From Deltaproteobacteria bacterium (GTDB taxonomy: Bacteria > Desulfobacterota > Dissulfuribacteria > Dissulfuribacterales > QOAL01): 64,000 bases of DNA. Below the pieces are notes generated by a model. That model saw only the letters and a program-made list of their open reading frames with translations. It did not search any database and had not been told where the DNA came from. Both the position numbers and the translations under genes were made by a program. Location of the stretch: NCBI GenBank assembly GCA_026995935.1, contig JALWNK010000017.1:865-64864 (forward strand), read 5' to 3'. This document shows, piece after piece, positions 1 through 64,000 of the stretch (position 1 is its first letter; the number at the start of each line of letters is the position of its first letter).

Positions 1-131
1 AGGGTCACATTCTGCTTTGAAAAACCGGGGGTATTTACATTGGATATGTTGTGACCAGTGGTCTGAAGGCTTGTCTGCTGGGCAAGAAGCCCCACCTTTG
101 CAATGTTTAAGAGATTGGTTAGTCCGCTCAT
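1..131 (-). CDS. flgK: Flagellar hook-associated protein 1 (FlgK), first 43 codons only; gene continues past the window start
   Basis: Reverse complement of 1..131 reads MSGLTNLLNIAKVGLLAQQTSLQTTGHNISNVNTPGFSKQNVT, the conserved N-terminal segment of flagellar axial proteins. The ATG at 129-131 overlaps the stop of the upstream ORF (ATGA). It is absent from the ORF track because it runs off the window. Confidence 0.8.
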   Translation of the reverse strand, partial: MSGLTNLLNIAKVGLLAQQTSLQTTGHNISNVNTPGFSKQNVT

Positions 132-766
132 GACTGTTTCCCCACGGTTTCCTTTAACAGATTCTTATAACTTGCAAATCCCCTCTTAAGATCCGAGGAA
201 TTTATGCTGGAGGCGCCATCACTGCCCCAAAATGCTCCGTTGGCAGCTCCCTCATTTTTGGAAGACGATTTGACTGGCCCATAGGTTGGGCCTTTTTTTA
301 ATGACGCGCCTGAGAGGATACCTGAAAGCTCACTGAAAAAACCAAGGCGCTCCCGTACCCAGTGGTAGATCCTGGAATTTGTGACCACACATAGCCGTCT
401 GAAGTAGTCCCGCCTTCCAAAAAGGAGCTTAAGTTGCCTTGCGGCTTTCACATCAAGCCCCTTACTCACCTCTTCCCAAAACCTCTCGCCTTCCCTGTCT
501 ATCTCCGGGAAGAGGCAGGAAAGCATCTGGCTTAGGCCCTTTTCCCTTTCCCTAATCCCTTGGGCAAGCTCCTCCTTCATCCTTGAAATTTTGAGCAGTC
601 GCTTTATGTCATTTCTCAAAAGAAGCTTCCACTCGGCCTGTAAGACCATGTCCATCTTCTCCCACATCTGGCCAAGGAGCTTTAGCTCCTCCATAATCGT
701 TGTAATTTCGCCAGACATGGCAGCACCCTTTGTGGTAATTTGTTCTTGCTGGTTCTTACTGGCCAT
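128..766 (-). CDS. Flagellar-cluster protein, possibly a FlgN-like export chaperone
   Basis: 212-aa ORF between flgJ and flgK, translationally coupled to flgK (ATGA overlap). The N-terminal half is helical and rich in Leu and charged residues (EITTIMEELKLLGQMWEKMDMVLQAEWKLLLRND). The call rests mainly on position, and the family assignment is weak. Confidence 0.45.
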   Translation of the reverse strand: MASKNQQEQITTKGAAMSGEITTIMEELKLLGQMWEKMDMVLQAEWKLLLRNDIKRLLKISRMKEELAQGIREREKGLSQMLSCLFPEIDREGERFWEEVSKGLDVKAARQLKLLFGRRDYFRRLCVVTNSRIYHWVRERLGFFSELSGILSGASLKKGPTYGPVKSSSKNEGAANGAFWGSDGASSINSSDLKRGFASYKNLLKETVGKQS

Positions 767-778
767 TGGTACTTCCCC

Positions 779-1090
779 TTACCTTCTTCCAGAAAGCTGT
801 TCAAAGAGCACCTGGCTTAGGCCTATGCCGCGTCCTGACTCGGCGGCCTCCTGGGCAACCTGCTGGTCAAAGAGGCTCGTATAGATGTCTTTTTGAAGCG
901 AGTCGGAAAAGAGGCCTGATTTTGGAATTGCCTTTCTCATCTCCTTGAGCATCATGGTCAAGAAGATGGATTCAACTCCCTGACACGCCTTCTTGAGTCT
1001 TTCCGGGTCCCTGGCCTTTAGGTCCGTAACCGTCTCTTTTCCGCCTGTATGAGAAAGCTCAGGTGTAATCAAATTGTTTGAAATCTTCAT
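779..1090 (-). CDS. flgJ: Flagellar rod-binding protein (FlgJ N-terminal-type, no muramidase domain)
   Basis: 103 aa with the Rod_binding-type pattern ACQGVESIFLTMMLKEMRK...LFSDS...DIYTSLFDQQVAQ. Lies directly downstream of flgI. Confidence 0.8.
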   Translation of the reverse strand: MKISNNLITPELSHTGGKETVTDLKARDPERLKKACQGVESIFLTMMLKEMRKAIPKSGLFSDSLQKDIYTSLFDQQVAQEAAESGRGIGLSQVLFEQLSGRR

Positions 1091-1105
1091 GCCAAATGCC
1101 CCTTC

Positions 1106-2257
1106 TTAAATTACCTGGATATCTGCCTGCAAAGCGCCAGAGGCCTTAATGGACTGCATTATTGCAATAAGGTCCCTAGGGGTGACCCCCACGGCGTTAA
1201 GGGCGGAGACAAGCTCGCCTATGGTTGAGCCATGCTTTAGCACAACGAGCTTTCCCCCACCTTCGTTGACCTTGACCTCTGTCCCCGGTGTGACCACGGT
1301 CCGCCCCTGGCGGGAAAAGGGCGCTGGCTGCGACACCTGCGGTGACTCCTTAATCTGTATGCTCAGGTTGCCGTGTGCTACTGCAACCGTTGAAATCCGC
1401 ACGTCCTTACCCATGACAACAGTGCCTGTCCGCTCATCAAGCACCACCCTGGCCTTGGTATCCGGGCTTATCTCAACGTTTTCAATGGCAGACATGAGGG
1501 ATACGGGAGAGCCTTCAAACTCAGGAGGCACCCTCACTTTTATGGTCTCTGCATCTATTGCCTTTGCAAAGGGGGCGCCCAGGACGTCGTTTATGGCATC
1601 CACGGCACGCCCGACAGTGGTGAAATCGGGCTGGAAGAGGTTTATCTTGAGCTCCTTCTTTGCAAGAAGATTCACTGGTATCTCCCGCTCGACAGTTGCG
1701 CCGTTTGGGATCCGCCCGGCAGTTGGATGATTCTTCTGGACATTTGCGCCAGCGCCCCCGGCAGAGTAGCCACCAACACTTACCGGCCCTTGGGCAAGGG
1801 CGTAAATCTTGCCATCAATGCCCTTAAGAGGGGTAAGTATCAGGGTGCCGCCTAGAAGGCTCTTTGCGTCTCCAAGGGAGGAGACCACCACGTCTATCTT
1901 CTGGCCTATCTTTGCAAGAGGCGGCATCTTTGCAGTAACCAGAACCGCAGCCACGTTCTTAACCTTTACCTGGTTGGGATCGATGCTGATGATGCCCATT
2001 CTTTCCATGATGTTCCTGATGGACTTTATGGTAAACTTCACCTGAGTGCCATCCCCTGTTCCGGCAAGCCCAACCACAAGACCGTAACCAACGAGCTGGT
2101 TTTCCCTTAGCCCCTGAACAGATGCAATGTCCTTGAGCCTTGCCGCCTTAAGTTCACCCACCTGGCCAAGCCCCAGAAAAAGAGCCAAACAGAACAGGAC
2201 AATTTTTCCTACCAGAAAATTTCTGGACATCTTTTTCGCCTTGTTAACTTTATCCAT
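1106..2257 (-). CDS. flgI: Flagellar P-ring protein FlgI
   Basis: 383 aa with a signal peptide, then RLKDIASVQGLRENQLVGYGLVVGLAGTGD and the C-terminus MQSIKASGALQADIQVI, typical of FlgI. An alternative start at the internal ATG (2230) is possible. Confidence 0.93.
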   Translation of the reverse strand: MDKVNKAKKMSRNFLVGKIVLFCLALFLGLGQVGELKAARLKDIASVQGLRENQLVGYGLVVGLAGTGDGTQVKFTIKSIRNIMERMGIISIDPNQVKVKNVAAVLVTAKMPPLAKIGQKIDVVVSSLGDAKSLLGGTLILTPLKGIDGKIYALAQGPVSVGGYSAGGAGANVQKNHPTAGRIPNGATVEREIPVNLLAKKELKINLFQPDFTTVGRAVDAINDVLGAPFAKAIDAETIKVRVPPEFEGSPVSLMSAIENVEISPDTKARVVLDERTGTVVMGKDVRISTVAVAHGNLSIQIKESPQVSQPAPFSRQGRTVVTPGTEVKVNEGGGKLVVLKHGSTIGELVSALNAVGVTPRDLIAIMQSIKASGALQADIQVI

Positions 2258-2341
2258 GTTTTCAGCTAGTTAAAATCAAAAACGGGTTTCTGCCTCGTTT
2301 TCTCACCCTTGTTGTCTAAAACCCTGCAAACTCCAGGCCTT

Positions 2342-3052
2342 TTAAAATGGCGCTATTATGCCAAGCAGCCTTCCCAGCCAGCCTGGGTGCTGCATCTCAC
2401 TCAAATAACCGCCTCCCGTGTAGGTTATGCGGGCATCTGCAATCTTTGTGGATGAAATCTCGTTGTTGTGGTCTATGTCTGCAGGCCGCACTATGCCGGT
2501 CAAAATCATGTACTGGGTCTCGTTGTTGATGGTTATCTCTCTGCTTCCCCGGACGAAGAGGTTGCCTCCCGGCAACTTTTTCATCACTCTTACGGAAATG
2601 GTTCCAGAAAGCCTGGTATCCCCGGATGTGTTGCCCTGGCTGTCGAACTTGTTCTCTCCAAGCCCACCAATGGCCTTGGTGGCATCCACCTTTTGCCCTG
2701 GATAGTGGGGGGAAACCTGCTTGTTGAATTCCAGCCCCAGTATGCCCGTAAGCCCCACATTTACAGAGGTCTTCTTGTCTGTCTTGGTCTTGATGTCCTT
2801 TGAACCCTTGAGGTTCTCCTCTATCTTCACCGTTAGAATATCCCCCACCTTCCTGGCCCTGAAGTCAGCCACCAGACTGCTTTCCTGGTCAGGGTCGAAA
2901 AGGGAGCCTTCCTGTGGCTGGGATGGAACAATTGGAAGCGGGGCATAGGAGGTTTCATAGTTTTTGTTCATGACAGGGGGCTGGTTAATGGCACATCCGC
3001 TAAGAAGCGCAAGGAGTACTGCCAAAAGGAAGATATTTCTGTAACCCTTCAT
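2342..3052 (-). CDS. flgH: Flagellar L-ring lipoprotein FlgH
   Basis: Lipobox LLALLSGCA plus FlgH motifs (KVGDILTVKIEE, LSGTISVRV, GNLFVRGSREI, QYMILTGIVRPADI). I moved the start to ATG 3052, which is preceded by AAGGAGG. The track ORF start at 3112 would overlap flgA. Confidence 0.92.
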   Translation of the reverse strand: MKGYRNIFLLAVLLALLSGCAINQPPVMNKNYETSYAPLPIVPSQPQEGSLFDPDQESSLVADFRARKVGDILTVKIEENLKGSKDIKTKTDKKTSVNVGLTGILGLEFNKQVSPHYPGQKVDATKAIGGLGENKFDSQGNTSGDTRLSGTISVRVMKKLPGGNLFVRGSREITINNETQYMILTGIVRPADIDHNNEISSTKIADARITYTGGGYLSEMQHPGWLGRLLGIIAPF

Positions 3053-3062
3053 CTCTGCCTCC

Positions 3063-3830
3063 TTAGAAATTAACCAGGACTGTGTTCTCATCCTGTACCC
3101 TGGCCACCACAACCCTTTTTGAATCTAGATTCTTCACCCTGACGTAATCACCCTGAGCGCCCCTCTGCTCAACTATTCCGGGCACTGTTATACGCAGATT
3201 TGGGGATGCCGCCACTATAAGGACCCTGCTTCCCCTCTTAACCAGCACAGGCTTTGCCACATCCGTTGCAAGAAGTACCTGGCCCGGTCTGATACTCCTT
3301 TTTGCAGCAAGGCCTGAGACCTGGCCCGGGCTGTCGAAAAATCTGCCCCTGAGCTTGCTTATGGGAAGGCGCACAAGGCTGAGATCTCCGGGAAGGATGA
3401 CCTGCCCCTTTGAAAGGCCGTTTTTCGCACAAAGTATCTTCTTGTAAACCTCAACGTATCCGCAAACACGGGCCTTTCTTACAGGCCTTCCATCTACAAG
3501 TATGGTGGCTACTGCCGAAACCCTTCCCAGATGAAACGCCAAGGCCTCGCTATCAAACTCAAAGGAAACCTTTCCAACAGGAACCCATATCCTTTTGGGA
3601 AGCACCCTGAGATTTGTTATCTCAACGTCCGCCTCCTCCCATGGCCCCTTCTTCTTCACATACGTGGAAAAGATATCCTGAAGTCTTTCCGCATCCACAA
3701 GCTGGCTTTCTGAAGCCCAACTGGATGCATTAGGCACCAAAGAAAAAAGCATGAAAATAAGGACCGTGACCATTAAAACAGGGGCCAGCATCCCATTTTT
3801 CTTTTCTTTGTAATTAGGTGTTACCTTCAC
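3063..3830 (-). CDS. flgA: Flagellar basal-body P-ring formation chaperone FlgA
   Basis: 255 aa with a signal peptide and a SAF/FlgA C-terminal pattern (RPGQVLLATDVAKPVLVKRGSRVLIV...GDYVRVKNLDSKRVVVARV). GTG start with GGAGGT 6 nt upstream. Position is between flgG and flgH. Confidence 0.85.
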   Translation of the reverse strand: MKVTPNYKEKKNGMLAPVLMVTVLIFMLFSLVPNASSWASESQLVDAERLQDIFSTYVKKKGPWEEADVEITNLRVLPKRIWVPVGKVSFEFDSEALAFHLGRVSAVATILVDGRPVRKARVCGYVEVYKKILCAKNGLSKGQVILPGDLSLVRLPISKLRGRFFDSPGQVSGLAAKRSIRPGQVLLATDVAKPVLVKRGSRVLIVAASPNLRITVPGIVEQRGAQGDYVRVKNLDSKRVVVARVQDENTVLVNF

Positions 3831-3854
3831 TTTCTTACCTCCAGTGCCACCAGG

Positions 3855-4634
3855 CTATCTCTTTAGGTTGTTGGCAATCCCCATCATCTCGTCAGCAGTC
3901 TGGACTGCCTTTGAATTAAGCTCATAGGCCCTCTGGGTTACGATCATGTCCACCATTTCAAGGACAACGTCCACATTTGACTGCTCGAGAAAGCCCTGGG
4001 CGATGGTTCCAAAGCTGTCCGTGCCCGGGTTTCCCTCAATGGGGTCGCCCGAGGCCTCGCTCTGCCTGTAAAGGTTCCTTCCCATGCTTATAAGGCCTGC
4101 CGGATTTGGAAAGTCCGTTATGGTGAGCTGGGCCTGGGCCAGGGGATTGCCCCCCTGGTCAGATGCGGTAATAAGCCCGTAGGCGTCAATTGTTATGTTC
4201 ACGGTTCCCTGGGGTACGGAAAACTCGGGCTGGAGCCTGTATCCCTCAGCGGTAACTACGTAGCCGTCCCGATCCAACTTGAATGCCCCGGCCCTGGTGT
4301 AGACCTCTTCACCGTTTGCCAGGATCTTAAAGAAACCACGCCCCTCTATTGCCCAGTCCAGGTTGTTGCCTGTGTTTTCGTAGTCGCCCTGGGTGAAAAT
4401 CTTCTGTATGGCTGCGGGCCTTGAACCCAGGCCCACCTGCATGCCTGTTGGTGTCTGGGTGCCATCGCCGTTTTCCGTGCCCGGCATCTTAAGCGTCTGG
4501 TAAATGAGATCCTCAAAGTCCGCACGGCTTCTCTTGTAGGCGGTTGTCTTGCTGTTTGCCAGGTTGTTTGAAATAACATCAAGGTTGAGCTGCATGCTGT
4601 TCATGCCAGATGCGCCTGTCCATAGGGCTCTCAT
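3855..4634 (-). CDS. flgG: Flagellar distal rod protein FlgG
   Basis: 259 aa. N-terminus MRALWTGASGMNSMQLNLDVISNNLANSKTTAYKR and C-terminus QGFLEQSNVDVVLEMVDMIVTQRAYELNSKAVQTADEM are hallmark FlgG sequences. Confidence 0.95.
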   Translation of the reverse strand: MRALWTGASGMNSMQLNLDVISNNLANSKTTAYKRSRADFEDLIYQTLKMPGTENGDGTQTPTGMQVGLGSRPAAIQKIFTQGDYENTGNNLDWAIEGRGFFKILANGEEVYTRAGAFKLDRDGYVVTAEGYRLQPEFSVPQGTVNITIDAYGLITASDQGGNPLAQAQLTITDFPNPAGLISMGRNLYRQSEASGDPIEGNPGTDSFGTIAQGFLEQSNVDVVLEMVDMIVTQRAYELNSKAVQTADEMMGIANNLKR

Positions 4635-4653
4635 AGACTGCTTCCTCCCTTTT

Positions 4654-5406
4654 CTATCCTACCCTGCCAAGGCTGTTTGCCGCCTTGTCATCAAGCTGAT
4701 CAATGGCCTGGAGGCTCTTTTGTTGGGCCTCGTAGCCGCGGTTTAAATCAATCAGATGCACCATCTCCATCATGGCGTTCACGTTTGACATCTCAATGTA
4801 ACCCTGTTTCACAGGAGAATCTGCTGGACTTGGTCTTCCTGCCGCCTCTGTGGCCTGGAAAAAGTTTCCCCCAAGGCGTTTCAGTTTCTGCGGATCATCA
4901 AAGGTAACCACATCAATCTTTGAACTTATGGTGTCATCCACGAAGAAGTTTCCGTCCTCGCTAAGCCAGACCCCGTCTCCTGTAGTATCTTCAAGGGTAA
5001 TTGGAACGCCGTTTCCAAGGACCGGATAACCCTCCTTGGTCACAAGCTGGTATTTGCTGTTCAGGGTGAAATTTCCCGCCCTTGTATAGATTGGCCCCTT
5101 AGGGCCCTGAACCACAAAAAAACCCGGACCGTCAATTGCCATGTCATAGGGGTTGTCAGATTTTTGCAGGCTTCCTGCGGAAAAATCTGCCCAGCCCTGT
5201 TCACCTTTTGCCGTCCTGCTGGTCCCGTCCTGCTCCTTCAACAGGTACTCATGGAAGGTTATGCCAGAAGCCTTAAAGCCCGTGGTATCCACGTTTGCCA
5301 GGTTGTTTGAAGTGACTTCCAGCTTGCGTTCAAGGATCATTGCCCCTTCCAGGGCCTCCATAGCCCCAAGTCGTGAATATGGATGTAGTCCTGTATAAAA
5401 TGCCAT
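4654..5406 (-). CDS. flgF: Flagellar proximal rod protein FlgF (FlgF/FlgG family)
   Basis: 250 aa with rod-family N-terminal (SNNLANVDTTGFK) and C-terminal (GYIEMSNVNAMMEMVHLIDLNRGYEAQQK) motifs. Immediately upstream of flgG. Confidence 0.88.
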   Translation of the reverse strand: MAFYTGLHPYSRLGAMEALEGAMILERKLEVTSNNLANVDTTGFKASGITFHEYLLKEQDGTSRTAKGEQGWADFSAGSLQKSDNPYDMAIDGPGFFVVQGPKGPIYTRAGNFTLNSKYQLVTKEGYPVLGNGVPITLEDTTGDGVWLSEDGNFFVDDTISSKIDVVTFDDPQKLKRLGGNFFQATEAAGRPSPADSPVKQGYIEMSNVNAMMEMVHLIDLNRGYEAQQKSLQAIDQLDDKAANSLGRVG

Positions 5407-5430
5407 TTCACTGCCTCCTGTGCAGTTAAC

Positions 5431-5446
5431 AGCAAGTCTTGTGCCT
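5431..5446 (-). promoter_or_regulatory. Candidate sigma-54 (-24/-12) promoter of the flgF-flgK operon
   Basis: The minus strand reads AGGCAC-AAGAC-TTGCT, against the consensus TGGCAC-N5-TTGCW, with correct GG/GC spacing. It lies about 25 nt upstream of the flgF ATG, with AGGAGG in between. Confidence 0.55.
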
Positions 5447-5510
5447 GCAACAAAATCTGTCTTTTAAGGCGTATTAAAAACGGGGGAGGAAAAGGAGGTG
5501 AAAGAAAAGG

Positions 5511-5789
5511 TCAGGAAGCTGCCTTTTTGTTGAGCTCATAGACCCAGGCAAGGATCTGGGCAACTATCACATAGGTTTCCGGTGGAATTTCAGAGTAAAG
5601 ATCTAGTTTTGAAAGCACCTCCACGAGATCCGCCTGCTCTTTTATGGGAACGCCTGCCTCTTTTGCGATCTCGATTATCTTTTCGGCTATGCTGCCCTGA
5701 CCCTTGGCGGTGATCCTTGGGGCGCTGTCCTTTCCAGGTTCGTACCTCAAGGCAACGGCGCTTTTTTTCTTCTTGGTCCTCTTTTTCAT
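5511..5789 (-). CDS. Stand-alone FlhB C-terminal-domain-like protein (EscU/YscU/HrcU family, YlqH-like)
   Basis: 92 aa. ALRYEPGKDSAPRITAKGQGSIAEKIIEIAKEAGVPIKEQADLVEVL...IPPETYVIVAQILAWVY matches the cytoplasmic FlhB-C fold pattern. Confidence 0.85.
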   Translation of the reverse strand: MKKRTKKKKSAVALRYEPGKDSAPRITAKGQGSIAEKIIEIAKEAGVPIKEQADLVEVLSKLDLYSEIPPETYVIVAQILAWVYELNKKAAS

Positions 5790-5795
5790 GGGTGA

Positions 5796-7772
5796 TCAGG
5801 TGACAATGTGGAGCCCTGAAGGCCCGTCTTCTAAGAACATATCTGAGATGGTATCCGCTCCTTCAAGACGCGGCGCAACCTCCATGTCCGCAATTTTAAA
5901 ACCTGCGCCCTTTAACGCCTGGGAAAGCTCAAAAAGCCCCTTTCTAACCACCTGCACCTTGTCCTCTTCTGCCCGGATGTAAACAGAAAGGCTCTCATCC
6001 CTTTTGAGCAGGTGAATATCAAGCTCACCAAGGTTTTTAAGGCTGAGGTCAAAGAACAGGTGAGACACCTCTGCCCCTTTGTCTGTCTTTTCCGGTTCGG
6101 TCTCTTTCCAGAACATCCACTGCCCTGCCCCTTGAAAGTGAGAAAGGAAAAAGGGCATGATGAAAAGTTCCATTCCCTTCTGTGTGAGCTGCATCTGAAG
6201 ATGCTGGCTAATATCAAGCTGATCCAGAAAGGCCCTTGCAAATTGATGAACGGCAGCATCTTTGTTCGGGGCCATTGCCGTTTTGTGTGTCCCGTCCCCG
6301 GAACGCTCATTTGGTTGATCCACGCGGGGGTCTACCCGGTGAAGACCTTGCCGTGGTGTTTCCCTTAAAGACTGATTGTCTTTTAAGGGTGTTTCTCCAC
6401 TATCCAACCCGGCCTTTCCAGGTGCCGTGGCTTGAGACGACTCCAAGGATGCCTTGGAAAAGGCCTCGTCCTGGCCCTTTTGTGCCAAGATGTCATTTGG
6501 ACCTTGTCCCTCAACATTCTTTAAGATGTGTCTTTGTGCCTGCCGGCTGACCTTTCCAGGAAACATGGCATTGACCTGTCCCTTTGGCGCACCTTTTCCT
6601 GACTCGCTCCTTCCCGCAGGGATTATTGAGCCTTCCTGTGAAAAAAGCTCGCCATGACTCCGTACGTCACCTTCTCTTAAAAGGGAAGCCTTGCCACCTG
6701 CATTTTCACTGGAGATATCTTCTCCCTTAACGCCCAGGTATGTATTGCCGGTTACGCCCCTCTTTCCGCCACCAACCCCATTATTATCGATCAGGTTGGG
6801 AAAAGGCCTGGATTCTGAAGAAGTCTCCGGTTTTTCTTGGGAAAAAGAGCTATTCTTTGATAGAGGCTCCGTTTTGACACCAGGAGCTTGCCCCCTGTTT
6901 TCACTGCCCTTAACATTTAAAGGGCCTTCTTCTTTCTTTCCATCTGATAAAGGGGCATTAGTGGTATTTAAAGAAAAAGTCCTTTGCAATGGCTTTTTGC
7001 CATGAACGCTTTCGGCTGAGCTTGAAACAGCCTGTGTATCGGCCCTTTGGCCTTCGCCTTTTATTGGAGCATCGCCTTTCAAGGAAAGGGTCCCTTCCTT
7101 TCCGGGCATGTCAGTCTTTAAAATGCTATCTTGAGATTTTTTACTGTCTCCTTGAAGGCCTTGTGAAAAGGCCTCCTGGCCCTTTTCATCGCCAGATAAC
7201 ACAGCCCTTAAAAGACGTATTCCCGCCTCAACGGAAACTTTTACTGCCTGCTCCACATCTTCTGCACCCTGCCATTGACCCTTGTCACCTCCCATTTCAA
7301 AAAAGGTCATGAGCTTTGACAAGGCATCATTCTTCAAAACCTGCTCACCCTCACCCTGGGAGGAAACAGGGGTGTTTTCAACACCAGCAAGCAGACTTCC
7401 AAGTGCCTTTAAGCGCGAAATGTTTGCCCTTGAAAGGGCCGTAAGCCCCCTTAACCTTCCTCCGGGGCCACTATTCTCAAGACTCCAGGATTCAAGCCTT
7501 ACCCTGGCAGGCGTACCTCCCTGGAGGACTCTTAGCTTCACCATGGCGCCCCTTGGTGCATCAAGCTCCCCCTTTGCAGTCAAAAGGCCCCTGTCCGTCT
7601 CTATTTCAAAGACACCGCCTTGGGCCTTTAAAAGCCTTCCTGTTACCACCTGGCCAGGCTCAAGCCCTGTCTTTTGCCCTGCCACCTTTCCTTCCTTTAC
7701 CTTGGAGGTGGCATCGCTTGTGTCGATATTTTTTTGCAGTATCCCCAGGAGATACGAAGATATGGAATTCAT
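5796..7772 (-). CDS. Putative flagellar hook-length control protein (FliK-like)
   Basis: 658 aa with a long low-complexity Gly/Lys/Ser/Glu/Pro-rich centre. The C-terminus (HLFFDLSLKNLGELDIHLLKRDESLSVYIRAEEDKVQVVRKGLFELSQALKGAGFKI) follows the FliK C-terminal (Flg_hook) pattern. It sits directly upstream of the FlhB-C-like gene. Confidence 0.6.
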   Translation of the reverse strand: MNSISSYLLGILQKNIDTSDATSKVKEGKVAGQKTGLEPGQVVTGRLLKAQGGVFEIETDRGLLTAKGELDAPRGAMVKLRVLQGGTPARVRLESWSLENSGPGGRLRGLTALSRANISRLKALGSLLAGVENTPVSSQGEGEQVLKNDALSKLMTFFEMGGDKGQWQGAEDVEQAVKVSVEAGIRLLRAVLSGDEKGQEAFSQGLQGDSKKSQDSILKTDMPGKEGTLSLKGDAPIKGEGQRADTQAVSSSAESVHGKKPLQRTFSLNTTNAPLSDGKKEEGPLNVKGSENRGQAPGVKTEPLSKNSSFSQEKPETSSESRPFPNLIDNNGVGGGKRGVTGNTYLGVKGEDISSENAGGKASLLREGDVRSHGELFSQEGSIIPAGRSESGKGAPKGQVNAMFPGKVSRQAQRHILKNVEGQGPNDILAQKGQDEAFSKASLESSQATAPGKAGLDSGETPLKDNQSLRETPRQGLHRVDPRVDQPNERSGDGTHKTAMAPNKDAAVHQFARAFLDQLDISQHLQMQLTQKGMELFIMPFFLSHFQGAGQWMFWKETEPEKTDKGAEVSHLFFDLSLKNLGELDIHLLKRDESLSVYIRAEEDKVQVVRKGLFELSQALKGAGFKIADMEVAPRLEGADTISDMFLEDGPSGLHIVT

Positions 7773-7841
7773 AGGGCCTTTGGCTATTTGAAGAGTCTTA
7801 TTTATTTATCGGAATGTTTCTGGTTTCAAATCAATTTCATA

Positions 7842-9944
7842 TTAGTTCCTGGCCGCCTGTATTGCCGTGATCGCAACGGTATTTGCCACGTCCTCAACAA
7901 GGCATCCCCTGCTAAGATCGTTCACAGGCTTTTTCAGCCCCTGAATGACGGGCCCTATGGCTATGGCATTTGATGAACGCTGAACCGCCTTGTAGGTGTT
8001 GTTTCCAGTATTCAGATCAGGAAATATCAGTACGGTTGCACGCCCGGCAACCTTTGACCCTGGGGCCTTTTTCCTGGCAACCTCCATGTCAACTGCGGCA
8101 TCGTACTGAAGGGGCCCATCTATGAGGAGATCAGGACGAAGCTGCCTTGCAATCCTGACTGCCTCCTTGACCTTTTCCACGTCCTTGCCCTTTCCCGATT
8201 CACCTGTTGAGTATGAAAGCATTGCCACCCTGGGCTCTATGCCAAAGGCAGCAGCAGTGTCTGCAGAGCTTATGGCAATTGCGGCGAGTTCCCGGGCATT
8301 GGGATCAGGGTTCACGGCACAGTCCCCAAAGACCATGACCTTGGTGGGCAGACACATGAAAAATACGCTGGAGGCAATGAGCACGCCAGGCTTTGTCTTT
8401 ATTATCTGGAAGGCCGGTCTAAGAACGTCCTGGGTGGCATGGGCCGCCCCTGAAACCATCCCGTCAACAACATCGTTATAGACGAGCATGGTGCCAAAGT
8501 AGTTAACATCAAGCATGGCATCCCGGGCAGCATCCATGGTAACACCCTTGTGCCTCCGCATTTCATAGAACTGTTCAATGAATTTGGGAAGAAGAGGGGA
8601 GGTTGTGTGGTCAATTATATCAACGTCTGGAAGCTCGACCCCCAGGATGGATGCCCTCTCAAGGACCTCATCCTTCTTGCCAAGCATGGTTATGTCAACC
8701 ACGTCCCTGGTGCGCAGTATCTCGGCGGCCTTCAGAATCCTGTCATCGTAGCTTTCAGGAAGAAGGATGCGCTTTTTTTGCTGCTTTGCCCATTCAAAGA
8801 GCCTGAACTCAAACATGAGAGGTGTAACAATCTCAGATGGACTGAGTTTAAGCCTCTTTTTTATCTCGTCTATGTCCACCCTGGATTCAAAGACCCCAAG
8901 GGCAAGCTCCACCTTTTTGGGGATATCCGGCCTTATTAAGGGGGTGACATTGCTTGCATTAATTGCAGCAGTAAAGGTGTCTGTTTCTACACCTATTATG
9001 GGAATGGCCCTGTTCCTCATCCCTTCAATAAGCCTGGTGACACGTCTTCCCGGAATGAGCCCTCCGGTAAGCAGAATGCCCGCTATGTTTGGAAAGGCCT
9101 TTGAAAAGATGGTTGAAAGGGTGCCAACCACTATGTCTTCCCTGTCCCCCGGAGTAATGATGAGGTCTCCGTTTTCTATGTAGGAAAGGTAATTGTCCAG
9201 GGTCATGGCAGCGACCTTGAACTGTGTGGCTATGCGGTTGAGGCTCTCCCTTTCACCGTAGATGAAGCGGCAGCCCAGCCCTTCCATAATTTCCCCCACT
9301 GTAGGGGAAGAAAGCTCCTTAACATCGGGAATTACATAGACAGGCGCAGACTCCTCCGGCTGGTTCTTAAACACCTCCTGGAGCTTTTTGAGGCAGTCTG
9401 GCCCAACACGGTTCACCACAGTTGCAAGGTGAAAGCAGCCCTCCTCCTGAACCGTCTCTTCTGTAAGCCTTACCTCTTCCACTATCTCCTTGAATTTTTG
9501 GCCCCTTCCTGAAATGACGCCCATCAGGCCTGCACCTAGGTTTTTGGCGATGTTTATATTGGCGTCCACATCAAAGCCCGAGCTTATACCCGAGGATTCA
9601 AAACCCTCTATTATCATGAAGTCGTAGTTGCCCTTTATCCTGTTGTACTTTTCAAGAATGGCCTGAACCATTTCCTTGAATCTGCCCTCTGCCCCAAGGG
9701 CCTGGACCTCATCCACCTTGAAGACGTGGGCATCCTGGTATGAAATATCCAGGTTGTACCTTGTAAGGATCAGATTGAGATCGTTATCAGGCTCCTGTTC
9801 AGACCTTATCACGGGCCTGAAAAAGCCCACCCGGCTTAACTCTCTGGAGATGAGCTCCATCATGCCAAGAGTCACCATGAGCTTCCCGGCCCGGGGCTCA
9901 AGGGAGGTTATGTAAATGGCCTTCTGATCCTGTTTTCCGCCCAT
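7842..9944 (-). CDS. pta: Phosphate acetyltransferase, long form (N-terminal P-loop-like/DRTGG region + PTA_PTB domain)
   Basis: About 700 aa. N-terminus IYITSLEPRAGKLMVTLGMMELISR and C-terminal PTA domain (ILLPESYDDRILKAAE...SGAAHATQDVLRPAFQIIKT...ANLLIFPDLNTGNNTYK-like). I chose the ATG at 9944 (AAGGTGAAATC upstream); the track ORF extends to 9989. Confidence 0.93.
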   Translation of the reverse strand: MGGKQDQKAIYITSLEPRAGKLMVTLGMMELISRELSRVGFFRPVIRSEQEPDNDLNLILTRYNLDISYQDAHVFKVDEVQALGAEGRFKEMVQAILEKYNRIKGNYDFMIIEGFESSGISSGFDVDANINIAKNLGAGLMGVISGRGQKFKEIVEEVRLTEETVQEEGCFHLATVVNRVGPDCLKKLQEVFKNQPEESAPVYVIPDVKELSSPTVGEIMEGLGCRFIYGERESLNRIATQFKVAAMTLDNYLSYIENGDLIITPGDREDIVVGTLSTIFSKAFPNIAGILLTGGLIPGRRVTRLIEGMRNRAIPIIGVETDTFTAAINASNVTPLIRPDIPKKVELALGVFESRVDIDEIKKRLKLSPSEIVTPLMFEFRLFEWAKQQKKRILLPESYDDRILKAAEILRTRDVVDITMLGKKDEVLERASILGVELPDVDIIDHTTSPLLPKFIEQFYEMRRHKGVTMDAARDAMLDVNYFGTMLVYNDVVDGMVSGAAHATQDVLRPAFQIIKTKPGVLIASSVFFMCLPTKVMVFGDCAVNPDPNARELAAIAISSADTAAAFGIEPRVAMLSYSTGESGKGKDVEKVKEAVRIARQLRPDLLIDGPLQYDAAVDMEVARKKAPGSKVAGRATVLIFPDLNTGNNTYKAVQRSSNAIAIGPVIQGLKKPVNDLSRGCLVEDVANTVAITAIQAARN

Positions 9945-10065
9945 GATTTCACCTTTTTTATGGAAATTTTTGAGAGACGACCTGCCCATGATTATTTAAT
10001 ATACAGATTACTGCCTGCCGTGTTAATGGTGGTGAGCCTTTTATGATTTGTCAAAGGGGAGCAGC

Positions 10066-11574
10066 GTGTTCAAAAAATTCTTTCTAAATATCAAGGAGCG
10101 TCTTTACATCTTTAATTACCTTGGCTCTCTCCTTGTTATTACCGGGCTTTTCATGCTCCTTCCCCTGATTCCCATATTCATTTATGAGGAGGAGCAGAGC
10201 CTTTTTACCTTTATTCTACCTGCTGCCTTCAGCCTTGTCGTGGGAGGGGCCCTTCAGTTTCTCTTCCCCTTAAAAAACCCTTCGGTACGCGGGGCCATGG
10301 TGATTACAGCTCTCGGCTGGTTGATTGTTGGCATAATAGGCGGATTCCCATACATGATCGGGCTTCACAAGGGCTTTGTAGATTCCTTTTTTGAATCGGT
10401 GAGCGGATTTACCACAACTGGGATCACCGTCTTTGAACACCTTGACTCCATGCCAAGGTGTATCCTTTTCTGGCGCGCATTTACCCAGTGGCTTGGTGGC
10501 ATTGGGATACTCTCATTTTTCATGGCCGTAAGCTTCAGGGGAGGAAGCATTGCTGCGGCCCTTTTTAGCGCAGAAGGCCACAAGGTCACGGTTGCACGTC
10601 CAGCCCCTGGCATATTTCACACCCTGGTAATCCTTTGGAGCATATACGGGCTCTTTTCCATCCTCTCCTTTTTCCTGTTTCTCCTTGGTGGCATGACTAC
10701 CTTTGACGCCATAACGCATTCGTTTACGTGCATTTCAACCGGGGGGTTTTCTACCCACGATGCCAGCTTTGCCTTTTGGCAGAAAAACCACATTGGCCAC
10801 CCCTGGTTCATAGAATTTTCAGCAGTGGCAATAATGCTTGCAGGAGGCGCAAACTTTCTTATCCACTACAAGGTCCTTCAGGGAAAGATAAAGGCCATAT
10901 TCCAAGACTTTGAGATGAAATGGTACTGGGCATTTACCCTCACTGCCCTTTTCCTCATTATGCTGGATCACCTTGTGGCCTTTGCTAGGGTGGAACCCAT
11001 TGACATTCCGGACCTTTTCAGGATATTCAGGGTCTCCATTTTCCAGGTAAGCTCGCTCATAACCAGTACCGGCTACCTTACTGTTGACATAAATTCTCCG
11101 TTTTTCCCAGTACTCAGCAAACAGATACTCCTTACCCTCATGATAATTGGCGGATGTATTGGCTCAACTGCCGGTGGTATCAAGGCCATGAGGGCCGGAA
11201 TCCTTTTCAGGCTCTTCTGGCTTGAACTAAAGAGGCTGGTGATGCCCAGAAGGGCCGTTCTGCCCCTTGTAATATCCGGCAGGATTCTTGACCCTGATGA
11301 GATACACAGGGTTGCAGCCGTTGTCTGGGGCTGGCTCGTAATTGTCATGGTCGGGGCATTCATAACAGCCTTTTTCTCAAACCTTGGCCCGTGGCAGGCC
11401 CTTTCAGGCATGACCTCAGCCATGGGAAACATGGGGCCCTTTTACTTTTCCGTGCACAAGATGGCGAGCCTAAGCTGGGTAATTAAACTCACATACATAT
11501 TTGGAATGCTAGCTGGCAGGCTGGAGATACTTCCCCTTGCAGTGCTTGCCGCTATAGCCTTCAGGAGGTTGTAA
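10066..11574 (+). CDS. trkH: Trk/Ktr-type potassium uptake membrane subunit (TrkH family)
   Basis: Polytopic protein with repeated pore-loop motifs (SGFTTTGIT, CISTGGFSTHD, ITSTGY, TAGGIK). GTG at 10066 follows AAGGGGAG. A TTG at 10048 is the alternative start. Confidence 0.9.
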   Translation: MFKKFFLNIKERLYIFNYLGSLLVITGLFMLLPLIPIFIYEEEQSLFTFILPAAFSLVVGGALQFLFPLKNPSVRGAMVITALGWLIVGIIGGFPYMIGLHKGFVDSFFESVSGFTTTGITVFEHLDSMPRCILFWRAFTQWLGGIGILSFFMAVSFRGGSIAAALFSAEGHKVTVARPAPGIFHTLVILWSIYGLFSILSFFLFLLGGMTTFDAITHSFTCISTGGFSTHDASFAFWQKNHIGHPWFIEFSAVAIMLAGGANFLIHYKVLQGKIKAIFQDFEMKWYWAFTLTALFLIMLDHLVAFARVEPIDIPDLFRIFRVSIFQVSSLITSTGYLTVDINSPFFPVLSKQILLTLMIIGGCIGSTAGGIKAMRAGILFRLFWLELKRLVMPRRAVLPLVISGRILDPDEIHRVAAVVWGWLVIVMVGAFITAFFSNLGPWQALSGMTSAMGNMGPFYFSVHKMASLSWVIKLTYIFGMLAGRLEILPLAVLAAIAFRRL

Positions 11575-12272
11575 TGTACATCGTAATTGCCGGAGGCGGC
11601 ATTGCCGGCTCATCCATAGCCAACAAGCTCATTGACAGAAAACACGACGTGGTGGTCATAGACAAGGACAAGGATGTATGCAAGGAGTTTTATGCAAACT
11701 ACGGCATCGTGACTGTAAACGGGGATGCCAGAAAGATCGAGGTGCTCAAGGAGGCAGGCATACAGAGGGCAGATGCGGCCCTTGGAACCCTTTATCTCGA
11801 TGCAGACAATCTCACCTTTGCCCTTCTAGCCCACAGCGCCAAGGTTCCAAGGATTCTTGTTAAGATGCGTGACCCGGCCTACCAGGAGGCATACATGGTT
11901 GCAGGGGTAAACAGCATATGCGACATGAGCTCCATGTTCACCAACAAGGTGCTTATAGAGCTTGAAAGCCCACAAATAAAGGTGGTAACTACCATTGAAC
12001 GCGGAAAGGCGCTACTTGTGATGTTTGAGCTTCCCCCAACACTCCCCTCTGAGGGCATCAGGGTGCAGGACATCGTTAAGGACCCAGCATTTGCCTCTGA
12101 CTGCGTCTTTGCCGGGGTTGTTGATGAAAGGAAAGAAAAGATTGTACTTCCCAGGGGAAGCGACAAACTTTACCCCGGTAACAAGGTCTTTATGGTGGTA
12201 AACAAGAAGGGCCTTTCAGCCATTGGCGAATATCTAAAAAGGGTGCAGGAGAGAAAGAAGCACGGGCTGTAA
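11574..12272 (+). CDS. trkA: Trk system NAD-binding regulatory subunit (TrkA-N + TrkA-C)
   Basis: 232 aa. Rossmann start MYIVIAGGGIAGSSIANKL...DVVVIDKD and a C-terminal RCK_C-like region. The start overlaps the trkH stop (TAATG). Confidence 0.9.
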   Translation: MYIVIAGGGIAGSSIANKLIDRKHDVVVIDKDKDVCKEFYANYGIVTVNGDARKIEVLKEAGIQRADAALGTLYLDADNLTFALLAHSAKVPRILVKMRDPAYQEAYMVAGVNSICDMSSMFTNKVLIELESPQIKVVTTIERGKALLVMFELPPTLPSEGIRVQDIVKDPAFASDCVFAGVVDERKEKIVLPRGSDKLYPGNKVFMVVNKKGLSAIGEYLKRVQERKKHGL

Positions 12273-12375
12273 TCTGGAAGCCAGATGCATTTTATGATAA
12301 CTTAAGAGAACAAAATCAAAGTGGTTTCGGTTTTCTTTGGATTGTGTCAGAATCTTGTAATTCAGAGGTTTTTCC

Positions 12376-12753
12376 ATGTATTCCTTTCATCTCATTGCCG
12401 AAAAACGTATTAAGGAGGCCATGCAACAGGGCCAGTTCGACAATCTTCCTGGAAAGGGCAAGCCTTTGGTCTTTGAGGACGACTCCATGATCCCTGAGGA
12501 TCTTAGAATGGCCTACAAAATCCTGAAAAATGCTGGTTTTATTCCGCCTGAACTGCAGACAGAGAAAGAAATACGGCAGGCAGTGGATCTTCTTGAAAAC
12601 CTTGAGGATGAAAAACAGCGCTACCGTCAGGTCACCAAGTTAAACGTCCTAATAACCAAGATGAACATGATGCGCAAAAGGCCCATAAACCTGGAGGCGA
12701 ACCAAGTCTATTACAGAAAAATCGTGGAAAGGGTCAAGGTAAGGGAAAAATAG
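12376..12753 (+). CDS. DUF1992 / DnaJC28-like protein
   Basis: 125 aa. IAEKRIKEAMQQGQFDNLPGKGKPL...IPEDLRMAYKILKNAGFIPPE is the DUF1992 signature. Confidence 0.8.
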   Translation: MYSFHLIAEKRIKEAMQQGQFDNLPGKGKPLVFEDDSMIPEDLRMAYKILKNAGFIPPELQTEKEIRQAVDLLENLEDEKQRYRQVTKLNVLITKMNMMRKRPINLEANQVYYRKIVERVKVREK

Positions 12754-12833
12754 AGCTGACTTTTATAAGAAATATTTTTAGAGGCCAGGAGGTAGCCCGA
12801 TTGGGGAATGAATAATTTTACATAAGTAACATA

Positions 12834-13058
12834 CTAGGTGCGATTGAAATTCCTCCTGAATAGCCCCCCCACGCCCACAAGCATTGCACCAAAAAGCACT
12901 ATGGCTGTAGGTTCTGATTTGTTAAATCCTTCTGAAAGGTAATTTGTTGCAACCCCTTGGACATGCTTTACTCCCTCCAAAGCAAATCCAGAAGTTGTTA
13001 CTGCAAGGAATAAAAGAAGAAAAAGCGCAAATACTAAATAAATTTTAAGATCAGTCAT
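12834..13058 (-). CDS. 74-aa secreted mini-protein with a PEP-CTERM-like sorting signal
   Basis: ATG 13058 is preceded by AGGAGG with a 5-nt spacer. Signal peptide MTDLKIYLVFALFLLLFLAVTTSGFA. C-terminus SEPTAIVLFGAMLVGVGGLFRRNFNRT = (P)EP + TM helix + RR, the PEP-CTERM architecture. The longer 138-aa track ORF runs through the promoter/palindrome region. Confidence 0.65.
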   Translation of the reverse strand: MTDLKIYLVFALFLLLFLAVTTSGFALEGVKHVQGVATNYLSEGFNKSEPTAIVLFGAMLVGVGGLFRRNFNRT

Positions 13059-13084
13059 GGCAACCTCCTGTTGATCTTTTAAAT

Positions 13085-13100
13085 TGCTTATTTCATGCCA
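13085..13100 (-). promoter_or_regulatory. Candidate sigma-54 (-24/-12) promoter of the PEP-CTERM mini-gene
   Basis: The minus strand reads TGGCAT-GAAAT-AAGCA (GG and GC correctly spaced). The predicted start site is about 16 nt upstream of ATG 13058. Confidence 0.5.
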
Positions 13101-13170
13101 TGACTTTTCTTTTATTTGCCGCTTTATTACCCTGTTTTTAACGGGATTTTTCAAGATCAAGACCCAGAAA

Positions 13171-13269
13171 TGGAAAAAATTTTCTGTTAGTTGAATAAAT
13201 TTTCCCTTGAAGTGGAAAAATTTTTCCTCAATTCCTGGCCCCGAAGTCACGAATGGAAAAATTTTTTCC
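13171..13269. promoter_or_regulatory. Three phased AT-core palindromes (putative enhancer/UAS sites)
   Basis: TGGAAAAAATTTTCT (13171-13185), TGGAAAAATTTTTCC (13213-13227, containing the perfect 14-bp palindrome GGAAAAATTTTTCC) and TGGAAAAATTTTTTCC (13254-13269). Spacing is 42 and 41 bp, about 4 helical turns. They lie roughly 85-185 bp upstream of the sigma-54-like promoter. Confidence 0.55.
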
Positions 13270-13340
13270 TTTTAAACGCAAAAAGGGGGCACAGATTTTC
13301 TCAAGACAAAAAACCTGCCACTCACAAGTATAGGCGGTTT

Positions 13341-14807
13341 TTAATCTTCAGCCCCACCTTGAACCATCTCGTAATAGTCGTGTCCCTGGCAATCGTTTAT
13401 AACAATGGCAGGAAAGTCCTCTACGTAAAATTCATAAAGGGCCTCTGGACCAAGATCCTCAAAGGCCACCACCCTGGCCTCCTTTATGGCCTGTGAAAGA
13501 TACGCCCCGGCACCACCTATGGTGGCAAGATATACAGCCCCATGTTCAGAAATGCTTTTTCGGACTTCAAGGCTCCTCTTACCCTTTCCCATAAGCCCCA
13601 GAACCCCCTGCTCCAAAATAGTAGGGGTGTAGGCATCCATTCGGTAGCTGGTGGTCGGCCCTGCTGCCCCCACCACGTGCCCTGGAGGGGCAGGAGAAGG
13701 CCCAACGTAGTAAATGAGCTGCCCTTTGAGATCAACAGGAAGGCTTGCCCCGCTTTTTATTAGCTCACAAAGCCTCCTGTGGGTCTGATCCCTGCCAGTA
13801 AGAAGCCTTCCACTGAGTCTGACCCACTGGCCAGCCTTGAGAGAACGCACCTCTTCCTTTTTAAGGGGAAGAGTCAAAGGAACGGCCCTTTCAATAAGGT
13901 ATGAAGCGCCTGAAATATTATCTTCAAAGTGAGTGCCAGAGTGTCCTTGAATCGTCCACCTGCCCTTTTCAAAAAGGGCCGTTGCCTTTCTTGCAGCGTG
14001 GCACTGGATGTTCACAGCAACAGGAAGGCTTGCTATGTGGCACGGATACTTCTCAAGGGCGACCCACAATGTGGTGGTTCTGCCTCCAAGTCCCTGTGGA
14101 CCTATGCCAAGGCCGTTTATCCTTTCAAGGAGGCTCTTCTCCAGCCTGGCAAGTTCACTGCTGCTGCTTTCTTTTCCGACAGGACGAAGCAGGGCCTTTT
14201 TTGAAAGAAAGGCGGCCATCTCCATGGTCCCGCCAATACCGACACCTATTATTCCAGGCGGACAGGGGTTTGGACCTGCCTTACGCACACATTCAACAAC
14301 AAAATCCATGACACCATCCATGCCTGCAGATGGGGGGAGCATCCTGAGCCTGCTCATGTTTTCGCTTCCGCATCCCTTGGGAAGAATGGTGATCCTGAGG
14401 TTTGATCCTTTTGTCAGGGTAACGTGGACTACTGCAGGTGTGTTGTCTCCGCTGTTTTTCCTGGTCACAGGGTCACACACCGAGGCCCGCAGGTACCCTT
14501 CCTTGGTTCCACGTGCAACACCCTGGTTTATTGCCTCATAAAGGTCACCCTGAACAACCAGCTCCTGACCAAGCTCCACAAAGACGACATCGATTCCCGT
14601 ATCCTGACAGATGGGAATCCCTTGCCTTAAGGATATGGCTGCATTTTTGATGAGTATTCCAAGTATTGTGGAAGCAGTTTCTGAGCTGTCTTTCTCTTTT
14701 GCCGCCTTTATTGCTGAAAAAACATCCTGAGGCAGTACCATATTGGCCCTTCTGACTAGGTCACTGACCCTGTCTGCAATCTCAGAGGCTGAAACAGAGT
14801 AAACCAC
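13341..14807 (-). CDS. Class I (Fe-S, TtdA/TtdB-type) fumarate hydratase, alpha and beta domains fused
   Basis: 488 aa. N-terminal hydro-lyase alpha pattern (ICQDTGIDVVFVELG, VCDP, GCGSENMS, GIIGVGIGGT) followed by beta-domain motifs (LSGRLLTGRDQTHRRL, IYYVGPSPAPPG, GPTTSYRMD, GKGKRS). GTG start. Confidence 0.88.
   Translation of the reverse strand: MVYSVSASEIADRVSDLVRRANMVLPQDVFSAIKAAKEKDSSETASTILGILIKNAAISLRQGIPICQDTGIDVVFVELGQELVVQGDLYEAINQGVARGTKEGYLRASVCDPVTRKNSGDNTPAVVHVTLTKGSNLRITILPKGCGSENMSRLRMLPPSAGMDGVMDFVVECVRKAGPNPCPPGIIGVGIGGTMEMAAFLSKKALLRPVGKESSSSELARLEKSLLERINGLGIGPQGLGGRTTTLWVALEKYPCHIASLPVAVNIQCHAARKATALFEKGRWTIQGHSGTHFEDNISGASYLIERAVPLTLPLKKEEVRSLKAGQWVRLSGRLLTGRDQTHRRLCELIKSGASLPVDLKGQLIYYVGPSPAPPGHVVGAAGPTTSYRMDAYTPTILEQGVLGLMGKGKRSLEVRKSISEHGAVYLATIGGAGAYLSQAIKEARVVAFEDLGPEALYEFYVEDFPAIVINDCQGHDYYEMVQGGAED
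14505..14520. other. parS-like centromere site
   Basis: GGTTCCACGTGCAACA matches TGTTNCACGTGAAACA at 14 of 16 positions. It lies inside the fumarase gene, about 300 bp downstream of parB. Confidence 0.4.
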
Positions 14808-14813
14808 TTCCGG

Positions 14814-15683
14814 CTAGCCCTCCATGGCCTCAAGCCTTTTTAAAAGGTCTATCAGGCGCTCAAGCTGTTCCCTGGAACGGCAGCGTATCTCCACCTTTCC
14901 GCCTCTTCTTCCAGGCACCACCTTGACACGTGCCCCAACTATCTGGCTGAGGTGCCTTGAAAGAAGCTCCACATCCGGATCCAGCTCCTTTTTTTTGGGA
15001 GAAGGGCCGGAAGCAGCATCCCTGAGCCTTCGTGCAAGGGCCTCTGCCTGCCTTACAGAAAGGCCACCCTTGACTATCTGGTCCCTAAGCCGCTTTTGGG
15101 CTTCCTCATCCTCCAGCATCAAGATGGCCTTGGCATGGCCTGTGGTAAGTCTTCCCTCAAGAATGTCCTCCTGAATGGCCTTTGGAAGGTTCAAAAGCCT
15201 TATCATGTTGGCGACTGTAGAACGGTCCTTACCCACCCTCTTGGCAACCTTGGCCTGGCTGTACCCAAGCTCCTCAACCATCCTCTTGTAGGCCATGGCC
15301 TCTTCAATGGGGTTGAGGTCCTCCCTCTGGATGTTCTCGATAAGGGCCACCTCCAGGGCCTCATCAGGCGTGTAGTCCTTGATTATGACGGGCACCTTCT
15401 TTACTCCGGCGAGCTGGGCTGCGCGCCAGCGCCTTTCGCCTGCGATTATCTGGTAGCTCCCCTCCTCTTCACTCACCACCAGGGGCTGAATCAGTCCCTT
15501 TTCCCTGATGGAGTCTGCAAGCCCCTTTAGCAGCTTTTCATCAATGCTGACCCTGGGTTGCAGTGGATTTGGCCTTATCTTCTCAATGGGACAAAGGAAA
15601 AAGCCAGGGGCCTCTGCCTCCAGGATGTCCCCTGATGAAAGGAGGGTATCCAGCCCTCTTCCCAGTCCTCCTTTTTGAATCAT
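14814..15683 (-). CDS. parB: Chromosome partitioning protein ParB/Spo0J
   Basis: 289 aa. GLGRGLDTLL, NPLQPR, IQPLVV, IIAGERRWRAAQLAG and an HTH (GYSQAKVAKRVGKDRSTVANMIRLL) are canonical ParB boxes. Confidence 0.95.
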   Translation of the reverse strand: MIQKGGLGRGLDTLLSSGDILEAEAPGFFLCPIEKIRPNPLQPRVSIDEKLLKGLADSIREKGLIQPLVVSEEEGSYQIIAGERRWRAAQLAGVKKVPVIIKDYTPDEALEVALIENIQREDLNPIEEAMAYKRMVEELGYSQAKVAKRVGKDRSTVANMIRLLNLPKAIQEDILEGRLTTGHAKAILMLEDEEAQKRLRDQIVKGGLSVRQAEALARRLRDAASGPSPKKKELDPDVELLSRHLSQIVGARVKVVPGRRGGKVEIRCRSREQLERLIDLLKRLEAMEG

Positions 15684-16471
15684 CTTTTCCTCCGATTCCT
15701 CTTTAAAAACTCCCTGGAAAAGGCAAGGTAGCTTTCAGCGCCCTTGGACGCAGGATCATACATGAATATGGGAGTGCCGTGGCTTGGGCTTTCGCTGAGC
15801 CTGATATTCCTGGGGATGGTTGTTCTGTATACAAGGTCGCGGAAATGGACGCGAACCTCCCTGGCAACCTGGTAACCAAGCCTCGTCCTGTGGTCATACA
15901 TGGTAAGGAGCAGCCCCTCTATGTGAAGCCTTGGATTTAGCCTGTGTTTCACAAGGCGTATGGTATGAACAAGCTGACTCAATCCCTCAAGGGCATAGTA
16001 TTCACACTGGAGGGGAATTATTACAGAATCGGCCGCTGTCAGCGCGTTGACTGTCATGAGACCCAGGGAAGGAGGACAGTCCATTATGACGTAATCGAAT
16101 CCGCCAAGGGTCTTAAGAAGGGCCTTTAACACGATCTCGCGCTCGTCCATGGGGGCAAGCTCAAGATCAATTCCCACAAGATCCGTATGGGCAGGGAGAA
16201 GATAGAGCCCCTGTTGATTGGTTTCCATGAGCGCATCTTCAAGGGCTGCCCTTCCCAGCATTACCTGGTAGATGTTGGCCCTGGCCTCATCTGGGGCTAT
16301 TCCAAGCCCGCTGGTGGCATTGGCCTGGGCATCACAGTCAACAAGAAGCACCCGCTGTTTGAGGATTGCAAGGCCAGCGGCCAAATTGACAGACGTGGTA
16401 GTCTTCCCAACCCCCCCCTTCTGATTGGCAACGGCAATGAACCTGGTATTTTTCTGCGCTTTTTCCGCCAT
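15680..16471 (-). CDS. parA: Chromosome partitioning ATPase ParA/Soj
   Basis: Deviant Walker A IAVANQKGGVGKTTT, plus DCDAQANAT and MDCPPSLG. The stop overlaps the parB start. ATG 16471 chosen; TTG 16480 is possible. Confidence 0.95.
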   Translation of the reverse strand: MAEKAQKNTRFIAVANQKGGVGKTTTSVNLAAGLAILKQRVLLVDCDAQANATSGLGIAPDEARANIYQVMLGRAALEDALMETNQQGLYLLPAHTDLVGIDLELAPMDEREIVLKALLKTLGGFDYVIMDCPPSLGLMTVNALTAADSVIIPLQCEYYALEGLSQLVHTIRLVKHRLNPRLHIEGLLLTMYDHRTRLGYQVAREVRVHFRDLVYRTTIPRNIRLSESPSHGTPIFMYDPASKGAESYLAFSREFLKRNRRKR

Positions 16472-16548
16472 TTCTGTCAAAATAACTTGTCAAAACCCAA
16501 CTGGAGAACAATATTATATAAAACACAAATACGTGAGGTGAATAGACT

Positions 16549-18216
16549 ATAGCAAAGATTTACGGAAACACAAAAGGACTTTCTCCCAGCCAAAAAAAGG
16601 CCCTTGAGCGCATCTACAGGCGCAGGATCCCTGTCAGCGACATAATTACCCATGAGCTTGCCAGGACACTGGCACAGCAAAGCGATCTCCTTTCCAGGCA
16701 GGTTGCCGTTCTCATAAACAGAAAGGGGTTCATAACCCACGTCATCTGCGGTGACCAGCACGGTATATTCATACCCAATCTGGAAGAGTTCAGAAGGGGC
16801 GCCTTCAGGCTCAAGGGGCTAAGGTGTATCCACACCGTTCTTTCCCGTGGCAGGGGGCTCACTAACGAAGACCTCACAGACCTCGCCCTTTTAAGGCTGG
16901 ACGCCATGATGGTGATTGAGGTGGACAGGCAGCTGCCTGTGGCCTTTCACCTTGCCCACCTCTTACCTCCAGAGGAAAACGGACACAAGTGGAAGACCGA
17001 AACCTTTCGCCAAGCCAGGGAAATTCCTTACAGGTTTGATGAGTTCATAAAGGAACTGGAACAGGACATAGAAAGAAGGTGCAGGCTAAGGGCGGTCTCT
17101 GGCGCTGAGGAGCGGGCCATACTCGTTCATGCAAGCCCTAAGGGTGAGGAATTTGCCAGAAGGAGCCTTGAAGAGCTGGAAAGGCTTGCTGAAACCTCCA
17201 ATGTCCAGGTGGTGGACAAGGTCTATCAGAGAATCACCAGGTACAACCCAGCACACCTCATCGGCAAGGGCAAACTCAAGGAGATACTCATCTCCGGCCT
17301 CTACCTTGGGGCCACCATGGTGATATTTGACCAGAATCTAAGTCCTGTCCAGGCCAACAACATTGCCCGCATGATGGATCTCAAGGTCATTGACAGGACC
17401 CAGCTGATACTGGACATCTTTGCAAGGCATGCCACAACCAAAGGAGGGAAACTGCAGGTAGAACTTGCCCAGCTAAGGTATGCCCTTCCACGGCTGGTGG
17501 GCAAAGGTACTGCCATGTCAAGGCTCATGGGCGGAATTGGCGGAAAGGGCCCAGGGGAGACAAAGCTTGAGGTGGACAGGCGCAGGATAAAACAGAGGAT
17601 TTCCTCCCTGGAAAAGTCTCTTAAGGGGCTTTCCAAAAGACGGGCCCAGAGGAGAAAAAAGAGGAAGAAGGACAGGCTTCCTGTCCTTTCCATAATTGGT
17701 TATACAAACGCAGGCAAATCCACCCTGCTTAACCGCCTAACCAAAAGCAGTGTTACCGTGGCAGACAGGCTCTTTGCAACCCTTGACCCATCCACGAGGC
17801 TCCTGTTCTTAAACGGCAGAAAGATACTCCTTTCAGATACCGTTGGCTTTATCACCAACATGCCATCAGACATAAAACTCGCCTTCAAGGCCACCCTGGA
17901 AGAGCTCGAGGACTCACATGCCTTCATTCATGTGGTGGACGCTTCAAGCCCCTTTATCCAGGATGAAATAGAGGCAACCGAGGAGATACTAGAAGAGATA
18001 GGCCTTATCGATACCCCTCGGATTCTGGTGCTGAACAAATGCGATCTCCTTGACGAGGAAGCCAAAAAACGCATCCGCCGCCTTGACGGGCTGAGGGTTT
18101 CGGCAAGGACAGGTGAGGGCATAAAGGCACTTTTGGAAGAAATAGAAAAGATGGTCTCTTCCGGATTTACTAGGCCTGAATTCCAGGCCGTATCCAGGGC
18201 AGCAGTTACAGCCTAG
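16549..18216 (+). CDS. hflX: GTPase HflX, long form with an N-terminal extension (start codon non-canonical or unresolved)
   Basis: HflX core motifs: LILDIFARHATTKGGKLQVELAQLRY, G1 GYTNAGKST, DTVGF, NKCD. The first ATG/GTG/TTG in frame is 16906. The frame is nevertheless open from 16546 and encodes YGNTKGLSPSQKKALERIYRRRIP...LRCIHT...LTNEDLTDLALLRLDAMMVIEV, which resembles the N-terminal extension of long HflX proteins. GAGGTG (16535-16540) sits 8 nt before ATA 16549. Confidence 0.8.
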   Translation: MAKIYGNTKGLSPSQKKALERIYRRRIPVSDIITHELARTLAQQSDLLSRQVAVLINRKGFITHVICGDQHGIFIPNLEEFRRGAFRLKGLRCIHTVLSRGRGLTNEDLTDLALLRLDAMMVIEVDRQLPVAFHLAHLLPPEENGHKWKTETFRQAREIPYRFDEFIKELEQDIERRCRLRAVSGAEERAILVHASPKGEEFARRSLEELERLAETSNVQVVDKVYQRITRYNPAHLIGKGKLKEILISGLYLGATMVIFDQNLSPVQANNIARMMDLKVIDRTQLILDIFARHATTKGGKLQVELAQLRYALPRLVGKGTAMSRLMGGIGGKGPGETKLEVDRRRIKQRISSLEKSLKGLSKRRAQRRKKRKKDRLPVLSIIGYTNAGKSTLLNRLTKSSVTVADRLFATLDPSTRLLFLNGRKILLSDTVGFITNMPSDIKLAFKATLEELEDSHAFIHVVDASSPFIQDEIEATEEILEEIGLIDTPRILVLNKCDLLDEEAKKRIRRLDGLRVSARTGEGIKALLEEIEKMVSSGFTRPEFQAVSRAAVTA

Positions 18217-18357
18217 GCCACTTGGCCATACATAAAAAGACGGGCCACGAACCAGCAAAAGAGAAGGCAAGCGTTTCCCTCTTTGCCCTAATAACTCAAC
18301 TAAGGGCCGTCAAAAATTTCCATTTTGCCCTTAGTTAGACGGAAAAAGGAAAAAAAT

Positions 18358-19029
18358 TTACACACTTATTTCTGCCAGGTAGCTTTCATGGAGTGCAGAG
18401 ATGGCCCCCTTGTAATCATCCTTTTCAAAGACGGCCGAACCTGCAACGCATATATCAGCCCCTGCCTGAACCACGTCCTTGATGGTGGAGACGTTTACGC
18501 CTCCGTCCACCTCGATGGGAATCTCAAGGCCCCTTTCTTCCATCATCTGCTTAAGACGCCTGATCTTTGAAAGGGCAGAGGGGATAAAGCTCTGTCCGCC
18601 AAAACCCGGATTTACACTCATTAAAAGGACCATGTCCAGGTCCTCAAGCACATATTCCAGGCTGCAAAGAGGGGTTGCAGGGTTTAGAACGGCACCTGCC
18701 TTTTTCCCAAGGCCCTTTATCTGCTGGATGACCCTGTGAAGATGCGTACAGGCCTCCACATGAACCGTAATGAGGTCGGCACCAGCCCTGGCAAACTCCC
18801 CGATATACCTTTCAGGCTGCACTATCATCAGGTGCACATCCAGGGGAAGATCCGTAACAGGACGGATGGCCTCCACCACCAGGGGGCCAATGGTGATATT
18901 TGGGACAAACTGGCCGTCCATGACATCCACATGGATGAGGTCTGCCCCTGCCTCCTCAACGGCCCTGATCTCCTCACCAAGGCGCGAAAAATCTGCTGAC
19001 AAAATGGAAGGTGCTATTTGTACTTTCAT
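18358..19029 (-). CDS. rpe: Ribulose-phosphate 3-epimerase
   Basis: [21 protein letters not shown]...[12 protein letters not shown]...DVHLM...[11 protein letters not shown]...VDGG are the Rpe motifs. The start is trimmed to ATG 19029; the track ORF extends 84 codons upstream with no homology-like sequence. Confidence 0.93.
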
Positions 19030-19084
19030 GATGGCTTCGTTATATAGTCTATGAACAAAAAAATTGGAACAGGAGAAAACGGTC

Positions 19085-20272
19085 ATGGACAGCAAATGCC
19101 TTTCTGAAAAGATGGTTGGTTTCATGGAACGGGCCTCATGGATTAGGAAGATGTTTGAAGAAGGCGCAAGGCTCAAAAAGGAACACGGGGCAGACAAGGT
19201 GTGTGATTTCAGCCTTGGGAACCCTGATCTTACGCCACCAGAGGCCTTTAACAGGGCACTTATAGATGCAGCATCCAGCAAGGAGCCAGGAATCCACGCC
19301 TACATGCCAAACGCTGGGATCCCCTGGGTAAGAGAAGAGATTGCCAAACAGGTAGGGAAGGAACACCAGGTTCCGGTTACCGGGCAGGACGTAATCATGA
19401 CCTGCGGGGCAGCAGGAGGGCTGAACATCATCTTTAAGGCCATCCTCAATCCTGGGGACGAGGTGATTGTGCCAAGGCCCTATTTTGTGGAGTATGGCTT
19501 CTACACGGATAATCACCAGGGAAAACTCGTTCCCGTTGATTCAAGGAAGGACTTCTCCCTTGATCTTGATGCAATAGCTAACGCCATCACGGAAAAGACA
19601 AAGGCCATACTTATCAATTCCCCGAATAACCCCTCTGGAGCCATATATGACGAGGACTCCATTAAGGCCCTTGCGGAACTGCTTAACTCCATAAAGAAAG
19701 AGAAAGGGCAGACCATTTTTCTCATCTCCGATGAGCCCTACAGGAAGATAGTTTTCACAGGAAACAGTGTGCCTCCCCTTATGAGCAACTACAGGGATAC
19801 AATCGTTACCACATCCTTTTCAAAGGACCTATCCATACCAGGTGAGCGCATTGGATACGTTGCCGTCCATCCGGAAATCACGGAAAAGGAGGCCCTTTTG
19901 GGCGCCATGACCCTTGCAAACAGGATTCTGGGCTTTGTAAATGCGCCTGCACTCATGCAGAGAGTGGTGGCGCAGGTTGCCTCAGAAACCGTTGACACCT
20001 CCATCTACGAAAGAAGGCGCGACATCTTTGCATCAATCTTAGAGAAAGCGGGCCTTGAGTTTACAATGCCCCAGGGGGCCTTCTACTTCTTTCCCCAAAG
20101 CCCCACTGCGGACGAAACGGTTTTTGTGAGGGCCCTTCAAAAGGAGCTCATCCTCACTGTGCCTGGGTCAGGCTTTGGGCAGCCAGGTTACATCCGCATA
20201 GCCTTTTGCGTGGATGACGAGGTGATAAAGAGGTCTGAGGCCGGCTTTAAAAGGGCAGTGGACAGCCTGTAA
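19085..20272 (+). CDS. Pyridoxal-phosphate-dependent aminotransferase, class I/II (aspartate/alanine family)
   Basis: About 395 aa. [17 protein letters not shown], the SFSKD PLP-lysine motif and GYIRIAF. ATG 19085 is preceded by AGGAGA. Confidence 0.85.
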
Positions 20273-20278
20273 CCAACC

Positions 20279-21010
20279 TTGCTCGGTTTTTCAGGACTTG
20301 AGCTGGCCCTTGTGGGCCTTATTGCCCTTGTGGCGGGTTTTGTCCAGGGGCTGAGCGGCTTTGGCTCGGCCCTTGTTGCCATGCCCCTGCTCCTTCAGTT
20401 TCTTCCAGCAAGGCTTGCAACGCCCTTTTGCATACTCATGGGCATTGTCATCACCTCCATGTTGAGCCTCGGCCTTAGAAGCCATCTTGACAGGAAAAAG
20501 ATCGGGCCAATATTCGTGGGCTGCATCCCTGGAATAGCCGTGGGAACATATTTTCTGAAAACCCTTGACAACGAGATGATAAAGAGGCTCCTTGGCCTCA
20601 TCCTCATAGGCTACAGCCTCTTTAAGCTCTTTTTTGATGTTCGGCCCAGGAGACTTAGCAGGGCTTGGGGAGTGATTGCAGGATTTATGACCGGGGCCAT
20701 AGGTGCTGCCTTTAGTGCAGGAGGGCCCCCGACCATCATTTACACAAGTCTCAATGACTGGAATAAGGATGAAATAAAGGCAACCCTTTCTGGATTTTTC
20801 CTTCTAACGGGGGTTCTAATTGCAGCAGCCCATGCTGTAGCAGGAATAACAAACAGGAAGGTGCTGCTGCTTTTTGCGGTAGGAGCAGTGCCAGTTGTTG
20901 CGGGCACAAGAATTGGAAGCAGACTCTACAACAACCTATCCCACAAAAACTACCTGCGCATAATCTTTTTACTACTCTTGTTGATGGGCCTTCTTCTTGA
21001 ATTTCCCTAG
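20279..21010 (+). CDS. TSUP (TauE/SafE, DUF81) family anion exporter
   Basis: 243 aa with 7-8 TM segments. VAGFVQGLSGFGSAL and the second repeat FMTGAIGAAFSAGGPP are typical of TSUP. TTG start. Confidence 0.8.
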   Translation: MLGFSGLELALVGLIALVAGFVQGLSGFGSALVAMPLLLQFLPARLATPFCILMGIVITSMLSLGLRSHLDRKKIGPIFVGCIPGIAVGTYFLKTLDNEMIKRLLGLILIGYSLFKLFFDVRPRRLSRAWGVIAGFMTGAIGAAFSAGGPPTIIYTSLNDWNKDEIKATLSGFFLLTGVLIAAAHAVAGITNRKVLLLFAVGAVPVVAGTRIGSRLYNNLSHKNYLRIIFLLLLLMGLLLEFP

Positions 21011-21027
21011 GTGAGACAGGGGATTTT

Positions 21028-21459
21028 TCAGTCCCCTATCTTCTCCTTTGCCCATTCAAGGGCCTTAAGAACTCTGGGGGCAACAAGTTTCCTTGCCTCC
21101 TCATAGGTAACCCACTTGTAGGCATCGTGCTCAGGCTTTCCTATCTCGGGGTTTACCGGAAGGGATATATCCTTTGTCTTGGTCTCTGCCAGGTAGTAGC
21201 GGGCTACCTTTCTGCCCCGGTTATAGGGGCCTGTTTCCCTGAAATCATAGCCCCACTTAAAATCCAGGTCGGTGATGGTTGTTTCCTCCCTTGTTTCGCG
21301 TTTTGCAGCATCTATTGGGTCCTCACCTGGTTCCACTATGCCCTTTGGAAAATCCCAGTAGCCATAGGCCCTGAGCAAAAGATACTTCCATTTGCCGTCA
21401 TCATCCCTTCTGACCACAATGACACCTGCAGAAAGAATGGGTTTCTTATGGGTTTTCAC
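21028..21459 (-). CDS. NUDIX hydrolase (Ap4A-hydrolase-like)
   Basis: 143 aa with Nudix box GIVEPGEDPIDAAKRETREETTI. The ATG overlaps the RND gene stop (ATGA). Confidence 0.85.
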   Translation of the reverse strand: MKTHKKPILSAGVIVVRRDDDGKWKYLLLRAYGYWDFPKGIVEPGEDPIDAAKRETREETTITDLDFKWGYDFRETGPYNRGRKVARYYLAETKTKDISLPVNPEIGKPEHDAYKWVTYEEARKLVAPRVLKALEWAKEKIGD

Positions 21460-24400
21460 AGTACCAGCCTCTTTTCATGGGTTATGCGGTAGTCCAGGTA
21501 GTAGAGAATGGGCACGACCATTCGGGAAAAGATGGTGGCTGCGACCTCACCTGCCATAAGGGAAATGGCAAGGCCCTGGAAAATCGGGTCAAAGAGTATC
21601 ACAAAGGAACCCACTACCACTGCCGAAGAAGTAAGGAGCATGGGCCTGAACCTGATGGCCCCTGCATCAATCACTGCCTCCTTAAGGGGCATCCCTTCCG
21701 CAAGCCTGAGCTCAATAAAATCCACAAGGATGATGGAATTTCGCACCACAATGCCTGCACCTGCAATAAAACCTATCATGGATGTGGCTGTAAAAAATGC
21801 ACCCATCATTGCATGTGCCGGAATGATGCCAATGAGCGAAAGGGGAATTGGGGCAAGGATGACCAAAGGCACAGTGTAGGACTTGAACCAGCCCACAACC
21901 AGGATGTAAATAAGCACTATGACAACGGCAAAGGCTATCCCCATGTCCCTGAAGACCTCATAGGTCACCTGCCACTCTCCGTCCCACTTCATGGCCCACT
22001 CATCTGGCGAAAAGGGCTGCCTGATGTAGTAGATGTCAATGCCACTTTTTCCGTCCGGGGTCTTCAGCTTCTCAAGGGCCTTGTTGGCCTTCAATATGGC
22101 GTAGACCGGGCTTTCTTCCTTGCCAGAGACGTCCCCTGTAACGTAGACAACTGGTTTTAGATTCTTATGATAGATGGGATGCGGCCTTATGACGTTTTCA
22201 ACATGGGCAAGCTCTGCCATGGAAACCATCTTCCCTGACATCGAACGCACCTTCATGGATGCAAGATCCAGGGGCCCTGAACGCTCACTCCTTGGAAGCC
22301 GAATCAGAATGGCCACGTCTTCAGGGGCCGAAGGCACATGCAAAAGTCCCACCTGGGCACCGGCAACATAGGCGCGAAGCACCTGGAGCACCCTTGCAGG
22401 GGGAACCCCAAGCTGGGCTGCCTTGTCCTTTTCCACAACCACGCGAAATTCAGGCTGTGGATCTGTCATGTACCAGTCAACATCCACCACGCCCTCTGTA
22501 TGTTCAAAAATGTCCATTACCTTCCTGGCAACGTCTATCTGCTCCTCATAATCTGGACCGTAAACCTCTGCAACTAAGGTCTGAAGTACCGGGGGCCCGG
22601 GAGGTATCTCTGTAACCTTTATCCTGGCATTGAACTTCCTGGCAACCTCCTGGAGCTTAGGCCTTAGCCTCTTTGCTATGGAATGGCTCTGCTCACTCCT
22701 TTCATGCTTTGGAATGAGGTTGACCTGGATGTCTGCAACATTTGGCCCCTGCCTGAGATAGTAGTGGCGCACCAGGCCGTTGAAATTAAAGGGTGAGGCC
22801 GTCCCGATATAAAGCTCGTAGTCTGTTACCACCTTTTCCCTGTCAAGGATGTTACCAAGCTCTTCTGCCACCCTGGCCGTCTGCTCAAGGGCAGTGCCCT
22901 CTGGCATGTCTATTATGACCTGGAACTCACTCTTGTTGTCAAAGGGGAGCATCTTTACCCGCACCACCTTGAAGTATATGAGCGAGCAGGCAAAGATGAA
23001 GAGAAGTGCCATGACACCAAGAAACAGCCAGCGTTGATAGAGTTTGTCCAGAAGGTGCCCCATGGCCCAGCGGTATATCCTATCGAGCCATGTATCCTTC
23101 TCTGTCTTTTCCTGCTCCTTTTTCCCAAGTATGTGATAGGCGGTCCACGGGGTGATGACAAAGGAGATGACCATGGAAAGGAACATGGCAACAGAGGCCC
23201 CAACTGGCATTGGCCGCATGTAAGGGCCCATGAGCCCGCGGACAAAGGCCAGAGGCAAAATGGCCACAATGACAGTAAAGGTGGCAAGGATTAGGGGGCT
23301 TCCAACCTCAACAACCGCCTCAACTATTATGTCCTTTAGTGGACGGCCCTTGTTGTAAGGAAGACGCACGTGGCGCACAATGTTTTCCACATCCACAATT
23401 GGGTCATCCACCAGGATTCCTATGCAGAAGATGAGGGCAAAAAGCGTTACCCGGTTAAGGGTGTAGCCGTGTATGTAGTAGATGAAAAGAGTAAAGGCCA
23501 GGGTGACAGGAATGGCCACAAGCACCACGAGACTGGCCCTGACACCAAGGAGCAGCGCCATGAGTATTGCAACGGATATGGTTGCAATGGCAAGATGCTC
23601 TAAAAGCTCGTTGGACTTTTCCTTTGCAGTCTCCCCGTAATTTCTGGTTACAACATAGTGAATGTCCTCTGGCAGGATGAAGCCCCTGGTTGCCTCAACC
23701 TTTTTAAGGACCTCGTTGGCAAGATAGGTGGCATTCCAACCCTTTCTCTTTGCCACTGCTATGGTTACTGCAGGCTTTAAGGCACCAGGAGAAAACTCAA
23801 CGCCGTGCTTTTCCCCGTGCCCTGCACCAGCGCCAATCATGACATATGACTCAGGCTCTTCGGGCCCGTCTTTGATGTCTGCAATCTGCCCGAGGCGAAC
23901 GATCCTGCCCTTTACCACCTTTACCACGGCCTGTTTGACGTCCTCTTTTGAGAAAAAAAAGTTGTTCAGCCTCAGGGAAAATGCCTTGTTGTCCTTTGTG
24001 ATGTCTGCAATCCAGGAGGCCCTGTTCTGGGAGGAGAGGGCCTGGATTACGTCTGCTGCGTCAAGGCCCAGGCTGCCAAGGGCCTCCTGCCTGAGGTTAA
24101 CCCTTAGCTGCCGCCTGAGGCCTCCCTTTATGAAGGTTTCGCTTATACCTGGTATCTGCTTTATCTCTTCCCGCAACCTTGCCGCCACCTGCCTGAGCTG
24201 CATGCTGCTGTATCCGTCACCCCAGAGGGTGAGGCAGACAATGGGAACGTCGTCTATGGAGTGGAGCTTAAGCAGAGGTTTGCTGCATCCTGGGGGTATC
24301 CAATCAAAGTGGGAATAGAGCTTGTCGTAGGCCTTTAGCAGGCTGTCTTCCGTATCCTGTCCAACGTAAAACCGGACCACAGTAAGGGCCCTTCCGTCCA

Positions 24401-24707
24401 TGGCCGTGGAGTAGACGTATTCCACCCCGGGTATCTCCCACAAAAGCCGCTCCATTGGCCCAATAACCCGCTTTTCTATCTCCTTCGGACTGGCCCCTGG
24501 CATGCTCACCATGACATCCACCATGGGAACGACTATCTGGGGCTCTTCCTCGCTGGGAGTGAAGTAGACGGCAAAGGCGCCAAGAAGGAGGGAAAAGATG
24601 ACAATGAGCCCCGTAAGCTTTGAATCCACAAAAGTCCTGGTAAGCCAGGTAAGAAATGGGGCCTTGTGGGTGATGCCTGGCCTGGAGGAGCCTGACTGGT
24701 TACTCAA
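21456..24707 (-). CDS. RND efflux transporter permease (AcrB/AcrD/AcrF superfamily)
   Basis: About 1080 aa with a 12-TM, two-large-loop architecture and motifs such as FALIFCIGILVDDPIVDVENI and GFIAGAGIVVRNSIILVDF. Proposed TTG start at 24707 (GGGAGGG 8 nt upstream, overlapping the MFP stop). The track ORF starts at GTG 24764. Confidence 0.92.
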   Translation of the reverse strand: MSNQSGSSRPGITHKAPFLTWLTRTFVDSKLTGLIVIFSLLLGAFAVYFTPSEEEPQIVVPMVDVMVSMPGASPKEIEKRVIGPMERLLWEIPGVEYVYSTAMDGRALTVVRFYVGQDTEDSLLKAYDKLYSHFDWIPPGCSKPLLKLHSIDDVPIVCLTLWGDGYSSMQLRQVAARLREEIKQIPGISETFIKGGLRRQLRVNLRQEALGSLGLDAADVIQALSSQNRASWIADITKDNKAFSLRLNNFFFSKEDVKQAVVKVVKGRIVRLGQIADIKDGPEEPESYVMIGAGAGHGEKHGVEFSPGALKPAVTIAVAKRKGWNATYLANEVLKKVEATRGFILPEDIHYVVTRNYGETAKEKSNELLEHLAIATISVAILMALLLGVRASLVVLVAIPVTLAFTLFIYYIHGYTLNRVTLFALIFCIGILVDDPIVDVENIVRHVRLPYNKGRPLKDIIVEAVVEVGSPLILATFTVIVAILPLAFVRGLMGPYMRPMPVGASVAMFLSMVISFVITPWTAYHILGKKEQEKTEKDTWLDRIYRWAMGHLLDKLYQRWLFLGVMALLFIFACSLIYFKVVRVKMLPFDNKSEFQVIIDMPEGTALEQTARVAEELGNILDREKVVTDYELYIGTASPFNFNGLVRHYYLRQGPNVADIQVNLIPKHERSEQSHSIAKRLRPKLQEVARKFNARIKVTEIPPGPPVLQTLVAEVYGPDYEEQIDVARKVMDIFEHTEGVVDVDWYMTDPQPEFRVVVEKDKAAQLGVPPARVLQVLRAYVAGAQVGLLHVPSAPEDVAILIRLPRSERSGPLDLASMKVRSMSGKMVSMAELAHVENVIRPHPIYHKNLKPVVYVTGDVSGKEESPVYAILKANKALEKLKTPDGKSGIDIYYIRQPFSPDEWAMKWDGEWQVTYEVFRDMGIAFAVVIVLIYILVVGWFKSYTVPLVILAPIPLSLIGIIPAHAMMGAFFTATSMIGFIAGAGIVVRNSIILVDFIELRLAEGMPLKEAVIDAGAIRFRPMLLTSSAVVVGSFVILFDPIFQGLAISLMAGEVAATIFSRMVVPILYYLDYRITHEKRLVL

Positions 24708-25899
24708 GGCGTGCGCCCTCCCTTGCCTGGAAAAGGTTGGAAGAAACGATACTTTCTCCCTCACTGAGGCCGCTTAGAACCGTCACAAAAAGCTCTTTCT
24801 CTCCCCCAGCCTCAGGAACATCTTGCAGAACAGGCAGGTATCCTGCAGCGGTCTTGAGCCATTTCTTTCCAAGACGCACTATCCTCCAGTGCACGGTCTT
24901 GTTCTCATCAACAACGTAAACCCCATTTATTCCAGCACGCCTTACAATCACCTTTTCAGGAAGGACTATGGTTGTGACCTTGCCTGTCTCGATAAACACT
25001 CTGCCAAAAAGCCCGCTTTTAAGCTCGGTGGAACCCATATCTGCAAGAAGGGTAAAGGTGTGGGTTGCCGGCTGTGAGGAACGCTGTACGTGCTCAACCT
25101 TCTCTTTTGTAACAAGGTCAAGGGCAGGGATTGAAACGGTGACATCTTCACCTGGCCTTATATTGTCGATGAGGCTGTCATCTATCTGCGCCTCAAACCA
25201 GAAACCTGCTCCCTTGCCATCAAGCCTTATGAGCGGCATCCCCGGATTTACATAGGTGCCTGGATCCACCTTGCGGTCAGCTATCCAGCCATCAATTGGG
25301 GCCTTTATTCTCAAATATGCCAGCTGGTTTCTGGCCTCCCTTATCTGGGCCTCTACGGCCTTTATTTTCGCCTTTAAGGCATCGGTCTGGCTTTTTAATG
25401 CAAAATACTGAGTCCTTGCCCTGTCAAGTTCGTCCTTGGTTGCAGACTCCTCCTTGAAAAGCCTCTTAAACCTCTCAAAGTTTATCTTTGCATATTCATA
25501 CTTTGCCTCAATGGCACTAAGCTGACCAGAAACAGCCGATTTTTGTTCATATAGGGCCTTGATGCGGGCCTTTACGTCCGTGTCATCCACCAGAACAAGA
25601 AGCTGACCCTTTTTCACCTGATCGCCAATCTGTACGGGCACCTCTTTGACATAACCAGGCATCTTGGCGGCCAGGCTCACCTGCACCTTGGATCTCACCC
25701 TGCCCGGGAAGACGCGGATGCTTGGAAGTTCCTGGCTCCTGACCTTCAAGGTGTCTGCCTTGAATGCGTGAACTACAGAAAGCTCTTCCTTTGACTTTTC
25801 ACTGCTGCATGCTGCCACAAAAAAGACTGGCACAAACAGCAAAAAACAGAGGAAAAGCCGGTTAAACCGCTTTTTGGGAATATTTCCGTGGCCCCACAT
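24700..25899 (-). CDS. RND efflux periplasmic adaptor (membrane fusion protein, HlyD family)
   Basis: Lipoprotein signal FVPVFFVAACSS, a coiled-coil hairpin region, and lipoyl/beta-barrel segments (GYVKEVPVQIGDQVKKGQLL; RIKAPIDGWI). ATG 25899 follows GAGAGGA. Confidence 0.9.
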   Translation of the reverse strand: MWGHGNIPKKRFNRLFLCFLLFVPVFFVAACSSEKSKEELSVVHAFKADTLKVRSQELPSIRVFPGRVRSKVQVSLAAKMPGYVKEVPVQIGDQVKKGQLLVLVDDTDVKARIKALYEQKSAVSGQLSAIEAKYEYAKINFERFKRLFKEESATKDELDRARTQYFALKSQTDALKAKIKAVEAQIREARNQLAYLRIKAPIDGWIADRKVDPGTYVNPGMPLIRLDGKGAGFWFEAQIDDSLIDNIRPGEDVTVSIPALDLVTKEKVEHVQRSSQPATHTFTLLADMGSTELKSGLFGRVFIETGKVTTIVLPEKVIVRRAGINGVYVVDENKTVHWRIVRLGKKWLKTAAGYLPVLQDVPEAGGEKELFVTVLSGLSEGESIVSSNLFQAREGARLE

Positions 25900-25907
25900 A
25901 TTTCCTC

Positions 25908-27317
25908 TCAACGCTGTGCACTTTTTGACCTGTTTTTTTCAAGGATGTCATGCCCAAGGACTCCTGCCTTACGCCTTAGATCGGACCAGGCGAGTCTGGC
26001 ATCAAATCTGGCTGCTGCCTCCTCAAGCATGGTCTCCTTGACGCTGGTATCTGCTGCAAGAAGCTCCACCATGAGGGCCAGACCGTTTGCGTAACGGTTT
26101 CTCAGGATCTTCTGGCTCTCTTTGGCCTGCCTTACCGACTCCCTGGCAACCTTTAGCTGCTTTTTGGCCGTTTCAAAACGGTAAAAGGTCTGGCGGACCT
26201 CAAGCTCGATCTGCTGTCCAATCTGCGCAAGCCTTGCAGCAGCCTTCTTCCTTTCGGCACTGGCTGCTGAAACAGAGGCCCTGTCGCCAAAGCCATTAAA
26301 GACATTCATGGATACGGTTGCCATAAGTGTCCAGGAATCGCCGCCAAAGTAGGCAAGATTCTGACGGTCCCCCTCGTAGATGCCCACCAGGTTCAGGGAT
26401 GGCAGGAAACGAAAAAGTGCCTGCCTGTGCTGGTAGTCGGCTATCTCAACCCTCTTTTTTGCCATGAAGTATTCGGGCCTGTTCCTTTTGGCCGTCTCTA
26501 TCCAGTGCTCCAGGTCATGCTCCTGCCTTGTTTCAAAATCAACAGGATTTATCCTCCACTTAAGGCCCTGATCCACACCCATGGCGTTATTAAGGGCTGC
26601 CAGGGCGATGCGAAAGTCAGACTCTGCCTTGAAAAGCTGCCTTTCAACCTTGGTTTTCTGAACAGTTGCGCTAAGAAGATCCGATTTCAGAACAAGGCCC
26701 GCCTCATAGCGCTTTCTGGCAAGTCGCTCGTGCCGTGCAGCCGTCTTGAAGGCGGAACGCAGGACCTCAACCCTCTCCTCTGCAAGAAGGGCCTGGCAGT
26801 AGGCCTGCTCAACCGTGTAAAGTACAATCTGCGCAATCTGCCTGTAGGCAAGATCCATTATGTTCTGGGCAAGCCTGGATGTCTTGTAGCCTATGTACTC
26901 CCTGCCCTGGTTGAAGATGGGCTGTTGCATGACGATCCTGTACTGCCAGTTGTCACGATAGTCAGGATTGTTGAGCCTGGTTACGTCAAAATCTGAAGGG
27001 GTAAAATCCGCCTGGTTGAGCTTGTTTGAAAACACCATGACCGGGTTGTCAGAGTGGCTGTATCCAAACTCCAGGTTCACCTTTGGAAGAAATGCGCTTA
27101 TGGCCCTATTTACTTGGGCACTTGCCTTCTGGGTGGATGCCTGGGCCTGAAGCATCATTGGATTTTTTTCAAGGGCTGTTTCAAAGGCTGAGTGAAGGGT
27201 CAGGGGCCTTGGGGAATCACCATTATCTCCAAGAACCTTCATGGGATGAAAAATTATCAAAACAAAAAGGGTAAGAAGCAGCAGTTTTACCCTGCTATGA
27301 TTTATCTGGCTAACCAT
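25908..27317 (-). CDS. TolC-family outer membrane efflux protein
   Basis: 469 aa with a signal peptide and two OEP repeats carrying long helical segments (LTLHSAFETALEKNPMM...; YEAGLVLKSDLLSA; YANGLALMVELLAA). Confidence 0.9.
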   Translation of the reverse strand: MVSQINHSRVKLLLLTLFVLIIFHPMKVLGDNGDSPRPLTLHSAFETALEKNPMMLQAQASTQKASAQVNRAISAFLPKVNLEFGYSHSDNPVMVFSNKLNQADFTPSDFDVTRLNNPDYRDNWQYRIVMQQPIFNQGREYIGYKTSRLAQNIMDLAYRQIAQIVLYTVEQAYCQALLAEERVEVLRSAFKTAARHERLARKRYEAGLVLKSDLLSATVQKTKVERQLFKAESDFRIALAALNNAMGVDQGLKWRINPVDFETRQEHDLEHWIETAKRNRPEYFMAKKRVEIADYQHRQALFRFLPSLNLVGIYEGDRQNLAYFGGDSWTLMATVSMNVFNGFGDRASVSAASAERKKAAARLAQIGQQIELEVRQTFYRFETAKKQLKVARESVRQAKESQKILRNRYANGLALMVELLAADTSVKETMLEEAAARFDARLAWSDLRRKAGVLGHDILEKNRSKSAQR

Positions 27318-27520
27318 ACTATATTGATTTTTTGTCTATAATGATTTTCTGTCCCAGGACCATGAAGCCTGATAATTTAAAGCTACTTTAAAAAACGAAA
27401 CGAGCAATTAACAAGCAAGATCAGTTCCTTTTACCCAAAAACAATGACAGGACTGGCTTCCATCTAGAGGGCTATAATAAAGGATAGCGCGATTTTGGCA
27501 ATAACAAAGAAGGAAACGGC

Positions 27521-28825
27521 ATGGACAAAAGCATGAACAGGGAACTTGGCAGGGTGTCTTCCATGATCAGCCAGGGAAGATACGAGGAAGCTGCAGCAAT
27601 TCTTGAAAAGATATTGAAAGAAGAGGCAGAAAGCCCAAAGCTCTTGGGCCTTCTTGGGGCCATACGGATGGAACAGGGGAATTTTGACGAGGCTGTTGCG
27701 CTTTTTGGCAGGGTGCTTGAGCACATGCCCGGACACGTGCCCACGCTGTACAACCTTGCCCGCACGCTTCACCTTGCTGGCAGGAAGGAGGAGGCAAAGA
27801 GGCTATATGAGGAGCTTATTGAGATATCTCCTTCATTTTTCCATGCCTGGAACAATTTGGGGCTGATTCTTAGCGAAATGGGCCGGCTTAAAGAGGCGGA
27901 AAAGGTGCTTAAAAGGGCGGTTGAAATTGCGCCAGACCACGCCACCTCTGCTAACAACCTTGCGGTTGTCCTCGAGGGGCTTGGAAGGTTTCATGAGGCC
28001 AGGAAAATGTTTGAAAGGGCAAAAAGGCTTGATAAAGGCTACTTTTCTGCCCGATTCAACCTGGGATGCCTCCTTTTCAGGCTTGGCAGGTACGAAGAGG
28101 CGGAAAGGGAGCTTGAGTGGGTCCTGTCCATCAAAGATGATGAGCCCACGGCAAGGTTTCTCCTTCAAAGCATGGGGCGAATGGATATGCCAGAACGGGC
28201 CCCTACCCAGTACGTAAGAAGGACCTTTGACCACTGGGCCGTGCAGTTTGAGGAAAAACTTGTTGATGAACTTGGCTACGAAACCCCTGAAAAACTCTTT
28301 GATTTCCTACGGGAATTTCTTTTTGAAAAGATGGACATCATGGATCTTGGCTGTGGAACAGGTCTTGGTGCAGACCTTTACAGGCCCTTTGCCTCCTGTC
28401 TTTCCGGCATGGACTGCTCTAGAAAGATGCTTGAAAAGGCCAAGGCAAAGGACGTCTATGACAAACTTTACCTGCACGACATTGTGGAGCCCTGGCCTCC
28501 TGACAGGAAGTTTCACCTCATATATAGCTCTGACTGTCTCTGCTACTTTGGAAACCTCGGACCTGTATTTAAAAGAGTAAGGGAATCACTGGTGTCTGGG
28601 GCCGTCTTTGGATTTTCCGTTGAACGGCAATTAAAAAGCGACGGGAGTGAAAAGGGTTACATCCTGGGGAAAAGTGGCAGGTATCGCCACTCGGCAGAAT
28701 ATGTAACAAGAATGCTTGAGAAAACTGGGTTAAAGCCCGTAAAACAGCAGACGGTGACACTTAGAAAAGAGGCAGGAAAACCAGTAGAGGGCCTTTTGTT
28801 TGCGGCAAAAATGCCCAAGGATTAA
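27521..28825 (+). CDS. TPR-repeat protein fused to a class I SAM-dependent methyltransferase domain
   Basis: The N-terminal ~210 aa holds several TPR units (AWNNLGLILSEMGRLKEAEKVLKRAVEIAPDH and others). The C-terminal part has SAM motif I (IMDLGCGTGLG). Confidence 0.8.
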   Translation: MDKSMNRELGRVSSMISQGRYEEAAAILEKILKEEAESPKLLGLLGAIRMEQGNFDEAVALFGRVLEHMPGHVPTLYNLARTLHLAGRKEEAKRLYEELIEISPSFFHAWNNLGLILSEMGRLKEAEKVLKRAVEIAPDHATSANNLAVVLEGLGRFHEARKMFERAKRLDKGYFSARFNLGCLLFRLGRYEEAERELEWVLSIKDDEPTARFLLQSMGRMDMPERAPTQYVRRTFDHWAVQFEEKLVDELGYETPEKLFDFLREFLFEKMDIMDLGCGTGLGADLYRPFASCLSGMDCSRKMLEKAKAKDVYDKLYLHDIVEPWPPDRKFHLIYSSDCLCYFGNLGPVFKRVRESLVSGAVFGFSVERQLKSDGSEKGYILGKSGRYRHSAEYVTRMLEKTGLKPVKQQTVTLRKEAGKPVEGLLFAAKMPKD

Positions 28826-28838
28826 GCAAAAAGAAGGC

Positions 28839-29279
28839 TCATGCAGCCTTCCAGTTCTTCCAAAATATCCTGCTTGAGGCAAAAAGGGCCGCTCCAATAG
28901 CGATATAAACACTCCAGACAAGGGACCTGTTAAGGGGGCTTTTTCTCAAAATTATGCCCAGCATTATCATGCCTCCAATAAGAAACCAGCTTTTAAGGGG
29001 CATAAAGCCAAAGAGGCACGATGGATCTTGCCGCTCCTTTATCCTGTGGATTATCCTGGTGGCAGTCTTCTCCAGCACCATCTTGGCCTTTAAAAGACCT
29101 GCTGCAAGGGCGATTCCCACCCAGAGAAGCTTGTATTCGTCCTGGACATTTACGATATTTAGCAGCCCGCGGGCAAAGAGAAATATCCCCACCCCGGACC
29201 ACATCAAGGCTGCCGTCAGCATCTGGGTCCTTAGACAGGCAAGGGGAGTAAATTTTCCAAAAGTGTTGTGCCTTTTCAT
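28839..29279 (-). CDS. Small integral membrane protein, unknown function
   Basis: 146 aa with about four predicted TM helices. No family recognised. Confidence 0.55.
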   Translation of the reverse strand: MKRHNTFGKFTPLACLRTQMLTAALMWSGVGIFLFARGLLNIVNVQDEYKLLWVGIALAAGLLKAKMVLEKTATRIIHRIKERQDPSCLFGFMPLKSWFLIGGMIMLGIILRKSPLNRSLVWSVYIAIGAALFASSRIFWKNWKAA

Positions 29280-29325
29280 TCCTCACTCAGCTTAAGTTCT
29301 TAAATATCCAGAGTCAATGTCAACA

Positions 29326-29380
29326 GGATAAAAAATAAGGGCTGCTTGCGGAGGGGGAATGAGGGGAAACAAGCAGCCCT
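29326..29380 (-). terminator. Rho-independent terminator after the 126-aa gene
   Basis: Perfect 11-bp stem AGGGCTGCTTG/CAAGCAGCCCT (29338-29348 and 29370-29380), followed on the minus strand by TATTTTTTAT. The loop is unusually large (21 nt). Confidence 0.6.
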
Positions 29381-29428
29381 AAAGGGAGGAAGGAATTGGA
29401 GTTATATTGAAAGGAGGAGTTTAAATCA

Positions 29429-29809
29429 TTACTCAACTGGAGGGCCAGAAAGCACCTCAGAAAGCCATTTTTTAAGCTCTTTTGTTGGGTTATAGACACC
29501 CACGCCAGCCTTTTTTCCGCCCTCTTCAATGGACCTGAAGAAAAGTTCTTCATCCACAGGAATCTTTGCAAGCTCTTCAACTTCCTTTGAATCACGCCTG
29601 AGCAGCGTAACCTGCGGAGGAGACTCCCAGTCATAGATGACAAAGTAATAGGACTCGTCCTCACCGCTTCTGACAAAATCATTTCCCCGTGTCCAACCTG
29701 CACCCCACTCGAGGTACATATCCACGGCCTTTTCTGGGGTCATTTCCCAATCAATCTTGTCAATTATATCTCTTCTTTGTCTGAGTTCCTCAAGCCCCAT
29801 AGCCATCAT
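29429..29809 (-). CDS. Conserved-looking acidic 126-aa cytoplasmic protein, unknown function
   Basis: The ATGATG start (first ATG at 29809) is preceded by AGGAGG. The gene is flanked by its own near-consensus promoter and a terminator. Sequence DWEMTPEKAVDMYLEWGAGWTRGNDFV...YYFVIYDWESPP; no family recognised. Confidence 0.7.
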   Translation of the reverse strand: MMAMGLEELRQRRDIIDKIDWEMTPEKAVDMYLEWGAGWTRGNDFVRSGEDESYYFVIYDWESPPQVTLLRRDSKEVEELAKIPVDEELFFRSIEEGGKKAGVGVYNPTKELKKWLSEVLSGPPVE

Positions 29810-29869
29810 GCCCTGGCCTCCTTTGTTAAATTTGCTCAATAATTTTTAAGGAACTTTCCATTTTATTTG

Positions 29870-29897
29870 ATATTAACTAAAAAAGATTTTTTGTCAA
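29870..29897 (-). promoter_or_regulatory. Near-consensus sigma-70 promoter
   Basis: The minus strand reads TTGACA-N16-TAATAT, about 55 nt upstream of ATG 29809. Confidence 0.55.
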
Positions 29898-29930
29898 GAG
29901 TTTTGGGATTTTTTTTGTCTAATTTATTCT

Positions 29931-29959
29931 AAAAAAGAACGCAGCATCACGCTGCGTCT
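29931..29959 (-). terminator. Rho-independent terminator after the YkgJ-family gene
   Basis: Minus-strand GACGCAGC-GTGAT-GCTGCGTT(C) stem-loop followed by TTTTTT. Confidence 0.7.
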
Positions 29960-29985
29960 TAAACAGTGGGCTTGTAAATGGAAAA

Positions 29986-30792
29986 TCAATCCACCTCTAC
30001 CTGATCAGCCTCTACTACCTGCTCAACGAGCTCAAGGCGTCCTGCCCCAAAAAGCGTGGTCATGAGCCAGTCATAACCGAGGTGAAGCAGGGCAACGTCA
30101 TCTTCTTTAATCTCTTGAACCCTTTTCTCTGGTATCCTGTAAATCTTCAGAAAATTACTCTTTAGGACAAAGCGCCTGAAGGCATCCAGGTTATAGCAGG
30201 CCATGAAAAACATCTGGAGAGTCTTTTCTGGTATCTCCACAAAGGGCCCCAGGCTCTTTCTCCTAAGAATTATCTCAACCCAGCCCTTGTTTATGTCATC
30301 ATAGGGCGGAATCCCTTGATTCTCCCGCCACTGGGCAATGGTCATCTCCTGGCCAAGATCGTGCCCAAGGCAGTGACCTTCCCTTATGAGGGCAAAAAAG
30401 CTCTCGTTATCAGAAAGATCAAAATTGTGAAAAAGGCCGGCAGCAATTGGGTAATAACGGCAGGATACGGGCCTGTCCTCATATACGCTGCAACCTTCCT
30501 CGCCAAGGAATGGACACGCGTTATTCTTTTCCTCAACAAGCTTTATCATGGGCACTGGAAGGTCCGATGCCTCCACCTTGCCGGGGGTGGTATAGGCCAG
30601 AAGAAACTCATCAGATGGCATACCCAGACGATTTTTGAGCCTTATGATGTCGTAGGGGGTAAGAAAGGTGGAATTATTGTGGCAGCACTTGGTAAAACAG
30701 GCAAGCTCCTTGTCACACTGGAAACATATTGTGCTGTCTAAATCAAGCCTTACAGGCACTATTGGTTTTTCAACATCTTTCGGTGCGTACAT
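29986..30792 (-). CDS. YkgJ-family (CxxCxxCC, UPF0153) cysteine-cluster protein, long form
   Basis: 268 aa. CFQCDKELACFTKCCHN, then TPYDIIRL and ACPFLGEEGCSVYEDRPVSCRYYP are typical of the putative Fe-S/zinc-chelating YkgJ family. Confidence 0.8.
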   Translation of the reverse strand: MYAPKDVEKPIVPVRLDLDSTICFQCDKELACFTKCCHNNSTFLTPYDIIRLKNRLGMPSDEFLLAYTTPGKVEASDLPVPMIKLVEEKNNACPFLGEEGCSVYEDRPVSCRYYPIAAGLFHNFDLSDNESFFALIREGHCLGHDLGQEMTIAQWRENQGIPPYDDINKGWVEIILRRKSLGPFVEIPEKTLQMFFMACYNLDAFRRFVLKSNFLKIYRIPEKRVQEIKEDDVALLHLGYDWLMTTLFGAGRLELVEQVVEADQVEVD

Positions 30793-30914
30793 ATGGATAA
30801 CCCCTCTGGTCTTTTGATTTTAACTCTTTTAATATAAACCTAATTCAGTTTCTCAACAAAAGAAACCACCTTGTTTTTTGCACTCTGTTGATCGTTGATT
30901 CTCAAGGAGAAGGG

Positions 30915-31775
30915 ATGAAAAAATTCCAAGTGGCCGTTGTCACAGGGGCCATAAAAGGCATTGGCCTTGCCATTGCAAAGTGTCTGTTAAAAAGAGGGGT
31001 TAAATGTATTGTAACCTACTATGACTGGCTTGATGACCTTGAGGCTATGCACACGCGCCTTTCAGCCACTGGAACCGATTACAGGGCCATTCAGGCAGAT
31101 TTAAGGACAGAAGCTGGTGCAAGGGATACTGTAGGCGCAGCCATTGAGACCTTTGGAAGGCTGGATATCCTCATCAACAACATAGAAAGGGGCGGCTGGC
31201 CCGTGGTTCATGGCCCTTACACCCAGGAGCAATGGGACCTTGAATTCCAGACCACGGTTACTGCCAAGTGGCACCTTTTTAACAGTGCGCTCCCACATCT
31301 AAAAAAATCTTCCTCAGGTTGTGTGGTAAATATCACCTCCATCTCTGGAATCACCGGAAGGATCGGCCCTGCCGGACTCGTATTTAATGACTGTTACAGC
31401 CTTTCAAACAGGGCCGTCGGGCTTTTGACAGAGCAGTGGGCCAGAATGGGGGCTCCAAATGTGCGGGTGAACGAGCTGATGCTCGGATTCATGGAGACAA
31501 GGCACGGGCCTGGAACAAGGGGCTGGGGAGTGCTGTCTGAAGAGCAAAAAAAGGCCCTGATCAACCACGCACTTCTCAAAAGAACAGGCACGCTTGACGA
31601 TGTAACGAGGGCCGTTGAATTTCTTGTATTCAACTCACCCTTTATGACCGGCACCAGAATCGTACTTGACGGAGGCTACCTCCTTGGGGGAGAAGGGGTG
31701 CCTAGAATGCCAAAAGGGGTGGTTGAACCTGGAGAATCCGTTTTTGGTGGCTCTAAGCCTCCAAAAGGGTCCTGA
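30915..31775 (+). CDS. Short-chain dehydrogenase/reductase (SDR) family oxidoreductase
   Basis: VAVVTGAIKGIGLAIAK (TGxxxGIG), NNIE, and a putative YxxxN/K region (YSLSNRA). ATG 30915 follows AAGGAGAAGGG. Confidence 0.8.
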   Translation: MKKFQVAVVTGAIKGIGLAIAKCLLKRGVKCIVTYYDWLDDLEAMHTRLSATGTDYRAIQADLRTEAGARDTVGAAIETFGRLDILINNIERGGWPVVHGPYTQEQWDLEFQTTVTAKWHLFNSALPHLKKSSSGCVVNITSISGITGRIGPAGLVFNDCYSLSNRAVGLLTEQWARMGAPNVRVNELMLGFMETRHGPGTRGWGVLSEEQKKALINHALLKRTGTLDDVTRAVEFLVFNSPFMTGTRIVLDGGYLLGGEGVPRMPKGVVEPGESVFGGSKPPKGS

Positions 31776-31808
31776 AGCTGCCTCCTTGAGAAACCGTGAT
31801 AAAAGGGC

Positions 31809-34800
31809 ATGAAAAGAGACAATAAACAAACCCGCCAGAGACTTATCCTGATCTTTTCTGTCTTCATCCTGACTGCCCTCTTTCTGCCTCAGGCCCTGTC
31901 TGGGGCAGTACAATCTGAAGCGATCAACCTTGCCACCGCAGGGGATGAACTCTTTCTTGGCCCTCATATTCGCTACCTCGAAGACGAAAGGGGAACCCTT
32001 GACATCTTAGAAGTAGCAAGTCCAAATACTGCCTGGAAGTTTAAAAGATGCAAAAGGATTTCACCAGGCTTTGGGTTTACCTCCTCTGTTTTCTGGTTCA
32101 GGTTTACCCTCTACAATCCCGGCTCCAAGACGCTTACACGTTTTCTTGAGATAGAATATCCACTCCTTGACCACATTGACCTCTACGCACCAGATGGCAA
32201 GGGAGACTACAAGATTTACAGACAGGGGGACAGACAGGTCTTTTTCAAAAGGCCCATAAAATACAGAAACTTCGTCTTTATCCTGAAAGTGCCGCCCCAA
32301 AAACGCCTGGACTACTTTTTAAGGGTAAAGACATCCAGCTCCCTTAACCTTCCTGCACGGCTTTACACCCAGGCCGGATTCATGAACAAGATCGAAAACG
32401 AAGAAACGGCTCTTGGCATATACTTTGGGATACTTTTTGCCATGCTGGCATACAACCTGATCCTCTTTTTTACCATAAGGGAGTCCGTTTACCTCTTCTA
32501 CGTACTTTTCGTTATCTTTAATTTCCTTTTTCAGCTCGATCTTACAGGGGTTGCCTTTAAGTACCTTTGGCCAAACAACGTTGTATGGGCCAACAGAAGC
32601 CTGCCCTTTTTCATTTTGATATCGTATTCTTTCGGCACCATATTCACCAGGCAGATCATAAATTCCAGGCAGTACGCCCCCATTTTGGACAGGATCCTTT
32701 CTGTGCTCACGGTGGTTTCCCTGCTCTTTAGCGGCCTCTGCCTGGTTATTCCCTACGATATAAGCATCAAGGCCGCCACCCTCCTTGCAATGACTGTGGT
32801 AATCCATATCCTGGCAGGCTTTCTATGTCTCTTTAGGGGCTACCGGCCAGCCAGGTATTATGCCCTGGCCTGGTCCATATCCATGGCGGGGGCGGCAATA
32901 TATGCCCTAAAGTCCTTTGGCATTCTTCCCAACAACTTCTTGACGGTTTGGGGCATACAGATTGGTTCGGCATGGGAGGTCATACTCCTTTCCATGGCCC
33001 TTAGCGACAGGCTTGCCCTGCTTCAAAAGGAAAAGGACCTGATTCAGACAGAGTACACGCGAAAGCTCGAAGAGGCCAACCTGCGTCTTGAAGAGTTTGC
33101 AAAGACCCTGGAGGAAAAGGTCATGCAAAGGACTCTTGAGCTTGAAAGGTCAAACAGGCTACTGCAGAAACAGGCAGAAGAGATGCGGCTTGCAGAAGAA
33201 AGGGCCGAAAGGGCAAGCAAGGCAAAATCGGACTTCCTGGCCAACATGAGCCATGAGATAAGAACCCCTCTTAACGCCATCACGGGCATTACCGCACTTG
33301 CCCTTGACATGGACCTTCCTGAAAAGCTCAGGGGCTACCTCAACATCATCCAGGTCTCGGCCAACTCCCTCCTTAATCTGGTTAGCGACATACTCGATTT
33401 TTCAAAGATAGAGGCCGGCAGAATGGAGCTTGAAGAGACAGACTTTCAGCTACTAGATATCTTTGAAAATATTGCTGACATGTTCACTGAGATGGCATCT
33501 GAAAAGTCCATTGATTTCATAATAGATGTTGACAGCAGGGTACCAGAGCGTCTTGTTGGTGATCCAATCCGCCTGGGGCAGCTTCTTACCAACCTGGTCT
33601 CTAACGCCATGAAATTTACAGAAAAGGGCAGCGTGATCCTTTCCTGCAATCTTTTGTCCGAGGCCCCTGGCTCTGTACGCCTCTCTTTCAAGGTCTCAGA
33701 CACTGGCATAGGCATTGGCAAGGACAAACTCGGCTACCTCTTTGACATGTTCACCCAGGCAGATTCCTCCACCACCAGACGTTTTGGGGGAACAGGTCTT
33801 GGCCTGACTATCTGCAAAAGGATAGCTACCCTCATGGGAGGAACCATAGGAGTAGAAAGCGAACCTGCAAAGGGTACCACTTTTACCTTTGACGTGGAGA
33901 TGCAAAAATCAGAAAACGGGGCTGGTGAAGACCTGATTCTGAAGGAGGATTTCCTTACTGACCTGAGATTGTACTTATTTTCGAGAAACCAGACACTTAC
34001 CCATGCCCTTGAAAACATCATTAAAAGGCTTTCAATCCGGGACTTCCGACTGTTCGCTCCTGGCGAGCTTGAGGTCATGACCAGCGAAACTGCACCTTCA
34101 AAAAGGACGTGCTTTTTGGTTGACATTACTCAAGACGAGCTTGAACACGTTTGCTCCGTGGTTTCTGCCAATTGCGACAAGAAATTTCTCCTGTTTATCC
34201 CCTTTGGATTACAGGAACGGATAAGTTCCTGTGCAGACAACCATCTCCTTTCCCTATGTTTAAAACCCGTTACGATTTCCAGACTTACAAAGGGGCTAAG
34301 GCGTCTACTGACACCAGAAGAACAGAATGAAGCCAAGACCAAAGATACACAGGGACTAAGATTAAGGGATACCAGGATACTGGTTGTGGAAGACAATGAA
34401 ATAAACCAGATGGTCGCCAAGGAGATACTGGAAAAATTTGGGACCGCGGTGGAATTCGCATCAAACGGGCTTGAAGCAATAGAGAAGGCCTCTCCTGTCT
34501 TTGATTTGATATTTATGGACATACAGATGCCAGATATGGACGGATATGAGGCAACCAAAGTGCTCAGAAAGAATGAAGACCTGAAAGAAACGCCCATCAT
34601 AGCCATGACGGCAGGGGTCTTTAAGGAGGACAGGCAGAGGTGCTTTGAGGCCGGGATGGATGATTTTGTAATGAAGCCTGTCACCCCGGAGTCCGTGGCA
34701 AATGTCCTTAGAAAGTGGATAGATCCTGACAAAATAATGCAGGAAACCCGGCCTGAAATTCATGAGACCAGTGACTTTCCGTCCATTTCAGGAGTGGATA

Positions 34801-35369
34801 TGATTGAGGCCCAAAGGCGATTTGGCTCAAATCCCAGGCTTTTTATTGAACTTTTACACAAGTTTGTTTCAGAACAAAGGGACATTTCTGAAAAAATCAG
34901 GCCATTTTTAGATAGAGAAAATGGGATCGAAAGACTAGAGAGGCTTTTTCATACCCAAAAGGGCGTAAGCGCAAACCTCGCCCTTAACGAGCTGAGAGAC
35001 CTTTTTCTCAAGGCGGAAAAGGCCGCAAAGGCGCGTAATGAGGGGCTTAAAGATATCATTTACGAGATAGAAAAACACATAAAAGCCCTTGAAAAGGCGC
35101 TTTCCAATATCGAAGGGCCCACTGAGACACGTCAAGAGACCCAGAAAGAGGCCCAGGCCAGCCATAATGAACTCAAAAAACTTCTCCTTAAACTTGACGA
35201 ACTTCTCGAATTAAACGATATTGAATGCGAAGATATATGGAGAAAAGTCAAGGGGAAATTAGAAGGCACAATATCTGACCAGGAGATTTCTCAGCTGGAA
35301 AACCTCATTGAAGACCTGGAATTTGAGGCTGCAAGAGACCACCTGGCTCAAATAAGATCCAAAATCTGA
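31809..35369 (+). CDS. Hybrid sensor histidine kinase: 7TMR-DISMED2 + 7TMR-DISM 7TM + HisKA + HATPase_c + degenerate REC + REC + HPt
   Basis: 1186 aa. Signal peptide; periplasmic DISMED2-like region ([12 protein letters not shown]...LLDHIDLY); seven TM helices; coiled coil; H-box SHEIRTPLN; N/G boxes ([23 protein letters not shown]); receiver [11 protein letters not shown]...[12 protein letters not shown]...KP; HPt [10 protein letters not shown]. Confidence 0.9.
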
Positions 35370-35392
35370 CACTAAATCTGGGGGTGTAAGCC

Positions 35393-36922
35393 ATGGACAA
35401 GACAAAAAGGCCTGCTGCATCTCTTTTGGCCTTCATGGCTGACCTCCACCATGAAATCAGATCCCCTGTAAATACCATCCTCAATATGACAGAGCTTGCC
35501 GCCAAGGAAGATCTTCCACTGGCAGCTAGAAATTACGTTGAAACCATAGAGAAGTCGGCAAACTCTCTTCTTACCATCCTTGACGACATAATAGAGCTTT
35601 CCCAGGACGAAACCGACTCCCCCAATATCAACCAGGCCTTCGCCTTGACAGACCTTTTGGAGGACCTCAAAGAGGCAATAGAGGGGCCTCTTAAGTCCAA
35701 GGCAGCAGAAATGACCCTTTCCTTTGAAAGGGGGATTCCAGAGTGGTTTTCAGGTCCCAGGGGAAGAATACGCCAGGTGCTCACACAGATTTGCAACTAC
35801 AGCTTGAGGCAACTTGCCTCAAGGGAGTTGAAACTTGATGTTTCATATAAAAAAGGGGAGAAGGCAGAAAAACTCTGCTTTACCCTTTTTGCCCAAAACT
35901 CCTCACATGACGCCCTGAAACCCAAAGATGTGCTCAGAAACCCCAGGATACTTATCTGCCAGAGGCTTCTACTTGAGCTTGGCGGTCAACTCGTGGTGGA
36001 AAGCGCCACAGATAGTAGGATACGATTTTCTTTTTGTGTGTATGTCTCACCAACAGAGCGTTCCTGGGGAGAGCCCATATTTCCAACCCCTGTATCATGC
36101 CTTGTGGGAAAAGGCAGGCTTTCTTCAGCCCTTGTCGCAAGAAGGTTAAAGGGATGCGGCTTCAAGGTGGCACGTGCTGCTGCCCTTGAGGATGCCCAGG
36201 ACCTCCTTGACCGGGAGGTTTCAAAAAGCCAGAAGGGAATTGCGCTTGTTGACTGGGAAAGCGTTAAAGAAGAACCGGACAGCTGGAAGGATCATGTCTC
36301 AAACACTCGCTACCCCCTTATCTACTATGACGTTCCGGCAATAAGCATGATGCACATCAGCGCAAATGTCTCCGAATGGGATCAAGGAAAGCAGAAGATT
36401 GGCTTTGTAATGTCGCCTTCCAAGGGCAAACAGATTGTATCCGAGGTCCTAAGGCTTCTTGGAATGGAAGCAGAGCAGTTGTCCTGCTCCCTGGCCTGGG
36501 AGGAAGAACCCCAGGATGATATGACAATTACTCCTGAAGGCCTGGAGGGCATGAAGGTCCTTGTGGTGGAAGACGACAGGATAAATCAGAGAATCGTCGT
36601 GGAGCTCTTGAAAAAGTTCTCCATAAAGCCAGTTGTGGCATCTACCGGCAAGGCCGCCCTTAATGCAGTTAAAAAACACGTGTTCGATGCCATCTTCATG
36701 GACATAAATCTTCCAGACACAGACGGTTACAGGCTCACGGAAGAGATAAAAAAGATGGAACAGTACCAGTCAGTACCGGTGATTGCCCTTACTGCCAGCA
36801 CCAAGAACAGGAGGCTCTGCCTTGAGGCAGGGATGGACCACTTTCTTTCAAAGCCCTACAGCGAAACAAAACTGCTTAAAAGCCTTGTTACAACAAAAAG
36901 CAAAAGGGAAGGCCGCCCTTAA
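35393..36922 (+). CDS. Soluble HisKA-domain protein with a degenerate ATPase domain, plus a pseudo-receiver and a canonical receiver
   Basis: 509 aa with an intact H-box (DLHHEIRSPVN). The region aligned to HATPase_c lacks DxGxG and GxGLG boxes. The C-terminal REC is intact (VLVVEDDRINQ...IFMDINLPDTDG...SKP). Confidence 0.75.
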   Translation: MDKTKRPAASLLAFMADLHHEIRSPVNTILNMTELAAKEDLPLAARNYVETIEKSANSLLTILDDIIELSQDETDSPNINQAFALTDLLEDLKEAIEGPLKSKAAEMTLSFERGIPEWFSGPRGRIRQVLTQICNYSLRQLASRELKLDVSYKKGEKAEKLCFTLFAQNSSHDALKPKDVLRNPRILICQRLLLELGGQLVVESATDSRIRFSFCVYVSPTERSWGEPIFPTPVSCLVGKGRLSSALVARRLKGCGFKVARAAALEDAQDLLDREVSKSQKGIALVDWESVKEEPDSWKDHVSNTRYPLIYYDVPAISMMHISANVSEWDQGKQKIGFVMSPSKGKQIVSEVLRLLGMEAEQLSCSLAWEEEPQDDMTITPEGLEGMKVLVVEDDRINQRIVVELLKKFSIKPVVASTGKAALNAVKKHVFDAIFMDINLPDTDGYRLTEEIKKMEQYQSVPVIALTASTKNRRLCLEAGMDHFLSKPYSETKLLKSLVTTKSKREGRP

Positions 36923-36928
36923 AGACTC

Positions 36929-38035
36929 TCAGGACGATTTATTAAGCCCCACGGGATAGGACCCAAGCCACTTCAAAAAGGTACAGCCGTTTTTTATGGC
37001 CTCCACCCCTTCTCTGACATGCTCATCTTCAATGTGACCTGCTATATCAACGTAGAAGAGATAACGCCAGGGCTCATCCTTCACAGGACGTGACTGGATT
37101 TTTGTAAGGTTTATCCCCTTGTGTGCCAGTGGCTCAAGGAGCCTGAAGAGGGAACCTGGCCTGTCCTCAAGGCTCAGGAGCAGGGAGGTCTTGTCGTTCC
37201 CGCTTGGCCTGGGGCATTCATGTCCAAGGATCAGGAATCTCGTGGTATTTCCTGCAAAGTCCTCAATGCTCTTTGCAACCGTATAGAGGTTGTAGGTGCG
37301 GGCTGCTAGCGGACTTGCTATGGCAGCAACGGATGGGTCCACTGCGGCCCACCTTGCCGCCTGGGCAGTGCTTACCACCTCCTCTGTGGGGACAGCAGGA
37401 AGGTTGCGCTGGAGCCAGATACGGCACTGGGCAAGGGCATGGGGATGGGAAAGTATCCGCCTGATGGTGTCTATTCTGCCGCTCTTGTTTATGAGATCGT
37501 GGGATATGGGTAAAAAGACCTCGCCACATATCTTTATGTCGTAATCGCACAGACCGTCCAGGGTGAGGGCAACCGTGCCCTCAACAGAATTTTCCACAGG
37601 CACAACGCCAAAGTCTATGCGTTTTCTTTCTACCTCCTCAAAGACCTCCTTGATGTTGGATTCTGGAATGAATTCAGGGGCGTGGCCAAAGAACTCCGTA
37701 GCCGCCATGTGGGTAAAGGTGGTCTCAGGGCCGAGAAAACCCACCTTTGCAGGCCGCTGTGCATTCCTGCATGCGGAAATTATCTCGCTGTATATAACCT
37801 GGAGCCCCTCCGGAGGAAACTGGCCCTTATTATACTCCAGGATGTGGTTGATGACCTCCCGTTCCCGCACTGGATCAAGGGGCTGGGCAAGGGACTTGGC
37901 CTTGGTCCTTCCAATCTCCTCGGCCACCTTGAGCCTTTCCTGGAGAAGATCAACGATCTCCCGGTCAATACCATCTATCCTCTTTCTGAGTTTAGTAAGC
38001 CTTTTCAGCTGTTCTTCGTCAAGTTTCTGTATCAT
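36929..38035 (-). CDS. pheA: Bifunctional chorismate mutase / prephenate dehydratase (P-protein)
   Basis: 368 aa. CM_2 N-terminus (LRKRIDGIDREIVDLLQERLKVAEEIGRTK), PDT domain (VGFLGPETTFTHMA, VPVENSVEGTV, TRFL) and C-terminal ACT domain. Confidence 0.92.
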   Translation of the reverse strand: MIQKLDEEQLKRLTKLRKRIDGIDREIVDLLQERLKVAEEIGRTKAKSLAQPLDPVREREVINHILEYNKGQFPPEGLQVIYSEIISACRNAQRPAKVGFLGPETTFTHMAATEFFGHAPEFIPESNIKEVFEEVERKRIDFGVVPVENSVEGTVALTLDGLCDYDIKICGEVFLPISHDLINKSGRIDTIRRILSHPHALAQCRIWLQRNLPAVPTEEVVSTAQAARWAAVDPSVAAIASPLAARTYNLYTVAKSIEDFAGNTTRFLILGHECPRPSGNDKTSLLLSLEDRPGSLFRLLEPLAHKGINLTKIQSRPVKDEPWRYLFYVDIAGHIEDEHVREGVEAIKNGCTFLKWLGSYPVGLNKSS

Positions 38036-38041
38036 TTCTGG

Positions 38042-38395
38042 CTAATTATGGTCTTGGGATAAAATCCTTTTTATCTGAAGTAGCTCCTGTCTTATTTCTT
38101 CAAGGACACTCTTGCTGTCAAGGTCTTTTGCCTCCACCCTTTGGCTATCTGGCTGGGAAAATTCCTGCTGGATTTTCTTCCTGGCCCCAGCAATGGTATA
38201 ACCCTCATTGTACAGGAGCTCCTTGATCCTTTTAAGTATCTTTACATCCTGGCTTCGATAGAGACGCTGCCCGGAGATCCTTCTTGGCTGAATATATTTG
38301 AATTGGCTTTCCCAGAACCGCAACACATGGGGCTTGACCCCAACCATCTCGCTAACCTGACCTATCCGGTAATATTTGCGGTCCTTTTTGAGCAT
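38042..38395 (-). CDS. MerR-family transcriptional regulator
   Basis: 117 aa with HTH YYRIGQVSEMVGVKPHVLRFWESQF. Its first 44 nt overlap the end of ihfA. Confidence 0.85.
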   Translation of the reverse strand: MLKKDRKYYRIGQVSEMVGVKPHVLRFWESQFKYIQPRRISGQRLYRSQDVKILKRIKELLYNEGYTIAGARKKIQQEFSQPDSQRVEAKDLDSKSVLEEIRQELLQIKRILSQDHN

Positions 38396-38684
38396 TTACC
38401 CTCTTTTTTAGCAAGGGACTCGGCTTGAAGGAAACGGTTTTACGCGCCGGTATCAAAATACTTTTTCCTGTAGTAGGATTTATACCCTTTCTGGATTTTT
38501 TTAAAAGGGGGGAAAAAGTGCCAAAACGCACTATTTTTACGATTTCGTCAGAGTTTAATGCCTGCTCCATGACCTTGAACAGGCTTCCTACCACCTTACT
38601 GGAGGACCTTACTGAAAAACCAAGTTCAAGACTTATTCTTTGAGATATTTCCAACCTGGTAAGAGCGCCCTTTTTCTGCCTCAT
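38352..38684 (-). CDS. ihfA: Integration host factor alpha / HU-family DNA-binding protein
   Basis: 110 aa. LTRLEISQRIS...VKIVRFGTFSPLLKKSRKGINPTTGKSILIPARKTVSFKPS is the IHF/HU arm pattern. Position directly after pheT is the classic ihfA location. Confidence 0.88.
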   Translation of the reverse strand: MRQKKGALTRLEISQRISLELGFSVRSSSKVVGSLFKVMEQALNSDEIVKIVRFGTFSPLLKKSRKGINPTTGKSILIPARKTVSFKPSPLLKKRVNAQKGPQILPDRSG

Positions 38685-38685
38685 T

Positions 38686-41100
38686 TCAGCCCCTGAGGAC
38701 TCCCCCGAACCCCTTCAATATTGCCTCTTGCAGGGGCCCGTGCATTGCTTCCACTTCCTCCTCAGAAAGGGTGCGATCCTTGGCCCTGTAAACAAAGTGG
38801 ATTCCCAGGGATTTTTTGCCCTTGGGGACCTGTTTCCCCTTGTAAACATCAAATATGTAAAAACAGACAAGCCCTTGGGCCGCCTTTTCCTGAATGAAAT
38901 CGAGGACCTCCTGGGCACGCACCGAATCGTCGAGAATTATGGAAAGATCCCTCTCCACAGACGGAAACCTGTCAAGAGGGGCAAAAACCTTTCCAGAAGT
39001 CACAGCCCCGGACAGGGCATCCAGGGAAAGATCTGCCAAAAAGACCTTTTGGGAAATGTCAAAGGCCTTTGCCACACCCAAATGGACCTGGCCAATGGTT
39101 CCAACCATACCCTCTCCTGTCCTGATGTTGAGCTGGGTTCCCTCTTCATAAAAGGACTCAACCAGGTTGGCAGATGCAGGCTCAAAGACATAATCCCTGC
39201 AGCCAAGGGACAAAAGCAGGTTTTCAACCGCACCCTTCATATCGAAGAAATCTGCCTCCCTCTCTGGCCATGCCCAGGACTTGGGAAACCTCCTTCCAGT
39301 CATGGCTGCGCAATACCTCTGATATTCTGCAGGGATGACCCCTTGGCCCTGGTCAATAAACACGGCTCCCACTTCAAAAAGGGCAAGGTTAAGGTTGCGT
39401 CTTCTGATGTTTCGCGAAATTGTGGAGAGCATACAGGGAACAAGGCTGGTCCTCATTATGGACTGGTCCTCGGCAAGGGGATTCATCAACCGGACCGCCT
39501 TCATCCTTTCATCTTCAGCCTTAAGATTAAGATTCTTGAGCTCCGACGGCCCTATGAAGCTGTAGGAGATAATCTCGCTAAACCCCTGGCCCTTCATCTC
39601 CCTTCTGACACCATTCAGAAAAGGTCTAAAGGATACAGGCCTTTCAACTATGAGGGTTGCAACAGGAGAGGAGGTGGGAATCCTTGAAAATCCGTGGCAC
39701 CTAGCCACCTCTTCCAGTATGTCCTCCTCTGCCTTGATATCTGCCCTGAATGACGGGGGAACAGTTTCAAATGACCCTTCCTTTTCCTCCACCTGAAAAC
39801 CAAGTCTGCTCAATATCTGGACCATTTCCTGGGATGGTATCTGGGTACCTAGCAACCTGTTTATCCTGCCTGGACGAAATCTCACCCTCCATGGGGTAAA
39901 CGGTACTGGATTTTCGTCCCTTACTCCCCTGAAGCTTCCGCCTGCAAGTTCCATTATCAGCTTGGCTGCCCTAAGGGCCGCCTTTTTCTGAAGCTTGGGA
40001 TCAACACCCCGCTCAAACCTGTAGGATGCCTCTGTTGGCAGTTTGAGGGCCTTGGCGGTGCGCCTTATGGAAGACGGGGCAAACCAGGCACTTTCTATGA
40101 GGATGTTGTTGGTCTTTTCAGTAACTTCTGTATCAAGCCCCCCCATGACACCTGCAACGGCAACAGGGCGCTCACCATCGCAGATAAGAAGCATGCCCTC
40201 TGAAAGCTCCCGCTCCCTTCCGTCAAGGGTCACTATTTTTTCGCCCTTTTTGGCTGTTCTCACCACAATGGCCTGGCCCTTGAGTGTATCCAGGTCAAAG
40301 GCATGAAGTGGCTGACCAAGCTCAAGCAGAACGAAGTTGGTAACATCCACTATGTTGTTAATAGGGCGCACCCCGCATGCAAGAAGCCTCCTTGCAAGCC
40401 AGCCGGGTGAAGGTGCAACCCTGACACCGTCCACCTCTGCCCCCACGTATCTTGTACAAAGCTCAGGGGCCTCTATTGTTATGGAAACGGAATCAAGGTC
40501 TTTTGAGCCGTTAATTCCTGGCTCCGGGGATCTTGGGCTGGAATGAAAAAGGGCCGCTGCCTCCCTTGCCACTCCGAGGATGCTCAGGCAGTCTGGGCGA
40601 TTGGGTGTGATGCCTATCTCAAAAACCGTATCCTCTATGCCAGTAACCTCTGAAATGCTCTGGCCCACCCTTGCACTGGGATATCTTGCTCCTATGTCAA
40701 AGATTCCAGAGCTGTCTCCCTCAAGCAGAAGCTCATACTCAGAGGCGAGCATACCTGCGGAGTTTACTCCAAAAACCTTTGCCTCCTTTACTTCCTTACC
40801 ATCTGGCATCTCCGTTCCAGGAGGCACAAAAGCAGAAAGCATACCCTCCCTGACATTTGGTGCGCCGCACACAACCACTACCTCTCCAGAGGAGGTCTCA
40901 ACTGTACATACAGAGAGATTTCTTTCTTCATCCAGGGTCTTGACCCGTGAAATCCTTGCAACCTGGCTCTTATTGAGCCACGGATAGGCAGGCTCAACTG
41001 CCTCAACTTCCAGGCCTGCAAGGGTCAGGGCCTCGGCAAGATCGTCATCTCCTGCCTCGATTTCAACCATCTCCCTAAGCCATGATGAAGGAACAAGCAT
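38686..41100 (-). CDS. pheT: Phenylalanine--tRNA ligase beta subunit
   Basis: 804 aa. N-terminus MLVPSSWLRE..., tRNA-binding, B3/4 and B5 regions, and a C-terminal FDX-ACB domain (FPSVERDLSII...). Confidence 0.95.
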   Translation of the reverse strand: MLVPSSWLREMVEIEAGDDDLAEALTLAGLEVEAVEPAYPWLNKSQVARISRVKTLDEERNLSVCTVETSSGEVVVVCGAPNVREGMLSAFVPPGTEMPDGKEVKEAKVFGVNSAGMLASEYELLLEGDSSGIFDIGARYPSARVGQSISEVTGIEDTVFEIGITPNRPDCLSILGVAREAAALFHSSPRSPEPGINGSKDLDSVSITIEAPELCTRYVGAEVDGVRVAPSPGWLARRLLACGVRPINNIVDVTNFVLLELGQPLHAFDLDTLKGQAIVVRTAKKGEKIVTLDGRERELSEGMLLICDGERPVAVAGVMGGLDTEVTEKTNNILIESAWFAPSSIRRTAKALKLPTEASYRFERGVDPKLQKKAALRAAKLIMELAGGSFRGVRDENPVPFTPWRVRFRPGRINRLLGTQIPSQEMVQILSRLGFQVEEKEGSFETVPPSFRADIKAEEDILEEVARCHGFSRIPTSSPVATLIVERPVSFRPFLNGVRREMKGQGFSEIISYSFIGPSELKNLNLKAEDERMKAVRLMNPLAEDQSIMRTSLVPCMLSTISRNIRRRNLNLALFEVGAVFIDQGQGVIPAEYQRYCAAMTGRRFPKSWAWPEREADFFDMKGAVENLLLSLGCRDYVFEPASANLVESFYEEGTQLNIRTGEGMVGTIGQVHLGVAKAFDISQKVFLADLSLDALSGAVTSGKVFAPLDRFPSVERDLSIILDDSVRAQEVLDFIQEKAAQGLVCFYIFDVYKGKQVPKGKKSLGIHFVYRAKDRTLSEEEVEAMHGPLQEAILKGFGGVLRG

Positions 41101-41110
41101 CTTTTGCCAC

Positions 41111-42124
<1,014 letters not shown>

Positions 42125-42139
42125 TTAATGTACTATGGC

Positions 42140-42493
42140 CTAAAGGGCCGCCTTTGCCTTTTCAACAAGGGCGGAAAAGACACCAGGCTCGGTAACTGCA
42201 AGATCAGCCAGTATCTTCCTGTCCAGGCCTATCTTGGCCTTTGCAAGCCCGCCCATGAACTTGCTGTAAGAAATATCGTTCAGCCTGCAGGCCGCGTTTA
42301 TCCTGGTTATCCAAAGCCTTCTGAATGAACGTTTCTTTGCACGCCTGTCACGGTAGGCGTAGCACAGGGCCTTTTCGACACTGTCCTTGGCCTGACGGTA
42401 ACAACGGCTTCTGGCGCCCCTGTAGCCCTTGGCAAGCTTTAGAATCTTTTTCCTGCGGCGCCTTGCCTTAAAACCTCTTTTAACCCTTGGCAT
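42140..42493 (-). CDS. rplT: 50S ribosomal protein L20
   Basis: [29 protein letters not shown]... is canonical L20. Confidence 0.97.
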
Positions 42494-42578
42494 CTGTAAA
42501 ACTCTCCTTGCTGTTAAACTGTTAAGTACCTGAAATTCCCTTTAAAATAAGGGAAACTGTAAATCTTTCCCCTTGGGC

Positions 42579-42776
42579 TCAGGAATAGGGAAGCATGCGC
42601 TTAAGATGGTCAACCATGGCATCTGATATGACCCTGTCCTTTTTCATGTACCTCTTACGCTTCCTTGTTTTCTTTGTGAGAATATGGCTGTGGCCCGGCC
42701 TGTTGAATACAAACTTGCCTGAACCTGTCTTTTTAAACCGTTTGGCCGCAGCCCTCTTTGTCTTGAGTTTTGGCAT
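42579..42776 (-). CDS. rpmI: 50S ribosomal protein L35
   Basis: MPKLKTKRAAAKRFKKTGSGKF... is canonical L35 (65 aa). The track ORF carries 12 extra N-terminal codons. Confidence 0.95.
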   Translation of the reverse strand: MPKLKTKRAAAKRFKKTGSGKFVFNRPGHSHILTKKTRKRKRYMKKDRVISDAMVDHLKRMLPYS

Positions 42777-42922
42777 ATCAAAGCCCCCGCTTTTCAAAAA
42801 ATTTAGGCACAAACGGCATTATTTAACCCTAAACCCCCTGGAGGTCAACGGTTAAATACAAAAAGAAAAACTACTCCACTAAAAGGCTCGGAGGCAAACA
42901 GGCAAAGTACCAGGGCACAGAA

Positions 42923-43444
42923 TCAGGTATTTTTCTTGGGGGCAAGCACCATGGTCAGGGTCCTACCCTCCATATTTGGCATGTGCTCTACAACTGAGAT
43001 ATCCGACATCTCCTCGGCTATCTGCTTGAGCATCTGCGCCCCAAGCTCCGGATGTACAATCTCCCTTCCCCTGAACTGTACCGTTACTTTCACCTTGTTG
43101 CCCTGGCCAAGGAACTTGACGATCTTTTTCTTCTTGACGTTCATATCGTGAACGTCTGTCCTGGGACGCATCTTGACTTCCTTGACCTGTATTACCGTCT
43201 GGCGTTTCTTGGCCTCCTGGGCCTTTTTGCTCTGCTCGTAACGGTATTTCCCGTAGTCCATGAGGCGACAGACAGGGGGCCTGGCATTTGGAGCCACCTC
43301 CACCAGATCAAGCCCTGCCTGACTGGCCCTTTCAAGGGCCTCTGCCAGGGGAACTATGCCCACCTGCTGGCCCTTTTCATCCACCAGGCGCACCTCTGAC
43401 GCCCTGATACCCCTGTTAACTCTTACTCGCTGTTCCCTGGTGAT
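42923..43444 (-). CDS. infC: Translation initiation factor IF-3, probable AUC start
   Basis: The track ORF begins at an internal GTG (..VRLVDEKGQQVG..). The frame stays open upstream and encodes ITREQRVRVNRGIRASE, the conserved IF3 N-terminus (R-I/V-N-x-x-I-R-A-x-E-V-R-L). GGGAGGTG sits 4 nt before ATC 43444. IF3 genes classically use AUU/AUC/AUA starts. The gene overlaps the thrS end by 22 nt. Confidence 0.85.
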   Translation of the reverse strand: MTREQRVRVNRGIRASEVRLVDEKGQQVGIVPLAEALERASQAGLDLVEVAPNARPPVCRLMDYGKYRYEQSKKAQEAKKRQTVIQVKEVKMRPRTDVHDMNVKKKKIVKFLGQGNKVKVTVQFRGREIVHPELGAQMLKQIAEEMSDISVVEHMPNMEGRTLTMVLAPKKNT

Positions 43445-45378
43445 GTGACACCTCCCATTTTTTCTTCCTGGGCCTGCCTCTTGAGGAGTTCAACGAACTC
43501 TTCAACAGTCATGGCCTCAAGGGTTTCTCCTCTCCTTGTCCTGGGGCTTACGCTTTTTTCAGCCACCTCTTTATCCCCCAAGACTAACATATAGGGAATC
43601 TTTTCCAACTGGGCCTCCCTGATCTTCTTCCCGAGCTTTTCGTTCCTGAGATCAAGATCTGCCCTGACTCCCTCTTTCCTCAAAATGTCAAGGACCTGCC
43701 GCGCCCAATCATCGTGCCTTTCCGTAATGGTCATGACCCTGGCCTGAACTGGACTCAGCCAGATGGGAAAGGCACCTGCATAGTGCTCTATCATAACGCC
43801 GAAGAACCTTTCAAGCGAACCCAGAAGGGCCCTGTGAACCATTATGGGCGCATGATCCTGCCCGTCTTCCCCTGTATAGGTGACATCAAACCTTTCCGGC
43901 AGGTTGAAATCCACCTGGATGGTTGAACACTGCCACGACCTATCCAGGCAGTCCTTGATCTTTATATCTATCTTGGGGCCATAAAACACACCTTCTCCCG
44001 GATCTATCTCGTATTCCAGGCCCTTTTTCTCAAGGGCACGCCTTAAGGCGTTTGTGGCAAGCTCCCAGTGTTCGTCACTTCCCACGTACTTTTCCGGCCT
44101 CGTGGACAAGTAGACCTCGTAGTTACTGAATCCAAAGACCTGGAGCATGTAGAGCGTCATGTCAAGTATCTCTATGATCTCGTCATCAAGCTGTGAGGGC
44201 ATACAGAAGATGTGGGCATCGTCCTGGGTAAAGCCCCTCACCCTCATGAGACCATGGAGTGTGCCTGTGCGCTCGTAGCGATAGACAGTGCCAAGTTCGC
44301 ACCACCTCAAGGGAAGCTCCCTGTAGCTTCGCTTTCTAGAATTGTAGATGGCAATGTGAAAGGGGCAGTTCATGGGCTTTATCTGGTATTCCACATCATC
44401 TATCTGCATGGGCGCATACATGTTTTCCGCATAGAAATCCAGATGGCCGCTTGTCTTCCAAAGCTCCCTTTTGGCAATATGCGGGGTAAAAAGGAGACTG
44501 TATCCCCTTTTAAGGTGCTCCTGCCTCCAGAAATCCTCCATGAGCATCCTTACTAGGGCGCCCTTTGGATGCCAGAGAATGAGCCCAGGGCCAATGGATT
44601 CTTCAATGGAAAAAAGCTCCAGCTCCCTTCCTATCTTTCTGTGATCCCTGCGCTTTGCCTCCTCCAGACGGTCCAGGTGCTTCTTTAATTCTTTCTTGTC
44701 GAAAAATGCCGTGCCATAGATGCGCTGAAGCATCTCCCGGTTCTCATCTCCTCTCCAGAAGGCACCTGCAACACTAAGTAGCTTGAATGCCTGGATCTTT
44801 CCAGTATCTGGCAAATGGGGCCCCCTGCAAAGGTCAACGAACTCCCCCTGCCTGTAAAGAGAGACGGTCTCAGCGCCCTCCATCTTAAGATCCTCAAGGA
44901 GCTCCACCTTGTAGGGCTCATTCCTCTCTTTGAAAAAGGATATGGCCTCATCTATTGGCATCTCGAGTCTTTCCAGGGGCATGGCCTTCTTGGAAAGCTC
45001 TTTCATCCTCTTTTCTATGCGGGTAAGGTCTTCTGGTGAAAATGGCTCCCTGGTGTTGAAGTCGTAGTAAAAACCCTGCTCTATTGCCGGGCCTATTGCA
45101 ACCTGGACGTCTGGATAGAGATCCTTTACAGACTGGGCCATGAGATGGGCGGTGGAGTGACGAAGAACCTCAAGCGCCTCCTCATCACCCATAAAAACAG
45201 GGGCAAGCTCACAGTTCTTTTCAAGCCTGTAGCCAAGGTCCTTGAGCTCACCGTCAACCCGGGCAAGAATAAGCCTTTTCCGCTGTTTCTTGCTAAGGTT
45301 ACTAGAAAGCACCTCACCAGCCGTTTTCCCCTCGTCCACTTCCAGGGTCTGTCCATCTTCCAGTTTGACTTTAATCAT
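43423..45378 (-). CDS. thrS: Threonine--tRNA ligase
   Basis: About 651 aa. TGS N-terminus (MIKVKLEDGQ...), editing-domain HSTAH, class II core (DHRKIGRELELF, FRxE-type YRYERTG..GL.RVRGFTQDDAHIF) and an anticodon-binding C-terminus. ATG 45378 chosen. Confidence 0.95.
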   Translation of the reverse strand: MIKVKLEDGQTLEVDEGKTAGEVLSSNLSKKQRKRLILARVDGELKDLGYRLEKNCELAPVFMGDEEALEVLRHSTAHLMAQSVKDLYPDVQVAIGPAIEQGFYYDFNTREPFSPEDLTRIEKRMKELSKKAMPLERLEMPIDEAISFFKERNEPYKVELLEDLKMEGAETVSLYRQGEFVDLCRGPHLPDTGKIQAFKLLSVAGAFWRGDENREMLQRIYGTAFFDKKELKKHLDRLEEAKRRDHRKIGRELELFSIEESIGPGLILWHPKGALVRMLMEDFWRQEHLKRGYSLLFTPHIAKRELWKTSGHLDFYAENMYAPMQIDDVEYQIKPMNCPFHIAIYNSRKRSYRELPLRWCELGTVYRYERTGTLHGLMRVRGFTQDDAHIFCMPSQLDDEIIEILDMTLYMLQVFGFSNYEVYLSTRPEKYVGSDEHWELATNALRRALEKKGLEYEIDPGEGVFYGPKIDIKIKDCLDRSWQCSTIQVDFNLPERFDVTYTGEDGQDHAPIMVHRALLGSLERFFGVMIEHYAGAFPIWLSPVQARVMTITERHDDWARQVLDILRKEGVRADLDLRNEKLGKKIREAQLEKIPYMLVLGDKEVAEKSVSPRTRRGETLEAMTVEEFVELLKRQAQEEKMGGVTSPGNSE

Positions 45379-45418
45379 TGTTAACTTTCCTTGCCCATAA
45401 ATTTGTTCAGCTTGCCAC

Positions 45419-45464
45419 AAAAAAAGGCATCGGCGCCAATTTCTTTCTTGGCCAGCCAGATGCC
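45419..45464 (-). terminator. Stem-loop + T7 run downstream of tRNA-Val (terminator/attenuator ahead of thrS)
   Basis: Minus strand: GGCATC-TGGCTGGCCAAGAAAGAAATTGGCGCC-GATGCC (with an inner GCCAA/TTGGC helix), followed by TTTTTTT. It ends about 40 nt upstream of the thrS ATG. Confidence 0.55.
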
Positions 45465-45542
45465 TCTTTCTTACCTATATTGTCGGACAAAGTAAACTTT
45501 TATTGAAAAGCCCTTACAGGCCACCCTCCTGAAAAAATCAAA

Positions 45543-45617
45543 TGGTAGGCGCGGGCGGGATCGAACCGCCGACTTCTACCGCGTCAAGGTAGCGCTCTCC
45601 CCCTGAGCTACGCGCCT
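45543..45617 (-). tRNA. tRNA-Val (anticodon GAC), CCA encoded
   Basis: The reverse complement AGGCGCGTAGCTCAGGGGGAGAGCGCTACCTTGACGCGGTAGAAGTCGGCGGTTCGATCCCGCCCGCGCCTACCA folds as a cloverleaf. Acceptor AGGCGCG/CGCGCCT; D arm GCTC/GAGC; anticodon stem CTACC/GGTAG with loop TTGACGC; T arm GGCGG-TTCGATC-CCGCC. Confidence 0.93.
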
Positions 45618-45682
45618 TTAATAAGCAATGGATTTGTCTGATAACAAGAATTATATTTTATGTCAAGATGGAGGTTGACGCC

Positions 45683-46882
45683 ATGATACCCACAAGACTC
45701 ATAAAGAGAATCTTTGAGGCTGCAAGCATCCAGAGATGGAACGACCACGTGCGCCCAGTTGAGCTCACCGAGCTCGACAAACAGGCACACAAAATGCTCA
45801 TTGCCTACATGCTGGGAAGATTCCAGGAACCGGCCCAGGAGGTCAACTGGCCCCGCATAATAGAAGGTGGCCTTTTCGAATTCCTGCAAAGAGTAGTTCT
45901 AACTGACATAAAACCTCCTGTCTTTCATTACCTCATGAAAAAGGCGGGCAGGCAGCTTAACAGATACGTGCTTGAACAGGTCCAGGAAGAGCTTTCAGAT
46001 CTCACAAGCCTTGCAAGCGGCAGACCCATTATTGAGGAGATGGCGGCCTATCTTGAAAGGCCGGACTTTGCCGCCAGGGAAAAACGCATCCTCAGTGCAG
46101 CCCACTACCTTGCAACCAAGTGGGAGTTTGAGCTTGTCTATAATGCCTTTCCAAAGATGTATGGCATTGATGAAACTAAGAGGGAGATAGAGGACAAGAT
46201 AGAGGACTACTTTGAACTTCCAGGGGTTCAGAGGATCCTTCTTGGAGGAAAATCACACCATTTCGTGGACCTTTTAAGCCAGCTGCGCTTTCAGAAAAGG
46301 TGGTCAAAGACCCCGCGCATCCCCCAGACTACAGTGCTTGGCCACATGCTGGTGGTGGCCTTTTTTTCCTATCTGCTCACTCCTCTTAGAATAAAAAAGC
46401 CCTGTAAAAGGCGCATATACAACAACTTCTTCTCTGCGCTGTTCCATGACCTGCCTGAAGTCTACACCAGGGACATTATCTCCCCTGTTAAGAGAAAAGT
46501 GGCAGGTCTTGAGCAGGTTATCCTGGAGTATGAAAAGAAAAAGCTTGAGGAAAAGATACTCCCGCTACTTCCTGACTCGTGGCAGGAGGAACTCCTCTAC
46601 TTCCTGGAAGATCAGTTTGAAAACAGAATTGTCCAGGAGGGCAGAAAGAAAACAGTCAAGGAGATGAAAGAGGAGTGGAACAGGGATGAATTTCAGCCTG
46701 TTGACGGCACCCTGGTAAAGGTGGCCGATGAGATGGCAGCCTACTGGGAAGCGGCCATCTCCCTTTCGCACGGAATACGCTCTCCTCATTTGGAAGAGGC
46801 CATGGCAAGCCTTGAAAACAAGTATGGAAACCACAAGAGGCTTGCCCATGTGTTTTCCGCTACCAAAGACTACTCCTCGTAG
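45683..46882 (+). CDS. HD-domain metal-dependent phosphohydrolase family protein
   Basis: About 399 aa with H...HD pattern (TVLGHMLVV; SALFHDLPEVYTRDI). The N-terminal RIFEAASIQRWNDH segment resembles YfbR-type HD proteins. ATG 45683 is preceded by GGAGG. Confidence 0.7.
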   Translation: MIPTRLIKRIFEAASIQRWNDHVRPVELTELDKQAHKMLIAYMLGRFQEPAQEVNWPRIIEGGLFEFLQRVVLTDIKPPVFHYLMKKAGRQLNRYVLEQVQEELSDLTSLASGRPIIEEMAAYLERPDFAAREKRILSAAHYLATKWEFELVYNAFPKMYGIDETKREIEDKIEDYFELPGVQRILLGGKSHHFVDLLSQLRFQKRWSKTPRIPQTTVLGHMLVVAFFSYLLTPLRIKKPCKRRIYNNFFSALFHDLPEVYTRDIISPVKRKVAGLEQVILEYEKKKLEEKILPLLPDSWQEELLYFLEDQFENRIVQEGRKKTVKEMKEEWNRDEFQPVDGTLVKVADEMAAYWEAAISLSHGIRSPHLEEAMASLENKYGNHKRLAHVFSATKDYSS

Positions 46883-49014
46883 GTCTCTGCCTTTACCTTC
46901 CAAATCTGGAAAAGAGGGGTCTTTAACTCGACCGGGGAAAAGTAATTCTTGTTGAACTGGTGCCTCAAAAAGAGCTTATTAAAGACGGACTCGGCTATGT
47001 TCTCACTCATGAGGGCCGAATATCCTCCTTTTATTACCTCCATGTTATAGCCCCTTTCCCTGGAATACGTCCTCTTTTCCAGCCTGTCGGGATACCTTAT
47101 ATAAAGGGCCTTTAGGGAGACGACCTTTTGGCCCACAGCAGCCAGGCCCTTTTTTACGTCAACCCTTAAACCAGCTCCATTGCTATTTGTTGCCGTAATC
47201 ACGTCCTTACCAACCCTTGTGTTGTAAAAGGCAATGTAGGTTGGATGGATGCCATCGTGTGTTTTTGGATCCCAGGAACCCAGCCAGAACCACCAGTAAT
47301 TGGTAACCGTAAGGCGCCAATCAGTGAAAAGGTAGATGGGCCTTGTCTGTTTTGGGAAAAAGAACCTCAGCCAGTCTTCCACTGTCACAAGGCCTTTCTG
47401 GGGTTTAAGTCCTGCCGAGGCAATTATCCTTTCCGCGTTTACAGGGCCAGCTCCCAAAACCTCCTTTATGAGACGAAAACCCTTTGATATGTCGCCGCCG
47501 CAGGCCTTGTAGACAAGGTGGGTACCCTTGTTTATTCCCCTTTGGACAAAAAAATTCATGAGGTTGGCCGCTAGCCTTTCATTTTTTGTTGTGTAAGGAA
47601 TCCCGTTGAATACGGAGCGTTCCCCTCCGTGGACCTGCCCATCGTTTATGGTCGCCCGTTTAGCCCAGTAAATCATTGGATAGCCGTGGTCCCACCAGGC
47701 CCAGACAACGGAGTTTTCAGGGGTCTTTAAAGAGGCCTCAACCATGCCGTTTACAAGAAAAGGGGGTTCCTTGGGCCAGAAGGTCTTGTTAAGGTCTCGA
47801 TTGACAGATGGGTATATGAGAACAGCCACAATCAGTGCAACGAGCGTCCACCTTACCTGCTGATTTTTTACAGTGCGTTTCAAAAAGTAAAAGGACTCCA
47901 CAACTATGCATCCGATTCCTATGGCAAGGGTCGGGGCAAGAAATATCAAGAACCTTTTTGCAAAGAAGAAGGAGAGGCCGCTTAAGAGAATGGGAACCGC
48001 GAGGTAAAGGGCCTTTGTCCTCATCCTGTAAAAGAGGAAAAGCACACCTATTATGCCGGTAGCAAAGGCAAGGGTGCTGTCTGTTGTCTTGACAATGATC
48101 TCCTTAAGGGACGGAATGGCCTGTTCGGATATGGAAACACCAATGTTAGGGAAGGCCCCTGAGACCTCCTTGGAAATGTACTTGTATGTATTGACTACAT
48201 CCTGAACCGACTTTACAGGAAGTTCCATTCCCTTTAAAAAAAACACTCCGATGGCAGCTGCTGCCAACCCTCCCAGGAAGATAAGGCCTTCCCTTTTTTC
48301 CGGCCGGTAGAAAAAAACAATAGAAACCGCCATTGGCAAAAGCGCAATAACAGAGGCCACCTGGGGAGTCTGATCCCACCACCACAGGAAGAAAAGGTAG
48401 TTAAGGATTGCGCCAAGAAACCACAGGTACCTGGCCTTGTTCCTGGTCTCCCCGAATTTTATTGCAAAAAACACCGCTGCCATTGCGAAGGTAACATTCA
48501 TACAGTCCGTATCGAACCAGCCTAGACTGCTTCTGTATACGTAGTAAAATGACATAAGGGAAAAAAGCCCTGAGACGCAGGCCATTAAAGGGCCGCCATA
48601 AAAGCGCCCTATGCCGTAAACTGGCAGAAACAGCGCAAGTCCCAGAACAGCAGGAAGCACAGCGCCTAACCAGTTGAAGGATATGCCTGTTACCTGGTGA
48701 ACAGCAAAGGCAATGGAGGAGAGAAGCGGAGGAGGCTCAGGTCTGGGCGGGCAGTCTGGTACTGCCCGTTTCTCATCAATGGGCCTGTAGGTACCCTGGG
48801 CAAGGTCCCTGGCTAAGGTGAGATAATAATAGCCGTCAAAGGTGGTAAGAAGGGGCTCCCCCTTGTAAAGGGCCCTGTCCGGCTTGGCCTTCCAGTCCTG
48901 TATATCCTCCATCCTTACAAAGAAAGCGCAAGCAATGACCAGGATTACAAAAAAAATCTCTATCCATCTCTTATTAATGTCCAAAAGGGGCCTCCACTTT
49001 TCTTTTTCAGCCAA
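46870..49014 (-). CDS. STT3/PglB/AglB-family oligosaccharyltransferase
   Basis: 714 aa with about 13 TM helices and a periplasmic C-terminal domain. Catalytic motifs: first-loop TTFDGYYYLTLARDL (cf. PglB DGYxxxxxARD), GWFDTDCM (DxD), EL5-like GVSISEQ (SVSE/TIxE-type), and WAWWDHGYPM (the WWDYG motif). Confidence 0.85.
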   Translation of the reverse strand: MAEKEKWRPLLDINKRWIEIFFVILVIACAFFVRMEDIQDWKAKPDRALYKGEPLLTTFDGYYYLTLARDLAQGTYRPIDEKRAVPDCPPRPEPPPLLSSIAFAVHQVTGISFNWLGAVLPAVLGLALFLPVYGIGRFYGGPLMACVSGLFSLMSFYYVYRSSLGWFDTDCMNVTFAMAAVFFAIKFGETRNKARYLWFLGAILNYLFFLWWWDQTPQVASVIALLPMAVSIVFFYRPEKREGLIFLGGLAAAAIGVFFLKGMELPVKSVQDVVNTYKYISKEVSGAFPNIGVSISEQAIPSLKEIIVKTTDSTLAFATGIIGVLFLFYRMRTKALYLAVPILLSGLSFFFAKRFLIFLAPTLAIGIGCIVVESFYFLKRTVKNQQVRWTLVALIVAVLIYPSVNRDLNKTFWPKEPPFLVNGMVEASLKTPENSVVWAWWDHGYPMIYWAKRATINDGQVHGGERSVFNGIPYTTKNERLAANLMNFFVQRGINKGTHLVYKACGGDISKGFRLIKEVLGAGPVNAERIIASAGLKPQKGLVTVEDWLRFFFPKQTRPIYLFTDWRLTVTNYWWFWLGSWDPKTHDGIHPTYIAFYNTRVGKDVITATNSNGAGLRVDVKKGLAAVGQKVVSLKALYIRYPDRLEKRTYSRERGYNMEVIKGGYSALMSENIAESVFNKLFLRHQFNKNYFSPVELKTPLFQIWKVKAETYEE

Positions 49015-51928
49015 ACAGCCTATTCCAGGTCTCTAATACTCCTTTTCGTATGTCGTCAAGCTCTTCTAAAGGTACAACAGGCTTTTCCATATCAAGGGCC
49101 TTAAGATTTATAAGCTCCTGGTATCGACTGTGGGCATAGCGTAAACACTCGACATCACCTTTTGTAAGGTAGCCTGCTTCCCCAGTGGCCATTAAAATAC
49201 CCCGGGTATCCCTGCAATATGCAAGCCTTCTTTCTATACTTGCATGCCGTAAAACCAGATATTGGGCAATAAACTCTATATCCACAAGGCCTCCAGGTGA
49301 TTTTTTCAAGTGGAAAAGCCCTTCTCCACCCCTTTTAACGTGACTTTTTATAATCTTGCCCCGCATCTTGACTATTTCCTCTTTAAGCCTTTTGGGGTCC
49401 CGTTCCTGACGGATAACACAGGTCCTTATGGACTCGAACCGTCTTCCACAGTCCTTATCCCCACAGAGGAACCTTGCCCTGATGAGGGCCTGATGCTCCC
49501 ATGTCCATGCTTTTTTAAGCTGATATTCGTTAAAAGTGGAAACCGTACTCACCAAAATGCCCTGGGAACCGTTTGGTCTCAGCCTCGTATCAATCTCGTA
49601 GAGTACCCCTTGAGAAGTTCGGGCGGAAAGAAAAAAGAGGAGTCTTTGTATGAGCCTTGAGTAGAAATAGCCAAGCTCCCCCCTTTGGGCCTGGTTCAGG
49701 TGCCCAAATCTTTCCGGCTGGTAAAGGAATACCAGGTCAAGGTCTGAAGAGTAGGACAACTCCCTGCTGCCCAGCTTGCCATAGGCTATGACTGCCAGCC
49801 CGCTTTCCTGGATGGTCTCAGTCCCTTCTACGAAAGCAGGCCTTCTCTTGGCCATATCCTGCCAGGCCCCCCTGAAGGCCTCCTCCAGGATGACCTCGGC
49901 AAGGTTGGTCAGGGAGATGCCCACATTTTCCACCCCCATGATGCCCTTAAGCTGGGAAGCGGCAATGCGAAGTACCTGGGCCTTTTTAAAACGCCTGAGC
50001 TCATCCAGCCAATGCTCCAGGTCCTTTCTGGTAAGGGCCTCGATTGTGGCCAATAGCAACCTCTTAAGCCCCTCCTTATCAACCTCCCTGAAAAGAGAGT
50101 CTGTACTTACAAGCTCATCAAGCAGTATGGGCTGACGACGAAGGAGCTCTCCTATAAGTCTGCTTCTGCTACAAAGAAATACAAGATGCTCAAGGGCCTC
50201 AGGATTCTGATCAAGCAGCACAAGATAGATGCTCCTTTTTAGCACCGCCTCAAAGATAGAAAGGCCAAGTGTAAATGCCTTGTCAGGGTCAGTTGTGGAA
50301 GCACTTGCCAGAAGGAGATTTGGGACTAGCCTGTCAAGAAGCTCTTGTACCTGTCCTGGAAGGGATTTAACCTTTTTGGATTCTCTGAAATTGTAAATGA
50401 GCCTTGATGTTTCGCCAGGATTTGAAAAACCAAATCCTTCGAGGATGGACAGGGTGCGAGGGTCTTCAGGGGAAGACCAGACAAAAAGGGCCTCAGGCCT
50501 TGCCTGGTCCTTTTTACCGTCTTCCTGCTGGCCATCTTCCCCTTCTTCATGAAAAAGCCCCTGGAAAACCGAACGGGCATTTTTCGTATGTTGGTGATAG
50601 CTGTCAAGAAAATGGTCCCAGTCAGGATAACCAAGAGACAGGGCCAGCCTGTAGCGTCTTTCTCCGTCCCCTGGAAGGGTCTGCACCTGTCTGTCATGGT
50701 ACTCCTGGAGCCTGTTTTCCGTAACCCTGAGCCACACGTAGGCCTTTGCCAAGTCCCAGCAGGTTTCCTCTGACAAAAACCCGAGCCTCTTTATCACCTC
50801 AAGTGCATCAATCAGGGATTGGACCTGTAGGGCCTTTATTCTTCCGCCCTTAATGAGCTGGAAGGTCTGGACCACGAATTCTATGTCCCGGATCCCCCCT
50901 GGACCTAGCTTTACATTACTCGTACCCGCCTTTTCCGCCTGTTCGGCAACTATCATGGCCTTCATCTCTTTGAGGGACTCTATGGCTGAGTAGTCAATAT
51001 ACTTTCTGTAAACAAAGGGCCTAAGCTCACCAAGAAGCTGCCAGCCTCCTTCTACGTCCCCGGCAACGGGCCTGGCCTTAACCAGTGCATACCTTTCCCA
51101 CTGACGCCCCTGCCTCTCGTAGTACTCAAGCATCGCATCCATTGTCATGACAAGGGGCCCGGAATCACCAAAGGGCCTGAGCCGGGTGTCTACCCTGAAA
51201 ACAAAGCCCTCGGGCATGGGCCTTGAAAGAATGGCCATGAGCCTCTGGCACTGGTGGAGAAAGTATTCGTGATTGGAGATGCTTTTTCTGCCCCCGCTAG
51301 TGCATCCTTTGCCCCTGAACGCAAAGATGAGATCTATATCTGAAGAAAAATTGAGCTCACCAGCCCCAAGTTTTCCCATTCCAAGGACTATGAGACGTAA
51401 AATCTCCCCTTTTGAATCCTGTGGGAAGCCAAAATCTCTGGCCATCTGCCCTTCAAGCCATTTAATTACCGTTTCAAGGCATACGCATGCAAGGGTAGAA
51501 AGTTCTAGACAGGTTTCTGAAAAGGGGCTCAGTCCGCCCATATCCCTTATGGCAATCCTTAGCATAAGCATGTTTCGAAAAAGACGAATCCTTTTTGCAA
51601 ACTCTTCTTCTGACTGGACCTTAAGAAGCTCCGTATCGGCCATCTCCTTGATCTTTTCAGGGGGAAGGGAGGTATTTAGGAGGTTTTCGTCAAGAATCTG
51701 CCTTAAAAGGGCAGGCCTTCTTTGGATAAGAGTTTTGACAAACAGACTAAGGGGAATAACCGTGCCAAGAAGTTGTGAACATTGTGAAACCTTAGACACC
51801 GGGGCAACACCAAGGGATGGGGTTACCTCTTTGAGAGTCTTTTCCCCTTCCTCAACAAGCCTTTCTGGAAAGGATTCCAGGGAAGCAACACTCAGACTTT
51901 TGCTAAAGGAATCCAATTTTTCTTTCAT
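49007..51928 (-). CDS. glnE: Bifunctional glutamine synthetase adenylyltransferase/adenylyl-removing enzyme
   Basis: 973 aa with two nucleotidyltransferase modules (GMGKLGAGELNFSSDIDLIFAF and AYGKLGSRELSYSSDLDLVFLY), each followed by a GlnE-type helical domain. Confidence 0.92.
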   Translation of the reverse strand: MKEKLDSFSKSLSVASLESFPERLVEEGEKTLKEVTPSLGVAPVSKVSQCSQLLGTVIPLSLFVKTLIQRRPALLRQILDENLLNTSLPPEKIKEMADTELLKVQSEEEFAKRIRLFRNMLMLRIAIRDMGGLSPFSETCLELSTLACVCLETVIKWLEGQMARDFGFPQDSKGEILRLIVLGMGKLGAGELNFSSDIDLIFAFRGKGCTSGGRKSISNHEYFLHQCQRLMAILSRPMPEGFVFRVDTRLRPFGDSGPLVMTMDAMLEYYERQGRQWERYALVKARPVAGDVEGGWQLLGELRPFVYRKYIDYSAIESLKEMKAMIVAEQAEKAGTSNVKLGPGGIRDIEFVVQTFQLIKGGRIKALQVQSLIDALEVIKRLGFLSEETCWDLAKAYVWLRVTENRLQEYHDRQVQTLPGDGERRYRLALSLGYPDWDHFLDSYHQHTKNARSVFQGLFHEEGEDGQQEDGKKDQARPEALFVWSSPEDPRTLSILEGFGFSNPGETSRLIYNFRESKKVKSLPGQVQELLDRLVPNLLLASASTTDPDKAFTLGLSIFEAVLKRSIYLVLLDQNPEALEHLVFLCSRSRLIGELLRRQPILLDELVSTDSLFREVDKEGLKRLLLATIEALTRKDLEHWLDELRRFKKAQVLRIAASQLKGIMGVENVGISLTNLAEVILEEAFRGAWQDMAKRRPAFVEGTETIQESGLAVIAYGKLGSRELSYSSDLDLVFLYQPERFGHLNQAQRGELGYFYSRLIQRLLFFLSARTSQGVLYEIDTRLRPNGSQGILVSTVSTFNEYQLKKAWTWEHQALIRARFLCGDKDCGRRFESIRTCVIRQERDPKRLKEEIVKMRGKIIKSHVKRGGEGLFHLKKSPGGLVDIEFIAQYLVLRHASIERRLAYCRDTRGILMATGEAGYLTKGDVECLRYAHSRYQELINLKALDMEKPVVPLEELDDIRKGVLETWNRLFG

Positions 51929-51952
51929 TGATTATCCCTCACCGAGAATCAG

Positions 51953-52858
51953 TTATGAGCCCTTGGTCTTCCTGGCCTCCCTTTCTGCAACCTGATTGAT
52001 GATAAGCTGGGCATTGTCCTTTGAAAGGCCCAACTTTTGCCTGTCTTCCTCCAGCACATCCATTTCCTCTCTGGAAAGACTTCCGTCATCGTGGATCATC
52101 TGTTCAACTTCCAGCTGAAACCTTTCTCTCCTTAGCCTGAGCTGCTCGGTGAACCCAGAGGCTATAATACCTGCAGGCAGGGATACCAGGCCAACTCCAG
52201 CAATGGTTATAAAGGTGGCAAATATCCTGCCTTGTACTGTGATTGGGGTAACATCGCCGTAGCCTACCGTGGTAAGGGTAACTATTGCCCACCACATGGC
52301 CTTTGGAATGGAACCAAAGGCATCTGGCTGTACCTCATGTTCGAAAATGAATATTCCCACCGAGGCAAATATCAAGATAATGAACATCAGCATGACAGAG
52401 ACTAGAAGGGACTCTGCCTCTTCCCTTAGGACGTCGCGAAGAAGATCAAAGGCTACGGAATAACGGGTAAGCTTGAGCAGACGAAGAAGTTGTACAAGCA
52501 TGAGCTGGGGTGTCTGGGTCCAGCCTGATATTATGAGAAAAAAGGGAAGAAAGGAAAGAAGGTCCACAAGCCCCATAAAGGAAAGGATGTAGTCCATCCT
52601 GCACCGTAAAGGCCCTTGGTTTTTGTAGTCTTCAGGGCAGCTCCATATCCTTAAAAGATATTCCAGCATGAAAATAAAGGATGAAAACCCCTCAAAGAGC
52701 CAGAGGAAGTAGCCATATTCCCCCTCAATCGAGGGCTCAGTTGTAAGCACAAGGCAGAGGGAGCTTGAAAAAATTATAAAAACCATAAAGGCAGAAAGGA
52801 ACCGGTGCAAAGGCCCATGCCATTTATTCCTGAAGTAAACAGCAACTGCCTTTCTCAT
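51953..52858 (-). CDS. Voltage-sensor-type potassium channel (Ion_trans family)
   Basis: 301 aa, 6 TM. S4-like LVQLLRLLKLTRYSVAF. Selectivity filter TLTTVGYGDV. Confidence 0.88.
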   Translation of the reverse strand: MRKAVAVYFRNKWHGPLHRFLSAFMVFIIFSSSLCLVLTTEPSIEGEYGYFLWLFEGFSSFIFMLEYLLRIWSCPEDYKNQGPLRCRMDYILSFMGLVDLLSFLPFFLIISGWTQTPQLMLVQLLRLLKLTRYSVAFDLLRDVLREEAESLLVSVMLMFIILIFASVGIFIFEHEVQPDAFGSIPKAMWWAIVTLTTVGYGDVTPITVQGRIFATFITIAGVGLVSLPAGIIASGFTEQLRLRRERFQLEVEQMIHDDGSLSREEMDVLEEDRQKLGLSKDNAQLIINQVAEREARKTKGS

Positions 52859-52862
52859 GGTA

Positions 52863-54020
52863 TTATGTCTCCTCTGTATAGACGAGAAGAGCCTTTATGT
52901 CCTTCTCCTCTTCAAGATTTCCGCCAACAGCAGATGCAAGCACTCCAAAGGTTGCCATGAGCTTGGAAAAGTGAAATGCTGGAAGTGGCTTGCCTCCCAT
53001 GCCTGCCCATCCGGCCAACACGCTCTCTGGAAGAATGGCAATAATTAAATAGGATATGACAAAAAGGTTGATCCAAAAGGATATCATACCGACAAACAGT
53101 GTGGCGAAAAGGACAAATCGTGATCTCACCGCCTGTTCCTTCATTCTGTCACTTCTGCTTATAACGTGCAGATTTTGACCAAAATATATGGAAAGGATGG
53201 AGGCAAATATGACACATGCAAGCAGGAGATCGAGCCATCCAGATTTTATGGCTGCACCCATCTCCCAGGCCTCAGCACTCAGGAACAGAAATATCATAGA
53301 AACGGCAGTGGCCGCAATAAAACGTCCAAGATGAAACATCATGAGTACTGACCTGGAAACAAGCACATCTTTAAATATTGCAGGCCATTCCAAGGAGAGC
53401 ACCTTGAGATAGAATTTCCACTTGCTTTTTATAGGCGAGGCCTCCTCCACCCTTGGATCAGCGGCGTCCATGAGATGACGTAATATCTTTCTTTTTTCTT
53501 GAATGCTCCAGTCATGAGGTGGCTCACCGGTCCAGAACTTCCTCGGCCTCATTACTGACTCAAGACTGTGATCAAGACCCCAAAGATGCCCCAGGCAGTG
53601 TTTTACAAGGCTTACTAACGCCTTTTCCTGTCTTTCCCTGTCTTTCAGCTCAAGTATGCGTGCAAGGCTTATTACGGCAGTTTCAAGCATATTGGAGGGG
53701 ACTCCACTAACCCCTTGTTCAAAACGCGATTTAAGGGGAAAACTGGTAAGTACCAGCACATAATCAAAACCATATTCAATCTTGATATCAGAGCCAAACT
53801 CGAGAAGGTTTAGGGGATCAGGAGGGACACTTCTTGAAAAATCCTGTCTTTTAAGAATAGAAAATCTCCAAAGAAATTCTGGGAAGTTCTGCTCCATATT
53901 CTTTTTTAGCCATTTAACAACCCAATTGGCCCAAATACATGCAATCTCATCCTGGGCGTCAACCACCAAGCCCATGTTTATAAGTGCCTTCTCTTTGTTG
54001 CCATTTCCAAATGTATTCAT
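52863..54020 (-). CDS. Archaemetzincin-like domain (degenerate active site) fused to a C-terminal multi-TM domain
   Basis: 385 aa. The N-terminal ~190 aa ends in AVISLARIL...KHCLGHLWGLDHSLESVM, which parallels the archaemetzincin HExxHxxGLxHCxxxxCxM. Here Glu is replaced by Cys and the Cys ligands are lost. The C-terminal half has 4-5 hydrophobic helices. Confidence 0.55.
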   Translation of the reverse strand: MNTFGNGNKEKALINMGLVVDAQDEIACIWANWVVKWLKKNMEQNFPEFLWRFSILKRQDFSRSVPPDPLNLLEFGSDIKIEYGFDYVLVLTSFPLKSRFEQGVSGVPSNMLETAVISLARILELKDRERQEKALVSLVKHCLGHLWGLDHSLESVMRPRKFWTGEPPHDWSIQEKRKILRHLMDAADPRVEEASPIKSKWKFYLKVLSLEWPAIFKDVLVSRSVLMMFHLGRFIAATAVSMIFLFLSAEAWEMGAAIKSGWLDLLLACVIFASILSIYFGQNLHVISRSDRMKEQAVRSRFVLFATLFVGMISFWINLFVISYLIIAILPESVLAGWAGMGGKPLPAFHFSKLMATFGVLASAVGGNLEEEKDIKALLVYTEET

Positions 54021-54075
54021 GCTGCATTAATACTCCAGGCTGAAAAATGAAACCACTCTTCAGGCCTCATTTTTC

Positions 54076-54110
54076 AAAAAAAAAGCCCGCAGGGCTATCC
54101 CTGCGAGCTC
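54076..54110 (-). terminator. Rho-independent terminator after yfdX-like gene
   Basis: Minus strand GCTCGCAGGG-ATAG-CCCTGCGGGC followed by T9. Confidence 0.8.
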
Positions 54111-54135
54111 GTTTTAGCCGGTTTATTACTGGTTA

Positions 54136-55059
54136 TCAGGAAGAGATGAGCCTTTCCTTGAACTCCTTTAGCTTTTTAAGGAGCTCTTCGAACATCTTGG
54201 CCGCCTTGTTTTTACCCTTAATCTCTTTCTTTATAGAGTCTATCCTTTCCTGCAGATCCTTGTATACCTTAGGCTGGTCTTTCCCGTAACCAAGTATCTT
54301 GGCAAGCTCAAGCTGCCTTTTGGCCTCATTGAGATACTTTAGTGCCTGCTCCTTGTCGGTCTTTGCAACCTTTGAGGCCTCTGCAATAAGGTCAGATGCC
54401 CTGACCAGAGGAATGGGTATAACTATCTTTTTCACTACCATGGAGTTCAGGGCTATCTGAAGCACGCTCTTTGCCTCATCCACCTTGCCATCAATGATGT
54501 ATTTAGAGGCAAGCTTCATTGCATCTGGATAGGTGGCAAGGGGCAGATTTTCTATGACAATGTCTATCTCACTTTGCAGGGTATCCAGAAGAATCCTTGC
54601 CCCCTGGACATCACCATGGTTGAGTTTTGTTTTGACCTCGGTAATCTTCTCTGCAATCTGCTTGGGAGTAAGATCTGTATCTACAACAACAGTGTAGCTG
54701 TTTATTGGAATAAGAGAGACATTTTTATTGGCTGCGAGAATTACTTCCAATTCACCTATGACCTTCTTTAGGAGGTCAAGGGCCTCCTTGGATTTCTTCT
54801 GGTTTAAAAGGTCGAGAACCTTATAGGTATCAGCAATGGCCTTTATGGCCTTCTGATTCAACTCCTTTTTAATATCAGCAGCCTTTTTCTTCTCCTTTTC
54901 CACGGCACCCTTTGAGACCTGGGCAGATGTCTTGGGAGGCGCCTTTTTTTCAGCAGCCTTTTCCTGGCAGAAACCAGTACCTGATGGAACAGTCATAAAA
55001 AATAACGCCACAAGTATTGCTAAAAATCCTGTCTTCTTCGCACTCTTTTTCAAGACCAT
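54136..55059 (-). CDS. YfdX-family periplasmic protein
   Basis: 307 aa with a signal peptide and a Lys/Glu-rich linker. Then two helical repeats with YfdX-like features (AIADTYKVLDLLNQKKSKEALDLLKKVIGELEVI...; ASKYIIDGKVDEAKSVLQIALNSMV...LNEAKRQLELAKILGY). Assignment is from memory of the family pattern. Confidence 0.6.
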   Translation of the reverse strand: MVLKKSAKKTGFLAILVALFFMTVPSGTGFCQEKAAEKKAPPKTSAQVSKGAVEKEKKKAADIKKELNQKAIKAIADTYKVLDLLNQKKSKEALDLLKKVIGELEVILAANKNVSLIPINSYTVVVDTDLTPKQIAEKITEVKTKLNHGDVQGARILLDTLQSEIDIVIENLPLATYPDAMKLASKYIIDGKVDEAKSVLQIALNSMVVKKIVIPIPLVRASDLIAEASKVAKTDKEQALKYLNEAKRQLELAKILGYGKDQPKVYKDLQERIDSIKKEIKGKNKAAKMFEELLKKLKEFKERLISS

Positions 55060-55080
55060 TTCTTTCCTCCTTTTTTAAAT

Positions 55081-55704
55081 TTAGGCAGAGGCGCTCTGAA
55101 CGCCCGCCTGGCTGTCAAAATGTTTAGGCTCTTCCGCTTTCTTTTTGGCAGCTATGGCAACAATTACATGGCTCCAACCATTAAATATCAGATCAATGGA
55201 TATAAACAGCCCAAGGGTCCATATGGCTGAAAAGGGCCATGAAATTCCTATGAGAATGGCGATTGCCACTGAGGCTAGGCCACTTATGAGAAGTATTCCC
55301 CAGTCTGAAAGCTCTTTTCTGTGCTGAATAGCAACGACAATCCTGAAAACACCTACGGCAAAGATGGAGGCTGCCAAAATCAGGGTAAGGGCAAGAGACG
55401 CTGCCACCGGATTCCACAAGGAGATAAAGCCGCCAGCCACGTAAAGGGCACCCCCGATTATATGAGGAAGCCTGCTTTTCCATCCTTTTGTTGCCTTAAT
55501 GGCCTCTATCAGCTGAAGTATGCCTCCTGCAAGCATGAAAGAAGCAAAAAGAAAAATGGATGAAAGGGTTGCAAGAGGGGTCAGAACCAGACCAATTGTA
55601 CCTGTAACAATAAAGAAAAAACCCAACAGGAGATGGAATTTCCAGTTTTTTCCCACGTCTCCCCACTCAAATTTGTTAGTTAGATCATTTTCCGACTCTT
55701 TCAC
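55081..55704 (-). CDS. hdeD: HdeD-family (DUF308) membrane protein
   Basis: About 207 aa with six TM helices carrying the repeated DUF308 pattern (WKFHLLLGFFFIVTGTIGLV..., LAGGILQLIEAI, GIFRIVVAIQ, GIISLIFG-like). GTG 55704 follows AAGGAGGAG. Confidence 0.75.
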   Translation of the reverse strand: MKESENDLTNKFEWGDVGKNWKFHLLLGFFFIVTGTIGLVLTPLATLSSIFLFASFMLAGGILQLIEAIKATKGWKSRLPHIIGGALYVAGGFISLWNPVAASLALTLILAASIFAVGVFRIVVAIQHRKELSDWGILLISGLASVAIAILIGISWPFSAIWTLGLFISIDLIFNGWSHVIVAIAAKKKAEEPKHFDSQAGVQSASA

Positions 55705-55984
55705 AATAAACTCCTCCTTTAACTTTTTTGTAATAAATTTTATGAAAATCAAACAAAAATGTGATTGAGCTGTACCACTTTAACTTTGGTTCGCTTTTTA
55801 AAATGTCAAGAAAATTTTTTAAATTTTTCTAAATAGCGAAGAATTTCAACTGGTTACAGTGAACAAAAACTCACAGAGACAGGGCAGATCCGCATTTTCG
55901 AGATAGATGCGCTATGGACATTTCCCAAGGCGTGCTTAGTTTTGTGTACCATCTTGCTTAAAAAAATTAGGAGGCAAAAATAAA

Positions 55985-56671
55985 ATGAAGATACGCGAGT
56001 TGAGAGAAATCCAGGTAAACCGCACCCTGGTCTTTGAAACACTGGGAAGACCGGAAAGGGAACGGGAGTTTTCCCTTGCTTCCCTTAAAAGGTGGGGTTT
56101 TGACCTTGTATTTGGTAAAAAGGGGGGAAAGAATACCTACTTTGCAACGGGATCTTCAGAGAAAGATCGGGATAAATTCCCTGAAAACGAACAGATAGAG
56201 ATCAAGGAACTTTTTGAAACCCTTCCCAAAAACAAGAAGGTATTTGCCAGAATCGAGCTGTCACAGGGAACTGCCCACCTGGTAGTAGATCTCAGGGACA
56301 CCGGGGAAAACCTGGAAATCCTTAGGGTCCCGGCAGGCAGTATCCTGCTGGCCTTTTTAAAGAAACACAAGTGCTGGAATGTCATCGAGGCACTCAGGAG
56401 TCTTGGGTCTGCGGCAGAGCTCAGGAAACAGAGGGGCCAGGAAGGAAAGCCTGTATCCTATGAAAAGTTACCTGCCTTTTGCAAAAAATTCCTCAAGGAC
56501 GCCAAAAAGATAGAGAAGGATACGGGATTTGGCAGGATATCACTTGCCTTTTTTGGGAAAAACAAGGACGGAGACCCAAGGTTCCAACTCATGTGGCTTC
56601 TGCCCACCATATCCCTTTTTGACCTTGGCCTTGCAGAAAAGATAGACAAGGAACTGGAAATGTTTAACTGA
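55985..56671 (+). CDS. Hypothetical cytoplasmic protein, no recognisable family
   Basis: 228-aa ORF with a strong RBS (AGGAGG 9 nt upstream) and an AT-rich upstream region. Lys/Glu-rich, no TM segments, no motif recognised. Confidence 0.6.
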   Translation: MKIRELREIQVNRTLVFETLGRPEREREFSLASLKRWGFDLVFGKKGGKNTYFATGSSEKDRDKFPENEQIEIKELFETLPKNKKVFARIELSQGTAHLVVDLRDTGENLEILRVPAGSILLAFLKKHKCWNVIEALRSLGSAAELRKQRGQEGKPVSYEKLPAFCKKFLKDAKKIEKDTGFGRISLAFFGKNKDGDPRFQLMWLLPTISLFDLGLAEKIDKELEMFN

Positions 56672-56699
56672 TGGGCCTTAAACAGGAAAGGAAGAGGAA

Positions 56700-56909
56700 C
56701 TAACAGCCTTTATTCCTTAGAAGATCCTCGATCATCTTGTTGTGGACATCCACAATGGACATGCCTGTCTCATAAACCGTCATCCACACGCAGCGCCTGA
56801 ATGCACGGTAAAGATCAGATCGGACGTGGATCTTCAAAAGGGCAAGGTCCTCTTCCTCCTGTCCGGAACCCTTGGACATCTTTTCTCTGTCATCCATTTG
56901 GCTTGCCAT
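56700..56909 (-). CDS. Small ribbon-helix-helix-like (CopG/Arc-type) protein, putative
   Basis: 69 aa. An acidic N-terminal tail, then LLKIHVRSDLYRAFRRCVWMTVYETGMSIVDVHNKMIEDLL, which fits a beta-strand/helix/helix RHH layout. Divergent from waaF. Confidence 0.45.
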   Translation of the reverse strand: MASQMDDREKMSKGSGQEEEDLALLKIHVRSDLYRAFRRCVWMTVYETGMSIVDVHNKMIEDLLRNKGC

Positions 56910-56971
56910 ATGGGGCTTTTTTTAATAAAAAACAGGACAATCCCGCAAGACTTGCAAGGCAGGAATTTTCG

Positions 56972-58012
56972 TTGAATCCGGACAAGATAATAATAAGGGG
57001 CACCAACTGGATAGGAGATGCGGTCATGACACTGCCTGCCCTTGCTGCCATCAGAAAACTCTTCCCTGATACCCAAATAGACGTGCTTGCAAGAACCTGG
57101 AGCTCCCCTGTTTACAAATACTGTGAACACACAGATAACGTCATGGAATTTGAAGGCCCCAAGAGACTTCCTGGAATAGGCGTTCTTTCCAAGGTAGCCA
57201 GAAAGATAAAGAATACAGGTTATAAACTTGGTATAGTCCTTCCAAATTCCTTTGAATCGGCCCTTATATTCCGAATAGCCGGAATCCCCCAAATATATGG
57301 CTATAATACGGACTTTCGCTCTGTAATTCTTTCAAGGGCCGTTGATGTACCTGGGGATAAGGGGACAAAACATGAGGTCTTCTACTACCTGAACCTGATT
57401 GAAAAGGTCTTTGGTAAAAGGTGGGAAGAAGGCAGCCTGGCGCCGGAGCCCGTCCTCCACGTTCCGGAGGATGAACAAAACAGGGCCAGAGGGCTCCTTA
57501 AGAAAAATGGTTGGAACGGAAAGACAAGGCTTTTGGGCCTAAATCCCGGGGCCGCCTTTGGCCCTGCCAAATGCTGGCCGGCGGAAAAGTATCGGGAGCT
57601 TGCAGGGGCCCTTACCCAGACTTTTCCAGACTCAACCATCGTTGTCTTCGGAACCGAAAGGGAACGGGAGGCTGGAGAGGAAATATGCGCCCCACTTGGC
57701 AAAAGGGCCATAAATCTTTGCGGAAGAACCGCTCTTGATGAGGCCATCTGCACCATCTCCATCCTGGACCTCATGGTCTCAAACGATTCCGGACTCATGC
57801 ACGTTGCAGCGGCCTGTCAGGTTCCCCTTGTTGCACTTTTTGGCTCCACAAATCCCGTAACAACAGGCCCTTTCAGCAGGCAGGCCAGGGTAATAAGGCA
57901 TGAGCTGCCCTGTTCCCCCTGTCTTAGCAGGGAATGCCCCAGGGACTTTATCTGCATGCTCGGAATTACCGTCTCGGAAGTCCTTGATGTGTGCCAAGAA
58001 ATGGTGAAATGA
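56972..58012 (+). CDS. waaF: ADP-heptose:LPS heptosyltransferase II (GT9)
   Basis: KIIIRGTNWIGDAVMTLPALAAIRKLFP, LNPGAAFGPAKCWP and VSNDSGLMHVAAA are GT9/WaaF motifs. A TTG start at 56972 (AGGA 7 nt upstream) is preferred over the track start 56801, whose extra 57 codons overlap the RHH-like gene. Confidence 0.85.
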   Translation: MNPDKIIIRGTNWIGDAVMTLPALAAIRKLFPDTQIDVLARTWSSPVYKYCEHTDNVMEFEGPKRLPGIGVLSKVARKIKNTGYKLGIVLPNSFESALIFRIAGIPQIYGYNTDFRSVILSRAVDVPGDKGTKHEVFYYLNLIEKVFGKRWEEGSLAPEPVLHVPEDEQNRARGLLKKNGWNGKTRLLGLNPGAAFGPAKCWPAEKYRELAGALTQTFPDSTIVVFGTEREREAGEEICAPLGKRAINLCGRTALDEAICTISILDLMVSNDSGLMHVAAACQVPLVALFGSTNPVTTGPFSRQARVIRHELPCSPCLSRECPRDFICMLGITVSEVLDVCQEMVK

Positions 58013-58614
58013 GCGAAAAGGGCCGAAGCAGGGCCGTATTCCTTGACAGGGACGGCACCATAATCCGGGAAGTCTCATATCTCAACAGGCTTTCAGATAT
58101 AAGGCTCCTTCCAAATGTTTCAAAGGCCATATCCATGCTCAACCTGGCGGGCTTCAAGGTGGTTGTAGTCTCCAACCAGTCTGGCGTGGCAAGGGGCCTT
58201 TTTGACACTTCCTTTGTCAAAAAGTGCCATGATGTTATAGAAAAGAGGCTTAAACGGGCAGGGGCAAGTGTGGATGCATGGTATTTCTGCCCCCACCACC
58301 CAACTGAAGGCAGCCCCCCATTTCGAAAAAAATGTTCATGCAGGAAACCTGAAGCAGGGCTATTAAAAAGGGCATGCAGCGAACTTGGCATTGAACCGTC
58401 CCTGTCATTCATGGTGGGAGACAGCCTTCGGGACCTTGAGGCGGGATGGAATGGAGGAACAAGGTCCATACTGGTTCTCACAGGCTATGGGGAAAAGACC
58501 TTAAAGGAGATGGATTTTCTCCAAAGAAAACAGGTCTCTTTTGTTGCAAAAAACCTTTTTGATGCCTCAAAATGGATAATAGATCAAGGCTTAAATTCCC
58601 TTCAAGAATCCTGA
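58009..58614 (+). CDS. gmhB: D-glycero-beta-D-manno-heptose-1,7-bisphosphate 7-phosphatase (HAD-IIIA)
   Basis: AVFLDRDGTII, VVVSNQSGVARG, the CPHHP...C.CRKP zinc motif and MVGDSLRDLEAG. The ATG overlaps the waaF stop (ATGA). Confidence 0.9.
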   Translation: MSEKGRSRAVFLDRDGTIIREVSYLNRLSDIRLLPNVSKAISMLNLAGFKVVVVSNQSGVARGLFDTSFVKKCHDVIEKRLKRAGASVDAWYFCPHHPTEGSPPFRKKCSCRKPEAGLLKRACSELGIEPSLSFMVGDSLRDLEAGWNGGTRSILVLTGYGEKTLKEMDFLQRKQVSFVAKNLFDASKWIIDQGLNSLQES

Positions 58615-59636
58615 TCATAAAGCTCAGTGCCCTGGGGGATATTGTCCAGACGCTTCCTGTGCTTGACGCACTGAAAAAGACGTGGCCCCAGGCCTCTGTT
58701 GACTGGATTACAGGAGAGGTAGGGGCAGGCCTTCTTGAAGGCCACCCCCTTTTAGACCGGGTAATAGTCTATCCAAGAAAGAGGCTTGGAAGGCTTGCTA
58801 AAAACCCCCTTTCCTGGCCACATCTTACAAAGGAGATCCTTGGACTAAAAAAAGAACTTCGCCTTTCAAGGTATGACGCAGCCCTTGATCTGCAGGGCCT
58901 TTTTAAAAGCGGGATAATAACCATTCTTTCCGGGGCAAAAATCAAGGCAGGTTTTGACAAGGGACGAGAGTTCAGCCACATGTTTTTAAATAAAAGGCTT
59001 CCACCCTATGATCCTGACAAACACGCGGTGCTTCGTTACCTTGATCTTGCCCGTACCTTGGGGGCACACACCAAGGACATCCGCTTTCCCTTAGGCATTT
59101 CAGACACCCACAGGCAGATGGCCAGGGATATCCTTGGCAGCCTTGGCATTGAGGCTGGGCGGTTCGTCATCCTTATTCCTGGAACCATCTGGCCCACAAA
59201 AAGATGGGTGAATTCGTACTTTGCCGAGCTTGCCGTCATGATAAATAAATGTCTTGGCCTTAAAAGCGTAGTTGTTGGAGGAAGCCAGGACAGGGCCATG
59301 GGAAGAGAAATAGAAAATTTCTCAAAGAAGTCTGCAAGAGACCTGACAGGCAAAACCGATCTTAAAACCCTTGCTGCCATCTTTCAGCTTGCCAAAACTG
59401 CCGTATCCACAGATACAGGCCCCATGCATCTTGCCGCAGCAACGGATCTCAAAATTGTTGCCCTTTTTGGCCCCACTGCCCCCTGGCGGACAGGCCCCTT
59501 TGGGCACGGTCACAAGGTCTTAAGGAGGGAGCTTGGGTGCAGTCCATGTTTCAAAAGAAGGTGTCAGGAAAACCTTTGCATGAAGGAAATAGAGCCAAAG
59601 GAGGTCTTTCAGGCTGTCAAAGAGCTTTGCAAATAA
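58572..59636 (+). CDS. waaC: LPS heptosyltransferase I-like glycosyltransferase family 9
   Basis: ILIIKLSALGDIVQTLPVLDALKKTWP..VDWI, PGTIWPTKRW and VSTDTGPMHLAAA. The I-versus-other heptosyltransferase assignment is tentative. Confidence 0.75.
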   Translation: MDNRSRLKFPSRILIIKLSALGDIVQTLPVLDALKKTWPQASVDWITGEVGAGLLEGHPLLDRVIVYPRKRLGRLAKNPLSWPHLTKEILGLKKELRLSRYDAALDLQGLFKSGIITILSGAKIKAGFDKGREFSHMFLNKRLPPYDPDKHAVLRYLDLARTLGAHTKDIRFPLGISDTHRQMARDILGSLGIEAGRFVILIPGTIWPTKRWVNSYFAELAVMINKCLGLKSVVVGGSQDRAMGREIENFSKKSARDLTGKTDLKTLAAIFQLAKTAVSTDTGPMHLAAATDLKIVALFGPTAPWRTGPFGHGHKVLRRELGCSPCFKRRCQENLCMKEIEPKEVFQAVKELCK

Positions 59637-59704
59637 CGCATATTAAAATAGGATTAGGGGCTTAAGGCCTATAGGCCACAAAAAATGGCAGAAAAAGGGG
59701 AAAA

Positions 59705-59905
59705 ATGGCAGAAACCATTAGCAAGGAACTTCTAGAAGTAATTGCATGCCCAAAGTGTAAGGGTGAAGTGAAGCTTAGCCTTGATGGGGACGCCCTCATC
59801 TGCAAAAGATGCCGCCTTGTATATGAAATCAGGGAAGGAATACCCATCATGCTCATAGATGAGGCCATTAGCCTTGAAAGATACCAGAAGACAGATGGAT
59901 CCTGA
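59705..59905 (+). CDS. Trm112/YcaR (UPF0434) family zinc-ribbon protein
   Basis: 66 aa. LLEVIACPKCKGEVKL...LICKRCRLVYEIREGIPIMLIDEA is the family signature. Confidence 0.9.
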   Translation: MAETISKELLEVIACPKCKGEVKLSLDGDALICKRCRLVYEIREGIPIMLIDEAISLERYQKTDGS

Positions 59906-60908
59906 CAGGCTAAAGAAACGGCTTCTTGAGGCGGTTTCGTCCTTTCCCGGGAAAAAGGTACTGGTGGTTGGGGACGTTATGCTTGACCAGTTCGTATGGG
60001 GCGAGGTGAGCAGGATATCACCAGAGGCCCCTGTTCCCGTGGTGCAGGTGGAAAAGGAGTCCTTTCTCCTTGGAGGAGCGGCAAATGTTGCCAACAACCT
60101 TAGAAGTCTTGAGGCAAGCCCTGCCCTTTCAGGCGTAATAGGAAGGGATGCCTTTGGGGAGAAGATCATTCGGCTTTGCGACAAAAAGGGGATAAGGACC
60201 AGTGCCATGGTCACGGACCCGGAAAGGCCTACAACCCTTAAGACCAGGATCGTTGCCCGTGGCCAGCAGGTGGTAAGGGTGGACAGGGAAGAGGCTGGTA
60301 CCCTTTCGGACAAGGTGGTCTCTACGCTCAAGGAGCAACTTGAAGATAACCTTGGTGACAGTCACGCCGTTGTAATCTCTGACTACCACAAGGGAGTTGT
60401 GTGCAGGAAAATCATGGAATTTCTGGTGGATCATTCAGGCCGAAACACCATCCCCTGCCTTGTGGATCCCAAACCCGTTAACGCCAAACTGTACAAGGGG
60501 GCCACAGTGATAACCCCAAACGAGAAGGAGGCCGAGGCCATATCCTCCCTTCCCATAAAGGGTGACAAGGGCCTTGAAAAGACTGCAAGGGACATTGCCC
60601 AGAAACTGTCTCTTCAGATCGTGCTCATAACAAGGGGTCCTGAGGGCATGGCCCTTTGGCAGAAGGACAAGGGACTTTTCACCATTCCCACCATGGCACG
60701 GGAGGTCTTTGACGTGACAGGGGCAGGGGATACCGTCATATCCCTCATGGCCCTTGGCCTTACAACTGGCCTCTCCCCGTGTGAGGCTGCCTTTCTTGCA
60801 AACCTTGCCGCAGGAATTGTAGTTGGAAAGGTGGGGACGGCAACTGTCACCAGGGGCGAACTGGAGACGGCCATAAAAAGGGCACCTGTGGAATCCTTTG
60901 TCTATTGA
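59895..60908 (+). CDS. hldA: D-glycero-beta-D-manno-heptose-7-phosphate kinase (RfaE/HldE domain I only, PfkB family)
   Basis: KVLVVGDVMLDQFVWGEVSRISPEAPVPVV, GGAANVANN, KPN, and DVTGAGDTVI..LA. No C-terminal cytidylyltransferase-like domain II. The ATG overlaps the end of trm112. Confidence 0.88.
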   Translation: MDPDRLKKRLLEAVSSFPGKKVLVVGDVMLDQFVWGEVSRISPEAPVPVVQVEKESFLLGGAANVANNLRSLEASPALSGVIGRDAFGEKIIRLCDKKGIRTSAMVTDPERPTTLKTRIVARGQQVVRVDREEAGTLSDKVVSTLKEQLEDNLGDSHAVVISDYHKGVVCRKIMEFLVDHSGRNTIPCLVDPKPVNAKLYKGATVITPNEKEAEAISSLPIKGDKGLEKTARDIAQKLSLQIVLITRGPEGMALWQKDKGLFTIPTMAREVFDVTGAGDTVISLMALGLTTGLSPCEAAFLANLAAGIVVGKVGTATVTRGELETAIKRAPVESFVY

Positions 60909-60915
60909 GCGTCCC

Positions 60916-61455
60916 ATGGCAAAAAAGGACCTAAAAATCCCTCCTAAGGCGCTCCTTGTTGCTGGGATTATCTATTCTCCCAAGGTGAGCCTTGAGGCCA
61001 TAACCAGCAATCTGAAACATCTCTTTGGAGACATCATCCTGCAGGCAGGGCCTGTGCCCTTTACGTGGACTGACTACTACGAAAAGGAGATGGGACCAGG
61101 GCTTAAACGCTGCTTTATGGCCTTTGACAGCCTCGTTGCCCAGGACGTGCTTCCCCATATCAAACTAAAGGCCATGGACCTTGAAGAAAAATGGACAGAG
61201 CAAGGGGCCCGAAAGGTCAACATAGACCCTGGAATTCTCACAGCAGAACGGCTGGTCCTTGCCACAACCAAAAACTTTACCCACCGCATATACCTGGGAA
61301 AAGGCATATTTGGTGACCTGACCCTGGTTTACCAAAGGGGCTCCTTTTCCTTCCTTGACTGGACTTATCCGGATTACAAATCCGAGATTGCCCTTTCATT
61401 TCTAAGCCAGGCCAGAAGGATGTATCTAAAAAAGATAAAACAACAGAGAGGATGA
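60916..61455 (+). CDS. DUF4416-family protein
   Basis: About 179 aa. KALLVAGIIYS...FTWTDYYEKEMG..L.R.F..F..L......L...K......E...........R.VNIDPG.L....LVLATTKNFTHRIYL..GI matches my memory of DUF4416. Start uncertain (ATG 60916 or TTG 60898). Confidence 0.7.
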   Translation: MAKKDLKIPPKALLVAGIIYSPKVSLEAITSNLKHLFGDIILQAGPVPFTWTDYYEKEMGPGLKRCFMAFDSLVAQDVLPHIKLKAMDLEEKWTEQGARKVNIDPGILTAERLVLATTKNFTHRIYLGKGIFGDLTLVYQRGSFSFLDWTYPDYKSEIALSFLSQARRMYLKKIKQQRG

Positions 61456-61460
61456 TCGCC

Positions 61461-62342
61461 ATGCTCAGGAGCATGACCACCTTTTCCAGAAAAGAGGCCG
61501 AAGGGCCTGATTGGAACCTTGCCCTTGAACTTAAGTCTGTTAACTCCAGATACTTTGACCTTCATCTGAGGAGCCCTAGGGAATTTTCCCCCATTGAAGA
61601 CCGCATAAGGAGATTTCTCAAGGAACGATTCGTAAGGGGCAGGATGGACCTTTTCATCCAGTATGAGTCCTTTGAGGAAACCCCCGCCTCCTTTCAGCCT
61701 AAGATTGGTCTAGCAAAGGGTTACTTGGAAGCGGTTGAAAAACTCGGTGAGGCAGTTCAAATACCAGCCCATCTCAAGATGGGAGAGCTTCTCATGCTGC
61801 TTAAGGATGCCGTTTCTGCCAGGGAGGAAAGGATGGATGCAGAAACCCTCTGGAAAAGGATTGAGAGGCCCCTTGAGGAGCTGGTTGAATCTGCCCTTGA
61901 GATGGCCCTAAAGGAGGGGAAGGCCACGGAAGATGATATCCGCAGGAGGCTTAAGCGAATAGAAGAGCTTGCAGCCCGTATAGAGGCCAGGGCCAGGGAC
62001 AGCCTCAGGGAACAACAGCAGAAGATGCGGGAGAGGATAATTTCGAGGCTCGACGACCTTCCCTTTGATGAGCAAAGACTCATCCAGGAGGCTGCCATCC
62101 TTGCGGACAGGCTGGATATTAACGAAGAGCTTGTCCGTCTTGAAAGCCACATCAGCCAGTTCTACAAGTACCTTGAAACGGAAGACCTCATTGGAAGAAA
62201 GCTTGATTTTCTTCTCCAGGAGATCTTCAGGGAGGTAAACACCATTACCTCCAAATCGGCCGACTCCACCATTTCACATCTCGTTGTGGAAATAAAATCA
62301 GAGGTTGAAAAGATAAGAGAGCAGCTACAAAATATTGTATAG
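61461..62342 (+). CDS. yicC: YicC/YloC-family stress-induced protein (endoribonuclease)
   Basis: MLRSMTTFSR......LELKSVNSRYFDL, and C-terminus RLDINEELVRLESHISQF......GRKLDFLLQEIFREVNTITSKS. ATG 61461 follows GAGAGGA. Confidence 0.92.
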   Translation: MLRSMTTFSRKEAEGPDWNLALELKSVNSRYFDLHLRSPREFSPIEDRIRRFLKERFVRGRMDLFIQYESFEETPASFQPKIGLAKGYLEAVEKLGEAVQIPAHLKMGELLMLLKDAVSAREERMDAETLWKRIERPLEELVESALEMALKEGKATEDDIRRRLKRIEELAARIEARARDSLREQQQKMRERIISRLDDLPFDEQRLIQEAAILADRLDINEELVRLESHISQFYKYLETEDLIGRKLDFLLQEIFREVNTITSKSADSTISHLVVEIKSEVEKIREQLQNIV

Positions 62343-62440
62343 AAAAAAAAACAGATTAATATAACTTCTTATTATAGTTTGTGTTCAACTTGTCAGCTAA
62401 TGCATGTTATCACAATGTGGTCCTGAAAAATGACCATGAC

Positions 62441-62475
62441 CTTTGCGCACCACTCAACAGGCAAAGTTTTTTTTT
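62441..62475 (+). terminator. Probable Rho-independent terminator downstream of yicC
   Basis: CTTTGC-N14-GCAAAG followed by T9. The stem is short (6 bp), so confidence is moderate. Confidence 0.5.
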
Positions 62476-62555
62476 ACAGCCTTTAACTCAAATATTTTTT
62501 GGCGCATTCGTAATGGTCTTTTTCATTGCATGAAAATCAAGGTAGGTGAAGAATT

Positions 62556-62831
62556 ATGAGTTGCAAATGTAAGCTTTTGAATATCGGTTTTGGCAATACG
62601 GTAGTGGCAGAAAGGGTTGTAGCGATAGTTAATCCATCATCAGCGCCCATGAAACGCCTTAGGGAAGAGGCAAAGCAGAACAGCAAACTCATTGACGCCA
62701 CCCAGGGCAGACGTACAAGGTCCATCGTAATAACAGATTCCAACCATGTTATTCTTTCGGCTATTCAGGCAGAAACCATCTCCCAGAGGCTGAGTTCAGA
62801 CCTGCTCAGCAAAAGTGACGACTCGGATTAG
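62556..62831 (+). CDS. remA: RemA/YlzA (DUF370) family regulator
   Basis: 91 aa. [29 protein letters not shown]...[33 protein letters not shown] is the DUF370 signature. Confidence 0.92.
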
Positions 62832-62855
62832 GCCTCCAGTAACCGGGAACCCTTA

Positions 62856-63491
62856 ATGGAAAGAGGCGATCTCTTTGTCATTTCCGCACCTTCGGGCGCA
62901 GGGAAAAGCACCCTGCGCTCCATGCTTGTTGAAAGGGTGGACGGCCTTGTCTTCTCCGTCTCTCATACCACCAGACCGCCCAGACCAGGAGAAGTCAGCG
63001 GAAAGGACTACTTTTTTGTCTCGGAGCAGGAATTTGAAAAACTTGTTGCACAAGACGCCTTCCTGGAATGGGCCAGGGTTCACGGTAACTTTTACGGCAC
63101 CCACAGGTCGCAGGTCCTGGAGCAGCTTTCAAGGGGCATGGATGTAATTCTCGATATTGATGTCCAGGGCGCCAAACAGGTAAAGAGCAAGCTGCCTGGA
63201 GCAGTTACCATCTTCATTCTTCCACCGTCGTGGCAGGCCCTGGAAGAAAGACTGCTTAAACGTGGAAGTGAGGACAGGAAAAAGATAAAGACCAGGCTGC
63301 AAAATGCCTTGAAAGAGATTGAAGAGGTCTCAAACTACCACTACTGCGTTGTTAACGACCAGCTCCAAGTTGCCTTTGAGGAGCTAAGGTCCATAGTTTC
63401 GGCAGAAAGAAGCAAGACCAGGAGGGTCCTTGCAGGAAAGATAGACCTTGCCAGGCTAAAGCCCAGCCCTGATTCCTGGTTCCTGTCCTAG
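62856..63491 (+). CDS. gmk: Guanylate kinase
   Basis: LFVISAPSGAGKSTL, SHTTRPPRPGEVSGKDYFFVS, EWA.VHGN.YGT. Confidence 0.95.
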   Translation: MERGDLFVISAPSGAGKSTLRSMLVERVDGLVFSVSHTTRPPRPGEVSGKDYFFVSEQEFEKLVAQDAFLEWARVHGNFYGTHRSQVLEQLSRGMDVILDIDVQGAKQVKSKLPGAVTIFILPPSWQALEERLLKRGSEDRKKIKTRLQNALKEIEEVSNYHYCVVNDQLQVAFEELRSIVSAERSKTRRVLAGKIDLARLKPSPDSWFLS

Positions 63492-63554
63492 CTTGCCTCT
63501 GGAAAAAGGGGAAGAAAGCTGGAGGAGTCAAAAAGAGACAGAAATTACGCTCAA

Positions 63555-64000
63555 GTGGAAAAGTCGCTTCTTATCTGGGGAATCCATCCCCTTGAAGAGG
63601 CCCTTAGGGCAAATCCTCAATTCATTAAATGGGTTGAGGTTCTGCCGAGCTTTGGACGCAAGAAAAGTCAAAAATTCCTTCTTGAAAAACTTAAAAAGCA
63701 AAATGTGCTTATCAGGCAGGTGGATGATTTTCACCGTCATCTGCTTCCCAAAGGGGCGGTCCATCAGGGAATCTGTGCCAAGGTCTTGATTTTCTGGGAA
63801 ACCAGCCTTGATAAAATTATAGACAGTGCCCTTTCTTCCAGGGAAACAATAGTAATATGTGACCAGATAGAAGACCCCCAGAACCTTGGCGCACTAATAA
63901 GGGCTGCCGTGGCCTTTTTCGCAGCAGGAATCGTGATTCCCCAAAAACAAAATGCCCCCATAAATGGAACCGTTGTCAAGGCATCTTCTGGTGCGCTTTT
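63555..64000 (+). CDS. TrmH/SpoU-family RNA 2'-O-methyltransferase (RlmB-like), N-terminal part; continues past window end
   Basis: An open frame from GTG 63555 to the window end reads EKSLLIWGIHPLEEALRANP...AVHQGICAKV...IVICDQIEDPQNLGALIRAAVAFFAAGIVIPQKQNAPINGTVVKASSGAL. This gives a SpoU_sub_bind-like N-terminus plus SpoU motif 1 (D.I.DP.N.GAI.RtA). It is not in the ORF track because no stop occurs in the window. The start codon is uncertain. Confidence 0.8.
   Translation, partial: MEKSLLIWGIHPLEEALRANPQFIKWVEVLPSFGRKKSQKFLLEKLKKQNVLIRQVDDFHRHLLPKGAVHQGICAKVLIFWETSLDKIIDSALSSRETIVICDQIEDPQNLGALIRAAVAFFAAGIVIPQKQNAPINGTVVKASSGAL

Follow-up and report, generated by a model that had tools for sequence, protein, structure and literature searches.

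The 282-bp AT-rich intergenic region between the fumarase gene and a very short minus-strand gene is probably a sigma-54-dependent, activator-gated promoter of that one small gene, whose product would be a member of a PEP-CTERM regulon and most likely use the same sorting machinery or be anchored beside it. The region (positions 13059-13340 of the window, by which we mean the whole 64-kb stretch of DNA analysed) has a GC content of 0.362 versus 0.493 window-wide, and it was correctly described as AT-rich by the first-pass annotation of this DNA. It contains an array of palindromic sites, a -24/-12 box and a ribosome-binding site (Table 1); this anatomy is conserved in orthologous loci and the module recurs before PEP-CTERM genes in other loci.

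Table 1. Coordinates of the promoter elements, the gene and the protein segments, numbered from the first letter of the window
Feature	Coordinates	Strand	Remarks
Activator site A, distal, GGAAAAATTTTTTCC	13255..13269	.	centre 162 nt from TGGCA
Activator site B, perfect palindrome, GGAAAAATTTTTCC	13214..13227	.	centre 120 nt from TGGCA
Activator site C, degenerate, TGAATAAATTTTCC	13192..13205	.	centre 98 nt from TGGCA
Activator site D, proximal, GGAAAAAATTTTCT	13172..13185	.	centre 78 nt from T of TGGCA
Spacer from proximal site to promoter, 71 nt	13101..13171	-	helix-phased A/T tracts; three-way identity 0.77
Sigma-54-type -24/-12 box, TGGCATGAAATAAGCA	13085..13100	-	GG/GC spacing correct; conserved in orthologues
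Ribosome-binding site AGGAGG	13064..13069	-	invariant across orthologues
Mini-protein gene, 74 codons + stop	12834..13058	-	ORF and RBS read; product MTDLKIYLVFALFLLLFLAVTTSGFALEGVKHVQGVATNYLSEGFNKSEPTAIVLFGAMLVGVGGLFRRNFNRT
Predicted signal peptide, residues 1-26, cleavage after SGFA	12981..13058	-	by inspection
Exposed segment of 22 residues, LEGVKHVQGVATNYLSEGFNKS	12915..12980	-	between predicted signal peptide and tail
C-terminal sorting-signal-like tail: (S)EP, hydrophobic helix, RRNFNRT	12837..12914	-	only window ORF with such a tail

Regarding the gene itself, it runs on the minus strand from an ATG at 13058 to a stop codon at 12834-12836 and it forms a monocistronic unit: its downstream neighbour is convergent, and fumarase lies upstream of it. 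The orthologues of the mini-protein have equal length and 85% and 76% identity, and the dN/dS of the gene in the orthologue comparison is 0.25-0.29. As far as sequence comparison goes, a real, selected, single-gene unit is supported. An extended ORF of 138 aa (GTG at 13250) is excluded by the 2- and 3-nt indels between the sites and by the conserved RBS and ATG, and the same evidence rules out gene calls in which the palindromes are read as coding (P0012, 150 aa, and a 67-aa call in locus L004). Relatives of the mini-protein formed only three 90%-identity clusters among 5.8 G clusters, and one further, distant family was found among 1.84 G representatives; the length within the family ranges from 71 to 74 aa.

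The sites of the array follow the consensus GGAAAAWWTTTTCC, and the start-to-start spacing of sites D, B and A is 42 and 41 bp, so that the three phased palindromes with a perfect middle copy reported on first reading are indeed present. The fourth, degenerate copy was also recovered, as site C, which fits a 21-bp register and whose slot holds strong sites in other loci. When GGAAAAATTTTTCC was searched with up to 2 mismatches, only this array was found in the window, plus one 2-mismatch match at 4857. The composite pattern, two sites and then TGGCA at the set distance, appeared in 0 of 100 shuffles. A palindrome at 55810-55829, which had been presented as related, was rejected because it stands alone, lacks the GG/CC flanks and has no -24/-12 box at the right spacing near it.

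The -24/-12 box, the AGGAGG and the ATG all lie where the first-pass annotation placed them, and transcription would start near 13074. The -12 element reads AAGCA versus the consensus TTGCW, i.e. positions -14/-15 of the box are AA where the consensus has TT, and this deviation is conserved in orthologues. TGGCAY-N5-WWGCW has one match in the 64 kb and about one is expected by chance, therefore the box alone is not significant. Loci L024 and L069 have the box in identical form, and more than 20 further loci have an equivalent one as far from the array as here. The spacer contains a small conserved hairpin (13131-13145), and a period scan of the spacers of 24 loci gave an AA/TT periodicity peak at 10.5-11 bp. 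These array-promoter spacers had no common sequence (24 loci compared), nor was any match to the IHF consensus found in those of 24-25 loci.

Conservation was measured in three orthologous loci with dS values of 0.31-0.75. The three-way identity was 0.64-0.86 for the activator sites and 0.94 for the -24/-12 box, and it was 0.14-0.43 for the inter-site spacers. This confirms, at the level of sequence, that diverged orthologues of the locus retain the 74-codon gene with its AGGAGG, the -24/-12 box and the four sites, but not the inter-site DNA. The layout of an enhancer-type array plus a sigma-54 promoter, already suggested on first reading, is thus supported by a footprint as well as by its recurrence elsewhere.

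The recurrence was studied with two scans of a sequence collection for the pattern site-site-TGGCA; TGGCA was required in both scans and GC also in the second. Because the scans demanded these letters, the link between sites and promoter in the matches is partly built in, and the independent information is therefore restricted to the genes found downstream and to the exact distances. Canonical PEP-CTERM or VPLPA-CTERM genes lie downstream of arrays in L010, L019, L056, L059, L062, L070, L072 and L080, and also in L086, L090, L091, L096, L100, L102 and L103. Array-linked canonical proteins scored 23.0 with TIGR02595 (cutoff 16) and 25.7 and 26.1 with TIGR03370 (cutoff 25.35). A PEP-CTERM-type tail was encoded within 1.5 kb downstream (<=1.5 kb) in 12 of the 54 metagenome matches, compared with 1 of 54 in the opposite direction. 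Across 15 loci the site centres are at ~77, 98, 119 and 162 nt from TGGCA. The module is hosted by Desulfobacterota-like MAGs and metagenome contigs of uncultured sediment bacteria related to the source; the contigs bearing it span a GC content of 0.27-0.70, and the motif persists in those of 0.68-0.70 (L091, L102). These data support the view that the same cis module precedes canonical PEP-CTERM genes elsewhere.

Two homologues of the mini-protein, both with 32% identity, also follow arrays. L071 is syntenic with the window and has site centres 75-151 nt upstream of TGGCACATAAAAAGCA. L007, which has a different genomic context, carries three sites 42/42 bp apart; TGGCATAAAAGACGCT stands 83 nt away from the proximal one, and GGAGG-ATG follows.

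A search of the 64-kb window found no enhancer-binding protein (EBP), exosortase or EPS genes, in agreement with the first reading, and the other module loci examined contained no exosortase. The sigma-54-like boxes before flagellar rod genes of the window are an indirect hint that the genome has rpoN. Candidates for the activator come from other contigs. In L096 and L112 the module heads an operon that encodes a REC-AAA+-HTH_8 (NtrC-type) activator and then a VPEP protein, and in L092 an EBP gene adjoins the array; a protein of this type may be the activator in the window as well. In the L112 operon a TPR protein gene comes after the PEP-CTERM gene, and a TPR gene likewise follows in L070. 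The array-linked EBPs scored 302.8 and 319.7 bits on TIGR02915 (PrsR), whose cutoff is 502.6. The wider activator family (44-54% homologues in Desulfogranum marinum, Desulfothermus naphthae and two MAGs) was discarded, as the motif is absent there. EBP homologues at 51-54% identity adjoin PEP-CTERM-variant genes without the array motif. Some of the 44-54% homologues adjoin VPLPA-type genes, though without the array motif.

The mini-protein has three parts. The predicted signal peptide shows an n-region, a hydrophobic core and small residues at -3/-1, with the putative cleavage between SGFA and L. This position and its A-x-A-like site are kept in all five variants of the family, and the site resembles the one between GSAFA and LD in the 264-aa PEP-CTERM proteins of L019 and L072. 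The exposed segment has exactly 22 residues in every family member, including the distant L071 and L007, with a dN/dS of 0.13-0.41. The tail (dN/dS 0.11-0.30) consists of the motif, the helix TAIVLFGAMLVGVGGLF and then RRNFNRT just before the stop, and among the 648 ORFs of the window no other has such a helix with a terminal basic cluster.

The first-pass annotation assigned this tail to the PEP-CTERM type, and here the evidence is divided. The helix and Arg tail agree with it, and so does a lineage tail profile based on 14 canonical tails that array-linked genes encode: the mini-proteins scored 6.1-21.1 bits (14.5 for that of the window) and the next-best window ORF 3.1 bits. Against it, the score with TIGR02595, the model named for checking the assignment, was 13.6 bits, under the cutoff of 16, and the relatives scored 12.3 and 11.8; the LPXTG model scores the mini-proteins as well as TIGR02595 does. 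A Pfam search, PF07589 included, gave no match. The first Pro of Pro-Glu-Pro is near-invariant in the PEP-CTERM motif. Here Glu-Pro alone is retained: the window, L004 and L006 have S-E-P, and L071 and L007 have W-E-P. Taken together, a PEP-CTERM-like tail is supported.

We propose the following mechanism. Dimers of an NtrC-type enhancer-binding protein would bind the palindromes, two helical turns apart, at predicted sites at about -103, -124, -145 and -187 relative to the presumed transcription start. The dimers on the array would form an active oligomer, which would contact the sigma-54 holoenzyme at TGGCAT-N5-AAGCA over the ~70-nt spacer, predicted to be intrinsically curved, and switch transcription on. 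The transcript would have a leader of ~16 nt with a strong RBS, and would encode a pre-protein of 74 aa in which a cleavable signal peptide is followed by 22 residues located in the periplasm or at the surface, and then by a PEP-CTERM-type tail in the order S-E-P, membrane helix, Arg cluster. The mini-protein would be in one regulon with the ordinary PEP-CTERM/exosortase substrates of the lineage, and exosortase processing by the same machinery, or anchoring beside it, would be its most likely fate.

The main rival to this reading keeps the regulation and changes the product. The mature protein would be a 48-residue single-pass inner-membrane protein whose S/W-E-P is a putative uncleavable mimic, modulating either exosortase or the regulon's sensor kinase in an MgrB-like feedback. 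Every family member has S or W in place of the first Pro of PEP, the scores are under the TIGR02595 cutoff, and the gene sits among housekeeping genes, outside any EPS locus. Furthermore, the strictly constant segment and the conserved tail point to an interaction of fixed geometry more than to a passenger domain. However, the tail is otherwise near canonical (EP[TA]AIVLFG vs EPATIVLLG), and we give this alternative a modest chance, clearly below that of a PEP-CTERM-regulon member handled by the sorting machinery.

Two other explanations concern the sites. They could be targets of a flagellar sigma-54 activator of the FlbD/DVU1063 type, the small gene being a late member of the flagellar regulon. 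Flagellar genes do occupy 128-9989 of the window, in a cluster 3 kb from the mini-protein gene, with sigma-54-like boxes before rod genes (5431-5446 and 2325-2340) and the 13-mer GGAAAAAGTTTCC at 4857, and the DVU1063 motif GG[AC]A-N5-T[GT]CC, e.g. GGAAAAATTTTCC, is a similar AT-centred palindrome (PMC4641369). Nevertheless, the motif here is 14-15 bp and not 13, it forms 21-bp arrays at fixed -103/-124/-145 positions unlike the FlbD pattern, and 0 flagellar genes were among the identified downstream genes in both scans, whereas many PEP-CTERM genes were; L007 even carries the module without flagellar context. We therefore regard flagellar control as very improbable. The palindromes could also be generic AT-rich repeats or curved DNA, with a -24/-12 match by chance and an ordinary sigma-70 promoter. 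The AT-richness of the region, the chance rate of the box and the first genome scan, whose matches were mostly random AT-rich DNA, fit this explanation. On the other side, no sigma-70-like promoter was seen upstream of the gene, full sites are confined to the array within the window, shuffling did not reproduce the composite pattern, the box is 94% conserved next to spacers of 14-43%, and the same geometry is found in unrelated loci, GC-rich contigs included. The comparative data make a chance origin unlikely, and we give it almost no weight.

A more far-reaching idea is that the GGAAAAWWTTTTCC arrays at -103/-124/-145 define a second, PrsR-independent sigma-54 PEP-CTERM regulon in several lineages, with its own autoregulated NtrC-type activator, and that the [S/W]EP mini-proteins are its dedicated component (an exosortase pseudo-substrate or regulator, or a precursor from which a ~22-residue peptide, displayed on the surface or secreted, is made) and not a passenger. 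We put this forward as a speculation that is unlikely to hold.

Sediment and biofilm bacteria widely use PEP-CTERM/exosortase sorting, whose mechanism is poorly understood. A second, easily recognised cis signature would make PEP-CTERM regulons directly readable in MAGs and would indicate which activator controls them. A signal peptide, 22 residues and a sorting tail would also be a minimal model of how exosortase recognises and acts on its substrate, and at its size the mini-protein would lend itself to synthetic or mass-spectrometric work. Should it instead be a mimic that cannot be cleaved, it would be the first small protein proposed to regulate this pathway.

In NtrC-type enhancers several dimer sites, in phase with one another, lie ~100-150 bp upstream of the sigma-54 promoter. 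The array resembles them in that its palindromes share a helical face, at about -100 to -190, in the oligomerisation that adjacent dimers would allow and in the Fis-type HTH activator expected here. In contrast to them, the array's distance from the promoter varies by only a few bp from lineage to lineage, and the spacer has helically phased A/T tracts and no IHF consensus. In the literature we found nothing on the array motif past an FlbD-like 13-mer, and nothing specific on small PEP-CTERM proteins. FlbD and DVU1063 sites likewise are AT-centred GGAAA...TTTCC palindromes that precede sigma-54 promoters of Desulfobacterota, but they are single or paired 13-mers, often over the promoter or leader, with flagellar genes as targets (DVU1063: upstream of flagellar genes, PMC4641369 supplement 4), whereas here there are arrays of 14-15-mers with PEP-CTERM targets.

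The closest known system is the PrsK/PrsR/PrsT regulon. PEP-CTERM genes were described as single-gene operons preceded by >200 nt, in which a spacer of ~63 nt separates an activator motif from a sigma-54 motif (Haft 2006, PMC1569441); in the PrsR regulon motif 1 is the 17-nt TGTCGGA-N5-TTTACA and the sigma-54 motif 2 lies 63 +/- 11 nt downstream (PMC1569441). Furthermore, pepA of Aquincola is RpoN-dependent (PMC9850573), and the PrsR orthologue DVUA0057 of Desulfovibrio vulgaris binds the DNA upstream of PEP-CTERM genes (PMC3333781; see also PMC4641369). Our locus has the same single-gene operon, long upstream region, repeated activator motif, spacer of ~60-70 nt (71 nt from site D to the box, within 63 +/- 11 nt) and -24/-12 box, and its product likewise combines a predicted signal peptide with a motif-helix-Arg tail; a TPR gene after the PEP-CTERM gene (L112, L070) and an activator gene (L096, L112) are further likenesses. 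For PEP-CTERM genes the layout is not new, since it was already known in 2006 that their single-gene operons are controlled by sigma-54 and an activator. What differs is the activator site, 14-bp GGAAAAWWTTTTCC sites in 21-bp arrays instead of the PrsR box, with array-linked EBPs at 303-320 bits on TIGR02915, under its cutoff, and the product, a 74-aa S-E-P mini-protein compared with canonical array-linked V-P-E-P proteins of 207-346 aa.

The palindromes, the degenerate copy, the -24/-12 box, the AGGAGG and the ATG listed by the first-pass annotation were all found exactly as described when the sequence was read again (see the table). The gap that holds them lies between the class-I fumarase stop and the mini-gene, and is AT-rich compared with the window as a whole (GC 0.362 and 0.493, respectively). 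Allowing up to two mismatches, the only match to the palindrome outside the array in the 64-kb window is at 4857, with two mismatches. The -24/-12 pattern by itself is expected about once by chance in the window, and the composite pattern (a pair of sites followed by TGGCA at the required spacing) was found in 0 of 100 shuffles.

Coordinates of the features in the window
Feature	Position	Strand	Remarks
Class-I fumarase gene	13341-14807	minus	Fumerase and Fumerase_C domains found in orthologous locus
Intergenic gap	13059-13340		282 bp
Distal site (A) GGAAAAATTTTTTCC	13255-13269		read in sequence
Perfect palindrome (site B) GGAAAAATTTTTCC	13214-13227		read in sequence
Degenerate copy (site C) TGAATAAATTTTCC	13192-13205		read in sequence
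Proximal palindrome (site D) GGAAAAAATTTTCT	13172-13185		read in sequence
Hairpin CCTGTT-TTT-AACGGG plus T-run	13131-13145	plus	
-24/-12 box TGGCATGAAATAAGCA	13085-13100	minus	read in sequence
AGGAGG	13064-13069	minus	read in sequence
ATG of mini-gene	13058	minus	read in sequence
Mini-gene, 74 codons	12834-13058	minus	
ORF miscalled through the enhancer	13059-13250		
Sigma-54-like box AGGCACAAGACTTGCT	5431-5446	minus	
Sigma-54-like box AGGCCTGGAGTTTGCA	2325-2340	minus	
FlbD/DVU1063-type 13-mer GGAAAAAGTTTCC	4857-4869		inside rod gene
STT3/PglB-type gene	46870-49014	minus	714 aa
Palindrome GAAAATTTTTTAAATTTTTC	55810-55829		lone site between divergent genes

The mini-gene is real, with a narrow distribution. 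Among 5.8 billion protein clusters only three matched it (100%, 85% and 76% identity), all of 74 aa, and one distant family was added when 1.84 billion representatives were searched exhaustively with a profile. Both orthologous loci, L004 and L006, share the order fumarase, small gene, convergent DJC28_CD gene, TrkA and TrkH, and the dN/dS of the mini-gene is 0.25-0.29 at dS 0.31-0.75. Regarding the upstream region, three-way identity was 0.94 for the -24/-12 box, 0.64-0.86 for the four sites and 0.77 for the 71-nt site-to-promoter spacer, against 0.14-0.43 for the short inter-site spacers and 0.42 above the distal site. The small hairpin lies within this conserved UAS-promoter spacer and is kept in both orthologous loci, where one change improves its pairing; its role could be to stop antisense transcripts running in from the convergent DJC28_CD gene, or to bind a protein. 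Compared with the window and L004, L006 also carries an insertion of about 170 bp (about 140-390) that lies between its distal site and the end of the fumarase gene; its array and promoter are unaffected.

An upstream extension of the mini-gene to 138 aa was ruled out as coding, because indels of 2 and 3 nt fall between the sites of L006. Automatic gene calls run through the enhancer as extended or invented ORFs here as well as in L004 (2805-3008) and L007 (2915-3142), and translate the palindromes into ENFF/EKFF peptide repeats 14 residues apart. These repeat ORFs are an annotation artefact, and the repeats can flag an array at the protein level.

The module, that is, the phased palindromes together with the -24/-12 box, travels with the mini-gene family. 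The distant homologue P0012 was over-called as a 150-aa ORF; the real protein is its last 74 residues, 32% identical to the window protein. At its locus, L007, the upstream neighbour differs (a Laminin_G_3/PA14/OmpA protein), and three sites spaced by 42 and 42 bp are followed by TGGCATAAAAGACGCT, GGAGG and ATG; the distance from box to proximal site is 83 nt, its equivalent in the window being 84 nt. A further locus, L071, encodes a 71-aa homologue; it shares synteny with the window, with DJC28_CD as the neighbour, and its array is laid out in the same way. In all five variants exactly 22 residues lie between the predicted signal-peptidase site, the signal peptide being called by inspection only, and the conserved Glu-Pro, which is preceded by Ser or Trp. 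L024 (Desulfobulbaceae bacterium S015_9, WFRY01000322.1), the closest match of the genome scan described below, has a box identical to that of the window and near-identical sites, all intact, and an insertion sequence leaves its mini-gene with only the first 8 codons, so this is a natural knockout in the species representative. These features lie on the + strand at about 1238-2850; the insertion bears a DDE transposase (442-aa ORF at 1238-2566, minus strand), and another ORF resembling a transposase gene is at 3359-4513. Judging from this match, the source of the window may be a Desulfobulbaceae-like member of the Desulfobacterota.

The sites follow the consensus GGAAAA-WW-TTTTCC, which is kept even in contigs of 0.68-0.70 GC. 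Across 15 loci, measured upstream from the T of TGGCA, their centres lie at 74-81, 94-100, 114-120 and about 162 nt, in a 21-bp register that corresponds to positions near -103, -124, -145 and -187. The spacers of about 70 nt share no common sequence and no IHF consensus. Their AA/TT periodicity shows a sharp maximum at 10.5-11 bp (2.28; other periods give about 0.9), which suggests that an intrinsically curved spacer would bring the activator to the closed complex.

The pattern GAAAANNTTTT-N30-32-GAAAANNTTTT-N68-78-TGGCA was searched for in 185,579 species genomes, and a variant that accepted site spacings of 21 or 42 bp and called for the -12 GC was run on the metagenome collection; TGGCA was demanded in both scans, so the site-promoter link in the matches is partly built in. 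The genome matches were mostly random AT-rich DNA; those in Desulfobacterota were informative. In a deltaproteobacterial MAG (L019), a 264-aa protein with the C-terminus VPEPATIVLLGTGLIGIAGMARKR (TIGR02595 23.0 bits, cutoff 16) is encoded behind TGGCATGTTTTAAGCG and sites that keep the same register. L010 has two arrays between divergent genes within a cluster of VPIPGAAWLLGSG...RRRK proteins (TIGR03370 25.7 and 26.1, cutoff 25.35). In the metagenome set of 54 matches, canonical VPEP-helix-RRKK proteins of 207-346 aa follow the array in L056, L059, L062, L070, L072, L080, L086, L091, L096, L100, L102 and L103. A PEP-CTERM-type tail was encoded within 1.5 kb downstream in 12 of these 54, and in only 1 of them when the opposite direction was taken. 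Other targets were a GT2 glycosyltransferase, a PilZ protein and a DUF533 protein, and none of the identified targets was flagellar. As judged from these neighbourhoods, the module appears to be a PEP-CTERM regulon signature.

In L010 (4045-4700), and likewise in L090, an array and a good box TGGCAAAATAATTGCT are followed by about 640 nt without a convincing ORF and by a strong terminator-like hairpin ahead of a VPLPA-CTERM gene; this stretch could represent a small RNA under sigma-54 control, or else a long leader that is regulated. An uncultured bacterium MAG (L041, 2290-2600) carries some 14 GGAAAAnnTTTTCC-like sites in tandem, spaced by 20-21 bp, in an array much longer than those of other loci, and no properly spaced -12 GC was seen adjoining them.

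As the first-pass annotation had stated, no enhancer-binding protein (EBP) is encoded in the 64-kb window. Elsewhere, in L096 and L112, an array with a sigma-54 box 77 nt away precedes an operon of a REC-AAA+-HTH_8 activator and a VPEP protein; L112 adds a TPR protein, and the two activators are 72% identical. In L092 an EBP gene ends just ahead of the array upstream of the PilZ gene. These array-linked EBPs are not PrsR equivalogs (TIGR02915 303-320 bits, cutoff 502.6). The specificity of the candidate activator would be narrow, since the motif is absent at homologues of 44-54% identity, two of which adjoin VPLPA-type genes. In Desulfothermus naphthae (L111, 7000-7160) an IS1-like element with an InsA-type ORF lies directly downstream of a sigma-54 box TGGCATATTAGATGCT, between an HK/EBP pair and a six-member cluster of VPIPAAAWLLGSG-tailed proteins.

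Is the mini-protein itself a PEP-CTERM protein? The tail had been assigned to that type at first pass, and the curated tests do not bear this out: TIGR02595 gave the mini-proteins 13.6, 12.3 and 11.8 bits against a cutoff of 16, LPXTG scored them equally well, Pfam had zero matches and the first Pro of P-E-P is replaced. Their tail EPTAIVLFGAMLVGVGGLFRR nevertheless parallels EPATIVLLGTGLIGIAGMARKR, and a profile of 14 array-linked canonical tails scored them at 6.1-21.1 bits (14.5 for that of the window), the best other of the 648 window ORFs reaching 3.1. Membership would thus be denied by the curated tests and granted by resemblance and co-regulation, and because of the latter two we suggest that the mini-protein behaves as PEP-CTERM proteins do and is part of their regulon, though as an unproven member. 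It may be cleaved by exosortase, or it may be an uncleavable anchored mimic.

Regarding other features of the window, the palindrome GAAAATTTTTTAAATTTTTC, earlier thought related, falls outside the motif family, with neither GG/CC flanks nor a correctly spaced -24/-12 box. The two sigma-54-like boxes stand just upstream of a gene for a rod protein and of the one following it in the flagellar cluster, and together with the FlbD-type 13-mer they suggest sigma-54 control of flagellar genes in this organism. The oligosaccharyltransferase homologue (PF02516, PF21436), beside GlnE, may point to N-linked protein glycosylation.

Most PEP-CTERM genes were described as standing alone in their operons, behind more than 200 nt of upstream DNA that holds a 17-nt motif, sometimes repeated, that ends in TTTACA, a spacer of 62.8 +/- 10.6 nt and a sigma-54 motif, under PrsK/PrsR/PrsT control (Haft et al. 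2006, PMC1569441). The PrsR orthologue of Desulfovibrionales, DVUA0057, binds to sites of the TGTCGGA-N5-TTTACA type (PMC3333781, PMC4641369), and a PEP-CTERM gene of Aquincola was shown to be RpoN-dependent (PMC9850573). Therefore, the regulatory scheme is already known, and it is the activator site that is different here. The closest published motif is the flagellar 13-mer of FlbD/DVU1063, GG[AC]A-N5-T[GT]CC, which differs from the array site in being one base shorter, non-arrayed and directed to flagellar targets.

What the first reader, a model, noticed from the sequence alone, without database searches (positions are those of the whole stretch)
46870..54020. Unusual co-directional gene string: degenerate archaemetzincin-membrane fusion, K+ channel, GlnE, PglB-like oligosaccharyltransferase
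Seen in the sequence: four minus-strand genes are packed with 4-, 24- and -8-nt junctions.
- 54020 to 52863, then 4 nt, then 52858 to 51953.
- Then 24 nt, then 51928 to 49007.
- The glnE stop overlaps the STT3 start by 8 nt.
- A strong terminator (54076-54110) lies just upstream of the string. The convergent HD gene overlaps the downstream end.

This layout suggests a single transcription unit with translational coupling of glnE and the oligosaccharyltransferase. A nitrogen-regulation enzyme, a voltage-sensor K+ channel, a membrane-anchored pseudo-protease and an N-glycosylation-type transferase are not a combination I know from any described operon.

Inference: either a fortuitous housekeeping string, or a functional module linking envelope/periplasmic protein modification with ion and nitrogen status.
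Basis: partly seen in the sequence, partly recalled or inferred. Interest (0 to 1): 0.6.

Follow-up and report, generated by a model that had tools for sequence, protein, structure and literature searches.

The report
Composite operon from two conserved gene pairs
The four tightly packed genes are real, but they are a genus-specific joining of two separately conserved pairs (an inactive protease-like membrane protein with a potassium channel, and glnE with a PglB-like glycosyltransferase), not a four-part functional module.

Summary
The genome is a hydrothermal-vent Desulfobulbales-like MAG. The four minus-strand genes and their 4- and 24-nt junctions are as described. The claimed 8-nt glnE/STT3 overlap is probably an ORF-calling artefact. 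The start conserved in six species is TTG 48984, behind a GGAGG, which leaves a 22-nt spacer.

Tight packing is the norm in this genome: 63% of same-strand pairs lie 30 nt or less apart.

Synteny in 40 relatives and about 240 fetched loci splits the string in two.
- **M-K pair.** The metzincin-like membrane protein (M) is followed by the Kv-type channel (K) in 16 of 16 assessable relatives and 23 of 80 species overall, in many different contexts.
- **glnE-STT3 pair.** glnE precedes STT3 in 25 of 80 species. This looks like a remnant of an LPS-heptose/glycan neighbourhood, because glnE also sits next to heptose genes in E. coli and about a quarter of other GlnE loci.
- **All four together.** They occur only in five relatives of one genus.

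M belongs to an uncharacterised family: a cytoplasmic archaemetzincin fold that never has the catalytic Glu, plus a 4-TM domain with no PDB fold match. Elsewhere its neighbours are Kef antiporters, Na/Ca exchangers or PsiE.

Verdict: an ordinary lineage-specific operon fusion, with one worthwhile lead, M as a partner of cation transporters. No RNA data exist to test co-transcription.

The parts
54083..54110 (-). Intrinsic terminator ending the upstream hdeD-yfdX unit. It marks the 5' boundary of the string.
   Evidence: 12-bp stem, 8 GC pairs, loop of 4, followed by T9. The sequence is shown. The hairpin is conserved in G005, G009, G007 and G010.
54021..54082 (-). Putative promoter and leader of the string. 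A -10-like TATTAA at 54032-54027 ends 6 nt before the ATG, so the mRNA may be leaderless (inferred).
   Evidence: Sequence. TATTAAT is conserved in G005 and TAAAAAT in G009 at the same place. The consensus scan did not detect it.
52863..54020 (-). M: a 385-aa membrane protein. It has a cytoplasmic archaemetzincin-fold domain (about residues 10-195, motif HCLGHLWGLDH without the catalytic Glu, Met-turn kept, Cys4 site absent), about 4 TM helices, and an acidic GGNLEEE...EET tail.
   Evidence: - AF2 pLDDT 92.2, pTM 0.89.
- Foldseek: 2x7m E 4e-7 TMt 0.72; 3zvs_B TMt 0.78.
- NCBIfam archmetzin 20.8 bits against a cut-off of 145; no Pfam hit.
- The family motif HxxGHxxGLxH carries no Glu at position 2, apart from one doubtful marginal hit.
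- The TM domain alone has pLDDT 81 and no PDB fold match.
51953..52858 (-). K: a 301-aa 6-TM voltage-sensor-type K+ channel. It has an S4 segment LLRLLKLTRYS, a TTVGYGD filter and a charged helical C-terminus. Its ATG lies 4 nt after M's stop, and M's last codons GAG GAG AC act as its Shine-Dalgarno box.
   Evidence: Pfam Ion_trans 98.8 bits and Ion_trans_2 55.7 bits. Translation. Junction sequence, conserved in five species.
49007..51928 (-). glnE: bifunctional glutamine synthetase adenylyltransferase / adenylyl-removing enzyme, 973 aa. Its start lies 24 nt after the K stop, with a GGTGAGGG Shine-Dalgarno box.
   Evidence: NF008292 957 bits against a cut-off of 487. Pfam GlnE matched in two stretches, plus GlnD_UR_UTase. 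Junction.
48991..48995 (-). GGAGG Shine-Dalgarno box of the STT3 gene, inside the 22-nt glnE-STT3 spacer.
   Evidence: TGGAGG followed by TTG is conserved in six species.
46870..48984 (-). PglB-type single-subunit oligosaccharyltransferase (STT3 family), 704 aa from the revised TTG start. The longest ORF would start at 49014.
   Evidence: - Pfam STT3 46.2 bits and STT3-PglB_core 40.3 bits.
- The alignment to C. lari PglB 5ogl/3rce keeps TTxDGY, the DTD pair, the EL5 SISE, KRF and WWDHG.
- Start position.
45668..46882 (+). Convergent HD-domain (YfbR-like) gene overlapping the STT3 stop by 13 nt. It marks the 3' boundary.
   Evidence: The HD gene is convergent to STT3 in 13 species, the type (a) arrangement.
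54136..55752 (-). The hdeD (55081-55752) and yfdX (54136-55059) pair upstream. It lies near M-K in four genera, in varying orientation.
   Evidence: Pfam DUF308/HdeD and YfdX. Neighbourhood maps of G000, G015, G017, G014 and L087.
56801..61455 (+). LPS inner-core heptose cluster: GT9 waaF-like, gmhB-like HAD, a second GT9, PfkB heptose kinase, DUF4416. In other genera it lies directly divergent from glnE.
   Evidence: In G012, G016, G035 and G033 the GT9-gmhB-GT9 genes abut glnE.

Best explanation
The string is a lineage-specific operon fusion, not a four-part functional module.

**Unit 1, M-K.** This is a conserved two-gene module. An inactive (Glu-less) archaemetzincin-fold membrane protein is made together with a Kv-type K+ channel, with a 4-nt spacer and a Shine-Dalgarno box inside M's last codons. 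I infer that M is a partner or regulator of cation transport. The mechanism is untested.

**Unit 2, glnE-STT3.** This is an older adjacency inherited from an envelope-glycan neighbourhood: the LPS-heptose genes, then glnE, STT3 and a GtrB-like GT2. In that neighbourhood glnE is a long-standing 'passenger' next to heptose genes, as in E. coli ygiF-glnE-hldE.

**The fusion.** In one subclade of this genus the block UPF0128/hdeD-yfdX/M-K was inserted between the heptose cluster and glnE.
- This removed glnE's own upstream intergenic region.
- glnE-STT3 are therefore now most likely read through from the M-K promoter downstream of the yfdX terminator (inferred).
- STT3's usual GT2 partner was separated and now lies on another contig.
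For: **All four adjacent in few genomes.** They are adjacent only in G000, G005, G009, G007 and G010. K-E-S without any M gene occurs in G008 and G002.

**M-K pair**
- Adjacent in 16 of 16 relatives where both lie on assessable contigs.
- Phyletic pattern in 41 genomes: 18 have both, 1 has M only, 3 have K only, 19 have neither.
- M-K appears in 23 of 80 species-level loci, in at least 6 different flanking contexts.
- Within the same well-supported M clade (100/99), two gammaproteobacterial MAGs have a Kef-type K+/H+ antiporter instead of Kv.
- Verrucomicrobial members sit next to Na_Ca_ex.

**glnE-STT3 pair**
- Adjacent in 25 of 80 STT3 loci, in two contexts: E-S-<HD in 13 and GT9-gmhB-GT9<>E-S-GT2 in 12.
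- STT3's commonest neighbour is the GtrB-like GT2, in about 45 of 80 loci. In G000 it lies on C62.
- glnE is followed by GT9 or HldE genes in about 23 of 80 diverse GlnE loci and in E. coli K-12.

**Anatomy**
- No internal terminators or promoter-like sites above chance, and no Rfam element.
- The glnE-STT3 spacer with GGAGG-TTG is conserved.
- Short spacers are the genome norm.
Against: - No transcript data exist, so co-transcription and the read-through model are inferences. Promoters inside coding sequence cannot be excluded.
- glnE-STT3 adjacency in 25 species could reflect an unknown functional link rather than inheritance.
- In genus g4, glnE is flanked at 4-nt overlaps by prfB and a different, RCK-type K+ channel. 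This second glnE/K-channel juxtaposition sits awkwardly with 'pure accident'.
- Most genomes are fragmented MAGs, and my ORF maps use a crude longest-ORF caller.
- 43 of 80 M loci have none of the listed ion-transport neighbours.
Confidence: 0.7

Rival explanations
1. This is a true four-gene functional module. It would couple periplasmic or envelope protein glycosylation (STT3) with K+ flux (K, M) and nitrogen status (GlnE), and would be selected as a unit.
For: - Same strand, 4/24/22-nt spacers and no terminators.
- The order is retained in five congeneric species at 57-85% GlnE identity.
Against: - The order is restricted to one subclade of one genus.
- Sister lineages keep M-K and glnE-STT3 apart, and G008 and G002 have lost M altogether while keeping K-E-S.
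- STT3's usual partner is a GT2, and glnE's usual neighbours are heptose genes.
- Tight packing is the genome norm.
Confidence: 0.06
2. The arrangement is entirely fortuitous. Even the two pairs persist only through phylogenetic inertia among related genomes, and no gene in the string functionally depends on a neighbour.
For: - Most M-K and E-S examples come from one order of Thermodesulfobacteriota, so the counts are not independent.
- The glnE-STT3 spacer varies from about 20 to about 300 nt between clades.
Against: - M-K survives in at least 6 different flanking contexts, with 2-13-nt spacers in most.
- The pair also occurs in a gammaproteobacterial MAG (L094).
- M recurs next to unrelated cation transporters in other phyla.
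Confidence: 0.15
3. The meaningful link is glnE with a K+ channel (K+/glutamate-glutamine homeostasis), and STT3 and M are bystanders. This rests on two independent juxtapositions of glnE with non-orthologous K+ channels in one family.
For: - Genus g1 has Kv-glnE with a 24-nt spacer.
- Genus g4 has prfB-glnE-RCK channel with 4-nt overlaps, in G017 and G024, with fragments in G020 and G022.
- The expected chance rate of a K-channel neighbour is well below 1% per arrangement (my estimate).
Against: - Only 4 of 80 wider GlnE loci have any TVGYGD-type channel within 3.5 kb. One of these is the g4 genome G017 itself, and the other three are on the opposite strand and more than 1.4 kb away.
- The Kv channel travels with M, not with glnE, in all other genera.
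Confidence: 0.08

Closest known systems
E. coli ygiF-glnE-hldE locus (glnE next to ADP-heptose/LPS-core genes)
   Same: - glnE lies co-directionally beside heptose-pathway genes.
- The same holds in about 23 of 80 diverse GlnE loci, including Pseudomonas, Halomonas and Pantoea.
- In relatives of this genome the GT9-gmhB-GT9-heptose kinase cluster abuts glnE directly.
   Different: - Here the heptose cluster is divergent and separated from glnE by five inserted genes.
- glnE is followed by an STT3 oligosaccharyltransferase, not by hldE.
PglB, the bacterial N-oligosaccharyltransferase (Campylobacter lari 3RCE/5OGL; Desulfovibrio homologues, PMC4894442, PMC12229607)
   Same: - Single-subunit STT3 with the catalytic Asp of EL1, the DxD pair, the EL5 Glu, the conserved Arg and a WWDxG motif.
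- Pfam STT3 and STT3/PglB core score above their cut-offs.
   Different: - Only about 20% identical, with 84 bits against the 1300-bit PglB equivalog cut-off.
- No pgl-type glycan assembly locus nearby. The conserved partner is one GtrB/DPM1-like GT2, unlinked in this genome.
- Donor and acceptor are unknown.
Archaemetzincins (AmzA; consensus HEXXHXXGXXHCX4CXMX17CXXC, PMC3427221)
   Same: Same fold for residues about 10-195 (TMt 0.72-0.78). Three His, the Gly and the Met-turn are kept.
   Different: - The catalytic Glu is absent across the family, apart from one doubtful marginal hit, and the four Cys are absent.
- The domain is fused to a 4-TM domain of unknown fold.
- The score is far below the NCBIfam cut-off.
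Catalytically dead protease-like partners of eukaryotic Kv channels (DPP6/DPP10 with Kv4; ADAM22/23-LGI1 with Kv1). This is an analogy from general knowledge.
   Same: A membrane protein with a protease fold lacking catalytic residues is associated with a voltage-sensor K+ channel. ADAM22 appears among the Foldseek hits.
   Different: - No homology is implied beyond the metzincin fold.
- Here the association is genomic only.
- The domain is predicted to be cytoplasmic, not extracellular.
Prokaryotic 6-TM voltage-sensor K+ channels (KvAP / MVP type)
   Same: Ion_trans architecture, S4 basic repeats and a TVGYGD filter.
   Different: Scores are below the equivalog cut-offs for Kch (44.9 against 425) and the Methanocaldococcus MVP channel (42.5 against 300). 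The channel is encoded downstream of M.

Membership tests
Operon / single functional module of four genes | Same strand, short spacers, no internal terminator | tested here: met
   This is also the genome-wide norm.
Operon / single functional module of four genes | Gene order conserved across divergent relatives | tested here: not met
   All four are adjacent in only 5 of 41 genomes, all from one genus. The pairs are separate elsewhere.
Operon / single functional module of four genes | Co-transcription shown by RNA | not testable with these tools
   No RNA run holds the sequence. The 14 runs listed for any kind are typed as DNA (guessed) metagenome contigs.
Archaemetzincin (M54) metalloprotease | HEXXHXXGXXH with catalytic Glu | tested here: not met
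   The window has HCLGHLWGLDH. In the family, position 2 is L/V/A/I/C and so on. One marginal hit reads HEIGH, but it aligns only to M's C-terminal part.
Archaemetzincin (M54) metalloprotease | Four conserved Cys (CX4CXMX17CXXC) | tested here: not met
   The third His is followed by SLESVM, with no Cys. The consensus is taken from the abstract of PMC3427221.
Archaemetzincin (M54) metalloprotease | Metzincin fold with Met-turn | tested here: met
   Foldseek 2x7m, 3zvs and 4axq with TMt 0.72-0.78. M157 is nearly invariant.
Archaemetzincin (M54) metalloprotease | Curated family score | tested here: not met
   NF033823 scores 20.8 bits against a cut-off of 145.
PglB/STT3 oligosaccharyltransferase | STT3 domain above the Pfam cut-off, plus the PglB/AglB core domain | tested here: met
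   PF02516 scores 46.2 against 24.5. PF21436 scores 40.3 against 23.
PglB/STT3 oligosaccharyltransferase | Catalytic motifs: EL1 Asp, DxD, EL5 Glu, WWDxG | tested here: met
   TTFDGYYY, GWFDTDC, SISE and WWDHG align to the C. lari PglB motifs and are invariant in 13 orthologues.
PglB/STT3 oligosaccharyltransferase | PglB equivalog score / N-glycosylation activity | tested here: not met
   NF050801 scores 84 bits against a cut-off of 1300. Activity is not testable here.
GlnE (GS adenylyltransferase / adenylyl-removing enzyme) | Equivalog score and two nucleotidyltransferase halves | tested here: met
   NF008292 scores 957 against 487. Pfam GlnE matches in two stretches.
Voltage-sensor K+ channel (Ion_trans) | 6-TM Ion_trans domain, K+ selectivity filter, charged S4 | tested here: met
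   PF00520 scores 98.8 against 25. TTVGYGD and LLRLLKLTRYS are present.
Anti-phage defence system | Any component matching PADLOC models | tested here: not met
   No hits for any of the four proteins.

The most novel reading that the evidence does not exclude
M represents an undescribed family of membrane-anchored pseudo-archaemetzincins that act as accessory or regulatory subunits of cation transporters.
- A zinc- or ligand-binding cytoplasmic domain, without a catalytic base, is coupled to a 4-TM domain of novel fold.
- In different lineages it partners with a Kv-type channel, a Kef K+/H+ antiporter or a Na/Ca exchanger.
- It would be a bacterial counterpart of the dead-protease partners of eukaryotic Kv channels.
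Probability: 0.3. Interest if true: 0.6.

Novelty: new member of a known kind. Interest (0 to 1): 0.3.

Why it matters
As a four-gene 'module' it does not matter much. It shows how a compact genome can fuse unrelated conserved pairs into one apparent operon, and that functional inference from a single genome's gene string can mislead.

Two by-products are useful.
1. **M family.** This is an unannotated protein family of about 250 clusters at 50% identity, with no Pfam model. It has a confidently predicted Glu-less archaemetzincin fold and an unmatched membrane domain, and it repeatedly sits beside K+ and other cation transporters. That makes it a testable candidate for a new kind of transporter partner.
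2. **STT3 in Desulfobulbales-like bacteria.** The PglB-like enzyme keeps all catalytic motifs, and its conserved partner is a single GtrB-like GT2 near heptosyltransferases. This hints at a minimal glycosylation pathway different from the Campylobacter pgl locus.

Tried and rejected
- **RNA evidence.** No RNA run holds the region. The runs listed for any kind are typed as DNA (guessed) metagenome contigs.
- **Internal promoters and terminators.** The sigma-70-type scan gave fewer hits than shuffled sequence, and only one minus-strand hit, inside glnE. The sigma-54 consensus was at chance level, with no site upstream of any gene.
- **Rfam.** It found only the tRNA at 45546-45617 and two sub-threshold chance hits.
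- **Defence system reading.** No PADLOC hits.
- **Fold of M's membrane domain.** Foldseek against the PDB gave nothing better than E about 1 and TM below 0.27. Pfam at E up to 1 gave nothing.
- **M-K fusion proteins.** None is evident among 150 representatives; lengths are about 370-430 aa, with single outliers of 515 and 741 aa that I did not examine.
- **Literature.** Nothing in the held library links archaemetzincin-like proteins or PsiE with K+ channels, or treats glnE-hldE as a functional operon.
- **Earlier-findings index.** It held only first-reader notes for this genome, none checked.
Full report
**Source.** The window is C17:865-64864 of a 2.59-Mb, 79-contig genome. Record titles of near-identical loci and the runs that hold it place it in a hydrothermal-vent Desulfobulbales-like MAG of the Thermodesulfobacteriota.

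**Observation**
- ORF listing and direct reading confirm four minus-strand ORFs:
  - M, 52863-54020
  - K, 51953-52858
  - glnE, 49007-51928
  - STT3, 46870-49014
- The spacers are 4 nt and 24 nt.
- A strong terminator lies at 54110-54083 after yfdX.
- A convergent HD gene overlaps the STT3 stop by 13 nt.
- Family scans support the names:
  - GlnE: NF008292, 957 bits against a cut-off of 487.
  - K: Ion_trans 98.8 bits, with a TTVGYGD filter.
  - STT3: PF02516 46.2 bits plus the PglB/AglB core domain.
  - M: only a 20.8-bit archaemetzincin hit.
- The 8-nt glnE/STT3 overlap holds only for the longest ORF.
  - A GGAGG box (48995-48991) followed by TTG 48984 is conserved in six congeneric genomes.
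  - In four of them the ORF cannot begin earlier.
  - The real junction is most likely a 22-nt spacer, not an overlap.
- Tight packing is unremarkable here. 63% of same-strand neighbour pairs are 30 nt or less apart, and there are 128 runs of four or more such genes.
- No internal terminator, promoter-like site above chance, sigma-54 site or Rfam element was found.
- No RNA data set holds the region, so co-transcription remains an inference from anatomy.

**Synteny in 40 relatives.** I searched all four proteins in 40 relatives and mapped 40 neighbourhoods.
- All four genes are adjacent only in G000, G005, G009, G007 and G010, all of one genus.
- G008 and G002 have K-glnE-STT3 but no M anywhere in the genome.
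- Everywhere else the string falls into two separate pairs.

**The M-K pair**
- It is adjacent in 16 of 16 genomes where both genes lie on assessable contigs.
- The phyletic pattern is 18 both, 1 M only, 3 K only, 19 neither.
- The flanks differ between lineages: carbonic anhydrase, amino-acid permease, PsiE, YfdX and others.

**The glnE-STT3 pair**
- It is adjacent in part of genus g1, in g6, in g3 and in family f2.
- It is not adjacent in g4, g5 or six other families.

**Wider sampling of STT3 and GlnE loci**
- Among 80 species-level STT3 loci, glnE precedes STT3 in 25. There are two contexts:
  - glnE-STT3-<HD in 13.
  - GT9-gmhB-GT9<>glnE-STT3-GT2 in 12.
- STT3's commonest neighbour, in about 45 of 80 loci, is a GtrB/DPM1-like GT2 with C-terminal TM helices. 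In this genome that gene sits on another contig, C62:58502-59503.
- glnE has a widespread habit of lying beside LPS-heptose genes:
  - ygiF-glnE-hldE in E. coli K-12.
  - GT9 or HldE genes within 3.5 kb downstream in about 23 of 80 diverse GlnE loci.
- In genera g3, f2 and f10 the heptose cluster abuts glnE directly. In the window it is separated by UPF0128, hdeD, yfdX, M and K.
- The simplest history is an insertion of that block upstream of glnE in one subclade. This created the apparent four-gene operon and removed glnE's own intergenic promoter region.

**What M is**
- The family has about 100 clusters at 90% identity and 254 at 50%. It has no Pfam model, and the sources call it 'hypothetical' apart from one JGI 'predicted Zn-dependent protease' label.
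- AlphaFold2 on a 75-sequence alignment gives pLDDT 92.
- Residues about 10-195 match archaemetzincin structures (2x7m E 4e-7; 3zvs TMt 0.78).
- The motif is HxxGHxxGLxH across the family. Position 2 carries no Glu, apart from one marginal HEIGH hit that aligns only to the C-terminal part. The Cys4 site of true archaemetzincins (PMC3427221) is absent.
- M is therefore a pseudo-protease that may still bind metal.
- There is no signal peptide, and the positive-inside pattern puts this domain in the cytoplasm (inference).
- The C-terminal about 190 residues form about 4 TM helices with invariant intramembrane Glu, Gln and Arg residues and a GGNLEEE...EET tail. Modelled alone they give pLDDT 81, with no PDB fold match.

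**M's neighbours in 80 species**
- Kv channel immediately downstream: 23.
- Kef-type K+/H+ antiporter immediately upstream: 2 gammaproteobacterial MAGs.
- Na_Ca_ex exchanger: 3 Verrucomicrobia, including the isolate Roseibacillus ishigakijimensis.
- PsiE: 6 Thermaceae. About 8 Desulfobulbales additionally have M-K-PsiE.
- DUF1206: 3 Chloroflexi.
- None of these: 43.

In a maximum-likelihood tree the Kv- and Kef-linked M proteins fall in one clade supported 100/99. The Kv-linked gammaproteobacterial member is sister to the group that holds the Kef-linked ones. Recurrent pairing with unrelated cation transporters is the basis for inferring that M acts with them. How it does so is unknown.

**STT3.** The alignment to C. 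lari PglB keeps the EL1 Asp, the DxD pair, the EL5 Glu, the Arg and WWDHG, and these are invariant in 13 orthologues. It looks catalytically competent but is far from the PglB equivalog (84 bits against 1300).

**Loose end.** In genus g4, glnE lies in prfB-glnE-(RCK-type K+ channel) with 4-nt overlaps. This is a second, independent glnE/K-channel juxtaposition. It is not general, since only 4 of 80 wider GlnE loci have any K+ channel within 3.5 kb. I keep a glnE-K+ link as a low-probability rival.

**Verdict.** The 'functional module' reading is not supported. The string is an ordinary, genus-level operon fusion of two conserved pairs. The M family and its association with cation transporters is the only part that merits follow-up.

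Noticed in passing
window 52863-54020; loci L092, L097, L107, L110, L132, L117-L141: Outside the Desulfobulbales the M family sits directly beside other cation-transport genes on the same strand: a Kef-type K+/H+ antiporter, a Na_Ca_ex exchanger, PsiE or DUF1206. The family has no Pfam model, and its membrane domain has no PDB fold match.
   Followed up: partly
window 46870-48984; G000 contig C62:58502-59503; loci L143-L222: The PglB-like STT3 has a conserved GtrB/DPM1-like GT2 neighbour in about 45 of 80 species, often with a GT9 gene nearby. In this genome the GT2 orthologue (73% identical) is unlinked. This hints at a minimal lipid-linked sugar pathway unlike the Campylobacter pgl locus.
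   Followed up: partly
L048 (G017) and L055 (G024): In a sister genus glnE lies in prfB-glnE-(2-TM RCK-type K+ channel) with 4-nt overlaps. This is a second, independent juxtaposition of glnE with a K+ channel.
   Followed up: partly
window 54021-54032: A -10-like TATTAA ends 6 nt before M's ATG. It is conserved in G005, and G009 has TAAAAAT at the same place. The string may start as a leaderless or near-leaderless mRNA.
   Followed up: no
window 54136-55752 and loci L047, L049, L045, L087: hdeD and/or yfdX lie within one to four genes of M-K in four genera, in varying orientations. This suggests a loosely conserved envelope/ion-stress neighbourhood.
   Followed up: partly
window 55985-56671: A UPF0128/TIGR00703 gene (274 bits) lies between hdeD and the heptose cluster. 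It recurs near M or hdeD in G014 and in Thermaceae loci (cluster c3).
   Followed up: no
window 49815-49851: A sub-threshold Rfam CRISPR-DR8 hit (29.3 bits against 39) lies inside glnE on the plus strand. It is a single copy and is taken as chance.
   Followed up: no
loci L051-L053 (G004, G006, G003): In another subclade of the same genus the order is alpha-carbonic-anhydrase-like gene < > M-K-PsiE-(TrmFO-like gene, judged by eye). M-K is thus embedded in a different, also conserved, context.
   Followed up: no

Follow-up and report, generated by a model that had tools for sequence, protein, structure and literature searches.

A WWDHG-type PglB homologue in Thermodesulfobacteriota encoded apart from its likely glycan-assembly partners

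The PglB proteins of Campylobacter lari (ClPglB) and C. jejuni (PDB 3RCE, 5OGL, and 6GXC), members of family GT66, are single-subunit bacterial N-oligosaccharyltransferases (N-OTases) of ~710 amino acids, and the Campylobacter gene is found in a pgl locus together with those for PglC, PglA, and PglK. In Euryarchaeota, exemplified by Haloferax volcanii and Methanococcus voltae with AglB and AglJ/AglK, an STT3-family OTase is coupled, both in the genome and in function, to a DPM1-like GT2, which in Haloferax and Methanococcus loads the first sugar on polyprenyl monophosphate for AglB. Within the phylum of the bacterium studied here, Desulfovibrio gigas, D. marinus, and D. desulfuricans encode PglBs that are 15% to 20% identical to Campylobacter PglB, deviate at the same motifs as the protein described below (WWDWG, DGGR, NL for DK/MI, and SVIE/SIIE), and have been shown experimentally to be active, with relaxed specificity at the −2 position (PMC4894442, PMC12229607). 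The pglB genes of Helicobacter pullorum (pglB1 and pglB2), which belong to a Campylobacterota lineage with the standard WWDYG motif, are reported to be located away from the glycan-assembly genes (PMC6025236); given this precedent, there is nothing new in a “lone” OTase as such.

We analyzed a 64,000-nucleotide stretch of DNA (the window) from Deltaproteobacteria bacterium GCA_026995935.1, in which an initial annotation had recognized an STT3-family OTase with no glycan-assembly genes nearby. The reported open reading frame of 714 codons (46870..49014) and the four motifs quoted from its product were all recovered, and the gene lies on the minus strand, which the annotation had left unstated. 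The annotated TTG start codon at 49014 overlaps the glnE stop codon. The true start is probably the in-frame TTG at 48984-48982, giving a product of 704 amino acids, because a GGAGG Shine-Dalgarno sequence (48991..48995, minus strand) lies 6 nt upstream of it, a homologue 98% identical to the window OTase (P0002) is 704 amino acids long, and residues 1-11 of the AF2 model are disordered (pLDDT <50). The neighbors named originally also proved correct: glnE, encoding glutamine synthetase adenylyltransferase (49007..51928, minus strand; Pfam GlnE; NF008292, 957 bits), is directly upstream, and an HD_3/YfbR-like hydrolase gene (45668..46882, plus strand; Pfam HD_3) is convergent with the OTase gene, the 3′ ends overlapping by 13 nt. 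Thus, unlike its Campylobacter counterpart, the OTase gene sits beside glnE, the HD hydrolase gene, and thrS. No N-glycan assembly genes were detected within ~8 kb of it in the window, where the closest glycosyltransferases are two GT9 heptosyltransferases encoded, with a PfkB-family kinase, at 56.8-60.9 kb, a set that represents LPS-core-type chemistry.

The protein is clearly an STT3/GT66 oligosaccharyltransferase, with matches above the Pfam cut-offs to both PF02516 (STT3; residues 51-379, 46.2 bits versus a cut-off of 24.5) and PF21436 (STT3-PglB_core; residues 434-491, 40.3 bits versus 23). In both sequence and structure it resembles PglB more closely than it does either AglB or STT3. The top PDB sequence match was ClPglB only (E 3e-15 with the single sequence; 152 bits, E 1e-43 with the profile), whereas the same profile gave ~16 bits for eukaryotic STT3 (STT3A) and no match to AglB chains in the PDB at E up to 10. 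The AF2 model (pLDDT 95.5, pTM 0.92) matched ClPglB over the whole chain (Foldseek TM 0.76, E 4e-27), compared with TM 0.45-0.62 (E ~1e-11) for STT3/AglB and 0.45-0.54 for AfAglB. The best 21 Foldseek matches were PglB, STT3, or AglB without exception; DPY19, ArnT, ALG, and PMT ranked after the oligosaccharyltransferases, with E-values of 3e-5 or weaker (1e-3 for ArnT), so neither Foldseek nor Pfam groups the protein with ArnT/PMT-type enzymes, a grouping that the initial annotation had named as one that would speak against its assignment. Identity to ClPglB is 16% to 18%, and the score against the NCBIfam PglB equivalog NF050801 (84.3 bits versus a cut-off of 1300) makes the window OTase a homologue rather than an orthologue of Campylobacter PglB; the archaeo_STT3 (AglB) model TIGR04154 was likewise not reached (17.6 bits versus 450).

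The full catalytic set claimed for the protein is present and strongly conserved across 120 homologues (40% to 98% identity), in which D60, D168, D170, E297, R354, W441, G444, D458, G459, and H462 are invariant; all motif coordinates below refer to the minus strand. The EL1 motif DGYYYLTLARD (residues 60-70; 48805..48837) aligns with TNDGYAF of ClPglB, so that D60 corresponds to D56, the catalytic residue that binds the metal and the acceptor amide, and GWFDTDCM (residues 165-172; 48499..48522) aligns with GYYDTDML, D168 and D170 corresponding to the DxD pair D154/D156. In EL5, GVSISEQ (residues 292-298; 48121..48141) is aligned to NETIMEV, with E297 at the position of E319 of the TIXE motif. 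R354, within K353-R354-F355 (47950..47958; aligned to LRFTIY), matches R375 of ClPglB, which binds the lipid phosphate or pyrophosphate, and F355 is also invariant. By contrast, K309 (48088..48090), placed by profile alignment at the position of ClPglB R331, which contacts the −2 Asp of the sequon, occupies a variable column (K59, Y13, I12, R10, L9, A7).

In the periplasmic domain, WAWWDHGYPM (residues 438-447; 47674..47703) is aligned to VAWWDYGYPI, and both phmmer and profile alignments superimpose WWDHG (W440-W441-D442-H443-G444) on the C. lari WWDYG column for column, as the original assignment demanded. This WWDxG motif presumably binds the +2 Ser/Thr of the sequon; besides the invariant W441 and G444, D442 is found in 117 of 120 homologues and H443 in 101 of 120. 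Two further motifs are more divergent. In NDGQVHGGER (47617..47646; aligned to IDGGKHLGKD), the DGGK counterpart reads DGxxH, as opposed to DGGKH in ClPglB, and the Lys position is hydrophobic throughout the family (V/I/L/F). RLTVTNYWWF (47287..47316; profile stretch 3) is aligned to RMLRIMPVV of ClPglB (M569, I572, V576) in a stretch scoring only 16.8 bits, as a possible variant of the MI-type motif; its L568-x-x-T571-x-x-x-W575 matches MxxIxxx(I/V/W) in spacing and position, with both M and I replaced (family columns L115/M5, T100/I12/L5, W120), against MxxIxxxV in ClPglB. The D..K of the DK motif is absent from the aligned position of the window protein.

The initial annotation had presented the replacement of Y by H in WWDYG as a peculiarity, whereas the motif is generally written WWDXG in the literature and His is the consensus of a whole clade (101/121 sequences). 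In our tree, the WWDHG clade is monophyletic (support 99/99) within Thermodesulfobacteriota, and the WWDWG/SIIE sequences in our sample of the same phylum, WWDWG being the motif of the Desulfovibrio PglBs, form a separate branch with ClPglB. At the sequence level, the clade hallmarks are WWDHG, (T/S)ISEQ, DGxxH, and LxxTxxxW, and WWDHG is normal for this large clade of sulfur-cycling bacteria. Relatives of the window OTase occur in at least 166 species genomes; the gene was found in 20 of 301 sampled genomes of the phylum, and these 20 include 8 of the 9 genomes that, apart from the window's own, represent its order in the sample. Our search of the literature returned no biochemical or glycoproteomic work on members of the WWDHG clade.

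Comparison of loci shows that the isolation of the gene holds locally and breaks down when the system is considered as a whole. The order glnE-OTase-HD-thrS is common to all 12 loci at least 61% identical to that of the window (the window clade; 61% to 94%). In sister clades (~50% identity) the corresponding order is glnE-OTase-GT2-GT4, in which a GT2 of the AglJ/ArnC/DPM1 class directly adjoins the OTase, often followed by GT4s; the HD hydrolase gene thus sits at the position taken there by the GT2. Of 89 loci, 24 have glnE <500 bp upstream of the OTase gene, among them sister-clade loci with a GT2 after the OTase, so that glnE is a conserved OTase neighbor across two clades. The glnE-OTase-GT2(-GT4...) arrangement is ancestral, and the window lineage has lost the glycosyltransferase genes from this locus; their orthologues are found on other contigs of this genome.

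The genome-wide search for pgl-like glycosyltransferases and flippases recommended earlier identified two such sites. Contig C62 carries an orthologue of the type-A GT2 (58565-59413) that is 73% to 75% identical to the sister-clade GT2s; no type-B GT2 orthologue was found in the genome. The C62 product matches Pfam Glycos_transf_2 (123 bits) and, among NCBIfam models, AglJ best (133 bits, full length), followed by PpgS, Dol-P-hexose transferase, and ArnC; hydrophobic segments at residues 236-272 and 278-304 follow the GT-A domain, and the best PDB matches are ArnC and DPMS. On these sequence features we assign it as a polyprenyl-phosphate GT2 of the AglJ/DPM1/GtrB/ArnC class, an assignment of class and not of orthology because the AglJ equivalog model requires a score of 325. 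Contig C67 contains a cluster of seven genes, four for GT4s and one each for an AsnB-type amidotransferase, a methyltransferase, and a flippase of the MurJ/Wzx superfamily, but none for an initiator. Its GT4s are the best full-length matches (42% to 46%) to the OTase-adjacent GT4s of two other loci (L005 and L009), and one scores best to PglJ/PglH, although O-antigen or exopolysaccharide would be just as plausible a product of the cluster. Across the sampled phylum genomes, the type-A GT2 is present in 15/20 OTase-positive versus 17/281 OTase-negative genomes (odds ratio 47, p 8e-13, kinship ignored), and 10 of the 15 genomes having both carry them side by side; its presence in 17 genomes without the OTase means that it is not an exclusive OTase partner. 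The C62 GT2 and the C67 cluster are the likely partners of the window OTase and the candidates for building its donor.

Taken with the motif conservation, these results make it highly probable that the window encodes a catalytically intact single-subunit PglB-type N-OTase whose donor is not made by neighboring genes and whose partners are encoded elsewhere in the genome; it is probably an ordinary N-OTase, predicted to be active, from an uncharacterized clade. The N-terminal polytopic membrane domain of ~410 residues would provide the metal/acceptor site (D60, D168/D170, and E297) and the lipid-phosphate-binding R354, and the periplasmic C-terminal domain, through its WWD(H)G pocket and a putative MI-type helix, would recognize the +2 Ser/Thr of an N-x-S/T sequon. 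A lipid-linked glycan, once flipped to the periplasmic face, would thereby be transferred to Asn of exported or envelope proteins. The replacement of the DGGK Lys by hydrophobic residues and of the MI Ile by Thr may weigh against this explanation.

The donor might instead be of an archaeal type, a tentative proposal to which we give a distinctly smaller chance. A GT2 of the AglJ/DPM1 class would load the first sugar on undecaprenyl monophosphate for the OTase, with no PglC/WecA-type initiator and no pyrophosphate linkage. The glycan, whether or not lengthened by GT4s, would cross to the periplasm by way of a Wzx/MurJ-type flippase, and Asn would receive it from the PglB-like OTase. The proposal amounts to a version of the explanation above with a different donor chemistry. 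Both types of OTase-adjacent GT2 match the AglJ model TIGR04182 best, at full length (80-148 bits), with PpgS, the halophile Dol-P-hexose transferase, and ArnC as next-best models; their best PDB matches are ArnC and archaeal DPMS, and they consist of a GT-A domain with two C-terminal hydrophobic helices. All AglJ-model scores, however, are below the 325-bit equivalog cut-off. Moreover, polyprenyl-phosphate GT2s such as GtrB, ArnC, and AglD make donors for periplasmic decoration, which is unrelated to N-glycan initiation.

Gene neighborhoods point the same way, with reservations of their own. A GT2 lies <800 bp from the OTase gene in 40 of 68 informative loci (40/55 outside the window clade), and the 89 loci examined (1.03 Mb) yielded a single Bac_transf initiator and no WecA/MraY-type initiator. 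GT2 pairing was observed in 12/15 WWDHG-clade loci versus 0/12 for the phylum's two remaining OTase lineages, although the flanks available for the latter span only about 1-1.5 kb; no AglJ-like GT2 was seen in the likewise short flanks of the WWDWG loci. The C67 cluster, lacking its own initiator, fits a monophosphate donor, but the single Bac_transf gene of the genome (on C48) or the second PF00953 protein (on C71) could initiate an undecaprenyl-pyrophosphate-linked glycan, and the invariant R354 is compatible with mono- and diphosphate donors alike. A euryarchaeal origin has been proposed for bacterial STT3s (PMC4973528), and OTase and GT2 may have been acquired together from that source. 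The resemblance to euryarchaeal AglB systems extends to the WWDHG-clade partner GT2s, whereas the window OTase is itself PglB-like in sequence and fold, the archaeal carrier is dolichyl and an undecaprenyl carrier is expected here, and the coupling is suggested by synteny and co-occurrence. That the OTase is so steadily paired with a GT2 of the polyprenyl-monophosphate kind, and hardly ever with an initiator of the PglC/WecA type, is the one lead worth pursuing.

We consider it improbable that the window OTase has been orphaned or repurposed, with no role in protein N-glycosylation. Such an enzyme would hydrolyze lipid-linked oligosaccharides to free oligosaccharides, which PglB releases as a side reaction, use a non-protein acceptor, or be decaying, and the lack of glycosyltransferase genes at every locus of the window clade, together with the missing type-B GT2 orthologue, would be in line with this. 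However, the ORF is intact and its arrangement is kept in the 12 genomes of the window clade, the catalytic and WWD pocket residues are all retained, and orthologues of the type-A GT2 and of the GT4s are preserved elsewhere at high identity. The same split is seen in a second genome of the genus (G259), where both genes are intact bar read-through artefacts of the six-frame scan.

Least probable, by a small step further, is the suggestion of the initial annotation that mixed motifs mark a lineage evolutionarily intermediate between the PglB and AglB types: SISE does depart from TIxE at its first residue, and the DGGK Lys and MI Ile are unconserved, but the profile scores in the PDB and NCBIfam searches and the fold are on the PglB side, and the MI-type spacing without D..K, with M or I kept in some members, leans the same way, although our tree covers bacterial sequences and this rejection is therefore short of a formal phylogenetic one. 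Nor is the EL5 motif closer to an archaeal/eukaryotic SVSE form, since the family consensus, T(71)/S(43)-I(104)-S(114)-E-Q(114) in 120 homologues, is TISE, a canonical TIxE, and published work ascribes TIXE to both archaea and bacteria, reserving SVXE for eukaryotes. For Desulfovibrio PglBs, a comparable “eukaryote-like” mix of motifs is already on record, their catalytic region having been described as more like that of eukaryotic/archaeal OSTs (PMC12229607).

The open reading frame of the oligosaccharyltransferase (OTase; 46870..49014, minus strand, 714 codons) is genuine, and its translation contains all four motifs quoted in the initial annotation, namely DGYYYLTLARD (residues 60–70), GWFDTDCM (165–172), GVSISEQ (292–298) and WAWWDHGYPM (438–447). 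The listed TTG start at 49014 overlaps the stop codon of glnE (TGA, 49009–49007), and a second in-frame TTG lies ten codons downstream, at 48984, with a GGAGG (48991–48995) 6 nt before it. Because of this GGAGG, the 704-aa length of a database homologue 98% identical to the OTase, and the confinement of disorder in the structure model to residues 1–11, the true product is most likely a 704-aa protein whose start lies 22 nt past glnE. The gene neighbourhood is also as first described: glnE (49007–51928) lies upstream on the same strand, and the gene of an HD_3/YfbR-like hydrolase is convergent with the OTase gene, the 3' ends overlapping by 13 nt, with thrS-infC-rplT-pheST beyond it. The closest glycosyltransferase (GT) genes in the window encode two GT9 heptosyltransferases and are accompanied by a PfkB-family kinase gene (56.8–60.9 kb); these represent LPS-core-type chemistry, not N-glycan assembly. 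Separately, a 385-aa open reading frame (52863–54020, minus strand) between a K+ channel gene and a yfdX-like gene has no Pfam match and resembles archaemetzincins only weakly (NF033823; 20.8 bits, the cut-off being 145), over residues 101–152.

The protein scores above the Pfam cut-offs for both STT3 (46 versus 24.5 bits) and STT3-PglB_core (40 versus 23 bits). Searched alone against PDB sequences, it matched only the PglB proteins of C. lari and C. jejuni (E = 3e-15), and the alignment with C. lari PglB (ClPglB) equates D60 with D56, D168/D170 with D154/D156, E297 with E319 and R354 with R375. A 120-sequence family alignment was used both as a search profile and as AlphaFold2 input. The profile matched PglB in the PDB with 152 bits (E = 1e-43) and eukaryotic STT3A with about 16 bits, and gave no match to archaeal AglB up to E = 10. 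The AlphaFold2 model was very confident (pLDDT 95.5, pTM 0.92), and its Foldseek matches in the PDB were PglB (TM 0.76 both ways, E = 4e-27), human and yeast STT3 and A. fulgidus AglB (TM 0.45–0.62, E ~1e-11), DPY19 (E = 3e-5), ArnT (E = 1e-3) and, more weakly than ArnT, the PMTs. An ArnT/PMT-type GT-C identity is ruled out, since PglB matches at E = 4e-27 and these enzymes no better than 1e-3, and the STT3-type assignment stands; WWDHG likewise proved to be the counterpart of WWDYG, aligning exactly on that motif of ClPglB. In itself the gene is unexceptional: its enzyme family is known, and it is well conserved.

The few named homologues belong to Thermodesulfobacteriota (Dissulfuribacter thermophilus, Dissulfurirhabdus thermomarina, Desulfurivibrionaceae, Thermodesulfobacteriaceae and Desulfobia), with Dissulfuribacter (G032) and Dissulfurirhabdus (G170) in the same order as the window genome. 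Among the GTDB species representatives scanned, relatives of the OTase were present in at least 166 genomes, nearly all of them Thermodesulfobacteriota MAGs from vents, seeps and groundwater, a few being labelled Gammaproteobacteria. In an even sample of the phylum, 54 of 301 genomes encode an STT3 protein above the Pfam cut-off, and these proteins display at least three motif classes: WWDHG/(T/S)ISE/DGxxH, WWDYG/SISE/DGGSQ and WWDWG/SIIE, the last of which matches the published motifs of Desulfovibrio PglB (PMC12229607). In a maximum-likelihood tree of bacterial sequences only, for which the ClPglB sequence was reconstructed from a printed alignment, the WWDHG sequences formed one clade (99/99), with the WWDYG/DGGSQ clade as its sister (95/66); the WWDWG clade grouped with ClPglB (96/82), a joining of long branches that is not to be over-read. 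Since the WWDHG sequences are monophyletic and apart from ClPglB and the WWDWG class, the window OTase belongs to a third Desulfobacterota clade and is not a PglB of the Campylobacter or the Desulfovibrio type. Its placement with respect to PglB, AglB and STT3 rests on profile scores, fold scores and this bacteria-only tree. A literature search for WWDHG, or for OTases in Thermodesulfobacteria, returned nothing relevant, and no experimentally tested member of the clade was found in the literature searched.

Two relatives deserve separate mention. A same-order copy (G287:C13:16660-18759, locus L103) carries WWDLG in place of WWDHG, and its six-frame match contains a single in-frame TGA; it could be decaying or reflect a sequencing error. 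A MAG deposited as "archaeon isolate JL_RS_05_5" (G301, locus L052) contains a glnE-OTase contig, 54–55% identical to the window protein and with a Desulfobacterota-like OTase gene, and no other STT3 gene; probably a bacterium was mislabelled here, or else the contig was mis-binned.

The histidine of WWDxG, presented initially as a replacement of tyrosine, occurs in 101 of 121 homologues (101 of 120 alignment rows) and is the clade consensus, which rules out a lineage-specific mutation or a sequencing oddity. Columns invariant at 40–98% identity include D60, D168, D170, E297, R354, F355, W441, G444, D458, G459 and H462, a conservation pattern that would be expected of an active enzyme under selection. 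The EL5 motif had been considered closer to the archaeal/eukaryotic SVSE form, a view that is not borne out: with alignment columns of T(71)/S(43)-I(104)/V(16)-S-E-Q, TISE, a normal TIxE, is the consensus and the window SISE a T-to-S variant of it, and in published work TIXE is the bacterial and archaeal form and SVXE exclusively eukaryotic (PMC12229607). The counterpart of DGGK is DG-x-(V/I/L)-H, the lysine being lost and the next histidine invariant. At the DK/MI position, which falls in the third profile-to-PglB stretch of only 16.8 bits, R-M569-L-R-I572-M-P-V-V576 of ClPglB aligned to R567-L568-T-V-T571-N-Y-W-W575, giving an apparent MI-type spacing with substituted residues and no DK motif; the family columns, read through the same 16.8-bit stretch, are L115/M5, T100/I12/L5 and W120. 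ClPglB R331, a contact of the −2 Asp of the sequon, corresponds to K309 in a variable column (K59, Y13, I12, R10 and others), and the −2 preference may therefore differ within the clade. The differences of the WWDHG clade concern the lining of the acceptor pocket, namely the H of WWDxG, the T that replaces the MI Ile and the variable R331 position, and also the DGGK lysine.

The description of the OTase as lone holds locally but not beyond its closest relatives or for the genome as a whole. The order glnE-OTase-HD-thrS, free of GT genes, was found in 12/12 loci at 61% identity or more. In the next clade out (about 49–54% identity), the upstream glnE is kept and a GT2 gene directly follows the OTase, often with a GT4 gene next (e.g., L029, L032, L033, L037–L039 and L041), and the Dissulfuribacter locus reads OTase-GT2-GT4-GT2-GT2-GT10. 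A GT2 of polyprenyl-phosphate (Pol-P) type lies within 800 bp of the OTase in 40 of the 68 loci informative on both flanks, or 40/55 outside the window clade. As the sister clade keeps glnE-OTase-GT2(-GT4) and the window clade is GT-free, it is most parsimonious to assume that the window's lineage lost the GT genes at the OTase locus. The glnE gene lies directly 5' of the OTase on the same strand in both the window clade and the GT2/GT4-bearing sister clade (loci L015–L042; sister-clade glnE 39–41% identical), so that the adjacency predates this loss. The 22-nt gap between glnE and the probable OTase start suggests co-transcription; no rationale for a functional link was found despite conservation across two clades, and we regard the adjacency as retained synteny.

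The initial annotation had proposed a genome search for pgl-like glycosyltransferases and flippases, and candidates are present on other contigs. An orthologue of the OTase-linked type-A GT2, 73–75% identical, is located at C62:58565–59413, and the OTase-linked GT4s of two other loci (L005 and L009) have their best full-length matches (42–46%) in a cluster on contig C67. This cluster, flanked by nrdDG and a metH-like gene, comprises four GT4 genes, of which one has PglJ/PglH as its best-scoring match, together with genes for an AsnB-type amidotransferase, a methyltransferase and a MurJ/Wzx-superfamily flippase; an extension past the flippase is excluded, the next genes being the metH-like gene and a molybdopterin oxidoreductase. 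In total, the window genome encodes one STT3, one Bac_transf (C48), two PF00953 (C26 and C71) and 14 GT4 genes. The C26 PF00953 product is MraY-sized (359 aa), and the second PF00953 gene (C71:25584–26021) sits in an open frame of 644 codons and may encode a WecA-like initiator that carries an extra domain. No orthologue of the type-B GT2 of Dissulfuribacter and L009 was found in this genome. Two genes some 3 kb away from the type-A GT2 (C62:53181–55218; L013:3181–5218), one for a membrane protein of the LPG_synthase_TM family and one for an NAD-dependent epimerase/dehydratase, belong to families that could be related to the lipid-linked sugar of this GT2.

The type-A and type-B GT2s are non-orthologous (about 35% identical mutually, 60–86% within type). 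Both score highest over their full length with the archaeal AglJ model, although below its equivalog cut-off, followed by PpgS, the halophile Dol-P-hexose transferase and ArnC; both have ArnC and P. furiosus DPMS as best PDB matches and a GT-A domain with two hydrophobic helices C-terminal to it. Because of these scores, matches and architecture, they belong by class to the polyprenyl-monophosphate glycosyltransferases. In the 301-genome sample, type-A GT2 (53% identity or more) accompanied a WWDHG-clade OTase in 15 of the 20 genomes that encode one and occurred in 17 of the 281 that do not (odds ratio 47, Fisher p = 8e-13, uncorrected for phylogeny), and it adjoined the OTase in 10 of the 15 co-occurring genomes. 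GT2 pairing was observed in 12/15 WWDHG-clade loci of the phylum sample and in 0/12 loci of the other two OTase lineages, where flanks were only about 1–1.5 kb. Across 89 OTase loci (1.03 Mb), a PglC/WbaP-type initiator occurred only once and a WecA/MraY-type initiator not at all. This synteny pattern suggests that the OTase and the Pol-P GT2 are in some way directly linked in function.

Most likely, the OTase is an active N-OTase that, facing the periplasm, would glycosylate exported proteins at N-x-S/T sites from a lipid-linked donor, whose assembly would fall to genes elsewhere in the genome. This donor could be a conventional Und-PP-glycan that the C48 or C71 enzyme starts and the C67 cluster completes. 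The alternative, less likely than not, is a sugar or glycan linked to Und-P in archaeal fashion, with the AglJ-like GT2 as initiator: the synteny suggests a functional link of the OTase to the Pol-P GT2, but Pol-P GT2s also serve periplasmic decoration (GtrB, ArnC and AglD). If bacterial STT3 genes came from Euryarchaeota, as has been argued (PMC4973528), co-transfer of an AglJ-like gene is conceivable. A monophosphate donor, if true, would bear on the passage of N-glycosylation from archaea to bacteria and, with an AglJ-like GT2 start, would make the clade the first known case of the euryarchaeal route in bacteria.

Much of what was initially observed has precedent. Bacterial PglB homologues outside Campylobacterota are known, a pglB of H. 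pullorum lies apart from the glycan genes (PMC6025236), and a "eukaryote-like" motif mix has been published for Desulfovibrio PglBs (PMC12229607). The novelty is modest and consists in a separate, large OTase clade with its own motif signature, consistently paired with a Pol-P GT2 and not with a phosphoglycosyl transferase; what might turn out to be of interest is the donor used by the clade. Bacterial single-subunit OTases are workhorses of glyco-engineering, for instance in making conjugate vaccines and antibodies with attached glycans. There is an active search for new natural variants that differ in sequon or donor preference (PMC4894442, PMC12229607), and the WWDHG clade was apparently unsampled by these screens.

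The L009 locus reads OTase-APS kinase-GT2-GT4-AsnB-GT4-...-sulfotransferase-Wzx, and the APS kinase and sulfotransferase genes (L009:12116–12655 and 19441–20367) within this OTase-linked cluster hint at sulfation of the transferred glycan in the organism concerned.
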